Shown in pieces: positions 1 through 53,075 of a stretch of DNA of 53,075 nt. The position numbers and the translations under genes were made by a program. The notes under the pieces were generated by a model. The model had not been told where the DNA came from. It searched no databases and worked only from the letters and a program-made list of their open reading frames with translations. The DNA is taken from positions 1-53,075 of the IMG/VR virus record IMGVR_UViG_3300025030_000138. One strand, written 5' to 3'. How positions within the stretch are numbered: the first letter of the stretch is position 1; the number at the start of each line of letters is the position of its first letter. The DNA is from a virus (Duplodnaviria; Caudoviricetes).

Positions 1-180
1 GAGGCCTACGACAGCGCCTCGGTCGAGGCCTCCGGCAGCGCCTCGGTCGTGGCCTCCGCTCGGGTGACGGTCGTCCAGTGGCGCGGCTCCTGCTCGGTGC
101 GCGTGACCGAGCGAGCCGTGTGCGTGGACCGGAGCGGCGACGGGCCGCCCGTGGTGCGAGTCGCGGAGGTGGCGTCGTGA
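1..180 (+). CDS. 3' end of the octapeptide-repeat protein that starts at 52283 and wraps the contig junction
   Basis: Frame 1 reads EAYDSASVEASGSASVVASARVTVVQWRG...EVAS*, the same text as the window end; stop at 178-180. Confidence 0.8.
   Translation, partial: EAYDSASVEASGSASVVASARVTVVQWRGSCSVRVTERAVCVDRSGDGPPVVRVAEVAS
36..82. repeat. 47-bp terminal overlap, identical to 53029-53075 (circular assembly)
   Basis: CAGCGCCTCGGTCGTGGCCTCCGCTCGGGTGACGGTCGTCCAGTGGC is present at both ends. Confidence 0.9.
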
Positions 181-219
181 GCCGCCGCACCCTCGGCGTC
201 ACCGTCACCCTCCCGGGCG

Positions 220-1413
220 ATGCGGGCCCACTCCGAGGCCGTGCCCGACGAGCCCGCCGAGCCCGACGTGGGGATCCTCCGACCCTACGTGGAGGTGGAC
301 GGCCTGATCGTCCTCGCGGTCGGGTGGCCTGGGGAGATCGGCGTGGACGTGACCGGCGGGCTCTCCCGGCGGGAGGAGGAGCGGATCGTGGACAGGCTGG
401 CGACCGACGTTCTCGAGTCGGCGAGGAGCGCAAAGTGAACCGCACCGAGACCTCCCGCCTCACCCCCACCGAGGCCGACGCCTGCGCCGCGGTGCTGGAG
501 TGGCGGACCGCCGTGGACGCGGACCCGCCGACCAACGGCGACATGATCCTCGCAGCGCTGGACCACCTCTCTCGGGCGGCCGATGCCCTCAATGCCGAAA
601 GGAGCAAGCCGTGAGAATCGCCGCCAAGATGGACAAGGATCGGATGGTCGTCGCCGTCAGCCGTGGAGGAGACGGCGAGATCCCGATCGCCTCGTTCACG
701 TTCGACGTTGCCGCCGCCTTCGCCTCGCTCTCGGAGGTGGATCGCAAGTACGCCGTCGCGCTCGTGGCGATGGACGACGCGCTCTTCTCCGCCGTCCTCG
801 ATCGGCTCGCGTCGGAGTCGGAGTGCTGGGTCGGGACGGACGGGCTCAGCCGCGAGGCGTGGCTGCTCAAGATCGGCGCCGTTCACGAGGAGCGGGTCAA
901 AGCCGCGGAGGAGTACGCGAGCCGGACGCACGCGGAGGCGCTGGAGATCAAGAGCCACTGCCGCGACGTCGCCGAGGGGCTCCGCAACCACGCCCCCGAC
1001 CTGCCGCCCTGCTGCGTTCGTGCCGTCGCCGCGCTCAACGACGCCGGGTGGGGCGGCAAAGTGCTGCCGCCGCCGCACGCCCCGGACGCGAAGGAGGGCA
1101 CGCCGTGACCTACGAGAACGCAGTCGCCCGGCTCCGCGGAGTCGGCACCACCGTCGAGACCGACTGGCCCCGGGCCGCATGCCAGCCTCCCTACCGACTC
1201 GCGCACCTGACGCTCGAGTTCCACCCCGAGGAAGCGATCGCCCGAGCCCGCGACCTGTTCGATCTGGCGATCGTGATCGGGGGCAACTTGACGCTGACCG
1301 AGTTCCGCGGCGTGGCGACGGTGGGCGTCTACGTCCGACGGCCGCTGACCGCCGAGGAGATCGAGGCAGCGCTGCCCCGTGCAGCGTCCGGCGCGGTCCC
1401 GGTGCTGGCGTGA
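220..1413 (+). other. Four translationally coupled hypothetical phage ORFs (220-438, 435-614, 611-1108, 1105-1413)
   Basis: GTGA stop/start overlaps preceded by GGAG-type RBS; high-GC3 codon usage. Confidence 0.65.
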
Positions 1414-2126
1414 GCGCCAAGATCCTAGCCTGGCACTTCCTCCCGCCCGACGGCCGACTCGCCAACGGCGACGGCACCCTCGTCATCGCCGGCAAGACGT
1501 ACCGGGTCGAGCCGCCGATCGAGTGCTGCTCGCGCGGCCTGCACTACAGCGTGCGTCCGCTGGACGCGCTCCAGCACGCCCCGGGGCCGATCGTCTGCCG
1601 GGTCGAGTGCAGCGGCACGATCGACGCGCAGGACGACAAGGGCGCGTGCTCGGTGCGGCGCGTGCTCTGGCTCGCGGACGCCACGGTGCCGTTGCGGCTG
1701 TTCGCGTGCTGGTGTGCGGAGCAGGCGCTCAACGCTGAACACGCGGCGGGGCGAGAGCCGGACTCGCGGTCGTGGAACGCAATCGCCGTTGCCCGCCTGT
1801 TCGCGGAGGGCAAGGCCAGCATTCAGGATCTGGCCGCCGCGTGGGCCGCCGCGAGGGCCGCCGCGAGGGCCGCCGCGAGGGACGCCGCGTGGGCCGCCGC
1901 GTGGGCCGCCGCGTGGGACGCCGCGAGGGACGCCGCGTGGGCCGCCGCGTGGGACGCCGCGAGGGCCGCCGCGTGGGACGCCGCGAGGGCCGCCGCGAGG
2001 GCCGCCGCGTGGGACGCCGCGTGGGCCGCCGCGAGGGCCGCCGCGAGGGACGCACAGAACGCCAGGCTCGAGGAAGTGCTCCTCGCGCTCGCCCCGGAGA
2101 AGCGCAGCAAGAGGAGGACGGCGTGA
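1410..2126 (+). CDS. DUF7666-like N-terminal domain, Imm5-like helical region and Ala-rich (A/D)AA(W/R) repeat protein
   Basis: GKTY...ECCSRGLHYS..PLDAL...CRVEC...DDKGAC motif; RLFACWCAEQAL...AIAVARLFAEG; AAWAAARDAA repeats. Confidence 0.7.
   Translation: MSAKILAWHFLPPDGRLANGDGTLVIAGKTYRVEPPIECCSRGLHYSVRPLDALQHAPGPIVCRVECSGTIDAQDDKGACSVRRVLWLADATVPLRLFACWCAEQALNAEHAAGREPDSRSWNAIAVARLFAEGKASIQDLAAAWAAARAAARAAARDAAWAAAWAAAWDAARDAAWAAAWDAARAAAWDAARAAARAAAWDAAWAAARAAARDAQNARLEEVLLALAPEKRSKRRTA
1833..2048 (+). repeat. Coding tandem repeat, 18 x 12 bp, G(C/A)CGCCGCG(T/A)GG
   Basis: Directly visible; only two positions vary. Confidence 0.95.
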
Positions 2127-2978
2127 GGCCCTGCGAGGTCTGCGGAGACAGCGAGACGGTCGGACTCGTCGGCCGCCCCTGCCCCGCCCCCGGCTGCACC
2201 CGCGGCCAGGTCCAGGCGGTGGTGCCGCAGACGGCGGAGAGGGAGGCCGACCGCCTCCGCGCCGCCGTGACCCGCTGCCCCCGCTGCGGCGGTGCTGAGA
2301 GAGAGGCCGAGTTGCAGGCCTCGATCTGCGACTGGGGCGACCGCGCCGCCCGGGCCGAGGAGCGGGCTCTCGCCGCCGAGCAGGAGCGGGACCAGTGGCG
2401 GGCAAGGGCGGGGGTGCTGGAGGCCGAGCGCGACGAGGAGCGGCAGCACCGCGCCGTGCTCGGCGGGGAACTCGGGCGCGTGAGCCGGTCGGCCGAAGAG
2501 GTGCGCCTCCTGCTTGAGGCCACGATCGGTGAGCGCGACGAAGCCCGGCGGCACCTGTCGCCGCCCTGCGACGACGACACCAACGGCGCGCGGCTCGTGC
2601 GCGAAGGGGAGGGGTGATGGAGGAGACGATCAAGGACAAGTTCGGGGACAAGACGACCCTTGGACGCTGTGGCTACGTCGTCAGCATGACCGTGAGCGAT
2701 CGCGTGAGCGGAACGGTTGCGCATGCGTCCTACTCCGCAGCCCAGGCCCGCCGCCTCGCCGCCGCACTGCTCCGCGCCGCAGACGAGGCGGAGAAGGGGG
2801 CGCGAAAGTGACCCACCTCCTCCTCGCCCCCTTCCGCTTCCTGGCCCTGCTCGCCCACGCGCTCGGCTGCACCGCCTGCCGCGGTGACTACTGCTGCCCG
2901 GTGGCGCGGCGCCGCGGGCTCGTGGCGGCGAACCGGCCGTGGGACGTGAGGGCTCGGGGGACGTTGGACAGGTTCTAG
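2123..2978 (+). other. Three coupled hypothetical ORFs (2123-2617 Zn-finger/coiled coil, 2614-2811, 2808-2978)
   Basis: GTGA overlaps; CxxC motifs in the first ORF. Confidence 0.6.
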
Positions 2979-2998
2979 ACGTAGGACCGGAGGCACCC

Positions 2999-3967
2999 AT
3001 GGAACTCCTGACGATCTCTCGACTCAAGGCCGCGCGCTCCTGCCAGCGGCTCCACCAACTCTCCTACGTGGACGGCTACCGGCCGGCGAAGGATGCAGAC
3101 ACCCTGCGCTTCGGCACGCTGATCCACCGTGGCCTGGAGGCGTGGTGGCGCGGGGCCGGGGACCAGCGCCTCGACGCGGCCCTCGGCGCGCTGGAGGGCG
3201 AGGCCGATCCGTTCGAGCTCGCCAAGGCTCAGGTGCTCCTGACCGGCTACCACGTCCGATGGAGCGCCGAGGTGATCGAGACGCTCGGGGTCGAGATCGA
3301 GTTCAGGGCGCCGCTGATCAACCCGGAGAGCCACGCCCCGTCCCGCACCTACGAACTCGGCGGGAAGATCGACGCCCTCGCCCGACTCGCCGACGGCCGC
3401 GTTGCCGTAGTCGAGCACAAGACCAGCGCCGAGGACATCTCGCCCGGCTCGGACTACTGGAAGCGCCTGCGCATGGACGGGCAGGTGTCGATCTACTTCG
3501 ACGGTGCGAAGTCGCTCGGGCATGACGTGGAGGTGTGCCTCTACGACGTGATCGGCAAGCCGGGGCAGAAGCCGCTGAAGGCGACGCCGACCGAGAGCCG
3601 CAAGTACACGAAGGACGGGCGGCTCTACGCCGCTCAGAGAGACTGCGACGAAACGCCCGAGGGCTACCGGGCGCGACTGACGGAGGCCGTGGCCGCCGAC
3701 CCCGCCGGCTACTACGCCCGCGGCGAGGTCGTGCGGCTGGAGGCGGACCTCGAGGACGCGCGGTTCGACGTGTGGCAGACGGCGGACCAGATCCGGCAGG
3801 CCCGCAACGCCGGCCACGCGCCGCGGAACCCGGGGGCGTGCTTCTCCTACGGGCGGCTCTGCGCGTTCTTCGCGGTGTGCAGCCGCGAGGCTTCGGTCGA
3901 GGACCCGACGCTGTATCGCAAGCTGACGGTGGTGCATGAGGAGCTTTCGCAGCAGGCCGCCCCGTGA
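2999..3967 (+). CDS. PD-(D/E)XK (RecB/Cas4-like) exonuclease of the recombination module
   Basis: SRLK..SC..., FGTLIHRGLE, GKIDAL...VVEHKT, C-terminal Cys cluster; RBS GGAGG. Confidence 0.85.
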   Translation: MELLTISRLKAARSCQRLHQLSYVDGYRPAKDADTLRFGTLIHRGLEAWWRGAGDQRLDAALGALEGEADPFELAKAQVLLTGYHVRWSAEVIETLGVEIEFRAPLINPESHAPSRTYELGGKIDALARLADGRVAVVEHKTSAEDISPGSDYWKRLRMDGQVSIYFDGAKSLGHDVEVCLYDVIGKPGQKPLKATPTESRKYTKDGRLYAAQRDCDETPEGYRARLTEAVAADPAGYYARGEVVRLEADLEDARFDVWQTADQIRQARNAGHAPRNPGACFSYGRLCAFFAVCSREASVEDPTLYRKLTVVHEELSQQAAP

Positions 3968-4179
3968 GCCGCCACCGCAGTTACCAGGGCGTCTCTGACG
4001 CGGAAGTCGCAATCGCTTCCGGCGATATCGACGGCGCGATCGAGGCTCTGGAACGAATGAAGGCAGAGAGTGACTGCGAATCGCACCATGATCTCCGCGC
4101 TGAGATCACAAGCGCGCTCCAGGGCCGCCCAGAAGACACCGCAACCCCACCCGTAGCACAGTCGAAAGAGGACCCAGCC

Positions 4180-5121
4180 ATGTCGCAGAAAGCCGCAGCA
4201 CCGCCCCGCATGACCCTCGCGTCGGTGACGAGCGGGCGTCAGCGCGAGCCCATGTCGCTCCTGGTGTACGGCGTGGAGAAGATCGGGAAGAGCACGTTCG
4301 CCAGCGAGGCCCCGGCGCCGATCTTCCTCGACGCAGAGAAGGGCACCGAGGAGATCGACGTGGCCCGGTTCCCCACGCCGGAGACGTGGGAGGACGTGAT
4401 CGAGGCCGTGCGCACGCTGATCGCTGGCGAGCACCCCTACCGGACGCTGGTGATCGACACCCTCGACTGGATCGAGCCGCTGCTGTGGGCGTCGATTTGC
4501 AAGCGCGACGGCTTCGCCACCGTGGAGGCATACGGCTACGGCAAGGGCTACGCCACGGCGCTGGATGAGTGGCGGGTGCTCCTCGCCGCGTTGGAGCGCC
4601 TGCGCACGCTCAAGCGCATGAACGTGATCCTGCTCGCGCACTCCTGGATCAAGAGCTTCAAGAACCCGGAGGGCCTCGACTTCGACCGCTACGAGCTCAA
4701 GCTCCACCCGAAGGCGGGCGGGCTGATCAAGGAGTGGCCGAAGGCCGTGCTGTTCGCCAACCACGAGACGATCGCCACGGAGGAGAAGAAGACCAAGCGC
4801 GTGCGCGGTGTCTCCACCGGGGCGCGGCTGATCTACACGAACCGCACCGCGGCCTACGACGCTGGCAACCGCTACAACCTGCCCGACTCCCTGCCGCTGG
4901 AGTGGGCGGAGTTCGCCGCCGCCGTCGAGGCCGGGCAGAGCGCCGACCCGAAGATCCTCGCGGACGAGATCACCCGCAAGGCGAAGGAGTGCGGCGGCGA
5001 GGTCGAGAAGCAGACGCTGGAGAGCCTGACGCGGGTCGGCTCCGACGCGGTGAAGCTGGCGAAGCTCAACAGCTGGATCAACTCGAAGCACAGCGCGGCC
5101 ACCGCGCAGAAGGAAGGGTAG
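4180..5121 (+). CDS. Sak4-like AAA ATPase (phage recombinase); possible in-frame upstream start at 3964
   Basis: YGVEKIGKST Walker A, FLDAEKG, TLVIDTLDW Walker B, YGYGKGY, LLAHS. Confidence 0.85.
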   Translation: MSQKAAAPPRMTLASVTSGRQREPMSLLVYGVEKIGKSTFASEAPAPIFLDAEKGTEEIDVARFPTPETWEDVIEAVRTLIAGEHPYRTLVIDTLDWIEPLLWASICKRDGFATVEAYGYGKGYATALDEWRVLLAALERLRTLKRMNVILLAHSWIKSFKNPEGLDFDRYELKLHPKAGGLIKEWPKAVLFANHETIATEEKKTKRVRGVSTGARLIYTNRTAAYDAGNRYNLPDSLPLEWAEFAAAVEAGQSADPKILADEITRKAKECGGEVEKQTLESLTRVGSDAVKLAKLNSWINSKHSAATAQKEG

Positions 5122-5123
5122 CC

Positions 5124-5627
5124 ATGATCACCGAAGGCAAGCATCGCGCGAAGGCGAAGGAGTGGGCACTCGGCGAGACGGGCACGAACAAGGAGCAGAT
5201 CGGGATCTGCTTCGACCTGCTCGACCTCCCCGGCGAGGAGATCACCTACTACGGATTCTTCACGGAGAAGGGGCTCCCGATCACCGTCAAGGCCATGCGC
5301 GCCTGCGGCTGGCAGGGCGCGGACCTGACCGACCTCACCGGCCTCGACTCCAACGAGGTGACGCTCGTCATCGAGGAGGAGGAGTACCCGCCCGGCTCTG
5401 ACGAGTTCGCCATGAAGGTGAAGTGGGTGAACAGCGGCGGCGGCCTCGTCATGAACAAGACGCTGGACGAGGGCGGGGTCAAGAGCTTCGCCGCGCGCAT
5501 GCTCGGGGCGATCCTCGCCCTCGACCCGAGCTCGGCGGCGAAGCACGCGGCAGCGAAGAGGCAGCAGCCCCGCCCCTCGCAGCTCGACGGCCCGCCGCAC
5601 GACGACTCCGACGCCCCGCCGTTCTAG
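5124..5627 (+). CDS. Phage single-stranded DNA-binding protein-like
   Basis: Follows Sak4-like gene; beta-rich body; acidic C-terminal DDSDAPPF tail. Confidence 0.7.
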   Translation: MITEGKHRAKAKEWALGETGTNKEQIGICFDLLDLPGEEITYYGFFTEKGLPITVKAMRACGWQGADLTDLTGLDSNEVTLVIEEEEYPPGSDEFAMKVKWVNSGGGLVMNKTLDEGGVKSFAARMLGAILALDPSSAAKHAAAKRQQPRPSQLDGPPHDDSDAPPF

Positions 5628-5685
5628 CTAACCCACCACCCCGGCCCGCGAGCCGAGGTGGTCCACACGCAACGCAGGAGGAAGC

Positions 5686-6039
5686 ATGACCAACGAAGAG
5701 ATCGCCCGCGTCTGCCACGAAGCGAACCGCGCCTACTGTCTCGTCCTCGGCGACACCTCGCAGCTGCCGTGGGACGAGGCCCCGGAGTGGGCGCGCCGGA
5801 GCGCGATCGTCGGCGTGGGCTTCCACGCGGAGGGCAAGGCACACGGAATCACGCTGCGGCCCTCCGCCTCCCACGAGTCGTGGCTCGAGGAGAAGCGCCG
5901 CGAGGGTTGGAAGCACGGCCCGACGAAGAACCCGGAGACGAAGGAGCACCCCTGCTTCGTGCCGTACTCCGACCTCCCGCCGGAGCAGAAGCTCAAGGAC
6001 GCGCTCTTCGTGGCGATCTGCGGCGCGCTGCTGCCCTGA
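5686..6039 (+). CDS. RyR-domain phage protein
   Basis: HESWLEEKRREGWKHGPTKNPETKEHPCFVPYSDLPPEQKLKD. Confidence 0.85.
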   Translation: MTNEEIARVCHEANRAYCLVLGDTSQLPWDEAPEWARRSAIVGVGFHAEGKAHGITLRPSASHESWLEEKRREGWKHGPTKNPETKEHPCFVPYSDLPPEQKLKDALFVAICGALLP

Positions 6040-6053
6040 CCCCTTCACCCTTG

Positions 6054-6100
6054 CCGCGCCCGGGACCTGGGCACTCCCCCTGTCTCGGTTCCGGGCGCGG
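6054..6100 (+). other. Intergenic hairpin (14-bp stem with one G-U, extendable), no U tract
   Basis: CCGCGCCCGGGACC pairs with GGTTCCGGGCGCGG. Confidence 0.7.
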
Positions 6101-6192
6101 TGCAGCACCAAGCAGCAGAGGAGACGCATGGGAGCCAAGACCGGCAGCGAGATCATGCCGTGCCCGCGACACGGGATGAAGGGGGCGGCCAA

Positions 6193-6480
6193 GTGACCAC
6201 GATCCAGCGCCGCAAGTTGATCCGCCACCTCCGCGTCACGCTGCGGAAGTTCGAGAGGGCGGCGGGGAAGGCGCGGCCCGCACGACACGAGGAGGCAGAG
6301 GCGGTGCTTGAGATCGCCCGCGCCGCTCGGGGCCTGCGCGATTCGCACGCAGCCGACAGCGCTGGGGCTACGTTCGCCGCCTCGTTCCTCGTCGCCGCCA
6401 AGGGCTTGGACGCAGCCGAGTTCTACAGGCGCGAACGGGATCTGCTCGACCTCGCGGAGATCCTCGGGGCGCTGCGATGA
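6193..6480 (+). CDS. Hypothetical protein
   Basis: GTG start overlapping the stop of a tiny ORF (6128-6196); ATGA overlap with next gene. Confidence 0.55.
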   Translation: MTTIQRRKLIRHLRVTLRKFERAAGKARPARHEEAEAVLEIARAARGLRDSHAADSAGATFAASFLVAAKGLDAAEFYRRERDLLDLAEILGALR

Positions 6481-7400
6481 CCACTGACCCCCGCCACGCC
6501 CTGGACCTCGCCCCGCTGGGGGTCGAGTACGAGTTGGAGCGCCCCAGCCCCGGCCACCGCCACGGGTCCGCCCCCTGCGGCTGGTGCGGCGTCGACGGTG
6601 ACGTGACCTGCGACGCCGCCTGCCCGGCCCCGGCAGGCTACGTGCGGCAGCCCCACCCCTGCCCCGCGGACGGCTGCTTGGTCGGGCACGGCGAGGACCG
6701 CGCCGAGCCGCTGACGGGGGCGCGCAAGACGGAGCGGTGCAACTACCTGTGCGGCCCGCACCTGTCTCGCTGCACCAGGCTGCGCACTCCGATCGGCGGG
6801 GGCCACCGCCTGCCGTGCCGCTGCGAGAGGTGCCCAGAGCCGATGCGCTGCGGCGCCCCTGTCGATGGCGTGCCGGGCGGGTGCTGGCTGGAGATGCCGT
6901 GTCCAGGGCACCCGGCGCCGCCCGACGAGCCCCGCAAGCAGCACTCGCAGACGTTCGCGGTGGGTGGCGTGGACGAGGTGGCGCCTGTGATCGTCGCCGT
7001 GGACCTCGCCACCGACTGCGACGCGGACCACTCGGGGATGGCTGCCAAGCCCGACGCCTTCGACTGGAACAACAGAGCGCACCGCCTCGCCCGCGAGGCC
7101 ACATGGCTCGACGCTAACCCGGGGTCGCCGGAAGCTGAGCGGTGCGTATGCGGAGAGCAGTGGTGCCGACACGGCGTATCCCATGAAACGGGACGCCTCG
7201 CGTGCGCGAAGTTGGACTGCCCGTGCGAGTCGTTCACCCCTGCCCCTCCGCACCCGACACTGTTCGACCCCCTCCGCGGCCCGGGGCGGTGCGCGGTGTG
7301 CGGATACGACCTGCGCACGGACAAGCACGCGGACGGGCTGCACTGCACGGCCCACGGCGAGGTTGCACGGCTGCGAGCGGAGAAGGCGAGGATCGCGTGA
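6477..7400 (+). CDS. Cys/His-rich hypothetical protein (multiple Zn-finger-like motifs)
   Basis: Many CxxC/CxH motifs; coupled at both ends. Confidence 0.6.
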   Translation: MTTDPRHALDLAPLGVEYELERPSPGHRHGSAPCGWCGVDGDVTCDAACPAPAGYVRQPHPCPADGCLVGHGEDRAEPLTGARKTERCNYLCGPHLSRCTRLRTPIGGGHRLPCRCERCPEPMRCGAPVDGVPGGCWLEMPCPGHPAPPDEPRKQHSQTFAVGGVDEVAPVIVAVDLATDCDADHSGMAAKPDAFDWNNRAHRLAREATWLDANPGSPEAERCVCGEQWCRHGVSHETGRLACAKLDCPCESFTPAPPHPTLFDPLRGPGRCAVCGYDLRTDKHADGLHCTAHGEVARLRAEKARIA

Positions 7401-7729
7401 GCGCAAAAGCGAAGCGAACCCCCTGCGAGAAGTGCGGCGGCAAGACCTGTTGCCCTGACGCGCGCTGTTGCCACAAGTGCGCCGTGACGATCGAACTGAC
7501 GGGAACCGCCTGCGGCGCTGTCGGCTGCCTCGGCATCCCCGAGTTCGTATGGCAGGCGTTCGCCGAGGAGGAGCGCCGGGCCGAGTCGCGCGGGATCCGC
7601 ATGGCTGCGAAGCTGCTTGCGAGCACGCTGCCGGAAAGCATCGCGATCCGTGGCGTGGTCAAGGCACTGCGGAAGGCGGCAGACAGGCATGCCGTCGTGC
7701 GGGCGGAGAAGGCGAGGATCGCGTGAGCG
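7372..7729 (+). repeat. Junction direct repeat A, two copies (exact 27 bp at 7377-7403 and 7703-7729)
   Basis: GCGGAGAAGGCGAGGATCGCGTGAGCG; both upstream genes end RAEKARIA*. Confidence 0.95.
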
Positions 7730-8505
7730 ACCTCCGCCGAGAGCGCGCCCGGATCCGGCGGGCGCTGCGGGAGAAGGCCGGACTTCGCGCTGCGTGCATT
7801 GCCGTATCCGACGTGACGAGCAACCAGGCGCTGTTTGAATTCGCAGAGAAGGAGCAGACCCGGCTCGTGCGGCAGCTCCGCACCGGCAGGGCGATCGGAC
7901 CTCTCACCAGCGCACCACGAAAGGCGGGCAAGTGATCCGCCTCGCCGACGGCACGAGTTGGTCCGACCCCGAGGACCCGGCGCTAGTCGCAGCCATGTAT
8001 ACGGCCCGCTACGACTTGGAGAGCCTGACCCAGGCCGAGGCGTACCGCCTGCTTGACGCCGTGGCTGGTTACCGCCACCTGACGACGCACGAGAGCGGCA
8101 CGCAGCGGCAGATCGAAAAACTCCGGGACCTGCGCCGGGCGGTGCGCGCAGCACGAAAGGCGGGCAAGTGAAGGACAGGAGCAAACTCCGGGAGGAGCAG
8201 GCGCTGCGGCGCGGACTGGAGATGGTTCTGGCCGCTACCGTTCGCGACGCCGCCCGGACGGCGACTGAACTGGAGCAGTTGAAGGAAGCGATTGCGGACC
8301 TGTACCGAAAGGCGGGCAAGTGAGCGACGAAAGCAAGACGGACGTGGAGTCCGACGTGGTGGCGGCGCTGCAGGATGTGATCGACGCCCTCGCCAAGTTG
8401 TCCAACGCGCAGCGCGTGCGGGTGCTGGACACGGTGAAGGCTTGGTACGGCCTGAGCCCGAGCGGGATGCCGCACTACCCGCCGGGCGTGCGAGGTGGCA
8501 AGTGA
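7397..8505 (+). other. Five small coupled ORFs (7397-7726, 7723-7935, 7932-8171, 8168-8323, 8320-8505)
   Basis: Each starts at the GTG of a GTGA inside a junction repeat. Confidence 0.7.
7910..8323 (+). repeat. Junction direct repeat B, three copies (7918-7935, 8154-8171, 8306-8323)
   Basis: CGAAAGGCGGGCAAGTGA; three genes end RKAGK*. Confidence 0.95.
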
Positions 8506-10082
8506 GCGACGAGACGAAGCCGTGGGAAAACAAGCCGTGGACGCGAGGCAACGCAGGGGAAAAGCTCGCGGCGTTGCAGTTGTACGTGGTCAGGGCCGAC
8601 GACGCGGGGCATTGGCCTGCCGAACTGAGCATTGCGATCTTGGAGGCGCTGAATGCCCACGCGACGCAGGCAGAGCGGGAGCGGGACGAGGCGGTGGCCG
8701 CCACGAAGGCCGCCCCCGCCCCCACCACCGTCCGCGACGACGGCTCCTGCTCCGCGCACGGCGAGAGCTACGCGCAGGGATGCCTGGCGTGCCTCGCTCG
8801 CCTGGTGCGGGAGAGGGACGCCGCCCGCGCCGAGGCCGCCGGGCGCGCTGACGCCCTCAAGGCTGCGTGGGGTGCGCTCGGTTCTGTGCCCGGCACGGAT
8901 GTCGCAGACACGCTCGCGGAGGCGAACGAGGAGATCGACGGGCTGCGCGCCGAGGCCGAGAGGCTGCGGGGGGCGCTGCTGATGTTCCACCACTCCGGCG
9001 ACTCGGCGCAGTTCCGTGCAGCGTGCCGCGCCGCCCTCTCCCCCGCCGCGGAGCCCACGCCGGTCGAGGCGCAGATCGAGGCATCGCTAGGCGAAGTCCA
9101 CCCCGACCCCGCAATTGCGAGCGAGGTGCTTGCTGACCGCGCAGCAGGAAGAGCGGTGGACGCGGAGGCTGGTGTGTGCGACGGGTGGCACCGCGGATGG
9201 ACGCCCACCCCCGCGGCGGAACCTGTGGAGGACTGCGCCGCCGACGGAGGCTGTGACGAGTCCCACGGCTGCGGCACGTGCGAGCCGCCCATGCCGACGA
9301 AGGAGCCTACCCCCGCGGCCGCGCCGGTCGCGACTGCGGCGTCGGAGACGAACAGCGAGGCCCACGCCAAGGCCCACCGAGATTTCATCGCAGACTGCTT
9401 GGCCCTAGGGGTCGACTTCCGAAACCCTTGCTACGTGGCCGGGCCGAACGGCCTTGTTACCAAGCTGTCGTTGGCTGAGATCGACGCACTGATCGCTCCC
9501 GCGCGCGCCAAGTACGCCGCGACGCTCGCCGCGTGCCCGAAGTGTGCCCCACCCACCCCCGCGGCGCGGACGGATGTCGCGGAAATGTGGGGTTTCGACG
9601 CCCCCACCCCGCCCACGGCCGAGGCAATGTGCGGCAGTCCGTGCAGCGGAACCCAATGCCCCGGATGCCTGCCGGAACCGGAGGAGCCCGGGGTGGAGGA
9701 GGCCGCGCTGGAGTGCGGCCACTGCGGCGGCCACGCCATCTACGCCAACAGCGAGGGGCTGTTCTACGAGGACGAGGACGGAACCTGTGACGACTGCGGG
9801 ATGCGCGGCAGCGTCTCCGTGGACGACGACGGCAGAGCATCGTGGAACTCCGCCGCTGACGACGACGAGACGGCGCTGTGTGAGCGCGGCGGCTGCAACG
9901 ACTGCGGGATGCTCCGAAGGAAGGCGGTGGAGGCCCGCCTCGCCGCCCTGGAGCGCGACCGGGACGCGCACGCGGAGTGTCTGCGAGAGGTGGCGGAGCG
10001 CATGGCGCGCACCGTCTGGGGCGGAGACGGTGGAAACCGCATCCTCGCCCGCCTCGCCCCGGGCGCGAAGGAGTCCGAGTGA
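8502..10082 (+). CDS. Long mosaic hypothetical protein (coiled-coil segments, Pro/Ala linkers, Cys clusters)
   Basis: Open frame with GTGA coupling at both ends. Confidence 0.6.
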   Translation: MSDETKPWENKPWTRGNAGEKLAALQLYVVRADDAGHWPAELSIAILEALNAHATQAERERDEAVAATKAAPAPTTVRDDGSCSAHGESYAQGCLACLARLVRERDAARAEAAGRADALKAAWGALGSVPGTDVADTLAEANEEIDGLRAEAERLRGALLMFHHSGDSAQFRAACRAALSPAAEPTPVEAQIEASLGEVHPDPAIASEVLADRAAGRAVDAEAGVCDGWHRGWTPTPAAEPVEDCAADGGCDESHGCGTCEPPMPTKEPTPAAAPVATAASETNSEAHAKAHRDFIADCLALGVDFRNPCYVAGPNGLVTKLSLAEIDALIAPARAKYAATLAACPKCAPPTPAARTDVAEMWGFDAPTPPTAEAMCGSPCSGTQCPGCLPEPEEPGVEEAALECGHCGGHAIYANSEGLFYEDEDGTCDDCGMRGSVSVDDDGRASWNSAADDDETALCERGGCNDCGMLRRKAVEARLAALERDRDAHAECLREVAERMARTVWGGDGGNRILARLAPGAKESE

Positions 10083-11006
10083 GCCGCCCCCGTCGCCCTA
10101 CGCGCTGGAACGCGGGCGGCCCCTACGACGGCGCGATCGTCGACGCCCTCGCCGCGTTGCTGCACGAGTCCTACCGCGACGGCGTGACCGACGACACGGC
10201 CGAGAGGATGCGGGAGTTGGCGTCGAACGGGCGCGGGGAGCTGGACCGGCTGCGGGCGCGGGTGGCGGAACTGACCATGGGAAAGGAGCAGCCATGACCA
10301 CCGCCGAACTGGACGAGTTGGAGTGCGTGTGGGGCCCCGCGGGTGGACCCGACGCCCCGACGATTCGCCGCCTCGTCGCGGCGCTGCGGGAGGCGAGGGC
10401 CGAGGTCGAGGAGCGGGACGTTTTGCTGATGGATACGTGGCTCCAGTTCTCCTGCGAGAACGAGAAGCGCGGCACGCGGCACGACGGCGGGCTGTCCGTG
10501 CTGACGGAGATTGCCGAGGCTCTGGACCTGGACCCGTACACGGGCCGCGCGCTGGGGAGGGAGGGGTGAGCGCCTGCCCCCACGGCTCCCTCGCCCGCTC
10601 CTGCCCGCGCTGCGAGGACGCGGAGACGATCGCCTTCCTGCGCGGACAACTCCGCGACGCCAACCGGGCCGGGGAGGCGGCGGCGGAGGAGCGGCAGCGG
10701 GATGCAGAGAGCGCCCTCTCCGCGCTCCAGGTGGCCGCCCTGGCGGCGGCAGAGCACCGCGCCACCGTGGCCGGGCTGGCGGGCCGGCTTGCAGCTGCGA
10801 CCCCGGAGGAGCGCCGCCGGGTGCTCCTCGCGCTGTGCCCGCGCCGGGGCGTGGACGGGCTCCGGCTGCGCGCTGACGGGACGTGGGATCTGCGCGGGAT
10901 CCGCCCGGCCGCAGCCGCTCTCTCCTCCCCGGAGGGCGGAGCGGCTGCGGAGATTGTGATCGCTGGCGGCCCCGCGCGGTGCCGGGGGTGGAGGAGGAGG
11001 GCCTGA
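10079..11006 (+). other. Three coupled hypothetical ORFs (10079-10297, 10294-10569, 10566-11006)
   Basis: GTGA/ATGA overlaps with RBS. Confidence 0.6.
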
Positions 11007-11041
11007 CCCACCCCGGCACGCCCCCTGCACCGCGCGAGCGC

Positions 11042-11344
11042 ATGAGCCTCGTCCAGCCCCGCCGCCCCGTCCCGCCTCCGTCCGAGCGCACCCTCGCCGA
11101 CCTCCGCGCCCGCCACGCCGCCGAGGTGGAGGCCCTGATCGTCGCCGCCCTGGAGGCCGAGGACGGGGTAGTCCTCCGCGCCGCCGGCCGCCTCGGGATC
11201 GCCGAGGGCTCGCTCCGGGAGCTCCTGTCGCCCCGAGCCCTCGCAGCACTCGCGGCACTCCGCGAGCAGCGCCGGGCCCGCAAGTCCGCGACCCGTGGTG
11301 GTGGCGCGGCTCCGGCTCCGAGCAAGCGGCGCCGCACGGCCTAG
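11042..11344 (+). CDS. Stand-alone Fis/NtrC-type HTH protein
   Basis: LADLRARHAAEVEALIVAALEAEDGVVLRAAGRLGIAEGSLRELL fits the Fis-type pattern E..I..AL....G....AA..LGI....L. Confidence 0.65.
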   Translation: MSLVQPRRPVPPPSERTLADLRARHAAEVEALIVAALEAEDGVVLRAAGRLGIAEGSLRELLSPRALAALAALREQRRARKSATRGGGAAPAPSKRRRTA

Positions 11345-11350
11345 TGATTA

Positions 11351-11658
11351 GGGTGCGGCTCCTTTGGATAGACGCTGAAACGAGCGGAAACGCCGAGGAA
11401 GATCGATCGGTTACTGCGATTGTTGGGGAATCGAGGGCCTGCGTCTCCCGGCCCCCGCGCTGGACCTTCCTCCGCTCAAAAAACGCGGTGGGCAGCACGT
11501 CGCGCGACCCTCGGGGTGGAAAGAGCCCGCTGATGGAGGGGGCCACGTATGACGCTACGGCGTCCAAAGATGGCCAGAAACCGTTCACGCTGCGGCCAGG
11601 TCCATCAGGAAACGCTGGTTTTTGCAGGATTTCCCGTCTCGCCAGAAGATCCGCACCC
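11351..11658. mobile_element. Non-autonomous MITE-like insertion, 308 bp
   Basis: Imperfect terminal inverted repeats starting GGGTGCGG (19 of 24 match); flanking 9-bp direct repeat TAGTGATTA at 11342-11350 and 11659-11667; no transposase. Confidence 0.8.
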
Positions 11659-11992
11659 TAGTGATTACGGAAACTTGCGCTGCCGAACGCGCAGGAGGGC
11701 CTAGGTGGTGGCGGCACCAGGGCCGGCCCAGCACACGGACCGGGGTCCGATCGACGCAGGGCGGGGCAGCCAGCGCGCGTCCCTGGGCGACGCGGAGGGC
11801 TGCTGCGCTGGCACAGGACGTGACGACTCGCGGGACACCGCGAATAACTGAGAGGCTCGCGGATTTTCGCGGATTGTGTTTTCGCGGAGTTGCGCGAATG
11901 GCAGGGCGCTGGTGTCGCGGGGTCGGGGTGGCGGCGAGGGAGAGGGCCGTGCAACCCCGCGACTGCTGGAGACTCGCGGGATTCCGCGAGGG

Positions 11993-12008
11993 TGGCACAC
12001 CGGCTGCA
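11993..12008 (+). promoter_or_regulatory. Sigma54 (-24/-12) promoter
   Basis: TGGCACACCGGCTGCA with GG-N10-GC spacing, about 60 bp upstream of the ATG at 12068. Confidence 0.65.
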
Positions 12009-12067
12009 ATACCCCCTGACACGCGGCATGGAGCCGCCGCCCCGGGGACGGGGAGAGGAGAGCAGAG

Positions 12068-13497
12068 ATGGCTACCTACCGGATCGAGAGCGCGAAGGGC
12101 GGCACCACCGGGACCCTGGAGGAGTGCATCGCGTGGCAGGTGGAGCACCAGGCGGCGGTCGCCGACCTCTACCTCCTCGGGCTCGAGGGTGGCCCGCTGC
12201 TCGTCGCGGATGTGGGCCGGCTCGCGATCGAGGCGCCCGAGAACGGCGACGACGCCGAGGCGATGATGCGCCGCAACCTCGAGCGGGTGCAGCGCGAGAT
12301 CGACCGCGCCCTGACCCCGTAGCTGCCCCGGCCTCTGGGGCGCTGGGCCTACCAGCGCCACCCCACCACCAGCACCGCCGGGAGGCGGAGAGGAGAGCGC
12401 GATGAGGGTCTACGCGATGGCCGACCACGGGACGCCGTGCATGCCTGTCGTCGAGCGGCGCCAGTACCAGAGCAGGAGGAGCGCGGAGCGCTACGCCAGC
12501 GCGCACGGGCTCACGATCGTCGACTCGATGGCGCCGGGCGAGGAGTACCCGGCGGCGAACGACGCCGAGGGGTGGGATCGCCTGCGTCTCGCCCACGGAA
12601 TCGCCGCTCGCTAGCCCCACCCCACCACACAGGACGCCCGGGAGGGCGAGAGGAGAGCGACATGGGGACCAAATTCGCAGCAGTGGACGACGGGGTGTGC
12701 GATGGAACCGGGGGCTCCGGCGCGGTCTACGCGGTCGCGCCCACCGAGCGGGGAGCGGTGCGGATCGCGCGGCGCGAGGCGCGGGAGCCCGCGGCCGAAT
12801 TCGACACCGTGCCGATCTCCGACGAGGCCGCGGCATTCGTCGCCGAGCACGGCGGCGCCCCGGATGATCGGCTGCTCGTGAGCCGGAGCGGCGTCAGCCT
12901 CGACGCCGACCCCGACGTGACCGAGAAGATCCGCGAGATCCTCACCGACGGCTCGTGGTCGGCCGCGAACCTCGAGGTGCTCCGGAGCGTCCGGTCGGCG
13001 TGGGCGGGCACGGTGCCGGCGGAGTTCCGCGCCGCGGTCGTGGCGGGGGTGCGCGCGGTGGTCCGGGACGCACTCGCACAGATCGAGGCGACCCCGGACG
13101 CGGTGGGCGTCGAGCTCTGCGACGGGGAGATCGTCGCGGTGGAGGTGGCAGACCGCGACGACGAGGACGCCGCCGCCGAGTAGCCCCACCCCGCCCTGAT
13201 CCCAGCGGGGCCCACCACCGAGACCCACCCGCCTCTCGGGATCCAGGCGGCCCGCCCCCACCGTCGGGTGCAACGGGGGCTGCAGTACCGCGAGGACACA
13301 TGCCCAGCCACCGCTCACCGTCCGGGACAGCCCTCGCCACGAGGGCCGACCGGCTGGGGCTCCTGCTTCTGGACCTGCTCCGCGACCTGCCCGTCGGCGA
13401 CCCGGCGCGGGAGATTCTCGGGGCCGCGCTGGCCGAGCTCGCCGGCGTGGCGCGGCGGCTCCGGCGGACGAGCCGACCGGGGGACGCGAGGCGGTAG
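12068..13497 (+). other. Four non-overlapping small ORFs (12068-12322, 12402-12614, 12662-13183, 13300-13497)
   Basis: First three are each preceded by GAGAGGAGAGC; convergent with the lysis genes. Confidence 0.65.
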
Positions 13498-13905
13498 CTA
13501 CCACGCCACCGCCGCAGTCCCGGCCACAGCCCCCACCACCAGCGCCGCCGGCACCGTCCACCACGGCGGGCCGTCCCGCTGCTCCTCCCGGCACGCGGCC
13601 AACTCGGCGTCAGCCACCGCAGCGTCCGCAGCCTCGACCCGCTCGGCCCGGGCCCCCGACGCGAGGCAGGACGCGAGGTCGATCAGAGCGAGGTCGCGGC
13701 CGGTGGACGCCGCCACGTAGGCCCCATGCAGCCGCTCCAGCCCCCGCGCCTCGTCGGGGCCGCACCGCTCCCGGACCGCGGCGACGGCGCAGGACTCAGC
13801 CGGGGCCGCCACCACTGCCGGGGCCGCGCTCCTGCCGGTGGCGCACCCGGCCGTCAGCAGCAGCGCCCAGCCTGCCCAGCGTCTCGTCCACGGTCTCGCT
13901 CGCAC
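13498..13905 (-). CDS. Spanin-like lipoprotein with a C-terminal TM helix
   Basis: Lipobox LLLTAG/C; C-terminal WWTVPAALVVGAVAGTAAVAW; at the end of the lysis cassette. Confidence 0.6.
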   Translation of the reverse strand: MRARPWTRRWAGWALLLTAGCATGRSAAPAVVAAPAESCAVAAVRERCGPDEARGLERLHGAYVAASTGRDLALIDLASCLASGARAERVEAADAAVADAELAACREEQRDGPPWWTVPAALVVGAVAGTAAVAW

Positions 13906-14137
13906 GGATCGCCACCTCCTGCCGCTGCCTCGCGGCGTCTGCCTGCTGGTCCCTGGCCTCGATCGCCGCCGCCGCCCGGGTCACGGCCGCGTCCTGCTGC
14001 CGCTGGCGCAGCTCGTCCGCGGCCTGGGCTACCCGCTCTGTCGCCGGGGCCCGGGTGGTGCGGTCGCGGAGCAGCCAGCCCACGGCGACGGCGAGCAGCG
14101 CGGCGCCGGCGCCTAGGGCGTAGAGGGCCTCCCTCAC
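13796..14137 (-). CDS. Rz/i-spanin-like protein
   Basis: N-terminal TM (ALYALGAGAALLAVAVGWLL) plus coiled coil; overlaps the lipoprotein gene. Confidence 0.6.
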   Translation of the reverse strand: MREALYALGAGAALLAVAVGWLLRDRTTRAPATERVAQAADELRQRQQDAAVTRAAAAIEARDQQADAARQRQEVAIRASETVDETLGRLGAAADGRVRHRQERGPGSGGGPG

Positions 14138-14331
14138 AGCCTCCCCTCCGCCCGCGCCCGCAGCAGCGCCTCCGCCAGCGAGAAGCGCAGCGGCTCCGAG
14201 GACTCGGGCTCGACCGGTGCCGTCCAGTCGCACTGGTCCGAGGTGCAGCACAGCAGTCCGGCCACGACGCGGTACGCGGTCGGGCAGCCGCAGGGGCACG
14301 GAGGGAGGGTCGTGGCTTCGGCGTGGGTCAT
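14134..14331 (-). CDS. Small Cys-motif hypothetical protein
   Basis: CPCGC...CC...C; coupled to the next gene. Confidence 0.5.
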   Translation of the reverse strand: MTHAEATTLPPCPCGCPTAYRVVAGLLCCTSDQCDWTAPVEPESSEPLRFSLAEALLRARAEGRL

Positions 14332-14398
14332 GACTTCCACCGCAGGTCCCACCGCGCGCCCGGCCGGTAGCGGCGGCGAACGTAGAAGCGGAAGCGGA

Positions 14399-14980
14399 TC
14401 ACGGCGTCGGCCTCACCAGCAGCACGTTGAACCCGCCCCGCTGCGTCAGGAAGTCGTCCACGTCGACCCACTCCTCCGCAGCCCCGGCCGAGCAGGAGAC
14501 GAGCACCTCGTGCCGAATCACCCCGCCCACGCCCTCCTCTGGCCACACCTCGCGCACGCCGCAGAGCAGCACTTGGTGGTCCGGGAGGCCGAGCGGTCCC
14601 GCCCTCCGGTAGGACACCTCCGCGATCCCGTAGTACCCGGCATCGAGCGCCATGCGTAGGTGGGCGAACCACGGCATAGCCTGCGCGCTAGCGGCGAGCC
14701 CGAACCACGCCCGCGGTTCGTAGCCGGCCCACGGCCAGATCGGCACGTCCACGATGATCCGATCCGCGAGCCCGGCCGCACGCGCCCGGTGAAGCGCGTC
14801 CCGCGCATCGAACCAGGTGGCCCCCTGGATCTTGCCCTCTCGCAGACGGGCGTAGACCTCGGGCACGGTGAGTCCGAGTGCGCCGCCGAGGGCGCACGCG
14901 GCGCAGTCGCCGCCTGGGTTCATGTTCGGCTGCGGCTGCCGGAGCGAGCGGCGCGGCAGCGTGACGGAGTAGCCCCTCAT
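14399..14980 (-). CDS. Papain-fold (peptidase C39-like) protein
   Basis: Q....GDCAACAL and DHQVLLCG Cys-His pattern. Confidence 0.55.
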   Translation of the reverse strand: MRGYSVTLPRRSLRQPQPNMNPGGDCAACALGGALGLTVPEVYARLREGKIQGATWFDARDALHRARAAGLADRIIVDVPIWPWAGYEPRAWFGLAASAQAMPWFAHLRMALDAGYYGIAEVSYRRAGPLGLPDHQVLLCGVREVWPEEGVGGVIRHEVLVSCSAGAAEEWVDVDDFLTQRGGFNVLLVRPTP

Positions 14981-15249
14981 GGCGAGGGCGGGGCCGGGGG
15001 CTGTGCTGCCGACGCCCGCAACTCCGCGGGGGTCAGCGCCAGCGCGTGAGCCAGGGCCCGGAGCCTCGGGTAGTCCCAGAGGTAGGCGCCGCCCGGGCCG
15101 CGGCTCTCCAGGATCCGGACGGCCAGGGACGCCGCGGTGACGACGCCGCTCCAGAGCGCGCCGAGGGCGGTGACCGCGGCGAGGACGTAGCCCCACCACG
15201 GCGCGTGGCCGACGGCGGAACTGAGGGTGTCGAGGGTCTGCTGGTCCAT
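14977..15249 (-). CDS. Putative holin
   Basis: 90 aa with a long hydrophobic segment; directly downstream of the endolysin. Confidence 0.5.
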   Translation of the reverse strand: MDQQTLDTLSSAVGHAPWWGYVLAAVTALGALWSGVVTAASLAVRILESRGPGGAYLWDYPRLRALAHALALTPAELRASAAQPPAPPSP

Positions 15250-15258
15250 GGCGCGCTC

Positions 15259-15804
15259 CTATGCGTGGGCGAAGAAGATCACGGGCCGGTCGCCGAATCC
15301 CTCACGGATCGACCGGTCGAAGAAGCACGACGCGCCCGCCTGCGCGATCCGCAGCGGCCCGCCGAGCGGCGACGGCAGTACCACGGCGACGTGGCCGCTC
15401 CCGTCGGAGTTGCGCCAGCAGGCGATCACGAGGCAGCCCCGGTCCGCGAACGCCGCAGCCTGGTGCTCCACCACCGGCGCCCACTCGTAGCCGGCGCCGT
15501 CGCCGGCAAGCCAGTCGATCGTGCCGTTCGCCGAGAGCTCGCGGCCCCGCCACGACTGCGGGATCACGCAGCCCATGGCGTCGGCCACGTCACCGACGAA
15601 TCGATCGCAGTGGGTGTCGCGCTTCCCGTCGCCGCTCGTGTCCCGAGGGGCGTAGCGCGGCCCCGTCACGTCGAGGGCTCCGACGACGGCGCAGAGCCGA
15701 TCGGCAGAGCGACAGCAGGGGCACGAGCGGATCACGGGCTCGACGGGCACGGTCACGTCGGGGTTGCTCAGGTCGCCCGGACGGGGCTTTGGGGCTGGCG
15801 GCAT
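15259..15804 (-). CDS. Endolysin, CHAP/NlpC-P60-like Cys-His amidase
   Basis: THCDRFV...ANG..DWL...GSGHVAVV...IAQAG motifs. Confidence 0.75.
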   Translation of the reverse strand: MPPAPKPRPGDLSNPDVTVPVEPVIRSCPCCRSADRLCAVVGALDVTGPRYAPRDTSGDGKRDTHCDRFVGDVADAMGCVIPQSWRGRELSANGTIDWLAGDGAGYEWAPVVEHQAAAFADRGCLVIACWRNSDGSGHVAVVLPSPLGGPLRIAQAGASCFFDRSIREGFGDRPVIFFAHA

Positions 15805-15866
15805 GGGCGCCTCCTGGGGTTGAATGCGGGGACTGGCGCCACGTCGGCGCCTGTGGAGGTGGGGTC

Positions 15867-16280
15867 ATGCGGGGTCTACTGCTCGTGGTGTTGCTGGCGG
15901 GGTGCGGGACCGAGGCGGCGACGGCGCCGCCGGAGGGGGGTGGCGGGGCCGGCGGCCTCGGTGGCGCTGGCGGCCAGGGCGGCGCCGGCGGAGGCGGCGG
16001 CGTGGACCCGGGCGCCCCCGTCGGCACCGGGTGCTCCGCGGACGGGGACTGCGACCCGGGCCTCTTCTGCGACAGCGAGAGCCCCGGCGGGTACTGCACG
16101 GTCCTCTGTCCCGACGGGGATTGCCCGGAGGGGAGTGCGTGCTACTCGGTGCGATCCAACACGGACCCGGTGGAGGAGTGCCTCGTTCGCTGCGCCGTCG
16201 ACTTCGATTGCCGGATCGGCTACGTGTGCGGTGGTTCCGATGACAACCCCGTCTGCGTGCCGCGCGACCCGCCCCCCTAG
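15867..16280 (+). CDS. Cys-rich lipoprotein of myxobacterial type, oriented opposite to the late operon
   Basis: MRGLLLVVLLAG/C lipobox; Gly linker; C...DC....C.....GGYCT..C repeats; RBS GGAGGT. Confidence 0.8.
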   Translation: MRGLLLVVLLAGCGTEAATAPPEGGGGAGGLGGAGGQGGAGGGGGVDPGAPVGTGCSADGDCDPGLFCDSESPGGYCTVLCPDGDCPEGSACYSVRSNTDPVEECLVRCAVDFDCRIGYVCGGSDDNPVCVPRDPPP

Positions 16281-18007
16281 AAGTCCTCCACCAGCGGGCG
16301 CTCCCGGATCTGCACGGCGTACAGGATCAGCGTCCGGCAGTTGTAGTTGTAGGTCGATCCCTGCTGCACCTCGCTGACGATCTTCGCTTCGACCTGGATC
16401 TGCGTGTACGGGTTGCTGGCGTGGCGGTCCACCGTGAACGGGCCGATCCACTCGACCGACGAGCCGGAGAGGTCGGCGTCCGGGGTCGTCTCGGGGTAGT
16501 GCGAGTTGTTGCGGTAGAGCGAGCGCGTCTCCGTCGTCGTCTCTCCGCTGACCCTGATCTCCCACTCACACCGCGTCGAAACGTCGTTCGTCCACGTCCA
16601 CGGCGGGCTGTTGCTGTTGTTGCTCTGCCGGTACGCATGGACGAGCGCGACCTTGAGCCACACCTCGATGCTCGTGAGATCGGCGCCGCCGGGCACGAGG
16701 TGGAGCGCCGCGAGGGATCCAGTCGAAGCGAGTCCGTCCGTGCCGAATTCTACGGTGCCGTCGTAGCTGGTCTGGAACCCAAGCACGCCGCAAGCCCACA
16801 CGGTTTCCACGTCCTTGAGCTGCGCAAACGTCCGCACCCGCCAGTCATTCACCAGCATCCGGCGCCGCGTTGACTTCAGATAGATCACGTCCTCGACCAG
16901 CGAGTCCCAGCCGCGGTCCGTCGTGTCCTCCTTGTCCGCGACGATCGCCACGCTGCCGGCCATGCTCTGGGTGTCGTTGCCGCGGTAGGCGGCGGGCACG
17001 GTCTCCGCGCCGGGGAGCCCGAGCTCGGTCGAGAGCCGCGCGTCCTCCCAGCAGTAGACCCCAGCCACCTGGATCCCGCTGCCGCTGATGCCGTCGCCGG
17101 TGGTCTTGATGCAACTCACCGTGAGCTGGTTCACGGCGTCGTCGTTGACGGTGGCGGTGTAGGGACCGTACAGCGCCCAGCTCCCGGTGAGGGCCACCGA
17201 GGTTGCCGCGGCGATCGGGGTGCCGTCCCACGACACCGTGAATGTCCCCGTGTCCTCGACACACCGGGCGTAGATGTAGATCGAGGCGTACTTGACGTAC
17301 TTCTCCACGCGGAAGCGGTAGTCGGCCACGTCCACGGCGCCGAGGGTCTTGTTCCACGGGAGCCCGTAGTAGCGGCTCAGGAGCGTGCTTGACGACTCCT
17401 GCCAGATGTTTGCCTCGTCCAGGATCACCTTCTGGATCAGGTACGAGGACAGCGGCTTGAGGTTGACGCTCGCGGCGTAGCCCTGGCTGAGAGCCTGGAA
17501 GGTGGTCGAGTTCGTCCCCAGGTAGCTGACGCTGTGGTCGTAGTAGACGCACAGCGAGAGCAGGGTCTCGGTGCCGGCGGTGGTCCCGGAGCCGAGCGTG
17601 ATTGTGTACTCGCCGCCGCGCTCGACGTTGACCTCGACCGGAATGTTCGACAGCGCCGCGTCCTCGGTGTCTCCGCCCTCGCTCGTGAACACCAACTTCC
17701 CGGCGCCCGCGGTGCCGGAGCGGGAGCAGACCACCAGCACCTTCAGCTTGCCGATCAGCGACTCGGGGACGCGGAAGCTGCCGACGGCGATCGAGTCGGT
17801 GCCGTTGCCGGTGGCCGTGAACTCCACCGTGAATTGCTCGCCGACCTTGTTCCATTTGTTTGCAGACCAGCCCCCCTCCATGACCTTGCCGCCGTAGAGG
17901 AAGTTGGCGTTCATGGACGCCTCGCGCAACAGGCTCAGTCGCGCGGCGATCCCACTCCCCGCCTTGCTCAACGGGATCGGACTCCAACCTTCGGGGATCG
18001 TCTTCAT
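16277..18007 (-). CDS. Tail protein (putative receptor-binding/tip protein)
   Basis: 576 aa, beta-rich, last gene of the tail block. Confidence 0.6.
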   Translation of the reverse strand: MKTIPEGWSPIPLSKAGSGIAARLSLLREASMNANFLYGGKVMEGGWSANKWNKVGEQFTVEFTATGNGTDSIAVGSFRVPESLIGKLKVLVVCSRSGTAGAGKLVFTSEGGDTEDAALSNIPVEVNVERGGEYTITLGSGTTAGTETLLSLCVYYDHSVSYLGTNSTTFQALSQGYAASVNLKPLSSYLIQKVILDEANIWQESSSTLLSRYYGLPWNKTLGAVDVADYRFRVEKYVKYASIYIYARCVEDTGTFTVSWDGTPIAAATSVALTGSWALYGPYTATVNDDAVNQLTVSCIKTTGDGISGSGIQVAGVYCWEDARLSTELGLPGAETVPAAYRGNDTQSMAGSVAIVADKEDTTDRGWDSLVEDVIYLKSTRRRMLVNDWRVRTFAQLKDVETVWACGVLGFQTSYDGTVEFGTDGLASTGSLAALHLVPGGADLTSIEVWLKVALVHAYRQSNNSNSPPWTWTNDVSTRCEWEIRVSGETTTETRSLYRNNSHYPETTPDADLSGSSVEWIGPFTVDRHASNPYTQIQVEAKIVSEVQQGSTYNYNCRTLILYAVQIRERPLVEDF

Positions 18008-20448
18008 GGCACGTACCTGTGCGGCACGTAGCCACCGAAGGCGAGAGCGTCGTCAGCCATGAAAGCGTAGATGTCCACCTGCTGCACCTCGACCACATCC
18101 GCTGCGTTCGCAAACAGCAGGATGTCGGTGTTCGCTGGCGTGTGCGTCGCCGGCACCACGTCGAGGACGATCGCCGTAGTGGACCCGCCGACGGTGATCG
18201 AGACGATCGTTGCCTGCCCGGAGATCGTTGCGAGGTCCGCGGTCGCCACCTCGATCACGTCGCCCACGGTGAAGTGGGCAACGTCGGTGTCTCCGTCCGC
18301 GGCGTAGCTGTCGTTGTCCACCGTCAGCGTCTTGGTCCCACCCACCCACGCCGTCACCAGGGCGGAGGGAGCGACGTGGCGGAACTGGCCCGAGTGGATC
18401 CCCATCATCAGCAGCAAGAACTCGACCGTGCCGTCCGCGTCGTTGGGCTTCTTCTTCGTGATCACGCCCGGCGCGGCCGTGACCCCGATCGTCCCGTCGG
18501 TCACGTCGGGGATCGCGGTGTTCGTCAGCGTCACCAGGTCGCCGGCCTCCAGCGTGTGCTGGCCCCAGAGAACGGTCACGTCCACGACCGGCGGCGGGCG
18601 CTCGAACCAGGTCTGCCACCAGCCGGTCTGGTCCAGCGCCCAGGCGTCGGCGCCACCACCGCCGGCCAGGCCGGGGAATCGGAGGCCAGCGCCCTCGAAG
18701 GCCGGCCGGTTCGCCCGGGCCCTCATCAGTCCGGAGTCGCGCTCGACGGTGCCGAAGACGCCCTCGTACAGTGCCTGCGCCTCGGTGAACTCGGAGAAGT
18801 TCTCCGTGGCGTGACCCTTCAAGCCGCGATCGTACTTGTAGCGGACGCGGCCAATGACTGCGGCGATGTTGGCGTCGAAGCCGGGGGCCTCGACCAGGTG
18901 CGCGGCCGTGATCGCCGTCGGGGTGTCGAGAGGCATCGGCGGATCGAGCCGCCGGATCGAGTAGAGCCCCTGCAGCTTCGTCACCGGGAACAGCCCCCAG
19001 GGCTGGTAGACCTCCTTCGTCAGAAACTCGCGGAGCTCGAACGGCTCCACGATGACCCCGGCCCCGCGCTGCCCGGGGATCTTGAGGTCGCGCGTCTGCT
19101 CGATCTCGGTCTGATCAAGCCAGGAGATGGGGACGCCCATCCCCCAGGCACGGGGAAGGCTGTCGTAGTTCGTCTGCCCGGCGGTGTAGTTGGTGCCGTT
19201 CGCCACGCCGTTTGTCGTGCTCGTGCTCGTGCCGGTGGAGAGGATCAGTTGCAGGGCGATGTCGATCGGGTGGTCGGAGATCCAGGGCAGGAAGAAGAGC
19301 TCACCCTTCACGTCGACGCTTCCATCGCTCGACCACGCAATCGGCAGCACCTCCTTGACCTCGGTCCCGGCCGAGTGCTGCTCTCGTGGGGTGCCGAAGC
19401 AGCCGCTCTTGATGATCTCCATGGCCCCGGGCGGGTGGCTCGCGGTGGTGAAGGAGACGAGCAGGATCTCGTCCTCCACCTGGACGAAGGTGGCCTTGTC
19501 TCGCCCACGCGCGTCGTTCCACGCGGCGAGCCCGGCGCTGTCCGCGCGGAGCCGCTCGTAGTCCTTCGGCTGCGGCGTGAGCCAGTCCCGATTCGACGCG
19601 AGGTTGTCGTCGCTGCTCTCGACCCCGGTGCCGCCGCCGACGCCCGGGAGTCCGATCCGCAGCGTCGACTTCCACTGCCCGTCAAACAGCTTCTTCTTCT
19701 GCCCGTTCCCGACCCAGCCCGAGACGCGCCGATCGATCGACTCCACCCGCAGCGCGAAGCCGGTCTTCTCCGAGTTCTGTGGGCAGCCGGTGACGATCCC
19801 GATCATGCGGATCACGGAGCCGTCGTCCGTCGCCTGCGCGTCAGCCCACGTCCCGAGGAAGTGGCGGACCGTGGCCTTGCGCTGGCCGAGGAACCGGGGG
19901 TAGTTCGTGACCACCGTGCTTGCGGTGTGCACTGCCGCGGTGCCGCCGTACATGCCGCGGTTGTCGGTGGCGCTGGTGATCGTGAACACGGAGCCGGCGC
20001 GGCTGGCGTAGACGATCGTCTCCCGGCCGACGTAGATGGTGCCGCCGGTGGTCGGGTAGGCGGTTGCGTCGGGCGTCTCGTTGACCGTGAGGCTCGTTGC
20101 CGCCGCGGTCATGGACGACGCGAGCGACAGGGCGTTGTCGGTGCGTCCGACCCCGAGCCCGAGAACGCCGGTCAGCGTGCGATCTAGGTCGAGGATCTCC
20201 AGGGTCATGACGCCGATCGTGGCCGTGGCCGCGAGCACGTCCACGCGCTGATCGAACCCAGCCGGCGGCTTCACGATCCACGGCTTGATCCCGAGCAGCC
20301 GGTCCTTGACGGCGGTGCGTCCGCCGAACACGGTGGCGGTCGCGGACCTGTAGCCGTACGCCCACGGCAGCCCCTCGATCTCCACCCAGGCCGAGACCTC
20401 GATCCGGCGGGCGGCGAGGGCCGTGCTGTAGGCCGCGGGGATCGTCAC
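18004..20448 (-). CDS. Tail tip/baseplate hub-like protein
   Basis: 814 aa; second gene after the tape measure; GTGA coupling. Confidence 0.6.
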   Translation of the reverse strand: MTIPAAYSTALAARRIEVSAWVEIEGLPWAYGYRSATATVFGGRTAVKDRLLGIKPWIVKPPAGFDQRVDVLAATATIGVMTLEILDLDRTLTGVLGLGVGRTDNALSLASSMTAAATSLTVNETPDATAYPTTGGTIYVGRETIVYASRAGSVFTITSATDNRGMYGGTAAVHTASTVVTNYPRFLGQRKATVRHFLGTWADAQATDDGSVIRMIGIVTGCPQNSEKTGFALRVESIDRRVSGWVGNGQKKKLFDGQWKSTLRIGLPGVGGGTGVESSDDNLASNRDWLTPQPKDYERLRADSAGLAAWNDARGRDKATFVQVEDEILLVSFTTASHPPGAMEIIKSGCFGTPREQHSAGTEVKEVLPIAWSSDGSVDVKGELFFLPWISDHPIDIALQLILSTGTSTSTTNGVANGTNYTAGQTNYDSLPRAWGMGVPISWLDQTEIEQTRDLKIPGQRGAGVIVEPFELREFLTKEVYQPWGLFPVTKLQGLYSIRRLDPPMPLDTPTAITAAHLVEAPGFDANIAAVIGRVRYKYDRGLKGHATENFSEFTEAQALYEGVFGTVERDSGLMRARANRPAFEGAGLRFPGLAGGGGADAWALDQTGWWQTWFERPPPVVDVTVLWGQHTLEAGDLVTLTNTAIPDVTDGTIGVTAAPGVITKKKPNDADGTVEFLLLMMGIHSGQFRHVAPSALVTAWVGGTKTLTVDNDSYAADGDTDVAHFTVGDVIEVATADLATISGQATIVSITVGGSTTAIVLDVVPATHTPANTDILLFANAADVVEVQQVDIYAFMADDALAFGGYVPHRYVP

Positions 20449-21179
20449 GACTGGTAGGCTCCGAAGGTGAGGTCGAGCTCGTACAGCGCCGGCTTCGGAA
20501 ACATGCGCACCGGGCGCCAGCGGTTCGCGGGGGCTTCGAGGAAGTAGTCCACGTACGTGCCCAGCGTCTCGCGGTCCTCCCAGTAGCGGAACTTGGTCTT
20601 CGCGGCCGACCACCAGCGCTCGAGCGACTGGTAGACGTAGGCGCCCTCCTCGTCCTGCAGCACCTTCCAGATGTCGACGAAGCGGAAGGCGACCTGCCGG
20701 ATCGTGACCGTCCCGTGCTCCACGAAGAGGTGGTGCCCGTCGAGCGACTTCTGCGCGCCCTGCGTGATCTCCGTGACATCGTAGCTGTCGAACGTCGGGG
20801 CGATGTCCGGGCTCCAGTAGTTCTGCGCCTGGTAGTCGCTGGTGTTGCTGACCGCGAAGTCCGAGGCCCCGGCGGCGACGAAGCCCAGCAGCTCATTGCA
20901 GTCGTTGGCGACGCTCGTCACCTTGATCGAGGTCCCGCTCTGCAGGATCGTCACCTTCCCAGTGGTCGCGGAGATCGTGATCGTGTACGTCCGCGCGTCG
21001 CCGTCAGCCGCCTCCATGGCTGTGTCGAGCGCAGCCAGCAGGGACTCCGGGTCGACGTAGGTGGCGCTGGCGATCGTCGCCGTGTAGTCCGTGACCCCGC
21101 CGTCCAGGCGGAAGCGCAGTTTGTTGTTGGTCGCGTCGATCGTCAGCGGGATCCAGAGGCGAGGGATGGGGCTGCTCAC
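20445..21179 (-). CDS. Distal tail-like protein
   Basis: Directly after the tape measure; beta-rich. Confidence 0.55.
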   Translation of the reverse strand: MSSPIPRLWIPLTIDATNNKLRFRLDGGVTDYTATIASATYVDPESLLAALDTAMEAADGDARTYTITISATTGKVTILQSGTSIKVTSVANDCNELLGFVAAGASDFAVSNTSDYQAQNYWSPDIAPTFDSYDVTEITQGAQKSLDGHHLFVEHGTVTIRQVAFRFVDIWKVLQDEEGAYVYQSLERWWSAAKTKFRYWEDRETLGTYVDYFLEAPANRWRPVRMFPKPALYELDLTFGAYQS

Positions 21180-23425
21180 TTGACCCCCTCGTACAGCTTC
21201 AGCGCCTTGTCGACGGCCTCGCCCACGGCCTCGCCGGTCATGTACGGGCCGACCACGTTGATCGTGACCCGGGGCCCGGCGTTCTCGCTGGCTGCGTTGC
21301 GGGTCGCGGCCTCGCGCCGGCGCTCGTCTCCCTCGGCGGCGCGGCCCTCCGCTCGCTCCTTGCGGCTCCTGGCGTTGTCCTCGAACGCGATCTGCTCCTG
21401 TCCGGAGCGGTTGCGGCCGGAAGAGATGGACGAGGCCGCGGCCCCGGCCGTGACGGCGACGCCCGCGAGGAGCCCGGCGGCGGCGAAGTGGCCGGCGGCA
21501 GCGCCCTGCATGCCCGGGGTCGCGGCGGCGGCGATCCCGAGGGCCGTCTCCACGATCGCCCGGGTGCCGGCCTCGGCCGCCATCGAAGCGAGGACGGCGG
21601 CGAGGCGCTCGCTCTCTGCGGCCTTGGTGTCCTTGGCCGTCAGCACCTCGGCCTTGCGGCGCAGTTCGAGCTCGCGGCGCTTGATCGCTGCGATCTTGTT
21701 GTCGCGCTCGGCCGAGGTCGTGGCCGCGTCTCGCTCCTTCTGGAGCTGCGCGATCTGGGAGTCGGACGCCGCGAGCCGGTCCTCGTAGCCCTGGATCGTC
21801 AACTCGGTGGCGTAGCGGTTCTCGGTCAGGCTCTCCTGGATCGCCTGCGACAGAGCCCCGAGCGCGGCGCTTGCGACCATGGACCCGGCCTCTGCTGCGG
21901 CGCCGATCGCACCGAAGGCGGCGGCACCCTCGGTGCCCATGTCCATGAACTCCTGCTTCAGCTTCTCGATCTCGCCGCTGGTCTGCCCGGTGGCGGCGAG
22001 CAGCGAGTCCAGCGCCGAGGTGTCGAAGGTGGCGAGGGTCGCGTCGTTCTTGCCCTGCTGCTGCTCACCGGCGGCGACACCTCGGGCGACACCGGCAGCG
22101 AGGGTGTCCGCCTGCATGGCCTTCCACTGCTCGCGGCGGCGGATCTCCTGGGCGAGGGACTGGTCGTGCAACTCGTTCTGGAACTTGACCCGCTCGACCT
22201 CCTTTTGGAGGAGCGCGGCTTCGGTGGCGTCCAGCTTCTCGTGTCGGGCAATCTCTGCGCGCTGGAGTGCCTCCATCTCGGAGGCCCTGGCCTTGGCTGC
22301 GGCGGCGGCTTTCTGGTACGACGCGAACGATTCCTCGGCCGCGTTGAGCCGAGCGGCTGCTTCCTCTCGGTCGAGCTCTGCGGTCTTGTTCTCGCGGGCC
22401 CTGGCCTTGATGCGCGTGTACGTCTCTTCCGCCGTTCCGAGGCGCCCGATCGCGGCGGCCTCCTCAGCGCGCAGGCCGATCAGCTTTCGCGCCACGTCGG
22501 AGAGGGAGCCGCTCTGTGCTATGACCTTGGCGCGCTCCTCTTGGATCCTGGCGAGATTCTCCAACTCGACCCGGTAGTCAGTCTTGCTGCCGCCGACGGC
22601 GGCCTCCCGGGCGACCTGCTCATCGCCCTTCCCCTCGCGCGCAACCTGCTGCTTGGCGATCAGAGCGTCGAGGGTGGCTTCTGCCTTGGTTGCGTAGGTG
22701 TGGATGTCTCCGAGCGCGGTCTTGAACCCGGAGGCAAAATCTCCGCCTGCGATCGCTGCGGCATCGGACGCGGCCCGGCCCATGCCGACGATCTGCTGAG
22801 AGGTAAGGCCAGCTTCCTTGCCGGCCACAACGAGAGCCTGGACGGTTGCAATGTCGAGGTCCCCGGCGTACCCGCGGAATGCCTGCGCGCTGGCAACAAC
22901 CTCGGCACGAGTCACGCCGAACGTGCGGGTGAGAACCTGGAACTGTGCTTCCAGCGCCCGCACGTTCTTGACGTGCGAAACCAACTCACTGATCGCAAAG
23001 CCGGCCGCAGCAACAGCACCGCCGAGCACAAGACCTGCCCCGCCCGCAGCGCCGAATGCCCTTGTCGCCGCACCGCCGAATTGCACAACCGAACCAACCG
23101 CGCCGCTCGTGTCGACCCCGAGGGCAGACATCAACCCGCCGAGCTTGCTGATCGTCTCCCCGCCGCGCTTGGCGGAGGTCTGCATCTCATTGAGTCCGTC
23201 AGCGGCCTCCTTGCCAACCTTTGCGGCCTCCTTGCTGGCCTTTGCGGCCTCACGTGCGGCCTCCCTGTTCACCCTCTCGGCATCCCTGCTGGACGCCCCG
23301 AGCTCCTTGCTCGACTTCACCAGCGCGGCCTCGGCCGCCTTCGTCTCCGCCAGCGCCTTCTGCGACGCCTCCGCGCCGACGACGTTGATCCCGAAGGTGT
23401 AGTTCGTGTCGCTCTGCTCAGCCAC
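21176..23425 (-). CDS. Tail tape measure protein
   Basis: 749 aa, Ala-rich helical with hydrophobic stretches; follows the chaperone pair. Confidence 0.85.
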   Translation of the reverse strand: MAEQSDTNYTFGINVVGAEASQKALAETKAAEAALVKSSKELGASSRDAERVNREAAREAAKASKEAAKVGKEAADGLNEMQTSAKRGGETISKLGGLMSALGVDTSGAVGSVVQFGGAATRAFGAAGGAGLVLGGAVAAAGFAISELVSHVKNVRALEAQFQVLTRTFGVTRAEVVASAQAFRGYAGDLDIATVQALVVAGKEAGLTSQQIVGMGRAASDAAAIAGGDFASGFKTALGDIHTYATKAEATLDALIAKQQVAREGKGDEQVAREAAVGGSKTDYRVELENLARIQEERAKVIAQSGSLSDVARKLIGLRAEEAAAIGRLGTAEETYTRIKARARENKTAELDREEAAARLNAAEESFASYQKAAAAAKARASEMEALQRAEIARHEKLDATEAALLQKEVERVKFQNELHDQSLAQEIRRREQWKAMQADTLAAGVARGVAAGEQQQGKNDATLATFDTSALDSLLAATGQTSGEIEKLKQEFMDMGTEGAAAFGAIGAAAEAGSMVASAALGALSQAIQESLTENRYATELTIQGYEDRLAASDSQIAQLQKERDAATTSAERDNKIAAIKRRELELRRKAEVLTAKDTKAAESERLAAVLASMAAEAGTRAIVETALGIAAAATPGMQGAAAGHFAAAGLLAGVAVTAGAAASSISSGRNRSGQEQIAFEDNARSRKERAEGRAAEGDERRREAATRNAASENAGPRVTINVVGPYMTGEAVGEAVDKALKLYEGVK

Positions 23426-23428
23426 GCG

Positions 23429-23815
23429 CTACCTCCTTCGCCCCAGCACCTGCTGCAGTTGGCGCTTCCGCTCGCCTTCGGCCTCGTGCTTCTTCCGCTC
23501 CGTGTTCTGCCGCCGCAGGTACTCGCCCCGCAAGAACGCCAGGGCGGCGGCGAGCTTCGACGGCCAGAGCCGACTGTCTGCGCCGGGGGGCGCACCCATC
23601 TCCGTGGCCGACAGGTACATGTCGAGGATCCCGTACGCCCACGACGACACATCGAGCCGCGGGCAGCGCAGGCGCTTCGGATCGTCGCGGCCCTCGTAGT
23701 AGCCGGGCGGGTACTCCCACGAGATCGGAGACTCCGCCGGCTGCGAGTGGCCGAGGGCCACGCGCATCGGCGGCTCGCACTCGGAGCAAACGAACTCGTC
23801 AGCCGGCAGCCACAC
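23429..23815 (-). CDS. Tail assembly chaperone T-like ORF (probable frameshift extension)
   Basis: Overlaps the chaperone 3' end in the +1 frame; precedes the tape measure. Confidence 0.65.
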   Translation of the reverse strand: MWLPADEFVCSECEPPMRVALGHSQPAESPISWEYPPGYYEGRDDPKRLRCPRLDVSSWAYGILDMYLSATEMGAPPGADSRLWPSKLAAALAFLRGEYLRRQNTERKKHEAEGERKRQLQQVLGRRR

Positions 23816-24404
23816 CAGCGCCAGGAAGGGACCTCCGCTCGGCCGCGGAGAGGGACTGCTCTGCGGTCACGCGGTCGGCGAGCACGTCGAGGAGCGTGAC
23901 CTCGAAGAAGATGGGCTCACCCTTCCGCCACTTCGGCGCCCCGCCGGATGCGAGCGGCCCGTCCGACTGCGCGAGCACGGACTCGCCCTTCTTCCAGAGC
24001 GGGGCACCATCCTCTCCTGCGGGACCGTCCTCCGTCGCCGGCACCGTGGCCCGGCGAACGAGGGTGCGCTCATAGCGGTCGAGCACGTCGTCGCGCAGCA
24101 CCTGGAACTTCTCGCCGCAGAACGACGACTCCACGGTGTCGCACGGGATCTGCTTCCCGCTCTGCGACACCAGGCACTCGTGCTTGGCGATCCCCCAGCG
24201 CACGATCTCGCGGTTGTGCTGGCGCCCCTTGACGACGTGATCGCCGTCCCGCTTCTCGGCCGCGTGGTGATCCACGGCCTTGGCGGTGAGTTCATCCAGC
24301 TTGCCGCGCGGAATCGGGCGAACGTGGAACACGGTGCGCACCGGGCCCGGGTCCTCGGGGAGCGAGAACGGTTCGGTTTCCTCGGCGCTGTAGCCGGTCA
24401 GCAT
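23799..24404 (-). CDS. Tail assembly chaperone G-like
   Basis: Between tail tube and tape measure; RBS GGAGA before ATG. Confidence 0.7.
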   Translation of the reverse strand: MLTGYSAEETEPFSLPEDPGPVRTVFHVRPIPRGKLDELTAKAVDHHAAEKRDGDHVVKGRQHNREIVRWGIAKHECLVSQSGKQIPCDTVESSFCGEKFQVLRDDVLDRYERTLVRRATVPATEDGPAGEDGAPLWKKGESVLAQSDGPLASGGAPKWRKGEPIFFEVTLLDVLADRVTAEQSLSAAERRSLPGAGVAAG

Positions 24405-24441
24405 GATGTCTCCAGGGTTGGGGTTGAGCGGGCTGCGAGAG

Positions 24442-24572
24442 AGACCCGAGCGGGAGTCGAACCCGCCTCCACCGGACTGGCTTGCCGGTGCTCGTTGCCC
24501 GGGGCCGCGTGTCCACCCAGGCGCCTGGGCTTTCGCGCGGCATGTCTCCAGGCGTCGCTGAGCTATCGGGCC
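24442..24572 (-). ncRNA. tRNA-like RNA, 131 nt, with a 66-nt D-loop insertion; nominal anticodon GCC; no encoded CCA
   Basis: Acceptor GGCCCGA/TCGGGTC, U8-A9, D stem GCTC/GAGC, anticodon stem CCGG/CCGG, T arm GCGGG-TTCGACT-CCCGC, all at canonical spacing. Confidence 0.8.
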
Positions 24573-24579
24573 GGAAGGG

Positions 24580-25737
24580 CTAGCCAATCGCCAGGTTCAC
24601 CGGGGCGAATGTGGTCGCGGCGGGCTGGAGCGCGCGAATCGTCAGCGTCATCCAGTCCTGCCCCTCCACCTCCTCGGCCGGGGGCGGGACCACGATCTGG
24701 CAGTTGGGCGCGTAGACGGCGACCATGTTTCCGAGTCCGCCGTCGAGGAAGGTGAAGATCGGGAACGTGGTCTTGGCCTGGTACGCGGTGAGGTATGCCT
24801 CGTCGCGCTGCACCTTGACGGAGAAGATCCGCGACTGACCGACGACCTTCCACCCGCTGCGACCCTGAGCCCCGCCGTTCGACGGGATCGGCTTGCGGTC
24901 GTTGCCGAGATCGAACGACAGCTCGGCGCACTCGGTCGCGGTGCCGTTGTAGTAGAAGGGCGCGCGCCGAGTGACGACGGCGGACGGGTAGGCGTCGGTC
25001 GTGGCCGCCAGCGAGCCCTTGGCGCTGGCGAAGTCGGGGTCGTCGATCAGGTAGTCGAACGCGAGGAGCGGCACCTTGCGCGCGGACAGGCTCTCGATCT
25101 TCACGTTGCCGATGCAACCGAGACACGTGATCTCGTAGCCGTTGTCGCCCTTCATGCACAGGGCCTCGTAGCCGAAGCCGGAGGACGCCGCGCGGTAGTT
25201 CGCCATCGCGTAGCAGACATCGGTGTTCGCAGGCGTCCCGCTCCACGCAGGAGCCACGGTGAGCGTGGAGCCCACTTTGACGGTGACGGCGCGCGCCTCG
25301 TAGACCCCGGCGGACGCGAGCCGGTAGATGATGTCTCCCACGTTGATGGTCGTCGCCACGGCCACGTCCCCGCTCGTGGTGGTCCACCCCGCGGAGAACG
25401 TGGTCCCGGTGCCGAGGTTGACGGCGCCGAACTGCGCGAGGAGCGAGAGCCCCATCTCGCCGTGGATCGCTGCGACGGTCGAAGCAGCGGCGGTGCCGGA
25501 GCCGCGAAGCTCCGTCTTGAAGCTGAAGGCTCCACCCTCCGCGCCGGGGATGATCCCGCTGCTGTCGAAGGTGTCGTCCTGCAGCTCGCGCTCGATGGGC
25601 TCGCCGAAGTCGGGAGCCGGAGAGAAGTCGCGCGCGTGGACGAAGCGGTAGTCGGAGCCGTCCGCGTCGGGGTCCGTCGCCCAGGTCGACTGCGTGGCGA
25701 CGTAGAGCGACTTGATCCTGGAGATTCCGACGGCCAT
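24580..25737 (-). CDS. Major tail tube protein
   Basis: 385 aa; FSFKTELRGSG and LSFDLGND motifs; position; no sheath gene seen. Confidence 0.8.
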   Translation of the reverse strand: MAVGISRIKSLYVATQSTWATDPDADGSDYRFVHARDFSPAPDFGEPIERELQDDTFDSSGIIPGAEGGAFSFKTELRGSGTAAASTVAAIHGEMGLSLLAQFGAVNLGTGTTFSAGWTTTSGDVAVATTINVGDIIYRLASAGVYEARAVTVKVGSTLTVAPAWSGTPANTDVCYAMANYRAASSGFGYEALCMKGDNGYEITCLGCIGNVKIESLSARKVPLLAFDYLIDDPDFASAKGSLAATTDAYPSAVVTRRAPFYYNGTATECAELSFDLGNDRKPIPSNGGAQGRSGWKVVGQSRIFSVKVQRDEAYLTAYQAKTTFPIFTFLDGGLGNMVAVYAPNCQIVVPPPAEEVEGQDWMTLTIRALQPAATTFAPVNLAIG

Positions 25738-25794
25738 GGGCGTTCCCTCGCGGCCCGAGCGGGGCCGAAGACGTTGGGTTGGTTGGGTGGCTCG

Positions 25795-26265
25795 CTACGT
25801 GGTGGCGAGCTGGTAGAGGACCGTGAAGGAGAGGACCATCGTGCGCACGTCCGGGTGCGCGTGGTTGCGCTTGAAGCTCGCGCCTCGGGCGAGGACGAGG
25901 CGGACGCCGGTCGGGTTTCCGGTGAGGTTGGCGAGCCGGTTCTCGATCGCCTCTGCGTCTCGGCCCATGCGCGCGTCGAGCTCCGCGCGCGAGAGGCTGA
26001 CCATGTACATCACTTCAATCTCGAACCCCTGCTCCACCTGGCGGCTGCTGGCGCCGAAGGTCTCGGCCTCTCGCCGGCTCGTGAGCCGGATCTCGAACTG
26101 GCGGTCATGCCCCCGGTAGATCGTGGACCCGTTGGGCTCGAACGTCTCAAGCGGCGTGGCGCGCACGAACGAGGCATCCACTGGTGCGGTGGCAACAGGT
26201 GGCGTCGTCGCCGCGACCTGGGTGGCGATCCAGGTGATCACGTCGGCGACGTTGGTGTTCGCCAT
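25795..26265 (-). CDS. Tail terminator/completion-like protein
   Basis: Size and position before the tail tube. Confidence 0.55.
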   Translation of the reverse strand: MANTNVADVITWIATQVAATTPPVATAPVDASFVRATPLETFEPNGSTIYRGHDRQFEIRLTSRREAETFGASSRQVEQGFEIEVMYMVSLSRAELDARMGRDAEAIENRLANLTGNPTGVRLVLARGASFKRNHAHPDVRTMVLSFTVLYQLATT

Positions 26266-26738
26266 CAGCGCCCCCGGGTCTTGCGCACGAGCGCGTCCAT
26301 GAAGTTGTTGCCGATGGTGCCGAGTTCCAAGCGCTCGCCCGGCTGGCGGATGCCGAAGAACTTGCGGCCGGAGAGCCCGGTCCGCGTGACCGACTCCAGC
26401 CCGCGAGCGATGTCGACAAGGTGCGAGTCCAGCCACCCGACCTCGGCCCGGTTGCCGGCGTTGGCGATCTCCATGAGCCCGGACATCAACTCGCCAGACC
26501 ACCAGAGCCGCGGTGTGCCTCCGTGCATCAGCCCCGCCTTCTTCCGCTTCAAGGCGTAGGGCTTGGTGTACTTGCGGAACTTCTCGTGGTTGAGATCCCC
26601 GCGGCCCGTGCGCACGCGGTTGACGATGATCCCGACCACCCCAGCCGCCAGGTCCGACAGCAGCCCAGACACCGCCACGCCGTCGAGGTCGGGCGGGATC
26701 CAGTTCTTGTCTACCTTCAGGGTGGAGACGACTTCCAC
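26265..26738 (-). CDS. Virion morphogenesis / tail completion protein
   Basis: R...G.D....F..Y...Y...K, L..SGELM, RKFFGI motifs. Confidence 0.7.
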   Translation of the reverse strand: MEVVSTLKVDKNWIPPDLDGVAVSGLLSDLAAGVVGIIVNRVRTGRGDLNHEKFRKYTKPYALKRKKAGLMHGGTPRLWWSGELMSGLMEIANAGNRAEVGWLDSHLVDIARGLESVTRTGLSGRKFFGIRQPGERLELGTIGNNFMDALVRKTRGR

Positions 26739-26770
26739 GGGCGCCTCCGAGGTGGCTGGTTGCGGCAGGG

Positions 26771-27244
26771 CTACGGCTCGTCGTTGCGCCGAACGATCGG
26801 GGCGATGTTCTCGTCCTCGCCCTCGTCGTCGTCGGACAGAGACAGGCGCTTGATGTGCGAGCCCACGCCCTCGGAGTTGGTCGGCAGCACGTCGGAGAGG
26901 TAGCGCTCCGGCTTCTCCTCCAACTTCTCGATCCGGCGCTGGTACTCCTCCCAGTCTGCGTCGGCGCCGGGGGATGCGGCCTGGAGCAGGCCGGATTTGG
27001 CGACGAACCAGTGCGCGGCGAGCTCCACTGTGGTCCGCAAGAACTCGTACGCCTCGGTCCCGGAGACGAGATCCGCCGGCGTGATCCCCTGCGCCCGGAC
27101 GATCGCGTTCACCTCGGTCGAGGCGTCGGCGATGATCAGCGCCACGTTCGCCGCCGTGGGCTTGGTCGTGGTCGAGAACGCAGCGGCGTCCGGCCAGAAC
27201 TTCGCCCGGACGAGCTCGGCGGTGATCCCGTAGACCTGGGCCAC
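26771..27244 (-). CDS. Head-tail adaptor (Mu gp36-like)
   Basis: IADASTEVNAIV helical pattern; position after the capsid gene. Confidence 0.6.
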   Translation of the reverse strand: MAQVYGITAELVRAKFWPDAAAFSTTTKPTAANVALIIADASTEVNAIVRAQGITPADLVSGTEAYEFLRTTVELAAHWFVAKSGLLQAASPGADADWEEYQRRIEKLEEKPERYLSDVLPTNSEGVGSHIKRLSLSDDDEGEDENIAPIVRRNDEP

Positions 27245-27247
27245 GAC

Positions 27248-27592
27248 CTACCTCCGGCCGCGGTTCGGCCTGTGCTGCTGCTGCGGGATGAACTCGCGGT
27301 GCGGGGCCACTGCGGGGGCCTGCTGCGGGGTGATCGAGAGCGCGGCGGCAGGCTCTGCGGCCGGGGCGGGTATGAGGTCCGCCGCCTCACGGAGCGCCTG
27401 CTGCGTTGCCTCCGCGCCGGCGACGGCGATCTCTGCCTCCACCGCCACCCGTACGATCCGCTTGGCTCGGATGTGCAGGTCGAGGTTGGCCCACTTGGCG
27501 GCCTCGGGCACGTCGTCGCCGGGGGCGTAGCGCCGGCCGGTGTTGCCGACGAGCGAGGACCGCGGCCCGCAGACGTATCGGAACTGAGACAC
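27248..27592 (-). CDS. Hypothetical head-associated protein
   Basis: RBS GGAGGT plus GTG; between capsid and adaptor. Confidence 0.6.
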   Translation of the reverse strand: MSQFRYVCGPRSSLVGNTGRRYAPGDDVPEAAKWANLDLHIRAKRIVRVAVEAEIAVAGAEATQQALREAADLIPAPAAEPAAALSITPQQAPAVAPHREFIPQQQHRPNRGRR

Positions 27593-27651
27593 GTGAGACC
27601 TCCGGAAGCGCAGCGGGGCCGCTGTCACGAGCCGGCCCCGCGCGAAGTGGG

Positions 27652-28626
27652 CTACTGGACGACGAGGGAGAAGAAGACGCCCAGGCTGGAGGCGATGATC
27701 TTGTGCTGCACCGCCACGATCCCGTCCACCCGGTCGCTGCGGCGGCTGCGGATCTCGTACTTGTCGAGGAGCGCCCCGCCCTTCGCGTCGGAGTACGGCT
27801 TCCAGGCGAAGGTGTACATAGCCGAGGGCGTCCGCTTCCCGGGCTTCTCCGGGACGTGCATCAGCAGCGCGGACTTGCCGTAGAGGAAGGCGGTGGTCTG
27901 CGATGCCTGCCCCTCCTTCGAGGTGGTGGAGACGGCCCTGGCGGTGACGACGCGCTTGAGCTTGAACGTCCGCGCCAGATCCTCGTTGGTCGGGGTCCGG
28001 TTGGTGTCGTTCGGCATCCGGTCCCGCACGTCGGGCGAGGAGTAGAGCGCGCGCTCCACGTCCGGGCCCATGACCATGATGTTCGGGCGGTAGCCGGTCA
28101 GGCTCTCGACGTAGTTGCACTGCCGCAGCACCGCGTCGACCGGGGTGGAGCCGGCCGAGCCCCAGTACACGGTGGTGGTGTCGGCCTCGGCGGTGGCGTG
28201 GCCGGTGATGTCGCGGCCCCAGATCGAGGTCGCGAACGCCGCGGTCTTGAAGAGGACCTCGCACTTGAGGGCCATCTTGTGCGCGACGAACTCGGCGGCG
28301 TCGTTGTCCTCGTCCAGCACCGCGTCCTGGTTGCTGCGGCTCAGCCACGAGATGTCCTTGTGGTAGCCGTATGGCACGCACTGGAACGTGTCGGTGGAGA
28401 GCCGGTAGCCGCCGCCGGCCGACTCCGCGCCCTCGGCGAGGACCTCGGCGTCGTCGCGGAGCCAGTCCTCCTTGTTGAAGACGTAGTAGCTGTCACTCAT
28501 CTTCGGGGTGAGGATGAGCGGGGACGCCTGGTGGGCGACGAACTTCTCCGGGTCCTGCATGTACGCGACCGCGGTATCGGTCAGCGGCTGGTTGATGTGT
28601 CCGGATGCGAGCGTGGGGTTTGCCAT
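27652..28626 (-). CDS. Major capsid protein
   Basis: 324 aa; HINQPLTDTAVAY, RPNIMVMG, PSAMYTFAW; position. Confidence 0.9.
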   Translation of the reverse strand: MANPTLASGHINQPLTDTAVAYMQDPEKFVAHQASPLILTPKMSDSYYVFNKEDWLRDDAEVLAEGAESAGGGYRLSTDTFQCVPYGYHKDISWLSRSNQDAVLDEDNDAAEFVAHKMALKCEVLFKTAAFATSIWGRDITGHATAEADTTTVYWGSAGSTPVDAVLRQCNYVESLTGYRPNIMVMGPDVERALYSSPDVRDRMPNDTNRTPTNEDLARTFKLKRVVTARAVSTTSKEGQASQTTAFLYGKSALLMHVPEKPGKRTPSAMYTFAWKPYSDAKGGALLDKYEIRSRRSDRVDGIVAVQHKIIASSLGVFFSLVVQ

Positions 28627-28729
28627 TGCGAGCTACCTTTCTGGTGCCCGCAATGCGGGCGAAAGTGAAACGGCGCCAGAGTCGCGAGACCCGGACGCCG
28701 GTGGGGAGGATGGGTGTGTCGGGGTGAGG

Positions 28730-29452
28730 CTACTGGTAGAACATCGTGATCGTGGCCTCGCCCTGGCTGAACTGGGTCGAGCCGGAGACCTCGATGTCGA
28801 TTGCGTCCGTGGCGGTGAAGTCGCCCCCGGCGGTGACGGCGGTGGACTCCACGGTCTCACCGCGGGTGTCCTGGTTGTCGGTGGTGAGGGTGAGGACACC
28901 GCCGGTCACGTCCACGGTGGCGATCTCGGCGTTGATCGCGCAGCCCTTGCCGCCGGTGCTCGCCACCACGTCGACGCTCGAGGTGAACTTCACGATCCGC
29001 CCCGGGAAGCCCATCACGATGCCGGTGCGAACGTTGCCGTCCACGGAGAGGCCGGCCAGGGTGCCCTGGTAGACGACCATCGTGCGCACGGGCCGCGCCT
29101 TCCCCGCAGGGACGAGGAACACGCTGGCGATGTCGTTGGCCACGCCGTCGACCAGCGCCCGCGCCACGACCGGGTGCCAGGTGGCGACGATCAGCTTGCC
29201 GGCAGCGTCGACGCCGAGCGAGTCGCCCGCGTTGACGGTGCCGCCGAGCTTGGCCTTGCTGCGGCCGAGGCACATGATCGCCGCGTTCTCGGCGTCCTCG
29301 GGGTCGTTCTGCAAGATGCCGAATGCCTCCGCGCCGAGGCCGGCGAGGGCGGCCCTGCCGTTGCCGTCGACGGTGACGGCGTAGTACTGCGAGGACGAGA
29401 GGTCGCCCTCGGCCTCCAGGGAGGTGACGAGGATCGGGGTCTCGGTTGCCAT
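28730..29452 (-). CDS. Capsid cement/decoration protein (DUF2190-like) with a C-terminal extension
   Basis: DLSSSQYYAV...GILQNDP...G.SKAKLGGTVNAGD.L..DAAGK. Confidence 0.75.
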   Translation of the reverse strand: MATETPILVTSLEAEGDLSSSQYYAVTVDGNGRAALAGLGAEAFGILQNDPEDAENAAIMCLGRSKAKLGGTVNAGDSLGVDAAGKLIVATWHPVVARALVDGVANDIASVFLVPAGKARPVRTMVVYQGTLAGLSVDGNVRTGIVMGFPGRIVKFTSSVDVVASTGGKGCAINAEIATVDVTGGVLTLTTDNQDTRGETVESTAVTAGGDFTATDAIDIEVSGSTQFSQGEATITMFYQ

Positions 29453-29541
29453 TTCGGAGCCTTTCGGACGCACGACGGCGCCCATGCGGCGAGCGGTGGC
29501 TCGTCGCGAAGTGGTTGCGTTGGGTGCTGCGGTGCGGCGGG

Positions 29542-30732
29542 CTAGTTGAGCTCGCCCTCGGTGTCGTCCACGTCGTCCACGGACCCGCGCCGAGCCTGGT
29601 AGGCCTCGGCGTAGAGCCTCGCGTACCCGGGATCCCTCTGCGCCAGGACCGCGGCCTTGGCCGGGGTCAGGGTCGGGTCCTTCTCGCGGAGCGCGATCAC
29701 CTTCGCGGCGGTGAACGCCTTGAGCTGCGCGCGCGCCGAGGTGCCACCGCCGGGGACCGCCGAGGCCGAGCGGCCGCGCTCGGTCATGGGCACGACCTCG
29801 GGAGCTGCGGCGCCGAAGCACTTGGAGAAGCCGTCGGCGCCCATGGCGTCGTACGCCTTGAGCAGCGAGTCGCGCGCGGCCGCGGGCGCCTTGCCGGCGG
29901 CGATCGCGGCGTCGACCGCGGCCTCGGCCTCGCCCTTCTTCGCGGCGTCCTCCGCGGCCTTGATGGTCTCCTTCGCCTTCCCGAGATCCTCGGAGAGCTT
30001 CAGGATCTGCGCGTCCTTCGAGTCGCGGGCCGCGGTCAGGACCACGACCTCGGCCTTGGCGCGGGTGAGCTCCACGTCGGCCGCGGCTGCCTTGCCGGCG
30101 GTCTCGGCGAGGAGGGCGGCGGTCTTGGCGTGGTCCGCAGCCATCTTCTCGTGCTCCGCGAGGGTGATCGTCTTCGGTGCGTCCATGGTGTTCTCCTGTC
30201 TCAGCGCGACGGTTGAGGCGGGGACGATCCCCACCGCGTTCATGTCCGGGATCGCCGGACGATTCGTGAGGGCGACGGCCTGCAGCACTGCGGAGAGCGT
30301 GTCTCCGCTCGTCGGGTCGAGAACGTCGAACCCGATCTCGGGCGAACACAGGTCGTACTCCTCGGCCTCGGCGTACTGCAGCGCGCGAGGCGTCGGCTTG
30401 ATGTACGCGAACAGGGCCGGGGCCCCGGCTTCGTTCGTCTCGATCTTGAGGCCGATCACACGGCCGGCGCTCTTGCCGTCCTCGGCGTTCTGCGGCGAGT
30501 AGGTCCCGTGGTTGTAGTCAGCGGGGACGCGGCGCGCGTACGCCTTGAAGTTGGCCAGCAGCGTGTCTGCGAGCTCCGCGGAGAACTCGATCTTCCCGTA
30601 CCGCGAGTCGTGCACGGTCGCGCCGATGGGTGCAATCTGGAGACGCAGCAGCTTGGTGTCTGGGGCGAGCCCGAAAGACACGTCCGCCGTCACGACCCGC
30701 ACTGGGGTCGCTGCGAGGATCCAGGGGTGCAT
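29542..30732 (-). CDS. Mu gpI-like prohead protease with nested scaffold (internal start at 30186)
   Basis: DYNH, CSPEI, AVALTNRPAI; internal CAGGAGAACACCATG before a coiled-coil half. Confidence 0.85.
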   Translation of the reverse strand: MHPWILAATPVRVVTADVSFGLAPDTKLLRLQIAPIGATVHDSRYGKIEFSAELADTLLANFKAYARRVPADYNHGTYSPQNAEDGKSAGRVIGLKIETNEAGAPALFAYIKPTPRALQYAEAEEYDLCSPEIGFDVLDPTSGDTLSAVLQAVALTNRPAIPDMNAVGIVPASTVALRQENTMDAPKTITLAEHEKMAADHAKTAALLAETAGKAAAADVELTRAKAEVVVLTAARDSKDAQILKLSEDLGKAKETIKAAEDAAKKGEAEAAVDAAIAAGKAPAAARDSLLKAYDAMGADGFSKCFGAAAPEVVPMTERGRSASAVPGGGTSARAQLKAFTAAKVIALREKDPTLTPAKAAVLAQRDPGYARLYAEAYQARRGSVDDVDDTEGELN

Positions 30733-30735
30733 GGG

Positions 30736-31002
30736 CTACTCCGGCTTCTTGCAGTCGGTCGCGTTCGGGTTGTCGCTCCGACACACGAGGTAGAGGTTGA
30801 ACGAGTCGATCAGCCTCGCTCGCTCCAGCTTCGCGATCCGCTCCTCGTGCTGCTCCGAGGTGGCCTGCACGTCGGCGAAGGATGCGGACGCGCGGCCGGC
30901 CATGAACAGGGCCCCGGCCGAGAGCAGGATCGCAGCCCCGGCGGCGGTGACGATCCGCCACGAGGGGGCCTCAGCAACGGCGAGGAGAGCGTCCTTGCTC
31001 AC
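30736..31002 (-). CDS. Small membrane-anchored or secreted protein
   Basis: TM IVTAAGAAILLSAGALFM, short coiled coil, two C-terminal Cys. Confidence 0.6.
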   Translation of the reverse strand: MSKDALLAVAEAPSWRIVTAAGAAILLSAGALFMAGRASASFADVQATSEQHEERIAKLERARLIDSFNLYLVCRSDNPNATDCKKPE

Positions 31003-31451
31003 GGGACCTCCACTGGAGCGCCACACCCGGGCGGCTCGTGGCCAGCGATCACGACCTCGGGGCATGTCACGCCACCACTAGGCCGCCCGTGCTTGCTCAT
31101 GGGCACGACCGTCAGCGCCAGGCCGCCCCGCGACAGCGACGCGCACAAGACATCGCGGGCGGTGCCGGGCACTCCGTCGAACCCGGCCGGCAGCGCGGCC
31201 CCGCCCCCGCCCTCGGCCTCCGGCGCCGCCACGATCTCCACGTACTGCGTGGTCAGCGTCCCGGACTCGCAGTCGATCCCGTTCTCGCTCAGAGCCTGCG
31301 CCGCCTCGCATGGCCCCTGAGCCAGGGCGACGAAGCACTCGCCACCAACCAGGGCCGCGGGGACCTCTCCGGTGGCGAGCCACACAGCGACCGCGCCACC
31401 GGCTGCGGCGAGGGCGGCGGCGGCGACTGCAGCGGAGGAGCGGTGGTTCAT
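30999..31451 (-). CDS. Membrane-anchored or secreted Cys-containing protein
   Basis: N-terminal hydrophobic helix; six Cys. Confidence 0.6.
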   Translation of the reverse strand: MNHRSSAAVAAAALAAAGGAVAVWLATGEVPAALVGGECFVALAQGPCEAAQALSENGIDCESGTLTTQYVEIVAAPEAEGGGGAALPAGFDGVPGTARDVLCASLSRGGLALTVVPMSKHGRPSGGVTCPEVVIAGHEPPGCGAPVEVP

Positions 31452-31735
31452 GCGTTCACCGCCTCGCCGTTGCGGATCCACCCGTGCCACCCGGCGGCGC
31501 CCTTGGCGTTGACCGAGGGCGAGAGCGAGAGCGTCTCGATCGTGTCCCCGGTGCGCACCCACCAGTGACACGCCACCGGGTAACCCTGGCCCTCGCCCTT
31601 CGGCCCGCCGTCGAGCGGGTTCTCGAAGGGGACGGCGATGTAGTCGTTCTGGTGGTTCGGGTTCAGGAAGAGCACGCCCATCCCGTCGCGGCCGTTCTCC
31701 GAGTAGAACTTCGCGTCCAGGTCTGTGAGCCTCAC
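31448..31735 (-). CDS. DUF6527-like protein
   Basis: W.RTGDTIETLSLSPSV.......WHGWIRNG. Confidence 0.6.
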   Translation of the reverse strand: MRLTDLDAKFYSENGRDGMGVLFLNPNHQNDYIAVPFENPLDGGPKGEGQGYPVACHWWVRTGDTIETLSLSPSVNAKGAAGWHGWIRNGEAVNA

Positions 31736-33615
31736 TGCCGCACCTCCAGCGTCCGCAGCCACCCGTTGAACTGCCCAGCCCCGGCCACGGTCGCACCGAT
31801 GCCCGCTGAGGCAGCGTGTGCGGTCGGCATGTACCCGGCCCCCGTGAGCGAGGTTGCGACCGAGACGTGATCCTGCTCGACCCAGACGTTGCCGGCTCCC
31901 CACCGGAGACAGACCTCGTGCGCGCCGCCGGTCCACGTCAGGGCCGCGGACTGAACCGTGGTTGTGTTCGCGGCGGTTCCGGTCGAGCAGTTGGCGCGGC
32001 GGCTGGAGTCAACCCAGCAGGCGACGCCGTTCGTGCCCGTCCTCGTGTCGAAGAGGTAGGCGTCCGCGGCGGGTGCGGTCCACTCCGGCGTGACCGTGAC
32101 GCAGACCTCGCCCTGCCCGGTCGGGAACCCCTGCGTCCCGACCGTCGGCTTGTCCGGCAGGCGCGCCGTGGCGAGGGTGGTGGTGTTGATCGAAGACGTG
32201 GCGAACGTCCCCGCTTCCTTCTGCGCTCGCCAAGCGTAGACGGTCAGCGCCGGCTGCGTGTTCGGCTGCCCAGTGTCGCGGGCGTCGGGACCGAGCACGA
32301 GGAATGACGACGGGGTAGCGAAGCCCTCCAACTCGCACCGGCTCCACGAGGTCGTGAGCGCGCACGCCGTCCGCCCCTGGTACGTCACGGCGTCGTTCGT
32401 GGTGGAGAGGTAGAGCGTTCCCGTCCCGGTGACGGTGCGGAGGTAGATGGAATTCGACGCTACGGCACCCGCCGCCTTCGACATGGTGACGACGCTGAAC
32501 TCTCCGGCGGCGTCGATCGCAGTGAATGCGATCTGCTCGGCGGTGGTGGTTCCATCCGGGGCAACGGCAGCGTTCGGCGTGACCACCGGAGCCGCGGTCC
32601 CGGCGCCGTTGTTCGACTTCGCCCACGCCGCGTTGTCGAACTCGCTCGCGTTCGTGAGCAGGTTGGTTCGCCCCTCCTCGACGTAGAGCCCGGTCCCCGG
32701 CAGCACGCGGCCCATGTCGTCGCCAAAGTCAGCGACGGCGACGCCCGCGGCGTTGGTGTAGTCCATGCCCGCGGTGCTGTTGCGGTCCACCGCGACGTTG
32801 CGCGACTCGGCGATGGTGCCGGCCCACTGGCTCTCGATGCGGAGCAGTTCTGCGTCGGTGAGGGTGCAGGGGAAGATTGCAACGAGCGACTCCACCCCGT
32901 TGAGCCAGTACGACGTGGACGAGTGCCGCCCAAACCACGCCTCTTCGGTTGTGGCCGCCGCGGGGTTCACGTTCCACGCTGCGGCTGCCGACTGGCTCCC
33001 ATTCGCGCGGGCGGTCAAGACCTTGGTCGCGGTGTCGAATCGGCACGATTCCACGAACCATCGCCCCGACTGCGACGCTAGATTCGCAGACACGGCCTTG
33101 GTCGTGGGCGTGCCCGCGGCGTTGGCGACGTTGCAGACGTAGGTCGACGCGGCGCCGTAGGCGTAGAAGCCACGCAGCGCTGCGGCTCCCTGATCGAACG
33201 TGGGCGAAACCGCCAGCGCCCCGCCGGGTGCCGAGATCGTGATCACGGTGAAGTCGGCCACCCACAGATCCGCCGTCGTCGCCTTCGTGGTGAGTCGAGG
33301 CGCCTCTGCCAGTGCGTCGATCCTCGCCCCGTACCGCGCCGTCGCCCCGGTCCCCGGCACGAAGGGGCCGGTCTCGAACGTGGTCCCGGTGCCCTGCGTC
33401 ACCGCCACGCTCGCCCCGGCGCCGTCCACGCAGTCCCAGGAGTCGGCGTCGGGCGTGCAGACGAGGGACGGGGCGCAGGTCAGGCCGGAGAGGTTGACGA
33501 GGCCGGAGGTGGAGAGGGGGCCGGAGAGGATTGGGCCCACGCCCTCAACAAACACCTCCTGCGCGGCGGCGGGAGAGGCGCAGGCGAGCGCGAGAGTGAG
33601 GGCGAGCAGGCGCAT
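31732..33615 (-). CDS. Head spike/fibre-like lectin-fold protein with a Sec signal peptide
   Basis: MRLLALTLALACASPAAA/Q; GLYVEEGRTNLL...APDG...Q.EAG.FATS.I.T motif; LamG-like segments. Confidence 0.65.
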   Translation of the reverse strand: MRLLALTLALACASPAAAQEVFVEGVGPILSGPLSTSGLVNLSGLTCAPSLVCTPDADSWDCVDGAGASVAVTQGTGTTFETGPFVPGTGATARYGARIDALAEAPRLTTKATTADLWVADFTVITISAPGGALAVSPTFDQGAAALRGFYAYGAASTYVCNVANAAGTPTTKAVSANLASQSGRWFVESCRFDTATKVLTARANGSQSAAAAWNVNPAAATTEEAWFGRHSSTSYWLNGVESLVAIFPCTLTDAELLRIESQWAGTIAESRNVAVDRNSTAGMDYTNAAGVAVADFGDDMGRVLPGTGLYVEEGRTNLLTNASEFDNAAWAKSNNGAGTAAPVVTPNAAVAPDGTTTAEQIAFTAIDAAGEFSVVTMSKAAGAVASNSIYLRTVTGTGTLYLSTTNDAVTYQGRTACALTTSWSRCELEGFATPSSFLVLGPDARDTGQPNTQPALTVYAWRAQKEAGTFATSSINTTTLATARLPDKPTVGTQGFPTGQGEVCVTVTPEWTAPAADAYLFDTRTGTNGVACWVDSSRRANCSTGTAANTTTVQSAALTWTGGAHEVCLRWGAGNVWVEQDHVSVATSLTGAGYMPTAHAASAGIGATVAGAGQFNGWLRTLEVRQ

Positions 33616-34250
33616 TACTGAGCCGACACCGCGGTCGCGTTGATATCTCCGGTTGCGCCCGCGCTGCGGCAGTAGCCGGTGATCGCCGGGACCTTGAGCC
33701 GCCGCGTGACGCCGGGGTGGAACTTGCTGCCGAGCGTCGCGCAGTCGGTTCCAGAGCCGCCGTCGTCCGTGCCGCAGAGGAAGACCAGTTCGTCGCTCCC
33801 CGTGAAGTCGTAGGTCCCGGCGGAGAGGCTGACGACGGTGGTCCCGTTCGCGGCGCAGTTGCTTGCACCCACGGGGGTCGTGAGGTCGGCAGCGGCCACG
33901 GAGAAGGCGTTGCCGCCGGTGACGCTGACGGTGCCGTCCACCGTCAGGCTGCCCGCGTTGTCGCTCACCGGCTGGACCAGCGGCGACGTGGCCGGCGACA
34001 CGTAGAGCGGGGACGCGGCGGTGCCGATCGCGGTGCCCGACCCGTTGACCGGCGTCACCTTGAAGCCGCCCGCCGCCGTCAGGTACGCCTCCTGGAGGGC
34101 GTAGTAGGCGTTGGTGATGTACTTCGAGGTGATGCCGCTCGGCGCCGAAGCGTCCGCGTGCGCGAGCGCGACGGTGCCGAGGACGGCGCCGAGCACGAGC
34201 AGCGCGAGCGCGCCCGCTGCCGCGCTGAGGCGGTGGAGGATCTTGGTCAT
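33615..34250 (-). CDS. Secreted-type beta-rich protein
   Basis: Signal-peptide-like N-terminus ending ALAHA/D; TAATG coupling to the next gene. Confidence 0.6.
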   Translation of the reverse strand: MTKILHRLSAAAGALALLVLGAVLGTVALAHADASAPSGITSKYITNAYYALQEAYLTAAGGFKVTPVNGSGTAIGTAASPLYVSPATSPLVQPVSDNAGSLTVDGTVSVTGGNAFSVAAADLTTPVGASNCAANGTTVVSLSAGTYDFTGSDELVFLCGTDDGGSGTDCATLGSKFHPGVTRRLKVPAITGYCRSAGATGDINATAVSAQ

Positions 34251-34262
34251 GGTCGGGGGCTC

Positions 34263-37200
34263 CTACTGCGGGGGCTGCAGGACGCGGAGACAACGGCAGA
34301 GCAACCACCTGCCCTTGCTGCTCTCGCACTGAGGGTTGGGCGACGCTGGGATCTGCCCAGCGTCAGCACCGGCCACGCTGTCTGCGATCGTCCCGTCTGC
34401 CTCGCGGCACGGGCCGCAGGTGCCGGAGTCGAGCAGGGCGCTGTAGAGCACCGGGTACAGCACGCCCTCGCTCTCGGCCTCGCGCATGAACGCCGCGCGC
34501 CCGGCGGAGTTGCCCTCCACCGAGAGCTCCATGGCCGTGCGCTTGATCGCGGGCGCCTCCTCGACCGAGGCCACGAAGTCGGCCCAGATTTTCTCTTCGC
34601 TGATCTCCTCCGGCGAGAGCCCAGCTTCCTCCGCCCACCGCGCGTCCCGGATCGCCAGGGCCCGGGTCATGCGGAGGATCTCGTCTGCGATCGTGTCGCC
34701 CTGCGAGCGGGCGAGGGAGTCGAGGGCCGGATCCTCCGGCTCCTCGATCGGCACCGCGGCGGAGTCGTCGTCATCCTGCGCGAGCGTCAGCGGCTCCGGC
34801 GCCGGGTCCGCGATGTCCTCCCGGATCGCCGCCTGCGACGCCTTGGCCGCGGTCTCCGCGCGCCCGGGCGCCATGTCCAACTCGGCCTTGGCGTGCTCGC
34901 GGCCGAAGGCGTAGAGGGCGGCGGCGTAGCCTGCGGTCGCGTCCGTGAGCGCGGCCCGGACCTCGGGCGGCACGTCGGCAGCGTTGACCGCCTTGAAGTC
35001 GCCCGTGGCTGCAGCCTTCCGGAGCCCGGCGACCCACGCGGTCACGGACGAGCGCTGCGCTTTGAGCGCGGCTGCGACGCCGGCCTGCAAGTCGGCCGGG
35101 GCCGCGTCGAGCTTGGCGCCGATCTCGGCGAAGCGGACCGCGCCCTCCCCGGCGAGGAGCGGGCGTCGGGCGGACCACGGGGCGCGCTCGCTGTGGAGCT
35201 GCGCGGCCGGGGCCCCAGCCAGCGGGAACGCGGTGTTCGCCTCGCCCACGGTGACGACGATCTCCGCGAACCGCAGCGGCTTCCGCTCCGCCCTCACGCC
35301 CACGTCCGGCTGCCCGGGGTCGACGTACGAGAGGGTCATGTGCGGCGTGAACCCGTGGTTGCGCTTCGGCCCGCAGCTCGCCGCGTCGAGGGCCGCGCAC
35401 AGCGACTGCCGCAGGTCAGGCAGCGTCGGCGCGTCGAACGAGAGGTACAGCACGTCCTTGCCGTCGCTGCTCTCGGTCGCGGCGAACCGGCCGGTGCCGG
35501 AAAGCTCGCCCTCGCAAGGCGCCGCGGACTTCGCCCACGCCTCGACGGCGGCGAGCACCTTCGGCCCGAGACCCGGCTCCTTGCCGACGTAGGCCAGCGT
35601 CAGGTGGAGTTCGTCGGCGGGAAGCCCGCCCGCGACAGCCAGCTCCGCGGCCACGTCGGACGGCGGCCAGAACGCCACCATGACGCCGGCGTGCTTGGTC
35701 GGGTCTTCACCCATAAGCAGCGGCTCGCAGGTCCCGCACGAGCAGCCGGTCAGGCTGTGGGTCTGCGGCGGAGCGGCCGGGGCCGGCGCCTCCTCCACCT
35801 TCGGCACGAAGCCTTTGCCCGCGCTCCCGAGCAGCCGGTCCGCGGTGGGCCAGTCCACCTGGAACGCCATCTTCGCGATCTCAACCGCGGCATCCCGCGG
35901 CAGCGTGCCGGCCGCGACCTGAGACACGATCGCCACCAGGGCCGTGACCTGCGCGCCGTTGAGCGCGGACTCCTGCACGTCCGCCACCGGCTCCGCGGCG
36001 GGGGCTGCCCCCGGCACCGCAGCCGCCACCGGCGCCGCCTCAGCCTCCGGCGCCGGCAGCGAGAGCAGCTCGTGCGTGCGCTCCAGCGCCGAGCGGCCCG
36101 AGGTGAGCCCCGCGGTCTTGGCGTCGATCAGCGGCTTGAGGGCAGCGGCCACGTCCTCGCTGCGCAGCTTCGGCGTGGCAATGTAGGGGTAGGCGGCCTG
36201 CGGCCCGAAGTTCCACGTGATCAGCGCCGGGATCAGCTGCGTGTTGATCGGCTCCAGCAGGTCCCCGGCGAGCGCCTCCTCTGCGAGGACCCAGGGATCC
36301 TGCATGGCCGTGGACGCCGACAGGCTCCCGTTCGGGGTCGTTCCCGCGGACTGCCAGCCCTGCAGGAAGGCGTCCCGGATGTCTCGCTTCAGGAAGTCGA
36401 TCGCGTCGGCGATGGCCTTGCCACCGTCGGGGTTGCCCTGCTTCCAGCTGATCTCGACGCCAGTGCGGAAGCGCCCGAACGCGCCCTCATGCGCCCGGAG
36501 GTTGCCGAGCCACTCGTCAATGTCCAGGAGGTCGGCCGGGGTCGTCCCCTTCTCCACGTTCGCAACGGGAACGCCAAGCGCCTCGCGGTCCATCCAGATC
36601 CCGAGGAGTTTCAGCCCGTCCAGGACGAGCTTGATCGGCATGTGGCACGGACGCAGCCAACTCTCGCCCGTGGGGTCGTCGCCGCTGGGCTCGACCGTGT
36701 GCACCAGCAGCGAGTCCACCGGGAGCGGCTCGAAGGTCTGGGCGCCCCCGTAGACCCGCTGGACGATCCCGGTGAGCACGCCGCCCGTGAACAGCCAGCG
36801 GTAGATCGTCCACGGCGGACGCGGCGCCAGCCTTGCCAGCGTGGTCTGCCGCCTGGTCTTGTCGTACCGACACACGACCTCGGAGACAGCGTGGCCGTTG
36901 ACGATCGCGGTCCGGGCGGCCTCGCGGAGGTACCGAGAGAACCCTGGCTTCAAATCCTCGAACAGCGCCTTGCGGATGAACTCCGCGTGCGGGTCGAGGT
37001 TCTCCGTCCCCTTCCGGTCCCGCGCCTTACCGTCGGCCGGGGTCACGTCGGCGCCGGCCAGGGCGAGGACGATCGGCAGCACCGCCCCACGGACAGACTG
37101 CGCGCAGGCGGAGATCGTCTTCGCGCCCTTCTCGTACAGGCCGAGGGTGGTCACGTCTCCGTACGTCCGCGAGTCCACAGCCAACTCGCTGTTGGGCTCG

Positions 37201-37271
37201 CGCCGGTAGAGCCGACCACCGGGAGCGTAGAGGCCGGAGCTGCCCACCGGAGCGAAGGAGGGGACGAGCAT
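34263..37271 (-). CDS. Portal (DUF935/Mu gp29-like) fused to a 2H phosphoesterase and a MuF-like minor head domain
   Basis: Portal GESWLRPC...REALGVP...EPINTQLIPALITWNFG; HLTL and HMTL 2H motifs; YSALLDSGTCGPC..ADG...PNPQC...CRC. Confidence 0.85.
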   Translation of the reverse strand: MLVPSFAPVGSSGLYAPGGRLYRREPNSELAVDSRTYGDVTTLGLYEKGAKTISACAQSVRGAVLPIVLALAGADVTPADGKARDRKGTENLDPHAEFIRKALFEDLKPGFSRYLREAARTAIVNGHAVSEVVCRYDKTRRQTTLARLAPRPPWTIYRWLFTGGVLTGIVQRVYGGAQTFEPLPVDSLLVHTVEPSGDDPTGESWLRPCHMPIKLVLDGLKLLGIWMDREALGVPVANVEKGTTPADLLDIDEWLGNLRAHEGAFGRFRTGVEISWKQGNPDGGKAIADAIDFLKRDIRDAFLQGWQSAGTTPNGSLSASTAMQDPWVLAEEALAGDLLEPINTQLIPALITWNFGPQAAYPYIATPKLRSEDVAAALKPLIDAKTAGLTSGRSALERTHELLSLPAPEAEAAPVAAAVPGAAPAAEPVADVQESALNGAQVTALVAIVSQVAAGTLPRDAAVEIAKMAFQVDWPTADRLLGSAGKGFVPKVEEAPAPAAPPQTHSLTGCSCGTCEPLLMGEDPTKHAGVMVAFWPPSDVAAELAVAGGLPADELHLTLAYVGKEPGLGPKVLAAVEAWAKSAAPCEGELSGTGRFAATESSDGKDVLYLSFDAPTLPDLRQSLCAALDAASCGPKRNHGFTPHMTLSYVDPGQPDVGVRAERKPLRFAEIVVTVGEANTAFPLAGAPAAQLHSERAPWSARRPLLAGEGAVRFAEIGAKLDAAPADLQAGVAAALKAQRSSVTAWVAGLRKAAATGDFKAVNAADVPPEVRAALTDATAGYAAALYAFGREHAKAELDMAPGRAETAAKASQAAIREDIADPAPEPLTLAQDDDDSAAVPIEEPEDPALDSLARSQGDTIADEILRMTRALAIRDARWAEEAGLSPEEISEEKIWADFVASVEEAPAIKRTAMELSVEGNSAGRAAFMREAESEGVLYPVLYSALLDSGTCGPCREADGTIADSVAGADAGQIPASPNPQCESSKGRWLLCRCLRVLQPPQ

Positions 37272-37325
37272 GTGTCGTGCCTCCTTCGCTGCGGGGGTGG
37301 GGATGCTACGGGCTGCGGCTGCGGC

Positions 37326-38540
37326 TTACGCGAAGGTGATCGCGCCGGAGACGATCCGCTTGCCATTCGGCAGCACGAGCACCAGGTACCAGGTGGCGGC
37401 GCCGGCCTCGGTCACCACGAGATCGATGTCACCGTCGGACTCGCTCGTGAGCATCCACGCCTTCGCGCCGGCGATCGGCGTCTCGGTCGAGTCGGTGAAC
37501 GCCGCCGTGGTCACGTCGGAGGCGTTGGTCAGGTCGTCGGTGTTGGCCGTCCAGTCGCCCGCGTTGTTCTCGATGGCGATGTGACCGAGCGAGACGTTGC
37601 CGGCGTCGGCAGCGGGGAGCGCCGCGAGGGCGGTGGGCGCGTCGTCGTACGCCTGCGGGGTGCCGACGACCTTGGTGCTGACGGTCCCGGCGGCGTTGAT
37701 CTGCACGCGGATGCAGCCGAATTTGAGCGCGGTGATGACGTGCGCGGCGGTGAACACGAGCGCGGTCGTCGCCGCCTTGGTGTGCGAGACGCCACCGATC
37801 AGGAAGGCCGAGGTCTGCCCGGTCTTGAACTTCTCCGCCACCGAGTCGATCGCGAGGTTTCCGTCCACGAGTAGCGCGTTGGTGAGCGCCGGGGTCACGG
37901 GGATCGCGAGCCCGTCCGCGCCCACGGCGACGCCACCGCTCGGGGCGGTGGCTGCGATGCTGTCGCCCGTCGAGTCGTCGGAGAGGTAGGCGTAGAGCGA
38001 GGCGCGCTCGGCCATGTCGCCGCCGGCCGCGTTCTTGAGCTGGATTGTGAGCGCGATCGTGGTGCCGGCGTCCGCGCCGACCCCGATCGTGTGGACGCCG
38101 AGGGGGGCGAGGTTGAGCTTGCCGAGCTCGGCGGTGGTGGTGGCGAGGCCCGCGAGCTTCTCCAGCTCGGCCTCGGTCGTGGACAAGCCGGCCAGCTTGT
38201 TGATCTCGGTGGCGGTGGCCTCGATCGCGACCCCGCCCTTCTTGATCTCGGTGAAGTCCATCGAGTTGACGAGCCCGCCCGTGGTCGGGATCACCGCCTT
38301 GTTCGCGGCCACGGTGCCGGGGGTGATCCCGTCGAGGTAGCCGAACTCGGTGACGCTCAGGTCGGCGGTCTCCTCGAACGTCATGTAGCCGGAGCCCTTG
38401 AGGTGGGCGAAGTACGTGCTGGTGTTGTCGACGGCTGCGACGATCGCGGACTCCCCGGGAGCCAGGGCGGTGGCGGTGCCAGGGACGGTGATCGGGCCAC
38501 GGATCCGGCCGGTGTTGGTGCAGCGCATGGTTGCAGACAT
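37326..38540 (-). CDS. Structural fibre/decoration-like protein
   Basis: Ala/Thr-rich; ATATEINKLAG/TTEAELEKLAG/TTAELGKL repeats. Confidence 0.6.
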   Translation of the reverse strand: MSATMRCTNTGRIRGPITVPGTATALAPGESAIVAAVDNTSTYFAHLKGSGYMTFEETADLSVTEFGYLDGITPGTVAANKAVIPTTGGLVNSMDFTEIKKGGVAIEATATEINKLAGLSTTEAELEKLAGLATTTAELGKLNLAPLGVHTIGVGADAGTTIALTIQLKNAAGGDMAERASLYAYLSDDSTGDSIAATAPSGGVAVGADGLAIPVTPALTNALLVDGNLAIDSVAEKFKTGQTSAFLIGGVSHTKAATTALVFTAAHVITALKFGCIRVQINAAGTVSTKVVGTPQAYDDAPTALAALPAADAGNVSLGHIAIENNAGDWTANTDDLTNASDVTTAAFTDSTETPIAGAKAWMLTSESDGDIDLVVTEAGAATWYLVLVLPNGKRIVSGAITFA

Positions 38541-38543
38541 GGG

Positions 38544-39911
38544 TCAGCCCTCTTCCGAGTAGCGAGAGCGGCCCGGAGGCGCCCCGCGGGTTGTCGTTGC
38601 GGAGCCGGAGCCGAGCCCGGCGAGCTTCTCGACGGCGCCGCTCAGGCCGTCCACCTGGTCGTCATGCGCGCCCGCGGGGAAGCCCTCGATCTCGTCCAGG
38701 AACGCCGAGTTCCAAGGGCCTCGCACGATGTCGACGTTGCCGGCTTCGGCAGCGGCGTTCACCGGGTTGGCGCGCGTGCGCTTGTCTCCCGTCGGTCGGT
38801 TGCCGCGACAGGAGAAGCCGCGCAGCACCGCCCGCTGGTAGTGATCCACGGTGTTGACGCCCGCGCTTCCGGGCTCCTGCTCGATCCAGACTTCCACGTC
38901 CGGGCCGTCGATCTCCGCGGTCTGCCGCACCAGCGCCTCGACGGCGCCGGGCTTGCCTCGCATTCGGCGCACGTCACAGACCGTGTAGCGGCCGCGGCTC
39001 TCAGCGACGAGGGCGCCTACGGTCCAGTCGGGGTCGGTGCCGGGAGCGGGCTCGGTCGCGGCGAGGTCCCAGTAGCGAACCCGGTGCGTGCCCGCCGGGG
39101 CGGCGTCGACGGTCTTGAACCACTCGCGGCGGAACAGGTTGCCGGCGGCGCGGACCGTCCAGTCGCCATTCTCCAACTGCGCCCGCGTCACCGGGTCGAG
39201 CTGCCGCAGGCTCTCCCGGTACTCGTCGCGGTCGAGGTGCGGGTTGTCGTCCAGCCGCGCCGGGATGAACGGCCGTCCCTGCTGCGCGCCCTCGATCAAG
39301 AACCGCTGCCGCACCCACTCGTGCCCGAGGCCACCGGGGTTGCTTGAGCCCCGCTGCCGCATGGGGATCTTGGAGCCGGCGAGCCGGCGACCGCGGGAGA
39401 GTAGGTAGCGGTACTGGCTCTCCGTGAACTGCGTCACCTCATCGAAGCCGACGTAGTGGAACTCGCTGCCCTGGTAGCGGTACTTGTCGATCTCGGTTTC
39501 CAGGTAACCGAACGTCAGCGTGGCCCCGCTCGGGAACGTCCACGTCTTGCGCTCGCCGCTCCACCGCGCGGCCGTGCCACCGAGCCACTGGTGCGCCCGG
39601 TCCATGAGCGCGCCCGGCAGGCTCAGGTCTGCGAACGTCCGCCGAAGCAGCAGGGCCGCGTAGCCCGGAACGTCCGCGTGCTGCAGCGCAGCCATGAGCT
39701 GCGCCGAGCTCTTGCCACCGCCAGCGGCCCCGCCGTAGAGAGCCTCACGGGTTTCGAGCAGGAGGAAGGCTGCCTGCGGTGCTGTCGGTTCTTGCGGGAT
39801 CCAGCGGTTCTGCAGCGAGGCCACCCGCTGCCCCAGCGCCGCCTTCCGCTCCGCCGAGAGCGAGGCCACCCGCTCCGTCCATGATCGCGAGGATCGCAGC
39901 AAGGTGTCCAT
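38544..39911 (-). CDS. terL: Terminase large subunit (start uncertain)
   Basis: LYGGAAGGGKS, GFDEVTQF, SSNPGG, YWDLAAT, HDDQVD. Confidence 0.95.
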   Translation of the reverse strand: MDTLLRSSRSWTERVASLSAERKAALGQRVASLQNRWIPQEPTAPQAAFLLLETREALYGGAAGGGKSSAQLMAALQHADVPGYAALLLRRTFADLSLPGALMDRAHQWLGGTAARWSGERKTWTFPSGATLTFGYLETEIDKYRYQGSEFHYVGFDEVTQFTESQYRYLLSRGRRLAGSKIPMRQRGSSNPGGLGHEWVRQRFLIEGAQQGRPFIPARLDDNPHLDRDEYRESLRQLDPVTRAQLENGDWTVRAAGNLFRREWFKTVDAAPAGTHRVRYWDLAATEPAPGTDPDWTVGALVAESRGRYTVCDVRRMRGKPGAVEALVRQTAEIDGPDVEVWIEQEPGSAGVNTVDHYQRAVLRGFSCRGNRPTGDKRTRANPVNAAAEAGNVDIVRGPWNSAFLDEIEGFPAGAHDDQVDGLSGAVEKLAGLGSGSATTTRGAPPGRSRYSEEG

Positions 39912-40242
39912 CCGTCGGCCGCGCCTTCACGGTGACCGCGGTCTCGACTGGCCCGCCGTTCGGGCCGGTGAGCGCGACGGCCTGCGCCGGCTTGCCCAGC
40001 GCGCGGTCGGCGATCATGCGGGCCGCGTCGAGGCGCACCCGCGACTCCTCGGCCGGGTTGAGCATGATCTCCACGGCGACCCGGATCGCCTCCTCGGCGT
40101 TCTCGGCAGCCAGTGCTCGAGCCGCAGCCAGGCGCTCCGCAGCGTCGGGCGTCAGCTTCTTCCGACCCCCGGGGTTGCCGCTCTGCCCGGGCTTGAAACT
40201 GGTCGGCGTTGGCACCCGCGACGGGTTCTTGCGGCGCGGCAT
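39745..40242 (-). CDS. terS: Terminase small subunit (DUF5681-like)
   Basis: FKPGQSGNPGGR motif; DRALGKP.Q; directly upstream of terL. Confidence 0.8.
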   Translation of the reverse strand: MPRRKNPSRVPTPTSFKPGQSGNPGGRKKLTPDAAERLAAARALAAENAEEAIRVAVEIMLNPAEESRVRLDAARMIADRALGKPAQAVALTGPNGGPVETAVTVKARPTDGHLAAILAIMDGAGGLALGGAEGGAGAAGGLAAEPLDPARTDSTAGSLPPARNP

Positions 40243-40494
40243 GGCTCGCCTCGGGTAGTGCCTACTTCACGGTCAGCGCCTCGGGCGCGGATGGTGGCTC
40301 GTACGTGAAGCGGTAGCCGTGGAGGTGGGGCGGCGCCGCTCGCTGGCGGAAAGTGCGGGGCCGTTGGACCCGGCTAGCGGGCGGGCCCCTGCGTCGGGCG
40401 TCCTCGCGCACGAGATGCAACCCTGCGCCTAGGGTGCACCTCGGTTGCTGTCTTGTCTCGCCGAGAGTCGCCGCAGGACGCCGCTGCGTGGGCG

Positions 40495-41369
40495 CTACGG
40501 CTTCGGCGGCGGCTCCGGCTCGTGCTCGCACCCCGCCTGGCGAAAGACAGCCGTCGCGATCTGTCTGCAGAACTCCGCGTCACTGGCGCGCGCCTCCTCG
40601 CCCGGCCGGCTCTCCCCGGACGTGTGCCACGCCAACCCGCACGGCGCGCAGCAGAACCAGAACGTGCGAGGGACCAGCGCCGGGTCGCCGTCCTCGCCCT
40701 CGCAGCAGTCGCCAGACAAGCCGGCGATCCATGCGTTGCGGAGTTCCACCGCGACCCGCTCTCGGGCTTCGGGGTTCAGCCCGTACTGCGTGGCCATCTC
40801 CTCGGCCAGCGCGGCGAAGTCGGTTCGGTTGCTCACGGGATCCTCGCCTTCAGTGTGCAGCCGGGTTTGTGCGGCCCGAACGGTGGGCGCAGCCGCTCGT
40901 ACTCCTCGTCGTAGATCCGCTCGCGCTCATGCCTGCTGGCGATCTCCCGACGCGCGAGCAGCGTCACCAGGAATTCGCCAGCCTGGCGACTCGCCTCGTA
41001 GTCGCCATCGCGGTCCACGAACTTCGGCGCCTCGCACTCGGGGCACGCCTGTCCGTCGGCGTCGTAGCAGACCTCGTACGCCACCCACTCCAGCCGCCGC
41101 AACGCGGCCCGGCAGGCGAGGAGGTCTTCGGCGAGAGCCAGCGCCCCGTCATCGCCCAAGAGCGCGAGAAGGTGCTCGAACTCCTGGTTCTCCCGTCCGC
41201 GTGCATCGGACAGCGCGTCGGACAGCAGCCTCTTCGCCGGCCAACTCAGAGCACCACCCGCCGCCTCTGTCTGCCGAGACACCTCGGCAACACGAGCCGC
41301 CGCCGCCTGCCGCTTCTGCCCGCGCGCCACGATCTCGGCCAGCACCTCATCCGTCAGCAAGTCACCCAC
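40495..41369 (-). other. Two coupled hypothetical ORFs (40833-41369, 40495-40836)
   Basis: GTGA coupling; CxxC motifs. Confidence 0.55.
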
Positions 41370-42012
41370 GCTCCACCCCCTGCGCCGCTAGCGACGCCAC
41401 CACCCGCCGCTCCATCCAGTCCTGCAGCTGCGACGGCAGCGCGAACACCCGCCGCCGCTTGCCCCTCACCACCGGCAAGCCCTCCTCGTCGGCCCACAAC
41501 TGCGCCGTGTCTTCGCTCACCCCGAGCGCGTCTGCGATCACCTTCCACCCGTGCAACGGCTTCTCCACGCGATCCTCCTCGCTGCGTTGGACGACAAGCA
41601 CCGGCGCCGCGTCCACGTGCCCGTGCCGCTCCACGACCCCCACCGTCACCAGCGCCGCGAGCAGCTGCTGCCGCCGCAGTCGCAGCGACGCCTCGGCCAG
41701 CCCCGCCGGCCAGCCGCGCCACGTCCACGGGAGCTCGGCGCGCTCCAGGTGCGGCGGCCCGCCGTCGTCGGGGGCCGGGTCCTTCAGCGCGTCCACGCCC
41801 CGGCGCCACCCCGCGTTGACCACCGTCACCCCGCGCCACTCCAGCGGCAGCGTGCAGATCGCCCGGTCGATCGCGCGCAGGGTGGCGTCCACGTCCACGG
41901 GGCTGGTGCTTCGCCCGGGGATGTGGTCGAGCAGGCTGCCCTTGCTCTTGTCGCGGGAGCCCAGCCACCAGCGGCAGGCGTGGGCCTCGTCGGCGAAGGT
42001 GCGGAGGGTCAT
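41362..42012 (-). CDS. Protein with a C-terminal HTH (candidate late regulator)
   Basis: LHGWKVIADALGVSEDTAQLW....GLPV. Confidence 0.65.
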   Translation of the reverse strand: MTLRTFADEAHACRWWLGSRDKSKGSLLDHIPGRSTSPVDVDATLRAIDRAICTLPLEWRGVTVVNAGWRRGVDALKDPAPDDGGPPHLERAELPWTWRGWPAGLAEASLRLRRQQLLAALVTVGVVERHGHVDAAPVLVVQRSEEDRVEKPLHGWKVIADALGVSEDTAQLWADEEGLPVVRGKRRRVFALPSQLQDWMERRVVASLAAQGVERG

Positions 42013-42754
42013 GGGTGCCTCTTGCGCGCGGCGACCCACTCCGCGTGTGCGGCGTCGCCAACGTCGGTTGGCTCCGCGGCAGGCCGGTGCTCCCCGCACG
42101 CCACGCACGGATGCCACACACGATACCACCGGGACGTGTCGAGCACCCTCCCCGTGTCGCGGCACGTCTGGCACGTCGGCTTCCTGGCCGCGTGCTCCCC
42201 GCAGCCGTCACCCAGAGCCACGCGGGGCCAGCGGCCGAAGTCGTCCCGCGGGTCACCAGCCAGTGGCGGCCCCCGGTGGCACGTCCTCTCGACTCGGTAC
42301 CTGCACGTCTCACACGTCTTCACTTGGCACGCTCCTTGTCTGACCTGCTGTGAGGGGGCTTTACACCACGGGGCCCGCACACCGAGCACACCTGCCACAC
42401 GCGATACGACAGCGACGTGTCGGGCACCCTCCCCATGTCGCCGCACGTCGGGCACTTCGGCTCCGGGGTCGCCTCACGCTCCCGCCTCGGCGGCGACACC
42501 GCGAGCCCGTCACCCACAGCGCACGCCTGCGCCTTCAACTCGGCGCGGCGCCCCGGCGTGACACGTCCCGCGAACGCGGTGGAGTCCATCTCCGCTTCCA
42601 CGGCCCGCATCTTGGCGAAGAACGCATCGCCCTTCGCGGTCCGTGCCTCCCGTCCTGCGTTGGTCTCCAACTCCACCCTGATCGCGTCCCGCAGCGCACC
42701 GGCGGGGAGCACGGCCCAGACCTGCCACAGCAGCGTGCGCAGGCGCGGGCTCAC
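42009..42754 (-). other. Two ORFs (42320-42754, 42009-42323) sharing a duplicated C-terminal Zn-finger
   Basis: CPTCGDMGRVPDTSLSYRVWQVCSVCG versus CQTCRDTGRVLDTSRWYRVWHPCVACG. Confidence 0.7.
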
Positions 42755-42767
42755 GCGACCTCCGCGG

Positions 42768-42983
42768 GGTGGGGTGCTGCTGGGGTGCGACTGGTGTCGA
42801 TCCATGCTGTTTCTCGCCTTGGACCCCGAACTCAGCCGGGGGCCTGCACGCGGGGTTTTTCCCCCACACCCCCTACGCCCCCGGGGTGCGGGGTGCGGTT
42901 GCCGCACCTCCGGGGGCAGAGAGAGGATTTTCCGCGCCGGGGTGCGGCCCGGGGTGCGGTGGGGTGCTACGGGGTGCGATTGG
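42768..42983. repeat. Eight GGGGTGC direct repeats; candidate replication origin
   Basis: Copies at 42771, 42782, 42883, 42890, 42939, 42951, 42961 and 42971, at the primase 3' end. Confidence 0.6.
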
Positions 42984-44921
42984 CCGTTCCGGCGCCCCAG
43001 GGACGACGATCTGGTCTCCGGCCTTGGCGAGCTTTCCGTCCCGGAAGAGGCGGGCGATCGCGTCCTGCTTCTCCTCGGTCTTGCCCGGCACGAGTCCGGC
43101 AAGGGCGCGCTGGGAGGTGATCTCGGAACGGGCCTCCAGCACCGCCTGGATCAGGGCCGCCTGGTGGGCTTCGATCCTCCCCTCCTTCGCGGCCAGCTTG
43201 GCGCGTGCCCTGGCGTCCTGGACGCTCTCCAACTCCTCCTCCCGGGCGAACGCCTCGCTCTCCGTCGGGACGCGCAGGGCCCCGCCGTCGGCGCGCACCA
43301 GCCGCAGATCATCCGGCATCGGCCGCGAGTAGTTCGACTTCACCTGGCGGAACAGCACGTCTGACTCGTCCACGCAGAGGCTTGCGGTCCAGCGCAAGGC
43401 GTCGGTCAGGGCGGAGGATCCGCGCGCGTCGGCCCTGCCCTCGCTGCGGGCTGCCTTCGTGCTGTGGTGCAGCACCAGCACCGTCGGTGCGCCGGGTGCC
43501 CCTGTCAGCGTCTCTAGCCCCTGGACGAACCGGGTAGCGGCGGCGTTGTCGATCTCGGCCGTCGGGCCAGCGAAGCGGGAGAGAGGGTCGACCGCGACAA
43601 GGGACCAGCCAGCGGGGCCCGCGGTGCGGGCGAGGAGATCGCGCAGGTCGGAGAGGGCCTGCGTCTCGAGCAGGGTCTTGCCGTCGTCGGCGAGGGCCAT
43701 GAACGGGCACGCGACACCAGCCAGCGGCAGCACCGTCAGCCGCTCGCTGATCGCCTGCTGGTCCGCCTCGCGCAGTCCCAGGGCTCGCCCCGACGCGTAG
43801 ACCCGGCGCCACACCTCCTCGGTGTCCTCCTCGCCAAGCAGCAGCAGGATCTGCCCCTCCCGTGCCTCGCCCTCAGGCTCGAAGTGATCAAGCCACCGCC
43901 GCCCCGACAGAAGCGACAGCGCGAGAGAGATCAGGATGCTCGTCTTACCGGCCCCGCCCTCGGCGAGGATCGCACCGACTTTCCCGCGCGGGAGCATCCC
44001 GTCACCACAGCCAGGGAGGCACGGCTGCCAGTCCTTCGTGGGGTGGCGCACGAGCCAGCGCCGCAGCGGAGGCACCTCGGTCAGGTACGACACGGGGACG
44101 CGCTTCCACGCAGCAGACAGAGCTCCCTCGGGCCATTCCAGCGCGCGGAGCTCCTCGACGATCGCGGCGTCGTCGCGGCCGTCCCTGGCTTCGAGCCAGT
44201 CGGACACGTCGCCCTTCTCCGACAACCCGGGCAGAGCGACGACGCGGACGACGATCCCGGCCGCGCGCAGCGCCGCCTGCACTTTGGCTGCGTGTTCGCG
44301 ACCCGGGTCGTCGTTGTCTGGCAGCACGACGACGGAGGCGCCACGCAGCGGCTTGGTGTGTGCCTGCGTCCACGCCGCGGAAGCTCCGCCACAGGCCGTG
44401 GTAGCGACGAGCCCCAGAGCGCGGAGGTTGTCCACGTCCTTCTCGCCCTCGACCACGTAGACGGTGGCTCCCTTGGCAGCGGCGGCCACTACCTCGGGCA
44501 GGCGGTACAGCCCGCGGGGAACGTCGCCCCGTCCCCACGTCCAGCCCCCACAGCCGTCCGGGCGTCGCTGGCGGAAGTCCTTGGGCTCGCAGCGGAGCAC
44601 CTCATACAGGGCTGTGCCCGCGGCGTCGGTGTACTGGTACGCGGCGGCGACCTTCATGCCGTTGCTGGGGCGCGGTGCTGGTGCCTCGACGGCGGGGAAC
44701 ATGGCGGAGACCTCGAGCCCGAGTGCCGCCGTGATCGCGGCGAAGTCGCAGCCGGCGAAGCAGTTGACGAGCGCGCGACCGTCGTCACCGACTCGCAGAG
44801 AGAGCGACGCCTTCTTGTCGTCGTGAGCCGGGCACTTGCCGATCCAGCCTTGCTTGGTCTGGCGCGCAGGCGTACCGCGAGCGTCGAGAGCCTGCCGCAC
44901 AGCGTCGATCGGACTCGTCAT
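42873..44921 (-). CDS. Primase-helicase (CHC2 Zn finger, TOPRIM, RepA/AAA_25 helicase)
   Basis: CPAHDD...CFAGC; VVEGEKDV; PDNDDPG; AEGGAGKT; VAVDPL; LHHSTK; RGSSAL. Confidence 0.92.
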   Translation of the reverse strand: MTSPIDAVRQALDARGTPARQTKQGWIGKCPAHDDKKASLSLRVGDDGRALVNCFAGCDFAAITAALGLEVSAMFPAVEAPAPRPSNGMKVAAAYQYTDAAGTALYEVLRCEPKDFRQRRPDGCGGWTWGRGDVPRGLYRLPEVVAAAAKGATVYVVEGEKDVDNLRALGLVATTACGGASAAWTQAHTKPLRGASVVVLPDNDDPGREHAAKVQAALRAAGIVVRVVALPGLSEKGDVSDWLEARDGRDDAAIVEELRALEWPEGALSAAWKRVPVSYLTEVPPLRRWLVRHPTKDWQPCLPGCGDGMLPRGKVGAILAEGGAGKTSILISLALSLLSGRRWLDHFEPEGEAREGQILLLLGEEDTEEVWRRVYASGRALGLREADQQAISERLTVLPLAGVACPFMALADDGKTLLETQALSDLRDLLARTAGPAGWSLVAVDPLSRFAGPTAEIDNAAATRFVQGLETLTGAPGAPTVLVLHHSTKAARSEGRADARGSSALTDALRWTASLCVDESDVLFRQVKSNYSRPMPDDLRLVRADGGALRVPTESEAFAREEELESVQDARARAKLAAKEGRIEAHQAALIQAVLEARSEITSQRALAGLVPGKTEEKQDAIARLFRDGKLAKAGDQIVVPGAPERPIAPRSTPPHPGPHPGAENPLSAPGGAATAPRTPGA

Positions 44922-45661
44922 GGGGTGGGCTTCGCCTTGAGCTGCGCCAGCAGGTCCCCGAAAAAGGTGAGGGACCGAGCCTTCTCCTCCGGAGTGATCG
45001 TCGGGGCAGGCTCCTCGCGGAAGGGAGGCGGCCCGTCCCTCTTTGGCTTCGGCTGTCCGGGCACCCAGCGCGTCGCGCGCTTGGCGTCGCCCCATAGCCG
45101 CGTGATCGCCGCCTCTCGGGCCGCTGCTGCGTCGGCCCAGTACTTCCACGCCGGGCTACCAACGCAGCCGCTCTCCTTTGGGTGCCCACCGCACTTGCGA
45201 CACGTCCACGACCCAGCGTCGGACTGGAACCCTACGTGGTCTCCAACCGTGGTCCACGAGGCCACGGTCCAATGTCCGGCACCCCAGCCGTCATCATCCC
45301 CACGGCCAATGACGCCCATGATCGGGCCCGCCCAAAGACACGACTCGCCCGGCACAGTCCAATTTGCGCCAACAATCACAACCTCCCTGCGCTGGTCGAA
45401 CCAGGGCGAAAGGGCGCGGTGAACCTTCGGCTTGTACTCGTCCATAGCACTGAGCGTTAGCGCTGGTTTCACCTCGATCAGAAGAGGCGTTTCCCATTGG
45501 ATCGCGAAGTCCGGGATGTAGCCAGCGAACTCGTAGGGCTCGTACACCCACGGCCACTCGAGCCGATCGAAGAACGCGGCCCACGTAGCCTCCAGCGAGG
45601 AGCGAAACAGGTGCCCGGCGTAGACGGTCTCGCGTGCCGGGATCCTGGTCTCTGGCTTCAT
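44918..45661 (-). CDS. PD-(D/E)XK endonuclease-like protein
   Basis: FRSSLEATWAAFFD...YEP...YIPDF...IEVKP. Confidence 0.8.
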   Translation of the reverse strand: MKPETRIPARETVYAGHLFRSSLEATWAAFFDRLEWPWVYEPYEFAGYIPDFAIQWETPLLIEVKPALTLSAMDEYKPKVHRALSPWFDQRREVVIVGANWTVPGESCLWAGPIMGVIGRGDDDGWGAGHWTVASWTTVGDHVGFQSDAGSWTCRKCGGHPKESGCVGSPAWKYWADAAAAREAAITRLWGDAKRATRWVPGQPKPKRDGPPPFREEPAPTITPEEKARSLTFFGDLLAQLKAKPTP

Positions 45662-46173
45662 GCCGCCCCCCTCAATGCCTCAAGCGCCGCCCGCACCGCC
45701 GGCAACTTGGGGTTGTCCTCGATCACGTAGACGGCGCCGACCCGCGTCACCAGCCGCTCGAACTTCTCCTGCACCGCGCTCTGCTTGCCCTTCCCGTCGG
45801 GCCGCTTGAGTTCCACGCACAGCAGCCGGCCCAGCGGAGCCACGAGCGCGAGCACGTCGGCGCTGCCCTTGAGGCTCGTCGCCGTGTACCGCTCCTTGCC
45901 GGTGGCGTCGGTCCACTTCTGCCCGCCGACGTTGTTCCGCCACGCGAAGCAGTCGGGCTGCGCCTGGAGGTAGCGCAGGGCCGCACGCACCACGTCGCGC
46001 TCGAGGAGCGGAGGCGGGGCCGGCCTCTCCACCTGGTGGCTCTTGAGCAGCTGCTCCGCGCACGGGTTGCCGAAGGACCCGAGCACGCACCACAGCGGCA
46101 GCGCCATGATCCCCTTCTGGCTCGGGTAGAGCGGGGCCGGCGTGCTCTCCTGGTGGCAGCGGGGGCAGATCAC
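45658..46173 (-). CDS. VRR-NUC nuclease
   Basis: WRNNVG...GSADVL...VELKRP...Q..F. Confidence 0.85.
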   Translation of the reverse strand: MICPRCHQESTPAPLYPSQKGIMALPLWCVLGSFGNPCAEQLLKSHQVERPAPPPLLERDVVRAALRYLQAQPDCFAWRNNVGGQKWTDATGKERYTATSLKGSADVLALVAPLGRLLCVELKRPDGKGKQSAVQEKFERLVTRVGAVYVIEDNPKLPAVRAALEALRGAA

Positions 46174-46321
46174 CTCTTCCCTCCCATCTCCGCCACCCTC
46201 TTCTCCGCCGCGTCCGCCCGCGCCGTCTCCGTCCGGGCCCAGCTGCGGAGCTCGCGCAACTCCCGCTCCCGCTCAGCAAGGAGGGCGAGCAGCGCGGCCT
46301 TGTCGAGCTTGGTGGGGTCGG

Positions 46322-46930
46322 TCATGGCGTCTCCGGCTTCGGCTGCCGCAGACGCCACCACTCGGGCCGCTGTCGCAGCGCGAGCCTGACGAGGTGGCGC
46401 AGCTGCGCGGGTCCGACTCCGGCGAGGATCCGGGCCGCGAGCCTTGGCTTGCTCAACTTCCTCATGCCGCGGTGCATGTCGTAGCGCGTCGCCAGCGCCT
46501 CCAATTCCTCGCGCCACAACAGGTGCATCTGCCACGCGGCGACCTCGCCCGGGTTGTCGTGGGCGAAGCGGGCGGTGCGCATGACCGCGGCCCCGTGCAA
46601 CCACGAGAACACCTCCACGCCCCACCAGCCGGGCGACTTCGCCAGCGCTTCCTTCTCGTGCTTCGCGTCCACGCACAGGGTCACGCGGTCGAACACGAGC
46701 GAGAACGTGGGCACCTGCGTCGCCAGCCGGCGGCAGGTATCGGCCTCACTCTTGATCTCGTAGCCGTGCAGCCACCCCTCGACCATGCCCGGGGCCGCGG
46801 CCTCACCGACGGCGAGCACGTCGATCCGTCCGACGCCGCAGCCGACGGCAACCTCCTCCAGGATCAGTGCGCGGTCCTGCTCGCGTGCCGCCCAGAGGAG
46901 GACGGCGGCTCTGATCTCGCGCTCGGTCAC
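46322..46930 (-). CDS. sce7726-family PD-(D/E)XK-like protein
   Basis: RIDV...LHGYEIKSEADT..RL..Q...FS.VFD...WWGV. Confidence 0.75.
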   Translation of the reverse strand: MTEREIRAAVLLWAAREQDRALILEEVAVGCGVGRIDVLAVGEAAAPGMVEGWLHGYEIKSEADTCRRLATQVPTFSLVFDRVTLCVDAKHEKEALAKSPGWWGVEVFSWLHGAAVMRTARFAHDNPGEVAAWQMHLLWREELEALATRYDMHRGMRKLSKPRLAARILAGVGPAQLRHLVRLALRQRPEWWRLRQPKPETP

Positions 46931-47743
46931 GCGGGGCCCTTGAGGGCGGCGCGGGCGACGCAGGCCGCGCAGGCCGGCGACTCGCCCTGGTCGCAGTCGC
47001 AGCCGAGCATGCGGACTTCCTCCACCGCCTCCCTCAGCCTGTCCCGCTCGTCGGCCGCGTCGAGGAGGGAGCCGAGTGCGTTGACCGCGGCGACCGTCAG
47101 CGCCAGCGCATTCGCGGTGTCGAACGGCAGCCCGTCCCGCGTCACCACCGCGTCGCCCTCGTCGTCGACGACGATCCGCTCCTTCCCGTCGCACTGCCAC
47201 GGCAACGGACTCTCCGCGCCGTGCGTCGCGATCCCCAGCAACTCCCTCAACGTGTCCCTCTCCGCCCTAGTCATGGCCGTCTCCTCCCGTGTCTCACCCC
47301 GTCTCGAAACCATCTCCGCCTCTGCCCCAACGTCGCCGGCACCACCCGCTCCCACAGCCTGCCGAGCACGAACCCGGCCGGGAGCGCGCCCAGGGCTAGG
47401 GCGAGGAACACGGTGGCGTCCACGGCGGTCATTGCTGCCGGCTCGATCCCGGTGCGTTCGGCACCTTGCCGGCGATCGTAATCAGGGCGGTGGGTCCGCG
47501 CCGGTCCACGCGCTCGACCACGAACGCGAACCCGGCCAGGTGCACCACGTCGCCGGGGAGCACGGGGTCGCCGCGGATCCGCCCCCGCTGCCGCCTCGTC
47601 CACAGACAGAGGCGGTGCCAGTGCGCCCGCGCGTCGGGGTACAGAGCCCAGCCGAGGAGGGCGGCGGAGAGGGCTAGCACCGCCAGCGCGGCGAGCTCCG
47701 GGGACTCGATGGTGGCCCACAGGTCGCCGGTCAGTCCGTGCAT
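46927..47743 (-). other. Three small ORFs (47429-47743 and 47271-47432 with TM helices; 46927-47274)
   Basis: ATGA coupling; hydrophobic helices. Confidence 0.55.
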
Positions 47744-48477
47744 ACGCAATCCCACCGAGGCTCGCTTGCCTCATCCACGTCGAGCAGGAGCGGCTGCGCC
47801 TGCGTCTTGCGGAAGAGGGCCGCATAGGACACCTCGTCGGGTCGGAACGTGGCCCCGATCTGCGCCTCTTTCTCGATCCACCACGCCGCCGTCTCCGGGT
47901 GGTCGCGCATGATGCGGCTGCGAATGTTCCGCGACTTCATGAAGCACAGCGAGCAGTTCGACTCCCACCAGCGCAGGTGAAGATCGAACGGCTGCGCGTC
48001 CCAGAAAGCCATCACGTCGTCGCGCGTGACCCTCGCTTCGTAGAGCGGGAAGGCGTCCTCCCACGCTTCGGCCTCCTTCGCCCGCGCCTTGGCCACCCGG
48101 CGTGGATCGTCGTAGCGCAGGCCCACCACGTTCGCCCACGACTCGTGGCCCAGGCCGCGCATGAGGCCGGCCATCGGCTTGATCTTGAGGTCCGACGTGC
48201 AGAACCGAGCCACGGGGTTGGGCAGGTAGCTGCGCTTGCGGATCAACTCATCGAACCCGCCGGGCGCAGAGACGGTGTGGATCTCGACGCCCCACCGCTT
48301 CGCGCACTCGGCAACGAAGGCGTAGGTGGCAGGCATCTCCAGTCCGGTGTCGGCAAACGCAACGACAACGCCGGGCCGAAGCCCAGCATCGAGGACGCGC
48401 CGAAGCATGTAGCCGGAGGTTCGCCCGCCCGAGAAACTGATCAGCGCCGGGCCTTCAATTGCGAACGGGTTAATCAC
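47731..48477 (-). CDS. PAPS-reductase/adenine nucleotide alpha-hydrolase family protein
   Basis: SFSGGRTS, FADTG.E, RFCT..LK, VGLRYDD..R, SNCSLCF. Confidence 0.85.
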   Translation of the reverse strand: MINPFAIEGPALISFSGGRTSGYMLRRVLDAGLRPGVVVAFADTGLEMPATYAFVAECAKRWGVEIHTVSAPGGFDELIRKRSYLPNPVARFCTSDLKIKPMAGLMRGLGHESWANVVGLRYDDPRRVAKARAKEAEAWEDAFPLYEARVTRDDVMAFWDAQPFDLHLRWWESNCSLCFMKSRNIRSRIMRDHPETAAWWIEKEAQIGATFRPDEVSYAALFRKTQAQPLLLDVDEASEPRWDCVCTD

Positions 48478-48667
48478 CTCTCCCCCGCCGTCCCGCAAGA
48501 CCCCAGAAACGTCCCCGGCGCCGCGACCCCGGCCTGTCTCCGCGCCTTGCGCACGAGCGACTCCGGCGCCCCGGTCCGCTCCCGGATCGCAGCCGTGGGC
48601 AGGGTGGGCTCGGCGGCGACGAGGGCCACGAGGCGGGCGAAGAAGGGGGGCGAGGCGTTGGGGCGTC

Positions 48668-49045
48668 TCACTTCGCGGCTGCCGTCAGCGCCAACAGCGC
48701 GGCCTCGGCCTCGGGAGAGAGGCCGTAGGTGGTGCGCATCCCGATCGCGGGCCACGTCGTCTCCTCCGGCTTCCACTGGTCCTCCAGCCCGTAGCACGAG
48801 CAGTGCGAGGCGTTGACCTCGTAGAGCACCCCGTCGCGGCGGAAGACCACGAGCGCGGCGCCCTCGTAGTCCTCGCGGTCGTAGGTGGCGAACACGATCT
48901 CGGCGTCGGTCGCAATGTCGGCAGGCGATCCGGCGGCGCCGAAGCCCGCGAAGTCCGACGCCACCTGCGCGTGCTTCGTCCACTCTCCGAAATAGCGTCT
49001 CGCTTCGACTCCGGCAGTCATGGCCTCTCCGTTGGTTGTGCTCAT
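48668..49045 (-). CDS. Conserved phage hypothetical protein
   Basis: FATY...DYEG.A.V.FRRDG.LYEVN.SHCSCYGLE.QW.PE. Confidence 0.7.
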   Translation of the reverse strand: MSTTNGEAMTAGVEARRYFGEWTKHAQVASDFAGFGAAGSPADIATDAEIVFATYDREDYEGAALVVFRRDGVLYEVNASHCSCYGLEDQWKPEETTWPAIGMRTTYGLSPEAEAALLALTAAAK

Positions 49046-50440
49046 CCCGCCCTCGTCGCCGCGCCGTTCGAGGCCCAGCCGCCGAAGTCCTCCGCGCGCA
49101 GGGTCGGCAGCGGCTCCAGCGTCACGCCTGGGGGCAGGGGCGAGGCCGGCGACCGGCGCGGCTTCTTTGCCGGCCCGCGGAAGAACCGGGGGCGGTGGGC
49201 GGTGCACGTCCTCCAGAACGGCGCCGGCACCTCGGCCGCCCGGGCGTCGACGTACTCCACCTTCCGCGCCCGCCGCGGGCACAGCGCGACCTGGCAGTCG
49301 TCGGCGCGGGCGTCGCGCACGATCAGGTCCGGCGGCCGCCCGGGGCCGGCCACGTCCACGGTCACGTGCTGCCGCCCTGCGAGCTCGGCAGCGCGGGACT
49401 CGCAGGCCAGGCACGTGGTCTTGTGCGGGCCGCTGCGGCTGCAGCGTTCCGAGCGGCCGAAGCGCCGCTGCGGCTTCTCGTTGTGGCAGGTGTCGCACGT
49501 CTGCCTATCCACGGATCGTCCTCCTCTGCCGCCGCAGCTCCGCGGCCAGCGCCAGGTGCTCCTCGGCTCCGTGCCGGTCTCCACCCGCGAGGCAGTGGGC
49601 GGCGAGGGTCAGCTCGCGGGACTGCGCGAGGCGGAGGGAGGCGTAGAGGGTGGGGGTCATGGGCGCTCCTCCCCGCAGCAGCTCCCGCCCTCGCGGTCGG
49701 CGCCGCAACGCGGGCAGATCCAGTGGCGCTGGCGGCGGGCGAGGCGGGCTCGCAGCCAGGCGTTGAAGAGGTCTAGGGCGGTCATGGGCGCGCCCCCGGC
49801 GCCACGCACGGGATCCCGGCCAGCCGGCGGTCCAGCCACCAGCAGTAGCGCCCGTGGACCTTCGCCGGTCGCGGCGGCGCCATCGTGCAGGCGTCAGTCC
49901 TCGGCGCCGCCGGGCCCGTCGCGTGGACGGCGTGGAGCACGGCAGCGAGTCCGCGCCCGAGCCGGGAGAAGTCGACGGCCCAGAACAGCCACGGCCCGGG
50001 ACGCAGGGCCCAGGCGCTCCGAGAGAACATGGGGTTGATGATCTCGGCGAGGCGCCAGTTGTTGCGGCTGGCTCGCCTCCCGCGGGTCCGCCATTGGTGG
50101 CGCAGCGGGACCGACGGAGGGCGGTAGCTGCCCCCTACGGACGGGCGCGAGTCCATCACACCACCTCCCCCGCCGCCCTCCACCACAGCCGCCCCTTCTC
50201 GTCCGCCACGACATCGGCGCCGTGGGCGCGGAGGAAGCCGCGCAGGGTGCAGGGGCAGGAGACGCGCTGGCGATCCTTGGGGACGGGGACGGCGGTGCCC
50301 TTGCCGCCGCGCTTCTCCCGGTGGACGCGGACGAGGGTCGTGAGCACGCCAGAGGACTGGCAGGGGCGGCAGCTGGAGGCGGCGTGGCCCTTCATCTCTT
50401 CGATCGTGACGGGGCGGAGGGGCTGCGGGGTCGTGGTCAC
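49042..50440 (-). other. Cluster of about five small coupled hypothetical ORFs
   Basis: ATGA/GTGA overlaps; CxxC motifs. Confidence 0.5.
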
Positions 50441-51243
50441 TTGGGCTCCGGGGGGAGGGGGAGGGAGGACTGCTTCACCTTCCGCGGCTTGGCGAAACAG
50501 AGCTCGGGCTGCTCGGTCGCTCCGGCGATCCGTGCCGAGGCAATGGCGTGGTACTTCGGCTGAATTTCCCAGCCCACGAACGAGCGGCCCATGCGCTTGG
50601 CGACGACGCCGCACGTTCCGCTCCCGGCGTGGCTGTCGAGGATGGTTTCGCCGGGGTCGGAGAAGTCGAACACGAGCGCGGCGAGTAGCGCCTCGGGCTT
50701 CTGCGTGGTGTGGACGCGGTGCTCTCCGTTGCCGCGCTCCAACACGATCGGGAACGTCCACAGCGCGTGACGCCCGCCGCCGTTCCACCGCTTCCGCCCA
50801 CGACGGTGGGCGATGACGATCGCCTCGTACCCAACGGCGGGACGGTCGCCAACGAAACTCGGCGTGGCGCCGACCTTGATCCATGCGCCGACACGGATGG
50901 GCTCGAGCCCGGCGGCGGTGAATGCGTCGCGCCAGAGGTGGACGCTCTCCACGTCGCAGAACGAGAGCACCCACCGCCTCGTCAGCCGGGCGTACTCCTT
51001 CGCCAGCGCCGCGATCTCCTTCGGAGTGATCGACGCGAAGCCGAGATCACGGACGCGGTTGAAGGACGTGCGACCGTTGCCGCTCTCGCCGTCGTTCGCG
51101 CACCCGGTCGCGCCCCGGCGGCTGCGGGTGTGGACGTGCTCGGAGTAGGGGCAATCCACGATCGTCACGTCGATCGACAGGTCGGGTAGCGACGCGAGCC
51201 CGGCGGGGCCGAGGGCGTCGCCGAGGTGGAGGGTGTGGCTCAC
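50437..51243 (-). CDS. N6-adenine/N4-cytosine DNA methyltransferase (beta class)
   Basis: IVDCPY (motif IV variant), HTTQKP, ILDSHAGSGT, G.E.....AIASARI. Confidence 0.85.
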   Translation of the reverse strand: MSHTLHLGDALGPAGLASLPDLSIDVTIVDCPYSEHVHTRSRRGATGCANDGESGNGRTSFNRVRDLGFASITPKEIAALAKEYARLTRRWVLSFCDVESVHLWRDAFTAAGLEPIRVGAWIKVGATPSFVGDRPAVGYEAIVIAHRRGRKRWNGGGRHALWTFPIVLERGNGEHRVHTTQKPEALLAALVFDFSDPGETILDSHAGSGTCGVVAKRMGRSFVGWEIQPKYHAIASARIAGATEQPELCFAKPRKVKQSSLPLPPEPK

Positions 51244-51292
51244 GCGGACACCGGACGGGGCGCGGGCTGGCCGACGGGGCAGGGGCAGGGGG

Positions 51293-51532
51293 TCATGCGG
51301 CCCTCTTCTTGCGCGGCTTCGTCGCCGGCTTCTCGGGCCACGCCTCGACCGGCACCGCGCCGCGGGTGACGCGGGCGATGAGCACGCGGTACATCCACGG
51401 CGGACCGACCAGCGCCCACCGGCTGATCTGCTGCTGCCGGACCTTTCGCCCGGTGGCGGCGGAGAACCGCTCCGCAAACTCCGTTTGGGTCAGGCTCCGC
51501 TCGGACAGGTACACCGCAAGGGGGTTGGCCAT
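51293..51532 (-). CDS. Cro-like HTH regulator
   Basis: L..YL....LTQTEFA......V.QQQISRW...I.RVT.GAV; divergent from the CI-like gene. Confidence 0.8.
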   Translation of the reverse strand: MANPLAVYLSERSLTQTEFAERFSAATGRKVRQQQISRWALVGPPWMYRVLIARVTRGAVPVEAWPEKPATKPRKKRAA

Positions 51533-51541
51533 GTCCGCAGG

Positions 51542-51591
51542 CTACACTTTTCCGCGTAGAGATCAACAGAGGACTACGCCAAAGTGCGTAG
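51542..51591. promoter_or_regulatory. Two 18-bp operators CTACRC-N6-GYGTAG (51542-51559, 51574-51591); the first overlaps the leftward promoter TTGATC-N16-TAGCCT
   Basis: CTACACTTTTCCGCGTAG and CTACGCCAAAGTGCGTAG, between the divergent HTH genes. Confidence 0.8.
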
Positions 51592-51625
51592 GCCGCCGGG
51601 ATGTCGGAAGGGCTATCCTCCCGTC

Positions 51626-51817
51626 GTGGCCCCTACCCCAGGTCAGCGCCTAGAGGCACTCCGCGAGGCTCGCGGCATGAGTCAGTCCGACGTCGCGCGA
51701 GCGTGCTCGACGACGCAGCAGACGATCTCAAGGATCGAGGGCGACAAGAGCGCGCCGACCCTGACGACGCTCCAGGAGATCGCCCGACCCGGGACGCTCT
51801 CCGCCGGCTCGGGCTGA
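51626..51817 (+). CDS. XRE-family HTH repressor, short and possibly truncated
   Basis: GQRLEALREARGMSQSDVARACSTTQQTISRIEGDKSAPT. Confidence 0.75.
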   Translation: MAPTPGQRLEALREARGMSQSDVARACSTTQQTISRIEGDKSAPTLTTLQEIARPGTLSAGSG

Positions 51818-51857
51818 CCTAGCTACTCCTTTTCTTGTGGCCCGCGCGGATAGCTAC

Positions 51858-51886
51858 TTGCGCCCCTACGCGTTTGTGTGTAGGGT
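51858..51886 (+). promoter_or_regulatory. Rightward sigma70-type promoter overlapped by a third operator (51866-51883)
   Basis: TTGCGC-N17-TAGGGT; CTACGCGTTTGTGTGTAG. Confidence 0.7.
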
Positions 51887-52040
51887 TCCGTTCACGGTGC
51901 TCGCACAGACCAGCAGCGCGGGCGGGCAGGGGCAGGGCGCGGAACCGGGGCTGCCTACGGGCGAGCCGGGGCGCTGGCAGGGCAGGGACGGGCCGAGGTT
52001 GAGCGGCCCGAGTAGTAGGCGACCGGGGAGGGTCGCGGAC

Positions 52041-52286
52041 ATGGGCAAGCACACCGCAGGGTCGTGGACCGTCCACGACAGATCGACCGCCTACGACATC
52101 GAGCACGTCGGCCCGGACGGACTGAGCCGGATCGCCGAGTGCTGGGACTGGGACGTGGCGAGGTTGCTGTCCTCCGCCCCCCTCCTCCTCGCCGTCGCCG
52201 AGGAGCTGCTGGCCCCCGGCGGCGACGTGCAGCGCGCGATCGGCCTCGCCCGCACCGCCCTCGCCGCCGCCCGGGGTGAGTCGTGA
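52041..52286 (+). CDS. Phage early hypothetical protein
   Basis: KHTAGSW...ARLLSSAPLLL, a variant of the common HTPGPW...ARLIAAAP.LL pattern. Confidence 0.7.
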   Translation: MGKHTAGSWTVHDRSTAYDIEHVGPDGLSRIAECWDWDVARLLSSAPLLLAVAEELLAPGGDVQRAIGLARTALAAARGES

Positions 52287-53075
52287 GCGCCCTCTACAAG
52301 GTCACCGGCCCAAACGGCGAGCCGATCCACAACGGCAGCGGCGCCTACTCGCTGCCGACTGCGGACGGCCCCGGGGCGTGGCGTGAGGAGGAGGTGGTCG
52401 AGCTCTGCCGTCGCGGCCTACACCTCACCGACTCCCCGGCGTGGTGGTGGGCGCCCAGCTGCCGGATCTGGGAGGTCGAGGCTGAGGGCGTCGAGGGTGT
52501 CTGCGACGACGCGGGAAGCCGCAAGGTCGTGGCGCGGCGGGTCCGGCTGCTCCGCGAGATCGTTGATGCCGCCGAGCTCGCCGAGCTGAGGATCTACACG
52601 AGCGGCGCCGTGGAGATCCGCGAGGGCAAGGCGGTGGCCTCCGGCAGCGCCTCGGTCGAGGCCTCCGGCAGCGCCTCGGTCGTGGCCTCCGGCAGCGCCT
52701 CGGTCCGGGCCTCCGGCAGCGCCTCGGTCGTGGCCTACGACAGCGCCTCGGTCGTGGCCTCCGGCAGCGCCTCGGTCGAGGCCTACGACAGCGCCTCGGT
52801 CGAGGCCTCCGGCAGCGCCTCGGTCGTGGCCTACGACAGCGCCTCGGTCGTGGCCTACGACAGCGCCTCGGTCGAGGCCTACGACAGCGCCTCGGTCAAG
52901 GCCTCCGGCAGCGCCTCGGTCGAGGCCTCCGGCAGCGCCTCGGTCGTGGCCTCCGGCAGCGCCTCGGTCGTGGCCTACGACAGCGCCTCGGTCGAGGCCT
53001 CCGGCAGCGCCTCGGTCGTGGCCTACGACAGCGCCTCGGTCGTGGCCTCCGCTCGGGTGACGGTCGTCCAGTGGC
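52283..53075 (+). CDS. DUF7666-like domain plus octapeptide repeat protein (continues at 1-180)
   Basis: ELCRRGLHLT...WEVEAEG...RKVVARRVRLLRE, then (V/E)A(SG/YD)SASV repeats; no stop before the window end. Confidence 0.75.
   Translation, partial: MSALYKVTGPNGEPIHNGSGAYSLPTADGPGAWREEEVVELCRRGLHLTDSPAWWWAPSCRIWEVEAEGVEGVCDDAGSRKVVARRVRLLREIVDAAELAELRIYTSGAVEIREGKAVASGSASVEASGSASVVASGSASVRASGSASVVAYDSASVVASGSASVEAYDSASVEASGSASVVAYDSASVVAYDSASVEAYDSASVKASGSASVEASGSASVVASGSASVVAYDSASVEASGSASVVAYDSASVVASARVTVVQW
52634..53041 (+). repeat. Coding tandem repeat, 17 x 24 bp
   Basis: NNGGCCT(C/A)CG(G/A)CAGCGCCTCGGTC units. Confidence 0.95.

What the first reader, a model, noticed from the sequence alone, without database searches (positions are those of the whole stretch)
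24442..24572. tRNA-shaped RNA with a 66-nt structured D-loop insertion inside the tail operon
Seen: a complete cloverleaf starts 7 nt after the tail tube stop. Acceptor, D and T stems are intact, with U8, A14, a TTCGACT loop and discriminator U. The D loop (24494-24559) is expanded into a nested hairpin (GCCTGG/CCGGGC, GCCGCG/CGCGGC, CCCAG/CTGGG). The anticodon loop is non-canonical (C31-U39 mismatch, AAGCCAG, A33 instead of U33) and there is no CCA. Inference: intact stems with altered decoding features suggest a tRNA mimic rather than decay. It could be an RNase P/Z mRNA-processing signal setting the tube:chaperone ratio, a decoy for anticodon nucleases or other defences, or an intron-bearing tRNA. 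Standard tRNA scanners would probably miss it. This is the best candidate for an undescribed system.
Basis: partly seen in the sequence, partly recalled or inferred. Interest (0 to 1): 0.85.

Follow-up and report, generated by a model that had tools for sequence, protein, structure and literature searches.

The report
tRNA-like RNA with D-loop hairpin
Between a phage's tail-tube gene and the next tail genes lies a tRNA-shaped sequence with a large extra hairpin in one loop and a spoiled anticodon loop; similar interrupted tRNA genes, which ordinary tRNA finders miss, occur in other phages.

Summary
On the minus strand, 24572..24442 is a 131-nt cloverleaf. It has a 7-bp acceptor stem, a GCTC/GAGC D stem, a canonical T arm (TTCGACT) and discriminator U. 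A 57-nt GC-rich hairpin (24553..24497) sits in the D loop, the anticodon loop is non-canonical (A33, C31·U39), and no CCA is encoded. It starts 7 nt after the stop of a T5-pb6-like tail tube gene.

ARAGORN and Rfam do not call it. Deleting the insert in silico gives tRNA-Gly(GCC); 39 control segments gave no call. No Rfam family, archaeal splice motif, tmRNA or U-tailed terminator fits.

The two related loci that keep the tube–chaperone junction lack it; one has only a plain hairpin there. No RNA data exist, so function is inferred.

It is not unique in kind. A narrow pattern scan of viral contigs found 25 tRNA(-like) genes with 40-68-nt D-loop hairpins. ARAGORN calls none of them. One lies unannotated in cultured Lactobacillus phage Lb. 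One four-member family keeps its insert stem through double changes.

Best reading (0.4): a non-decoding tRNA-like element acting in cis as an mRNA processing and stability signal. Rivals are a trans-acting mimic, a relic, and an interrupted working tRNA.

The parts
24442..24572 (-). tRNA-like element (131 nt): a tRNA-Gly(GCC)-like cloverleaf with an expanded D loop, discriminator U at 24442 and no encoded CCA
   Evidence: Sequence. The minimum-energy fold shows the cloverleaf arms. ARAGORN calls tRNA-Gly(gcc) only after in-silico removal of the insert. Controls gave 0 calls.
24566..24572 (-). Acceptor stem, 5' strand GGCCCGA. It pairs with 24443-24449 (TCGGGTC): 7 of 7 pairs, including G2·U71.
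24490..24563 (-). D arm: stem GCTC (24563-24560) / GAGC (24493-24490) enclosing the 66-nt D loop (24559-24494)
   Evidence: The only GG that could serve as G18G19 lies inside the basal helix of the insert.
24497..24553 (-). 57-nt three-tier GC-rich hairpin inserted in the D loop (GCCTGG/CCGGGC, GCCGCG/CGCGGC, GCCCAG/CTGGGT, apical loop GCGC)
   Evidence: -33.7 kcal/mol for the 66-nt D loop, z = -2.65. No U tract follows, and no terminator-like site was reported at the locus.
24472..24488 (-). Anticodon-like arm CCGGC / AAGCCAG / TCCGG: C31·U39 mismatch, A32, A33, GCC at positions 34-36. The minimum-energy fold instead gives a 6-nt loop with a bulged U.
24450..24466 (-). T arm GCGGG / TTCGACT / CCCGC (canonical T54 T55 C56 R57 A58)
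   Evidence: It is 1 of 13 loose T-loop-like motif matches in the window, and no other tRNA is called there.
24580..25737 (-). Upstream gene: 385-aa tail tube protein. Its stop TAG (24582-24580) lies 7 nt before the element.
   Evidence: AlphaFold2 model with pLDDT 76. Foldseek matches the T5 tail tube (pb6) and the P74-26 tail tube, E from 1e-8 to 2e-6, TM about 0.5. Weak PHROG tail-family match.
23799..24404 (-). Downstream gene (201 aa), probably a tail assembly chaperone. RBS GGAGA at 24413-24409, ATG at 24404.
   Evidence: The N-terminus MLTG is shared with the homologous gene in L003. It is followed by an overlapping 128-aa frame (23429-23815) and a 749-aa gene (21176-23425), the usual chaperone and tape-measure layout. 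No family match.

Best explanation
This is a tRNA-derived but non-decoding tRNA-like RNA element, transcribed as part of the late tail operon.

Shown: its acceptor stem, D stem and T arm are intact. Its anticodon loop and the D-loop contacts are not canonical. A stable hairpin fills the D loop.

Inferred mechanism: it acts in cis on the polycistronic message. The acceptor/T-arm half offers host tRNA-end enzymes a cutting site, RNase P at 24573/24572 and RNase Z or a similar enzyme after 24442. The compact, very stable fold (-66 kcal/mol) shields whichever message end it stays attached to. This would uncouple the amount of tube mRNA, needed in hundreds of copies, from the chaperone and tape-measure mRNA downstream.

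It takes the place of the plain hairpin that a relative carries at the same junction. In kind, it is one instance of a recurrent set of phage tRNA(-like) genes whose D loop carries a structured hairpin and which tRNA finders miss.
For: Structure and specificity:
- Cloverleaf with 20 of 21 stem pairs intact.
- 220 of 880 deletion variants are called tRNA, against 0 in 39 control segments.

Loss of decoding features while the stems survive: A33, C31·U39, and no unpaired G18G19. Even-handed decay should also have broken stems (inference).

Placement: it lies in the sense direction, 7 nt after the tube stop and 37 nt before the next start, inside a run of same-strand genes. No sigma-70-like promoter was found in 16000-35000.

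Comparison with relatives and with the rest of the phage:
- Relative L003 (tube protein 44% identical) has a plain GC hairpin at the same junction.
- This phage also has a U-less GC hairpin right after its capsid gene stop. A stable structure after an abundant structural gene is therefore a local habit.

The wider set:
- 25 viral elements with D-loop hairpins; 49 of 92 scored pattern matches have at least 6 of 7 acceptor pairs.
- 8 of the 25 also have non-decoding arms, such as UUCG or GNRA tetraloops.
- In one four-member family, 4 of 7 basal and 2 of 7 apical insert-stem pairs are kept through double changes.
Against: - There is no homologue of this element, so no covariation test is possible.
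- The two relatives with a readable junction lack it, so it is dispensable for this tail module.
- No RNA data exist, so no ends, cuts or CCA addition have been seen.
- Fold stability is only modestly above shuffles (z = -1.74).
- RNase P cutting just after the tube stop would leave the tube message without a 3' structure, which argues against the simple 'protect the tube mRNA' version unless only the 3' cut occurs.
- Members of the wider set sit in varied contexts: a replication module in L321, the opposite strand between terminase and portal in L282, and upstream of terS in phage Lb. The set as a whole is therefore not a tail-operon device.
- All 25 others keep a GG in a D-loop flank. In ours the only candidate GG is paired inside the insert's basal helix, which also fits a degraded copy.
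Confidence: 0.4

Rival explanations
1. It is a relic: a decaying copy of a phage tRNA-Gly-like gene that already carried a D-loop hairpin. It has no function of its own now. At most, the hairpin serves as the ordinary stabiliser after the tube gene.
For: - Non-canonical anticodon loop, and the only candidate G18G19 is paired inside the insert's basal helix, whereas all 25 other D-loop-insert elements keep a flank GG.
- Absent from both relatives with a readable junction.
- The only tRNA-like sequence in 53 kb.
- Its acceptor sequence occurs in Asp, Arg and Lys tRNAs, not Gly (0 of 120), so the identity signals are mixed.
Against: - 20 of 21 stem pairs and the whole T loop are intact, while the changes cluster in two loops.
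- Phage genomes are compact and the 175-nt spacer is otherwise unexplained.
- The sequence is identical in the contigs of the 4 runs laid, from 3 studies. Two of those runs may be the source of this DNA.
Confidence: 0.25
2. It is a trans-acting tRNA mimic. Once cut out of the late transcript and possibly given a CCA end, the RNA binds or titrates a host or defence factor that recognises the acceptor/T-arm half of tRNAs. The hairpin and the spoiled anticodon keep it out of translation.
For: - The acceptor and T arm are intact while decoding features are lost.
- 8 of 25 viral D-loop-insert elements likewise have non-decoding arms, including UUCG and GNRA tetraloops. That pattern looks selected rather than decayed.
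- Defence nucleases that read the acceptor stem, T arm and CCA tail exist: Cas12a3 (PMC12851939, passages read).
Against: There is no evidence that the RNA is released, and no partner is known. A single copy inside a late operon is late for a counter-defence role. Nothing in the window points to such a defence or partner.
Confidence: 0.2
3. It is an interrupted but working tRNA. The D-loop insert is removed, or tolerated, and the product decodes glycine codons (GGC/GGU).
For: - Removing the insert gives a tRNA-Gly(gcc) call.
- GGC is 58% of 471 glycine codons in nine phage genes.
- 17 of 25 other D-loop-insert elements have standard anticodon arms and so probably decode.
- 'Enigmatic introns' are reported in Lak phage tRNAs (10.1101/356790, passages read).
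- The portal protein carries a 2H phosphoesterase / 2'-5' RNA ligase-like domain.
Against: - A33 in place of the near-universal U33, A32 and the C31·U39 mismatch.
- No bulge-helix-bulge motif and no Rfam ribozyme or intron family matched.
- After hairpin removal the D loop (AGCGAC+AAC) lacks G18G19.
- The acceptor stem lacks C2:G71 and G3:C70, recalled as bacterial glycine identity pairs. It has G2·U71 and C3-G70.
Confidence: 0.08
4. It is a chance resemblance in GC-rich intergenic DNA.
For: Fold z-scores are modest. GC-rich sequence forms helices easily.
Against: 0 tRNA calls in 39 control segments of 880 variants each, against 220 of 880 here. A canonical TAGCTCAG start, a GGTTCGACTCC T arm and a 7-of-7 acceptor stem occur together at tRNA spacing.
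Confidence: 0.02

Closest known systems
Canonical bacterial or phage tRNA (Rfam RF00005)
   Same: 7-bp acceptor stem, U8, A14, 4-bp D stem, 5-bp T stem with a TTCGACT loop, 5-nt variable loop, and a 17-nt anticodon arm with GCC at positions 34-36.
   Different: A 66-nt D loop with a 57-nt hairpin, no unpaired G18G19, A33 and C31·U39. It scores below every Rfam and ARAGORN threshold.
Phage tRNA genes with 'enigmatic introns' (Lak megaphages; Devoto et al., bioRxiv 10.1101/356790, passages read)
   Same: Phage tRNA genes interrupted by short inserts of unknown removal mechanism, missed by bacterial-mode scanners.
   Different: The Lak inserts were found with eukaryote-mode tRNAscan. I take that to mean the anticodon-loop position, which the passages I read do not state. 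They lie in genomes with up to 35 putative tRNAs. Ours is in the D loop of a lone, non-decoding element. In my scan, anticodon-loop inserts were recognised by the Rfam tRNA model, whereas the D-loop-insert element in that search (L034) was not.
D-loop-hairpin tRNA(-like) genes of viral contigs found here (for example Lactobacillus phage Lb NC_047983 21170-21300, L274, L286, L282, L255)
   Same: The same architecture: acceptor, GCTC...GAGC D stem around a 40-68-nt hairpin, T arm. ARAGORN of 26, counting ours. 8 of 25 also have non-decoding arms.
   Different: No sequence similarity in the insert. All 25 keep a flank GG for the elbow contact, while ours has it only inside the basal helix. Genomic contexts differ.
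Archaeal non-canonical tRNA introns (bulge-helix-bulge; D-loop positions known in Crenarchaea, PMC3241643, abstract seen)
   Same: An insert inside a tRNA gene away from position 37/38.
   Different: No bulge-helix-bulge motif in ours, and none in 17 of the 25 viral elements, about as in shuffles. Discriminator U, which I recall as the bacterial glycine type. At least one class member is in a bacterial phage.
tRNA-like processing signals in mRNAs (mitochondrial tRNA punctuation; mascRNA-type elements cut by RNase P and RNase Z; recalled, apart from the weak Rfam mascRNA match)
   Same: A tRNA-shaped element with a non-decoding anticodon arm embedded in a longer transcript between functional units.
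   Different: No bacterial or phage example with a D-loop hairpin is known to me. The mascRNA-menRNA model matched only at 13.3 bits against a 42.5 cut-off.
Hairpin after a major structural gene (mRNA 3' stabiliser or attenuator)
   Same: The position directly after the tube stop. L003 has a plain hairpin at the same place, and this phage has one after its capsid gene.
   Different: Here the hairpin is framed by a complete tRNA-like scaffold, and no U tract follows it.

Membership tests
tRNA (RF00005 / ARAGORN) | Reaches the model's score threshold | tested here: not met
   0 Rfam matches at gathering score. No RF00005 match even at E <= 10. ARAGORN default found 0 genes.
tRNA (RF00005 / ARAGORN) | Four-arm cloverleaf with a 7-bp acceptor stem and a T loop TTCRANY | tested here: met
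   ARAGORN drawing after insert removal.
tRNA (RF00005 / ARAGORN) | 7-nt anticodon loop with U33; D loop of about 7-11 nt with G18G19 | tested here: not met
   A33, C31·U39, a 66-nt D loop, and GG only inside the basal helix.
Archaeal-type spliced tRNA (bulge-helix-bulge intron) | 3-nt bulge, 4-bp helix, 3-nt bulge at the exon-intron borders | tested here: not met
   0 motifs in 156 nt. 76% of 200 shuffles had at least one.
Group I intron or self-cleaving ribozyme in a tRNA | Match to an Rfam intron or ribozyme model; a group I core of about 200 nt or more (size recalled) | tested here: not met
   No such match at E <= 10 in 24300-24700. The insert is 57-66 nt.
tmRNA | tRNA-like ends around a tag reading frame; ARAGORN or Rfam tmRNA call | tested here: not met
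   ARAGORN -m found 0. ARAGORN's default run also covers tmRNA and found 0. Rfam found none.
YrlA / bacterial Y RNA tRNA mimic | Match to an Rfam Y RNA-type model; ends in a long Ro-binding stem (topology recalled) | tested here: not met
   No such family among the 5 matches at E <= 10. Here the ends form the acceptor stem.
Intrinsic terminator | GC-rich hairpin followed by a U tract | tested here: not met
   The hairpin is present, but AACGAGCACC follows it. None of the 6 terminator-like sites in 16000-35000 is at this locus.
Phage tRNA(-like) genes with a D-loop hairpin (set defined here) | Acceptor stem with at least 6 of 7 pairs, D stem enclosing a 40-70-nt foldable insert, canonical T arm, missed by ARAGORN but called after insert deletion | tested here: met
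   Ours shares these with all 25 viral elements.
Phage tRNA(-like) genes with a D-loop hairpin (set defined here) | GG retained in a D-loop flank beside the insert | tested here: inconclusive
   A flank-pattern test finds GG in all 25 viral elements. In ours the matching GG is paired in the basal helix of the minimum-energy fold.
RNase P / RNase Z substrate (tRNA-like processing signal) | Cleavage at the 5' and 3' borders of the acceptor stem | not testable with these tools
   No RNA holder was listed. This needs an in vitro or in vivo assay.

The most novel reading that the evidence does not exclude
Phages carry a widespread, so far undescribed kind of tRNA and tRNA-like gene in which a structured hairpin is built into the variable pockets of the D loop. 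Standard finders miss them. Some still decode, and others, like this one, have given up the anticodon. The hairpin would be a functional module: a handle for a phage or host protein, a block to tRNA-directed defence nucleases, or a removal signal for an unknown bacterial splicing route. In this phage the non-decoding form has been taken over as a punctuation and stability element of the tail operon.
Probability: 0.3. Interest if true: 0.75.

Novelty: new variant of a known kind. Interest (0 to 1): 0.6.

Why it matters
- If the D-loop hairpin is removed, bacteria or their phages have a tRNA splicing route that is not the archaeal/eukaryotic endonuclease route and not a group I intron.
- If the hairpin is kept, these are tRNAs or mimics with an extra arm at the elbow. 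That would change how they meet RNase P, the ribosome and tRNA-directed defence nucleases.
- Either way, current annotation misses them: ARAGORN called 0 of 26, and the copy in the RefSeq record of Lactobacillus phage Lb is unannotated. Phage tRNA inventories are therefore undercounted.
- For this phage, the element offers a testable example of tRNA-style punctuation of a bacterial-virus operon at the point where tube and chaperone expression must differ.

Tried and rejected
Homologues of the element:
- blastn of 24405-24580 against phages: no match. Megablast of 23700-25800: no match.
- The exact 24-nt T-arm-plus-acceptor pattern in viral contigs: 0 hits.
- A self-search of the window found no second copy.

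Relatives through the tube protein:
- The single protein in viral contigs gave nothing.
- The protein search gave 11 relatives besides the window's own protein.
- The alignment-based scans gave L002 (viral contigs), L003-L005 (metagenome contigs) and none in genome contigs.
- Only L002 and L003 reach the junction, and both lack the element.

Sequencing runs: no RNA holder was listed. The four DNA runs laid gave identical contigs, with no variant lacking the insert and no joints.

Alternative parses:
- ARAGORN -i gave tRNA-Ala(cgc) with a 43-nt 'intron', a mismatched D stem and a 16-nt variable region. I rejected it as forced.
- The tRNA-Arg(ccg) parse after partial deletion has broken stems. 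Rejected.

Motifs and repeats:
- Bulge-helix-bulge search: none.
- The 11-nt direct repeat CCTGGAGACAT (24552-24542 and 24416-24406) looked like a duplication scar, but 7% of same-sized window segments have a repeat of 11 nt or more. Not significant.

Host or isotype from the acceptor stem: 120 genome tRNAs with the same acceptor ends are Asp 76, Arg 32, Lys 11 and Gly 0, from unrelated phyla. Uninformative for host.

Host: not identified.
- Protein charge is not haloarchaeal.
- The terminase large subunit is closest to Methanothermobacter phages psiM2 and psiM100 (52%) and Gordonia phages (44%).
- tblastn with the tube protein against phages gave no match.

Protein annotation:
- PDB sequence searches for the tube profile and the 201-aa protein gave nothing significant.
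- Pfam and PHROG found nothing for the 201-aa, 128-aa and 749-aa genes.

The wider set:
- Rfam on D-loop-insert loci placed no ribozyme or other family on the inserts.
- A scan for more members of the phage Lb family found only the two already held.
- blastn of the L282 element against phages: no match.

Literature: searches found no description of D-loop insertions in phage tRNAs. The nearest is the Lak phage intron report. Supplementary tables of that preprint (its Table S6 on introns) were not seen and may bear on insert positions.

Full report
**The sequence**

The window is a 53,075-bp IMG/VR virus record, about 70% G+C, estimated 57% complete, from groundwater metagenomes. The feature lies on the minus strand. 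Read 5'→3' from 24572 to 24442 it is laid out as follows:
- GGCCCGA, the 5' strand of the acceptor stem.
- UA, positions 8 and 9.
- GCUC, the 5' strand of the D stem.
- A 66-nt D loop beginning AG.
- GAGC, the 3' strand of the D stem.
- A at position 26.
- CCGGC-AAGCCAG-UCCGG, the anticodon-like arm.
- UGGAG, the variable loop.
- GCGGG-UUCGACU-CCCGC, the T arm.
- UCGGGUC, the 3' strand of the acceptor stem.
- U, the discriminator, followed by CUC rather than CCA.

All seven acceptor pairs form (one is G·U), as do all four D-stem pairs and all five T-stem pairs. The anticodon stem has one mismatch (C31·U39). The loop has A at positions 32 and 33, where tRNAs have a pyrimidine and the near-universal U.

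Inside the D loop, 24553-24497 folds into a three-tier hairpin, -33.7 kcal/mol for the 66-nt loop. The whole element folds at -66 kcal/mol and the minimum-energy structure shows the cloverleaf arms. Stability exceeds shuffles only modestly: z = -1.74 for the whole element and z = -2.65 for the loop. The case for a real feature therefore rests on tRNA-specific architecture, not on energy.

**Is it more than chance, and do scanners miss it?**

- ARAGORN finds no tRNA or tmRNA in the window.
- Rfam finds nothing at gathering score.
- At E <= 10 over 24300-24700 the best match is a partial tRNA-Sec alignment, 18.3 bits against a cut-off of 47.
- I deleted every segment of 40-79 nt starting at 22 positions in the D loop (880 variants). 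ARAGORN made 220 calls, 140 of them tRNA-Gly(gcc) with ends at 24572 and 24442.
- The same grid on 39 random segments of the window gave 0 calls.

**Context**

- The upstream 385-aa protein has no Pfam family and one weak PHROG tail match.
- Its AlphaFold2 model (pLDDT 76, built from 10 sequences) matches the T5 tail tube protein pb6 and the P74-26 tail tube, with Foldseek E from 1e-8 to 2e-6.
- Downstream come a 201-aa gene, an overlapping 128-aa frame and a 749-aa gene. This is the usual chaperone and tape-measure layout.
- The 201-aa gene's start (MLTG...) is conserved in relative L003. A longer open frame running through the element is therefore not the gene, and 24405-24579 is non-coding.
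- Terminase, a Mu-type portal, protease, scaffold and a candidate capsid gene lie upstream on the same strand.
- No sigma-70-like promoter was found nearby.

The element is most simply read as part of the late transcript.

**Relatives**

Nothing similar at the DNA level was found in phage records or viral contigs. The tube protein has 11 relatives in the protein collection. Only two loci reach the junction:
- L003 (44% identity) has a 52-nt spacer with a plain hairpin, GCGCGGC-UUCG-GCCGCGC, then an RBS and the homologous gene.
- L002 (31% identity) has no spacer.

Neither has a tRNA. The element is lineage-specific and dispensable for this kind of tail module.

Four DNA runs from three studies carry the same sequence, with no variant lacking the insert. 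Two of those runs may be the source of this DNA.

**What it is not**

- There is no bulge-helix-bulge motif, although 76% of shuffles give one by chance.
- No Rfam intron, ribozyme, tmRNA or Y RNA model matched.
- No U tract follows the hairpin.
- ARAGORN's intron mode gives a tRNA-Ala(cgc) with a mismatched D stem and a 16-nt variable region, which I regard as forced.
- The acceptor sequence is that of Asp, Arg or Lys tRNAs in 120 bacterial genomes and never Gly. It has G2·U71 and C3-G70 where, from memory, bacterial glycine identity needs C2:G71 and G3:C70.
- Together with A33, this makes a working glycine tRNA unlikely.

**A wider set**

A pattern for tRNAs with 80-110 extra bases between the D-loop start and the T arm returned many viral loci.
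- Of 120 candidate spans, 26 had at least 6 of 7 acceptor pairs.
- Most carry the insert in the anticodon loop, and the Rfam tRNA model recognises these.
- They resemble the 'enigmatic introns' of Lak megaphages (10.1101/356790, passages read).
- Two of the 26 had the insert in the D loop.

A second pattern, specific for D-loop inserts (TAGCTCAG, 40-70 nt, GAGC, 24-28 nt, GGTTCGANTCC), returned 93 loci.
- 49 of 92 scored matches had at least 6 of 7 acceptor pairs, where about 1% is expected by chance (my calculation).
- I dropped 12 that contain a second AGCTCA, meaning a 5' tRNA fragment followed by a whole tRNA.
- I dropped 12 more whose D arm closes before the insert.
- That leaves 25 (23 distinct).

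Properties of the 25:
- Each insert folds as an irregular hairpin.
- ARAGORN of the 26 sequences, counting ours, and calls all 26 once the insert is deleted.
- All 25 keep a GG in a D-loop flank, on the 5' side, the 3' side or both. The insert therefore sits in one of the two variable pockets of the D loop.
- 17 have the standard spacing and anticodon arm, for example Ile GAU, Leu GAG, Lys UUU, Phe GAA and a CUA suppressor.
- 8 have shortened or odd arms, including a UUCG and a GNRA tetraloop.
- Bulge-helix-bulge motifs are no commoner than in shuffles.
- No Rfam family other than tRNA falls on them.

One of the 25 is identical to 21170-21300 of the cultured Lactobacillus phage Lb (NC_047983). 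It is unannotated there and lies between a DUF722 gene and the terminase genes. Its relatives L274, L286 and L322 allow a small covariation test. RNAalifold predicts 36 pairs, 13 of which are kept through changes on both sides. These include 4 of 7 pairs of the insert's basal stem and 2 of 7 of its apical stem. With four sequences this is only suggestive, but it points to selection on the insert's structure.

Contexts differ. L321 sits in a replication module, and L282 sits between terminase and portal on the opposite strand.

**How ours compares**

It shares the architecture and the invisibility to scanners, but not the sequence. It has the standard 26-nt spacing but a spoiled loop. Its only candidate G18G19 is paired in the basal helix of the insert. 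It is thus either a non-decoding member of this set or a degraded one.

**Mechanism**

I favour a cis role, at confidence 0.4. The intact acceptor/T-arm half is what RNase P, RNase Z and the CCA-adding enzyme read (established knowledge). The element sits exactly where tube and chaperone expression should diverge. A relative has a plain hairpin there, and this phage also puts a U-less GC hairpin right after its capsid gene. Every step from 'structure' to 'cleavage and stabilisation' is inference.

Points against this reading:
- There is no conservation and no RNA evidence.
- RNase P cutting would strip the tube message of the structure.
- The wider set is not tied to tail operons.

The rivals are a functionless relic (0.25), a released tRNA mimic that titrates a factor reading the tRNA top half (0.2; such nucleases exist, PMC12851939), an interrupted working tRNA (0.08), and chance (0.02).

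**Novelty and verdict**

Seven full-text searches found no description of D-loop insertions in phage tRNAs. Supplementary tables were not available.

I rate the element a new variant of a known kind: tRNA-like elements and interrupted tRNA genes. Interest is 0.6. The element alone is an unconserved singleton. The recurrent, unannotated set it belongs to is the more surprising result, and it can be tested in phage Lb.

Noticed in passing
window 34263-37271 (-): The 1002-aa Mu-type portal protein carries a 2H phosphoesterase / 2'-5' RNA ligase-like domain at residues about 550-654 (Pfam PF13563, E = 6e-14; PHROG 'RNA ligase' families). An RNA-end or cyclic-nucleotide enzyme fused to a portal is unusual. 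No link to the tRNA-like element has been shown.
   Followed up: no
NC_047983.1 21170-21300 (locus L337 4001-4131; equals L257): Cultured Lactobacillus phage Lb has an unannotated 130-nt tRNA-Ile(GAU)-like gene with a D-loop hairpin of about 55 nt, between the DUF722 gene and the terminase genes. Relatives L274, L286 and L322 keep the hairpin through compensatory changes.
   Followed up: partly
viral loci L255, L259, L278, L282, L296, L307, L316, L323: These are tRNA-like genes with a D-loop hairpin whose 'anticodon' arm is shortened or closed by a 4-8-nt loop (UUCG tetraloop in L255, GNRA tetraloop in L282), so they cannot decode. ARAGORN calls no other tRNA in five of these loci.
   Followed up: partly
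viral loci such as L119, L040, L117, L012, L010, L088, L054, L028, L072, L075, L068, L038, L030: Many viral tRNA genes carry inserts of roughly 50-75 nt in the anticodon loop and have perfect acceptor stems. Of those I ran through Rfam, the tRNA model spanned the full length. Several inserts share short motifs such as ...TAACAGC... Their removal mechanism in bacteria is unknown.
   Followed up: partly
viral loci L298, L271, L269, L261, L326, L324, L294, L262, L253, L251, L250: A 5' tRNA fragment (acceptor strand plus TAGCTCAG) sits 40-70 nt upstream of a complete copy of the same tRNA. These look like recombination or integration scars.
   Followed up: no
window 27245-27651 (-) and 31066-31731 (-): Two long gaps between my gene calls. 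The first starts with a U-less GC hairpin (GCGGGGCC...GGCCCCGC) right after the capsid gene stop, followed by an RBS and a GTG, so a small gene is probably unannotated there. I did not examine the 666-nt second gap.
   Followed up: no
window 24552-24542 and 24416-24406 (-): An 11-nt direct repeat, CCTGGAGACAT, has one copy at the 5' edge of the D-loop hairpin and the other over the RBS of the next gene. 7% of same-sized window segments have a repeat this long, so it is not significant.
   Followed up: yes
window 38544-39911 (-): The terminase large subunit is closest (52% identity) to those of Methanothermobacter phages psiM2 and psiM100, ahead of Gordonia phages (44%). Base composition and protein charge do not suggest such a host, which remains unknown.
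   Followed up: partly
L282 3708-3819 (+): In a 64% G+C viral contig, a D-loop-hairpin tRNA-like element lies in the terminase-portal gap but on the opposite strand to both genes.
   Followed up: no
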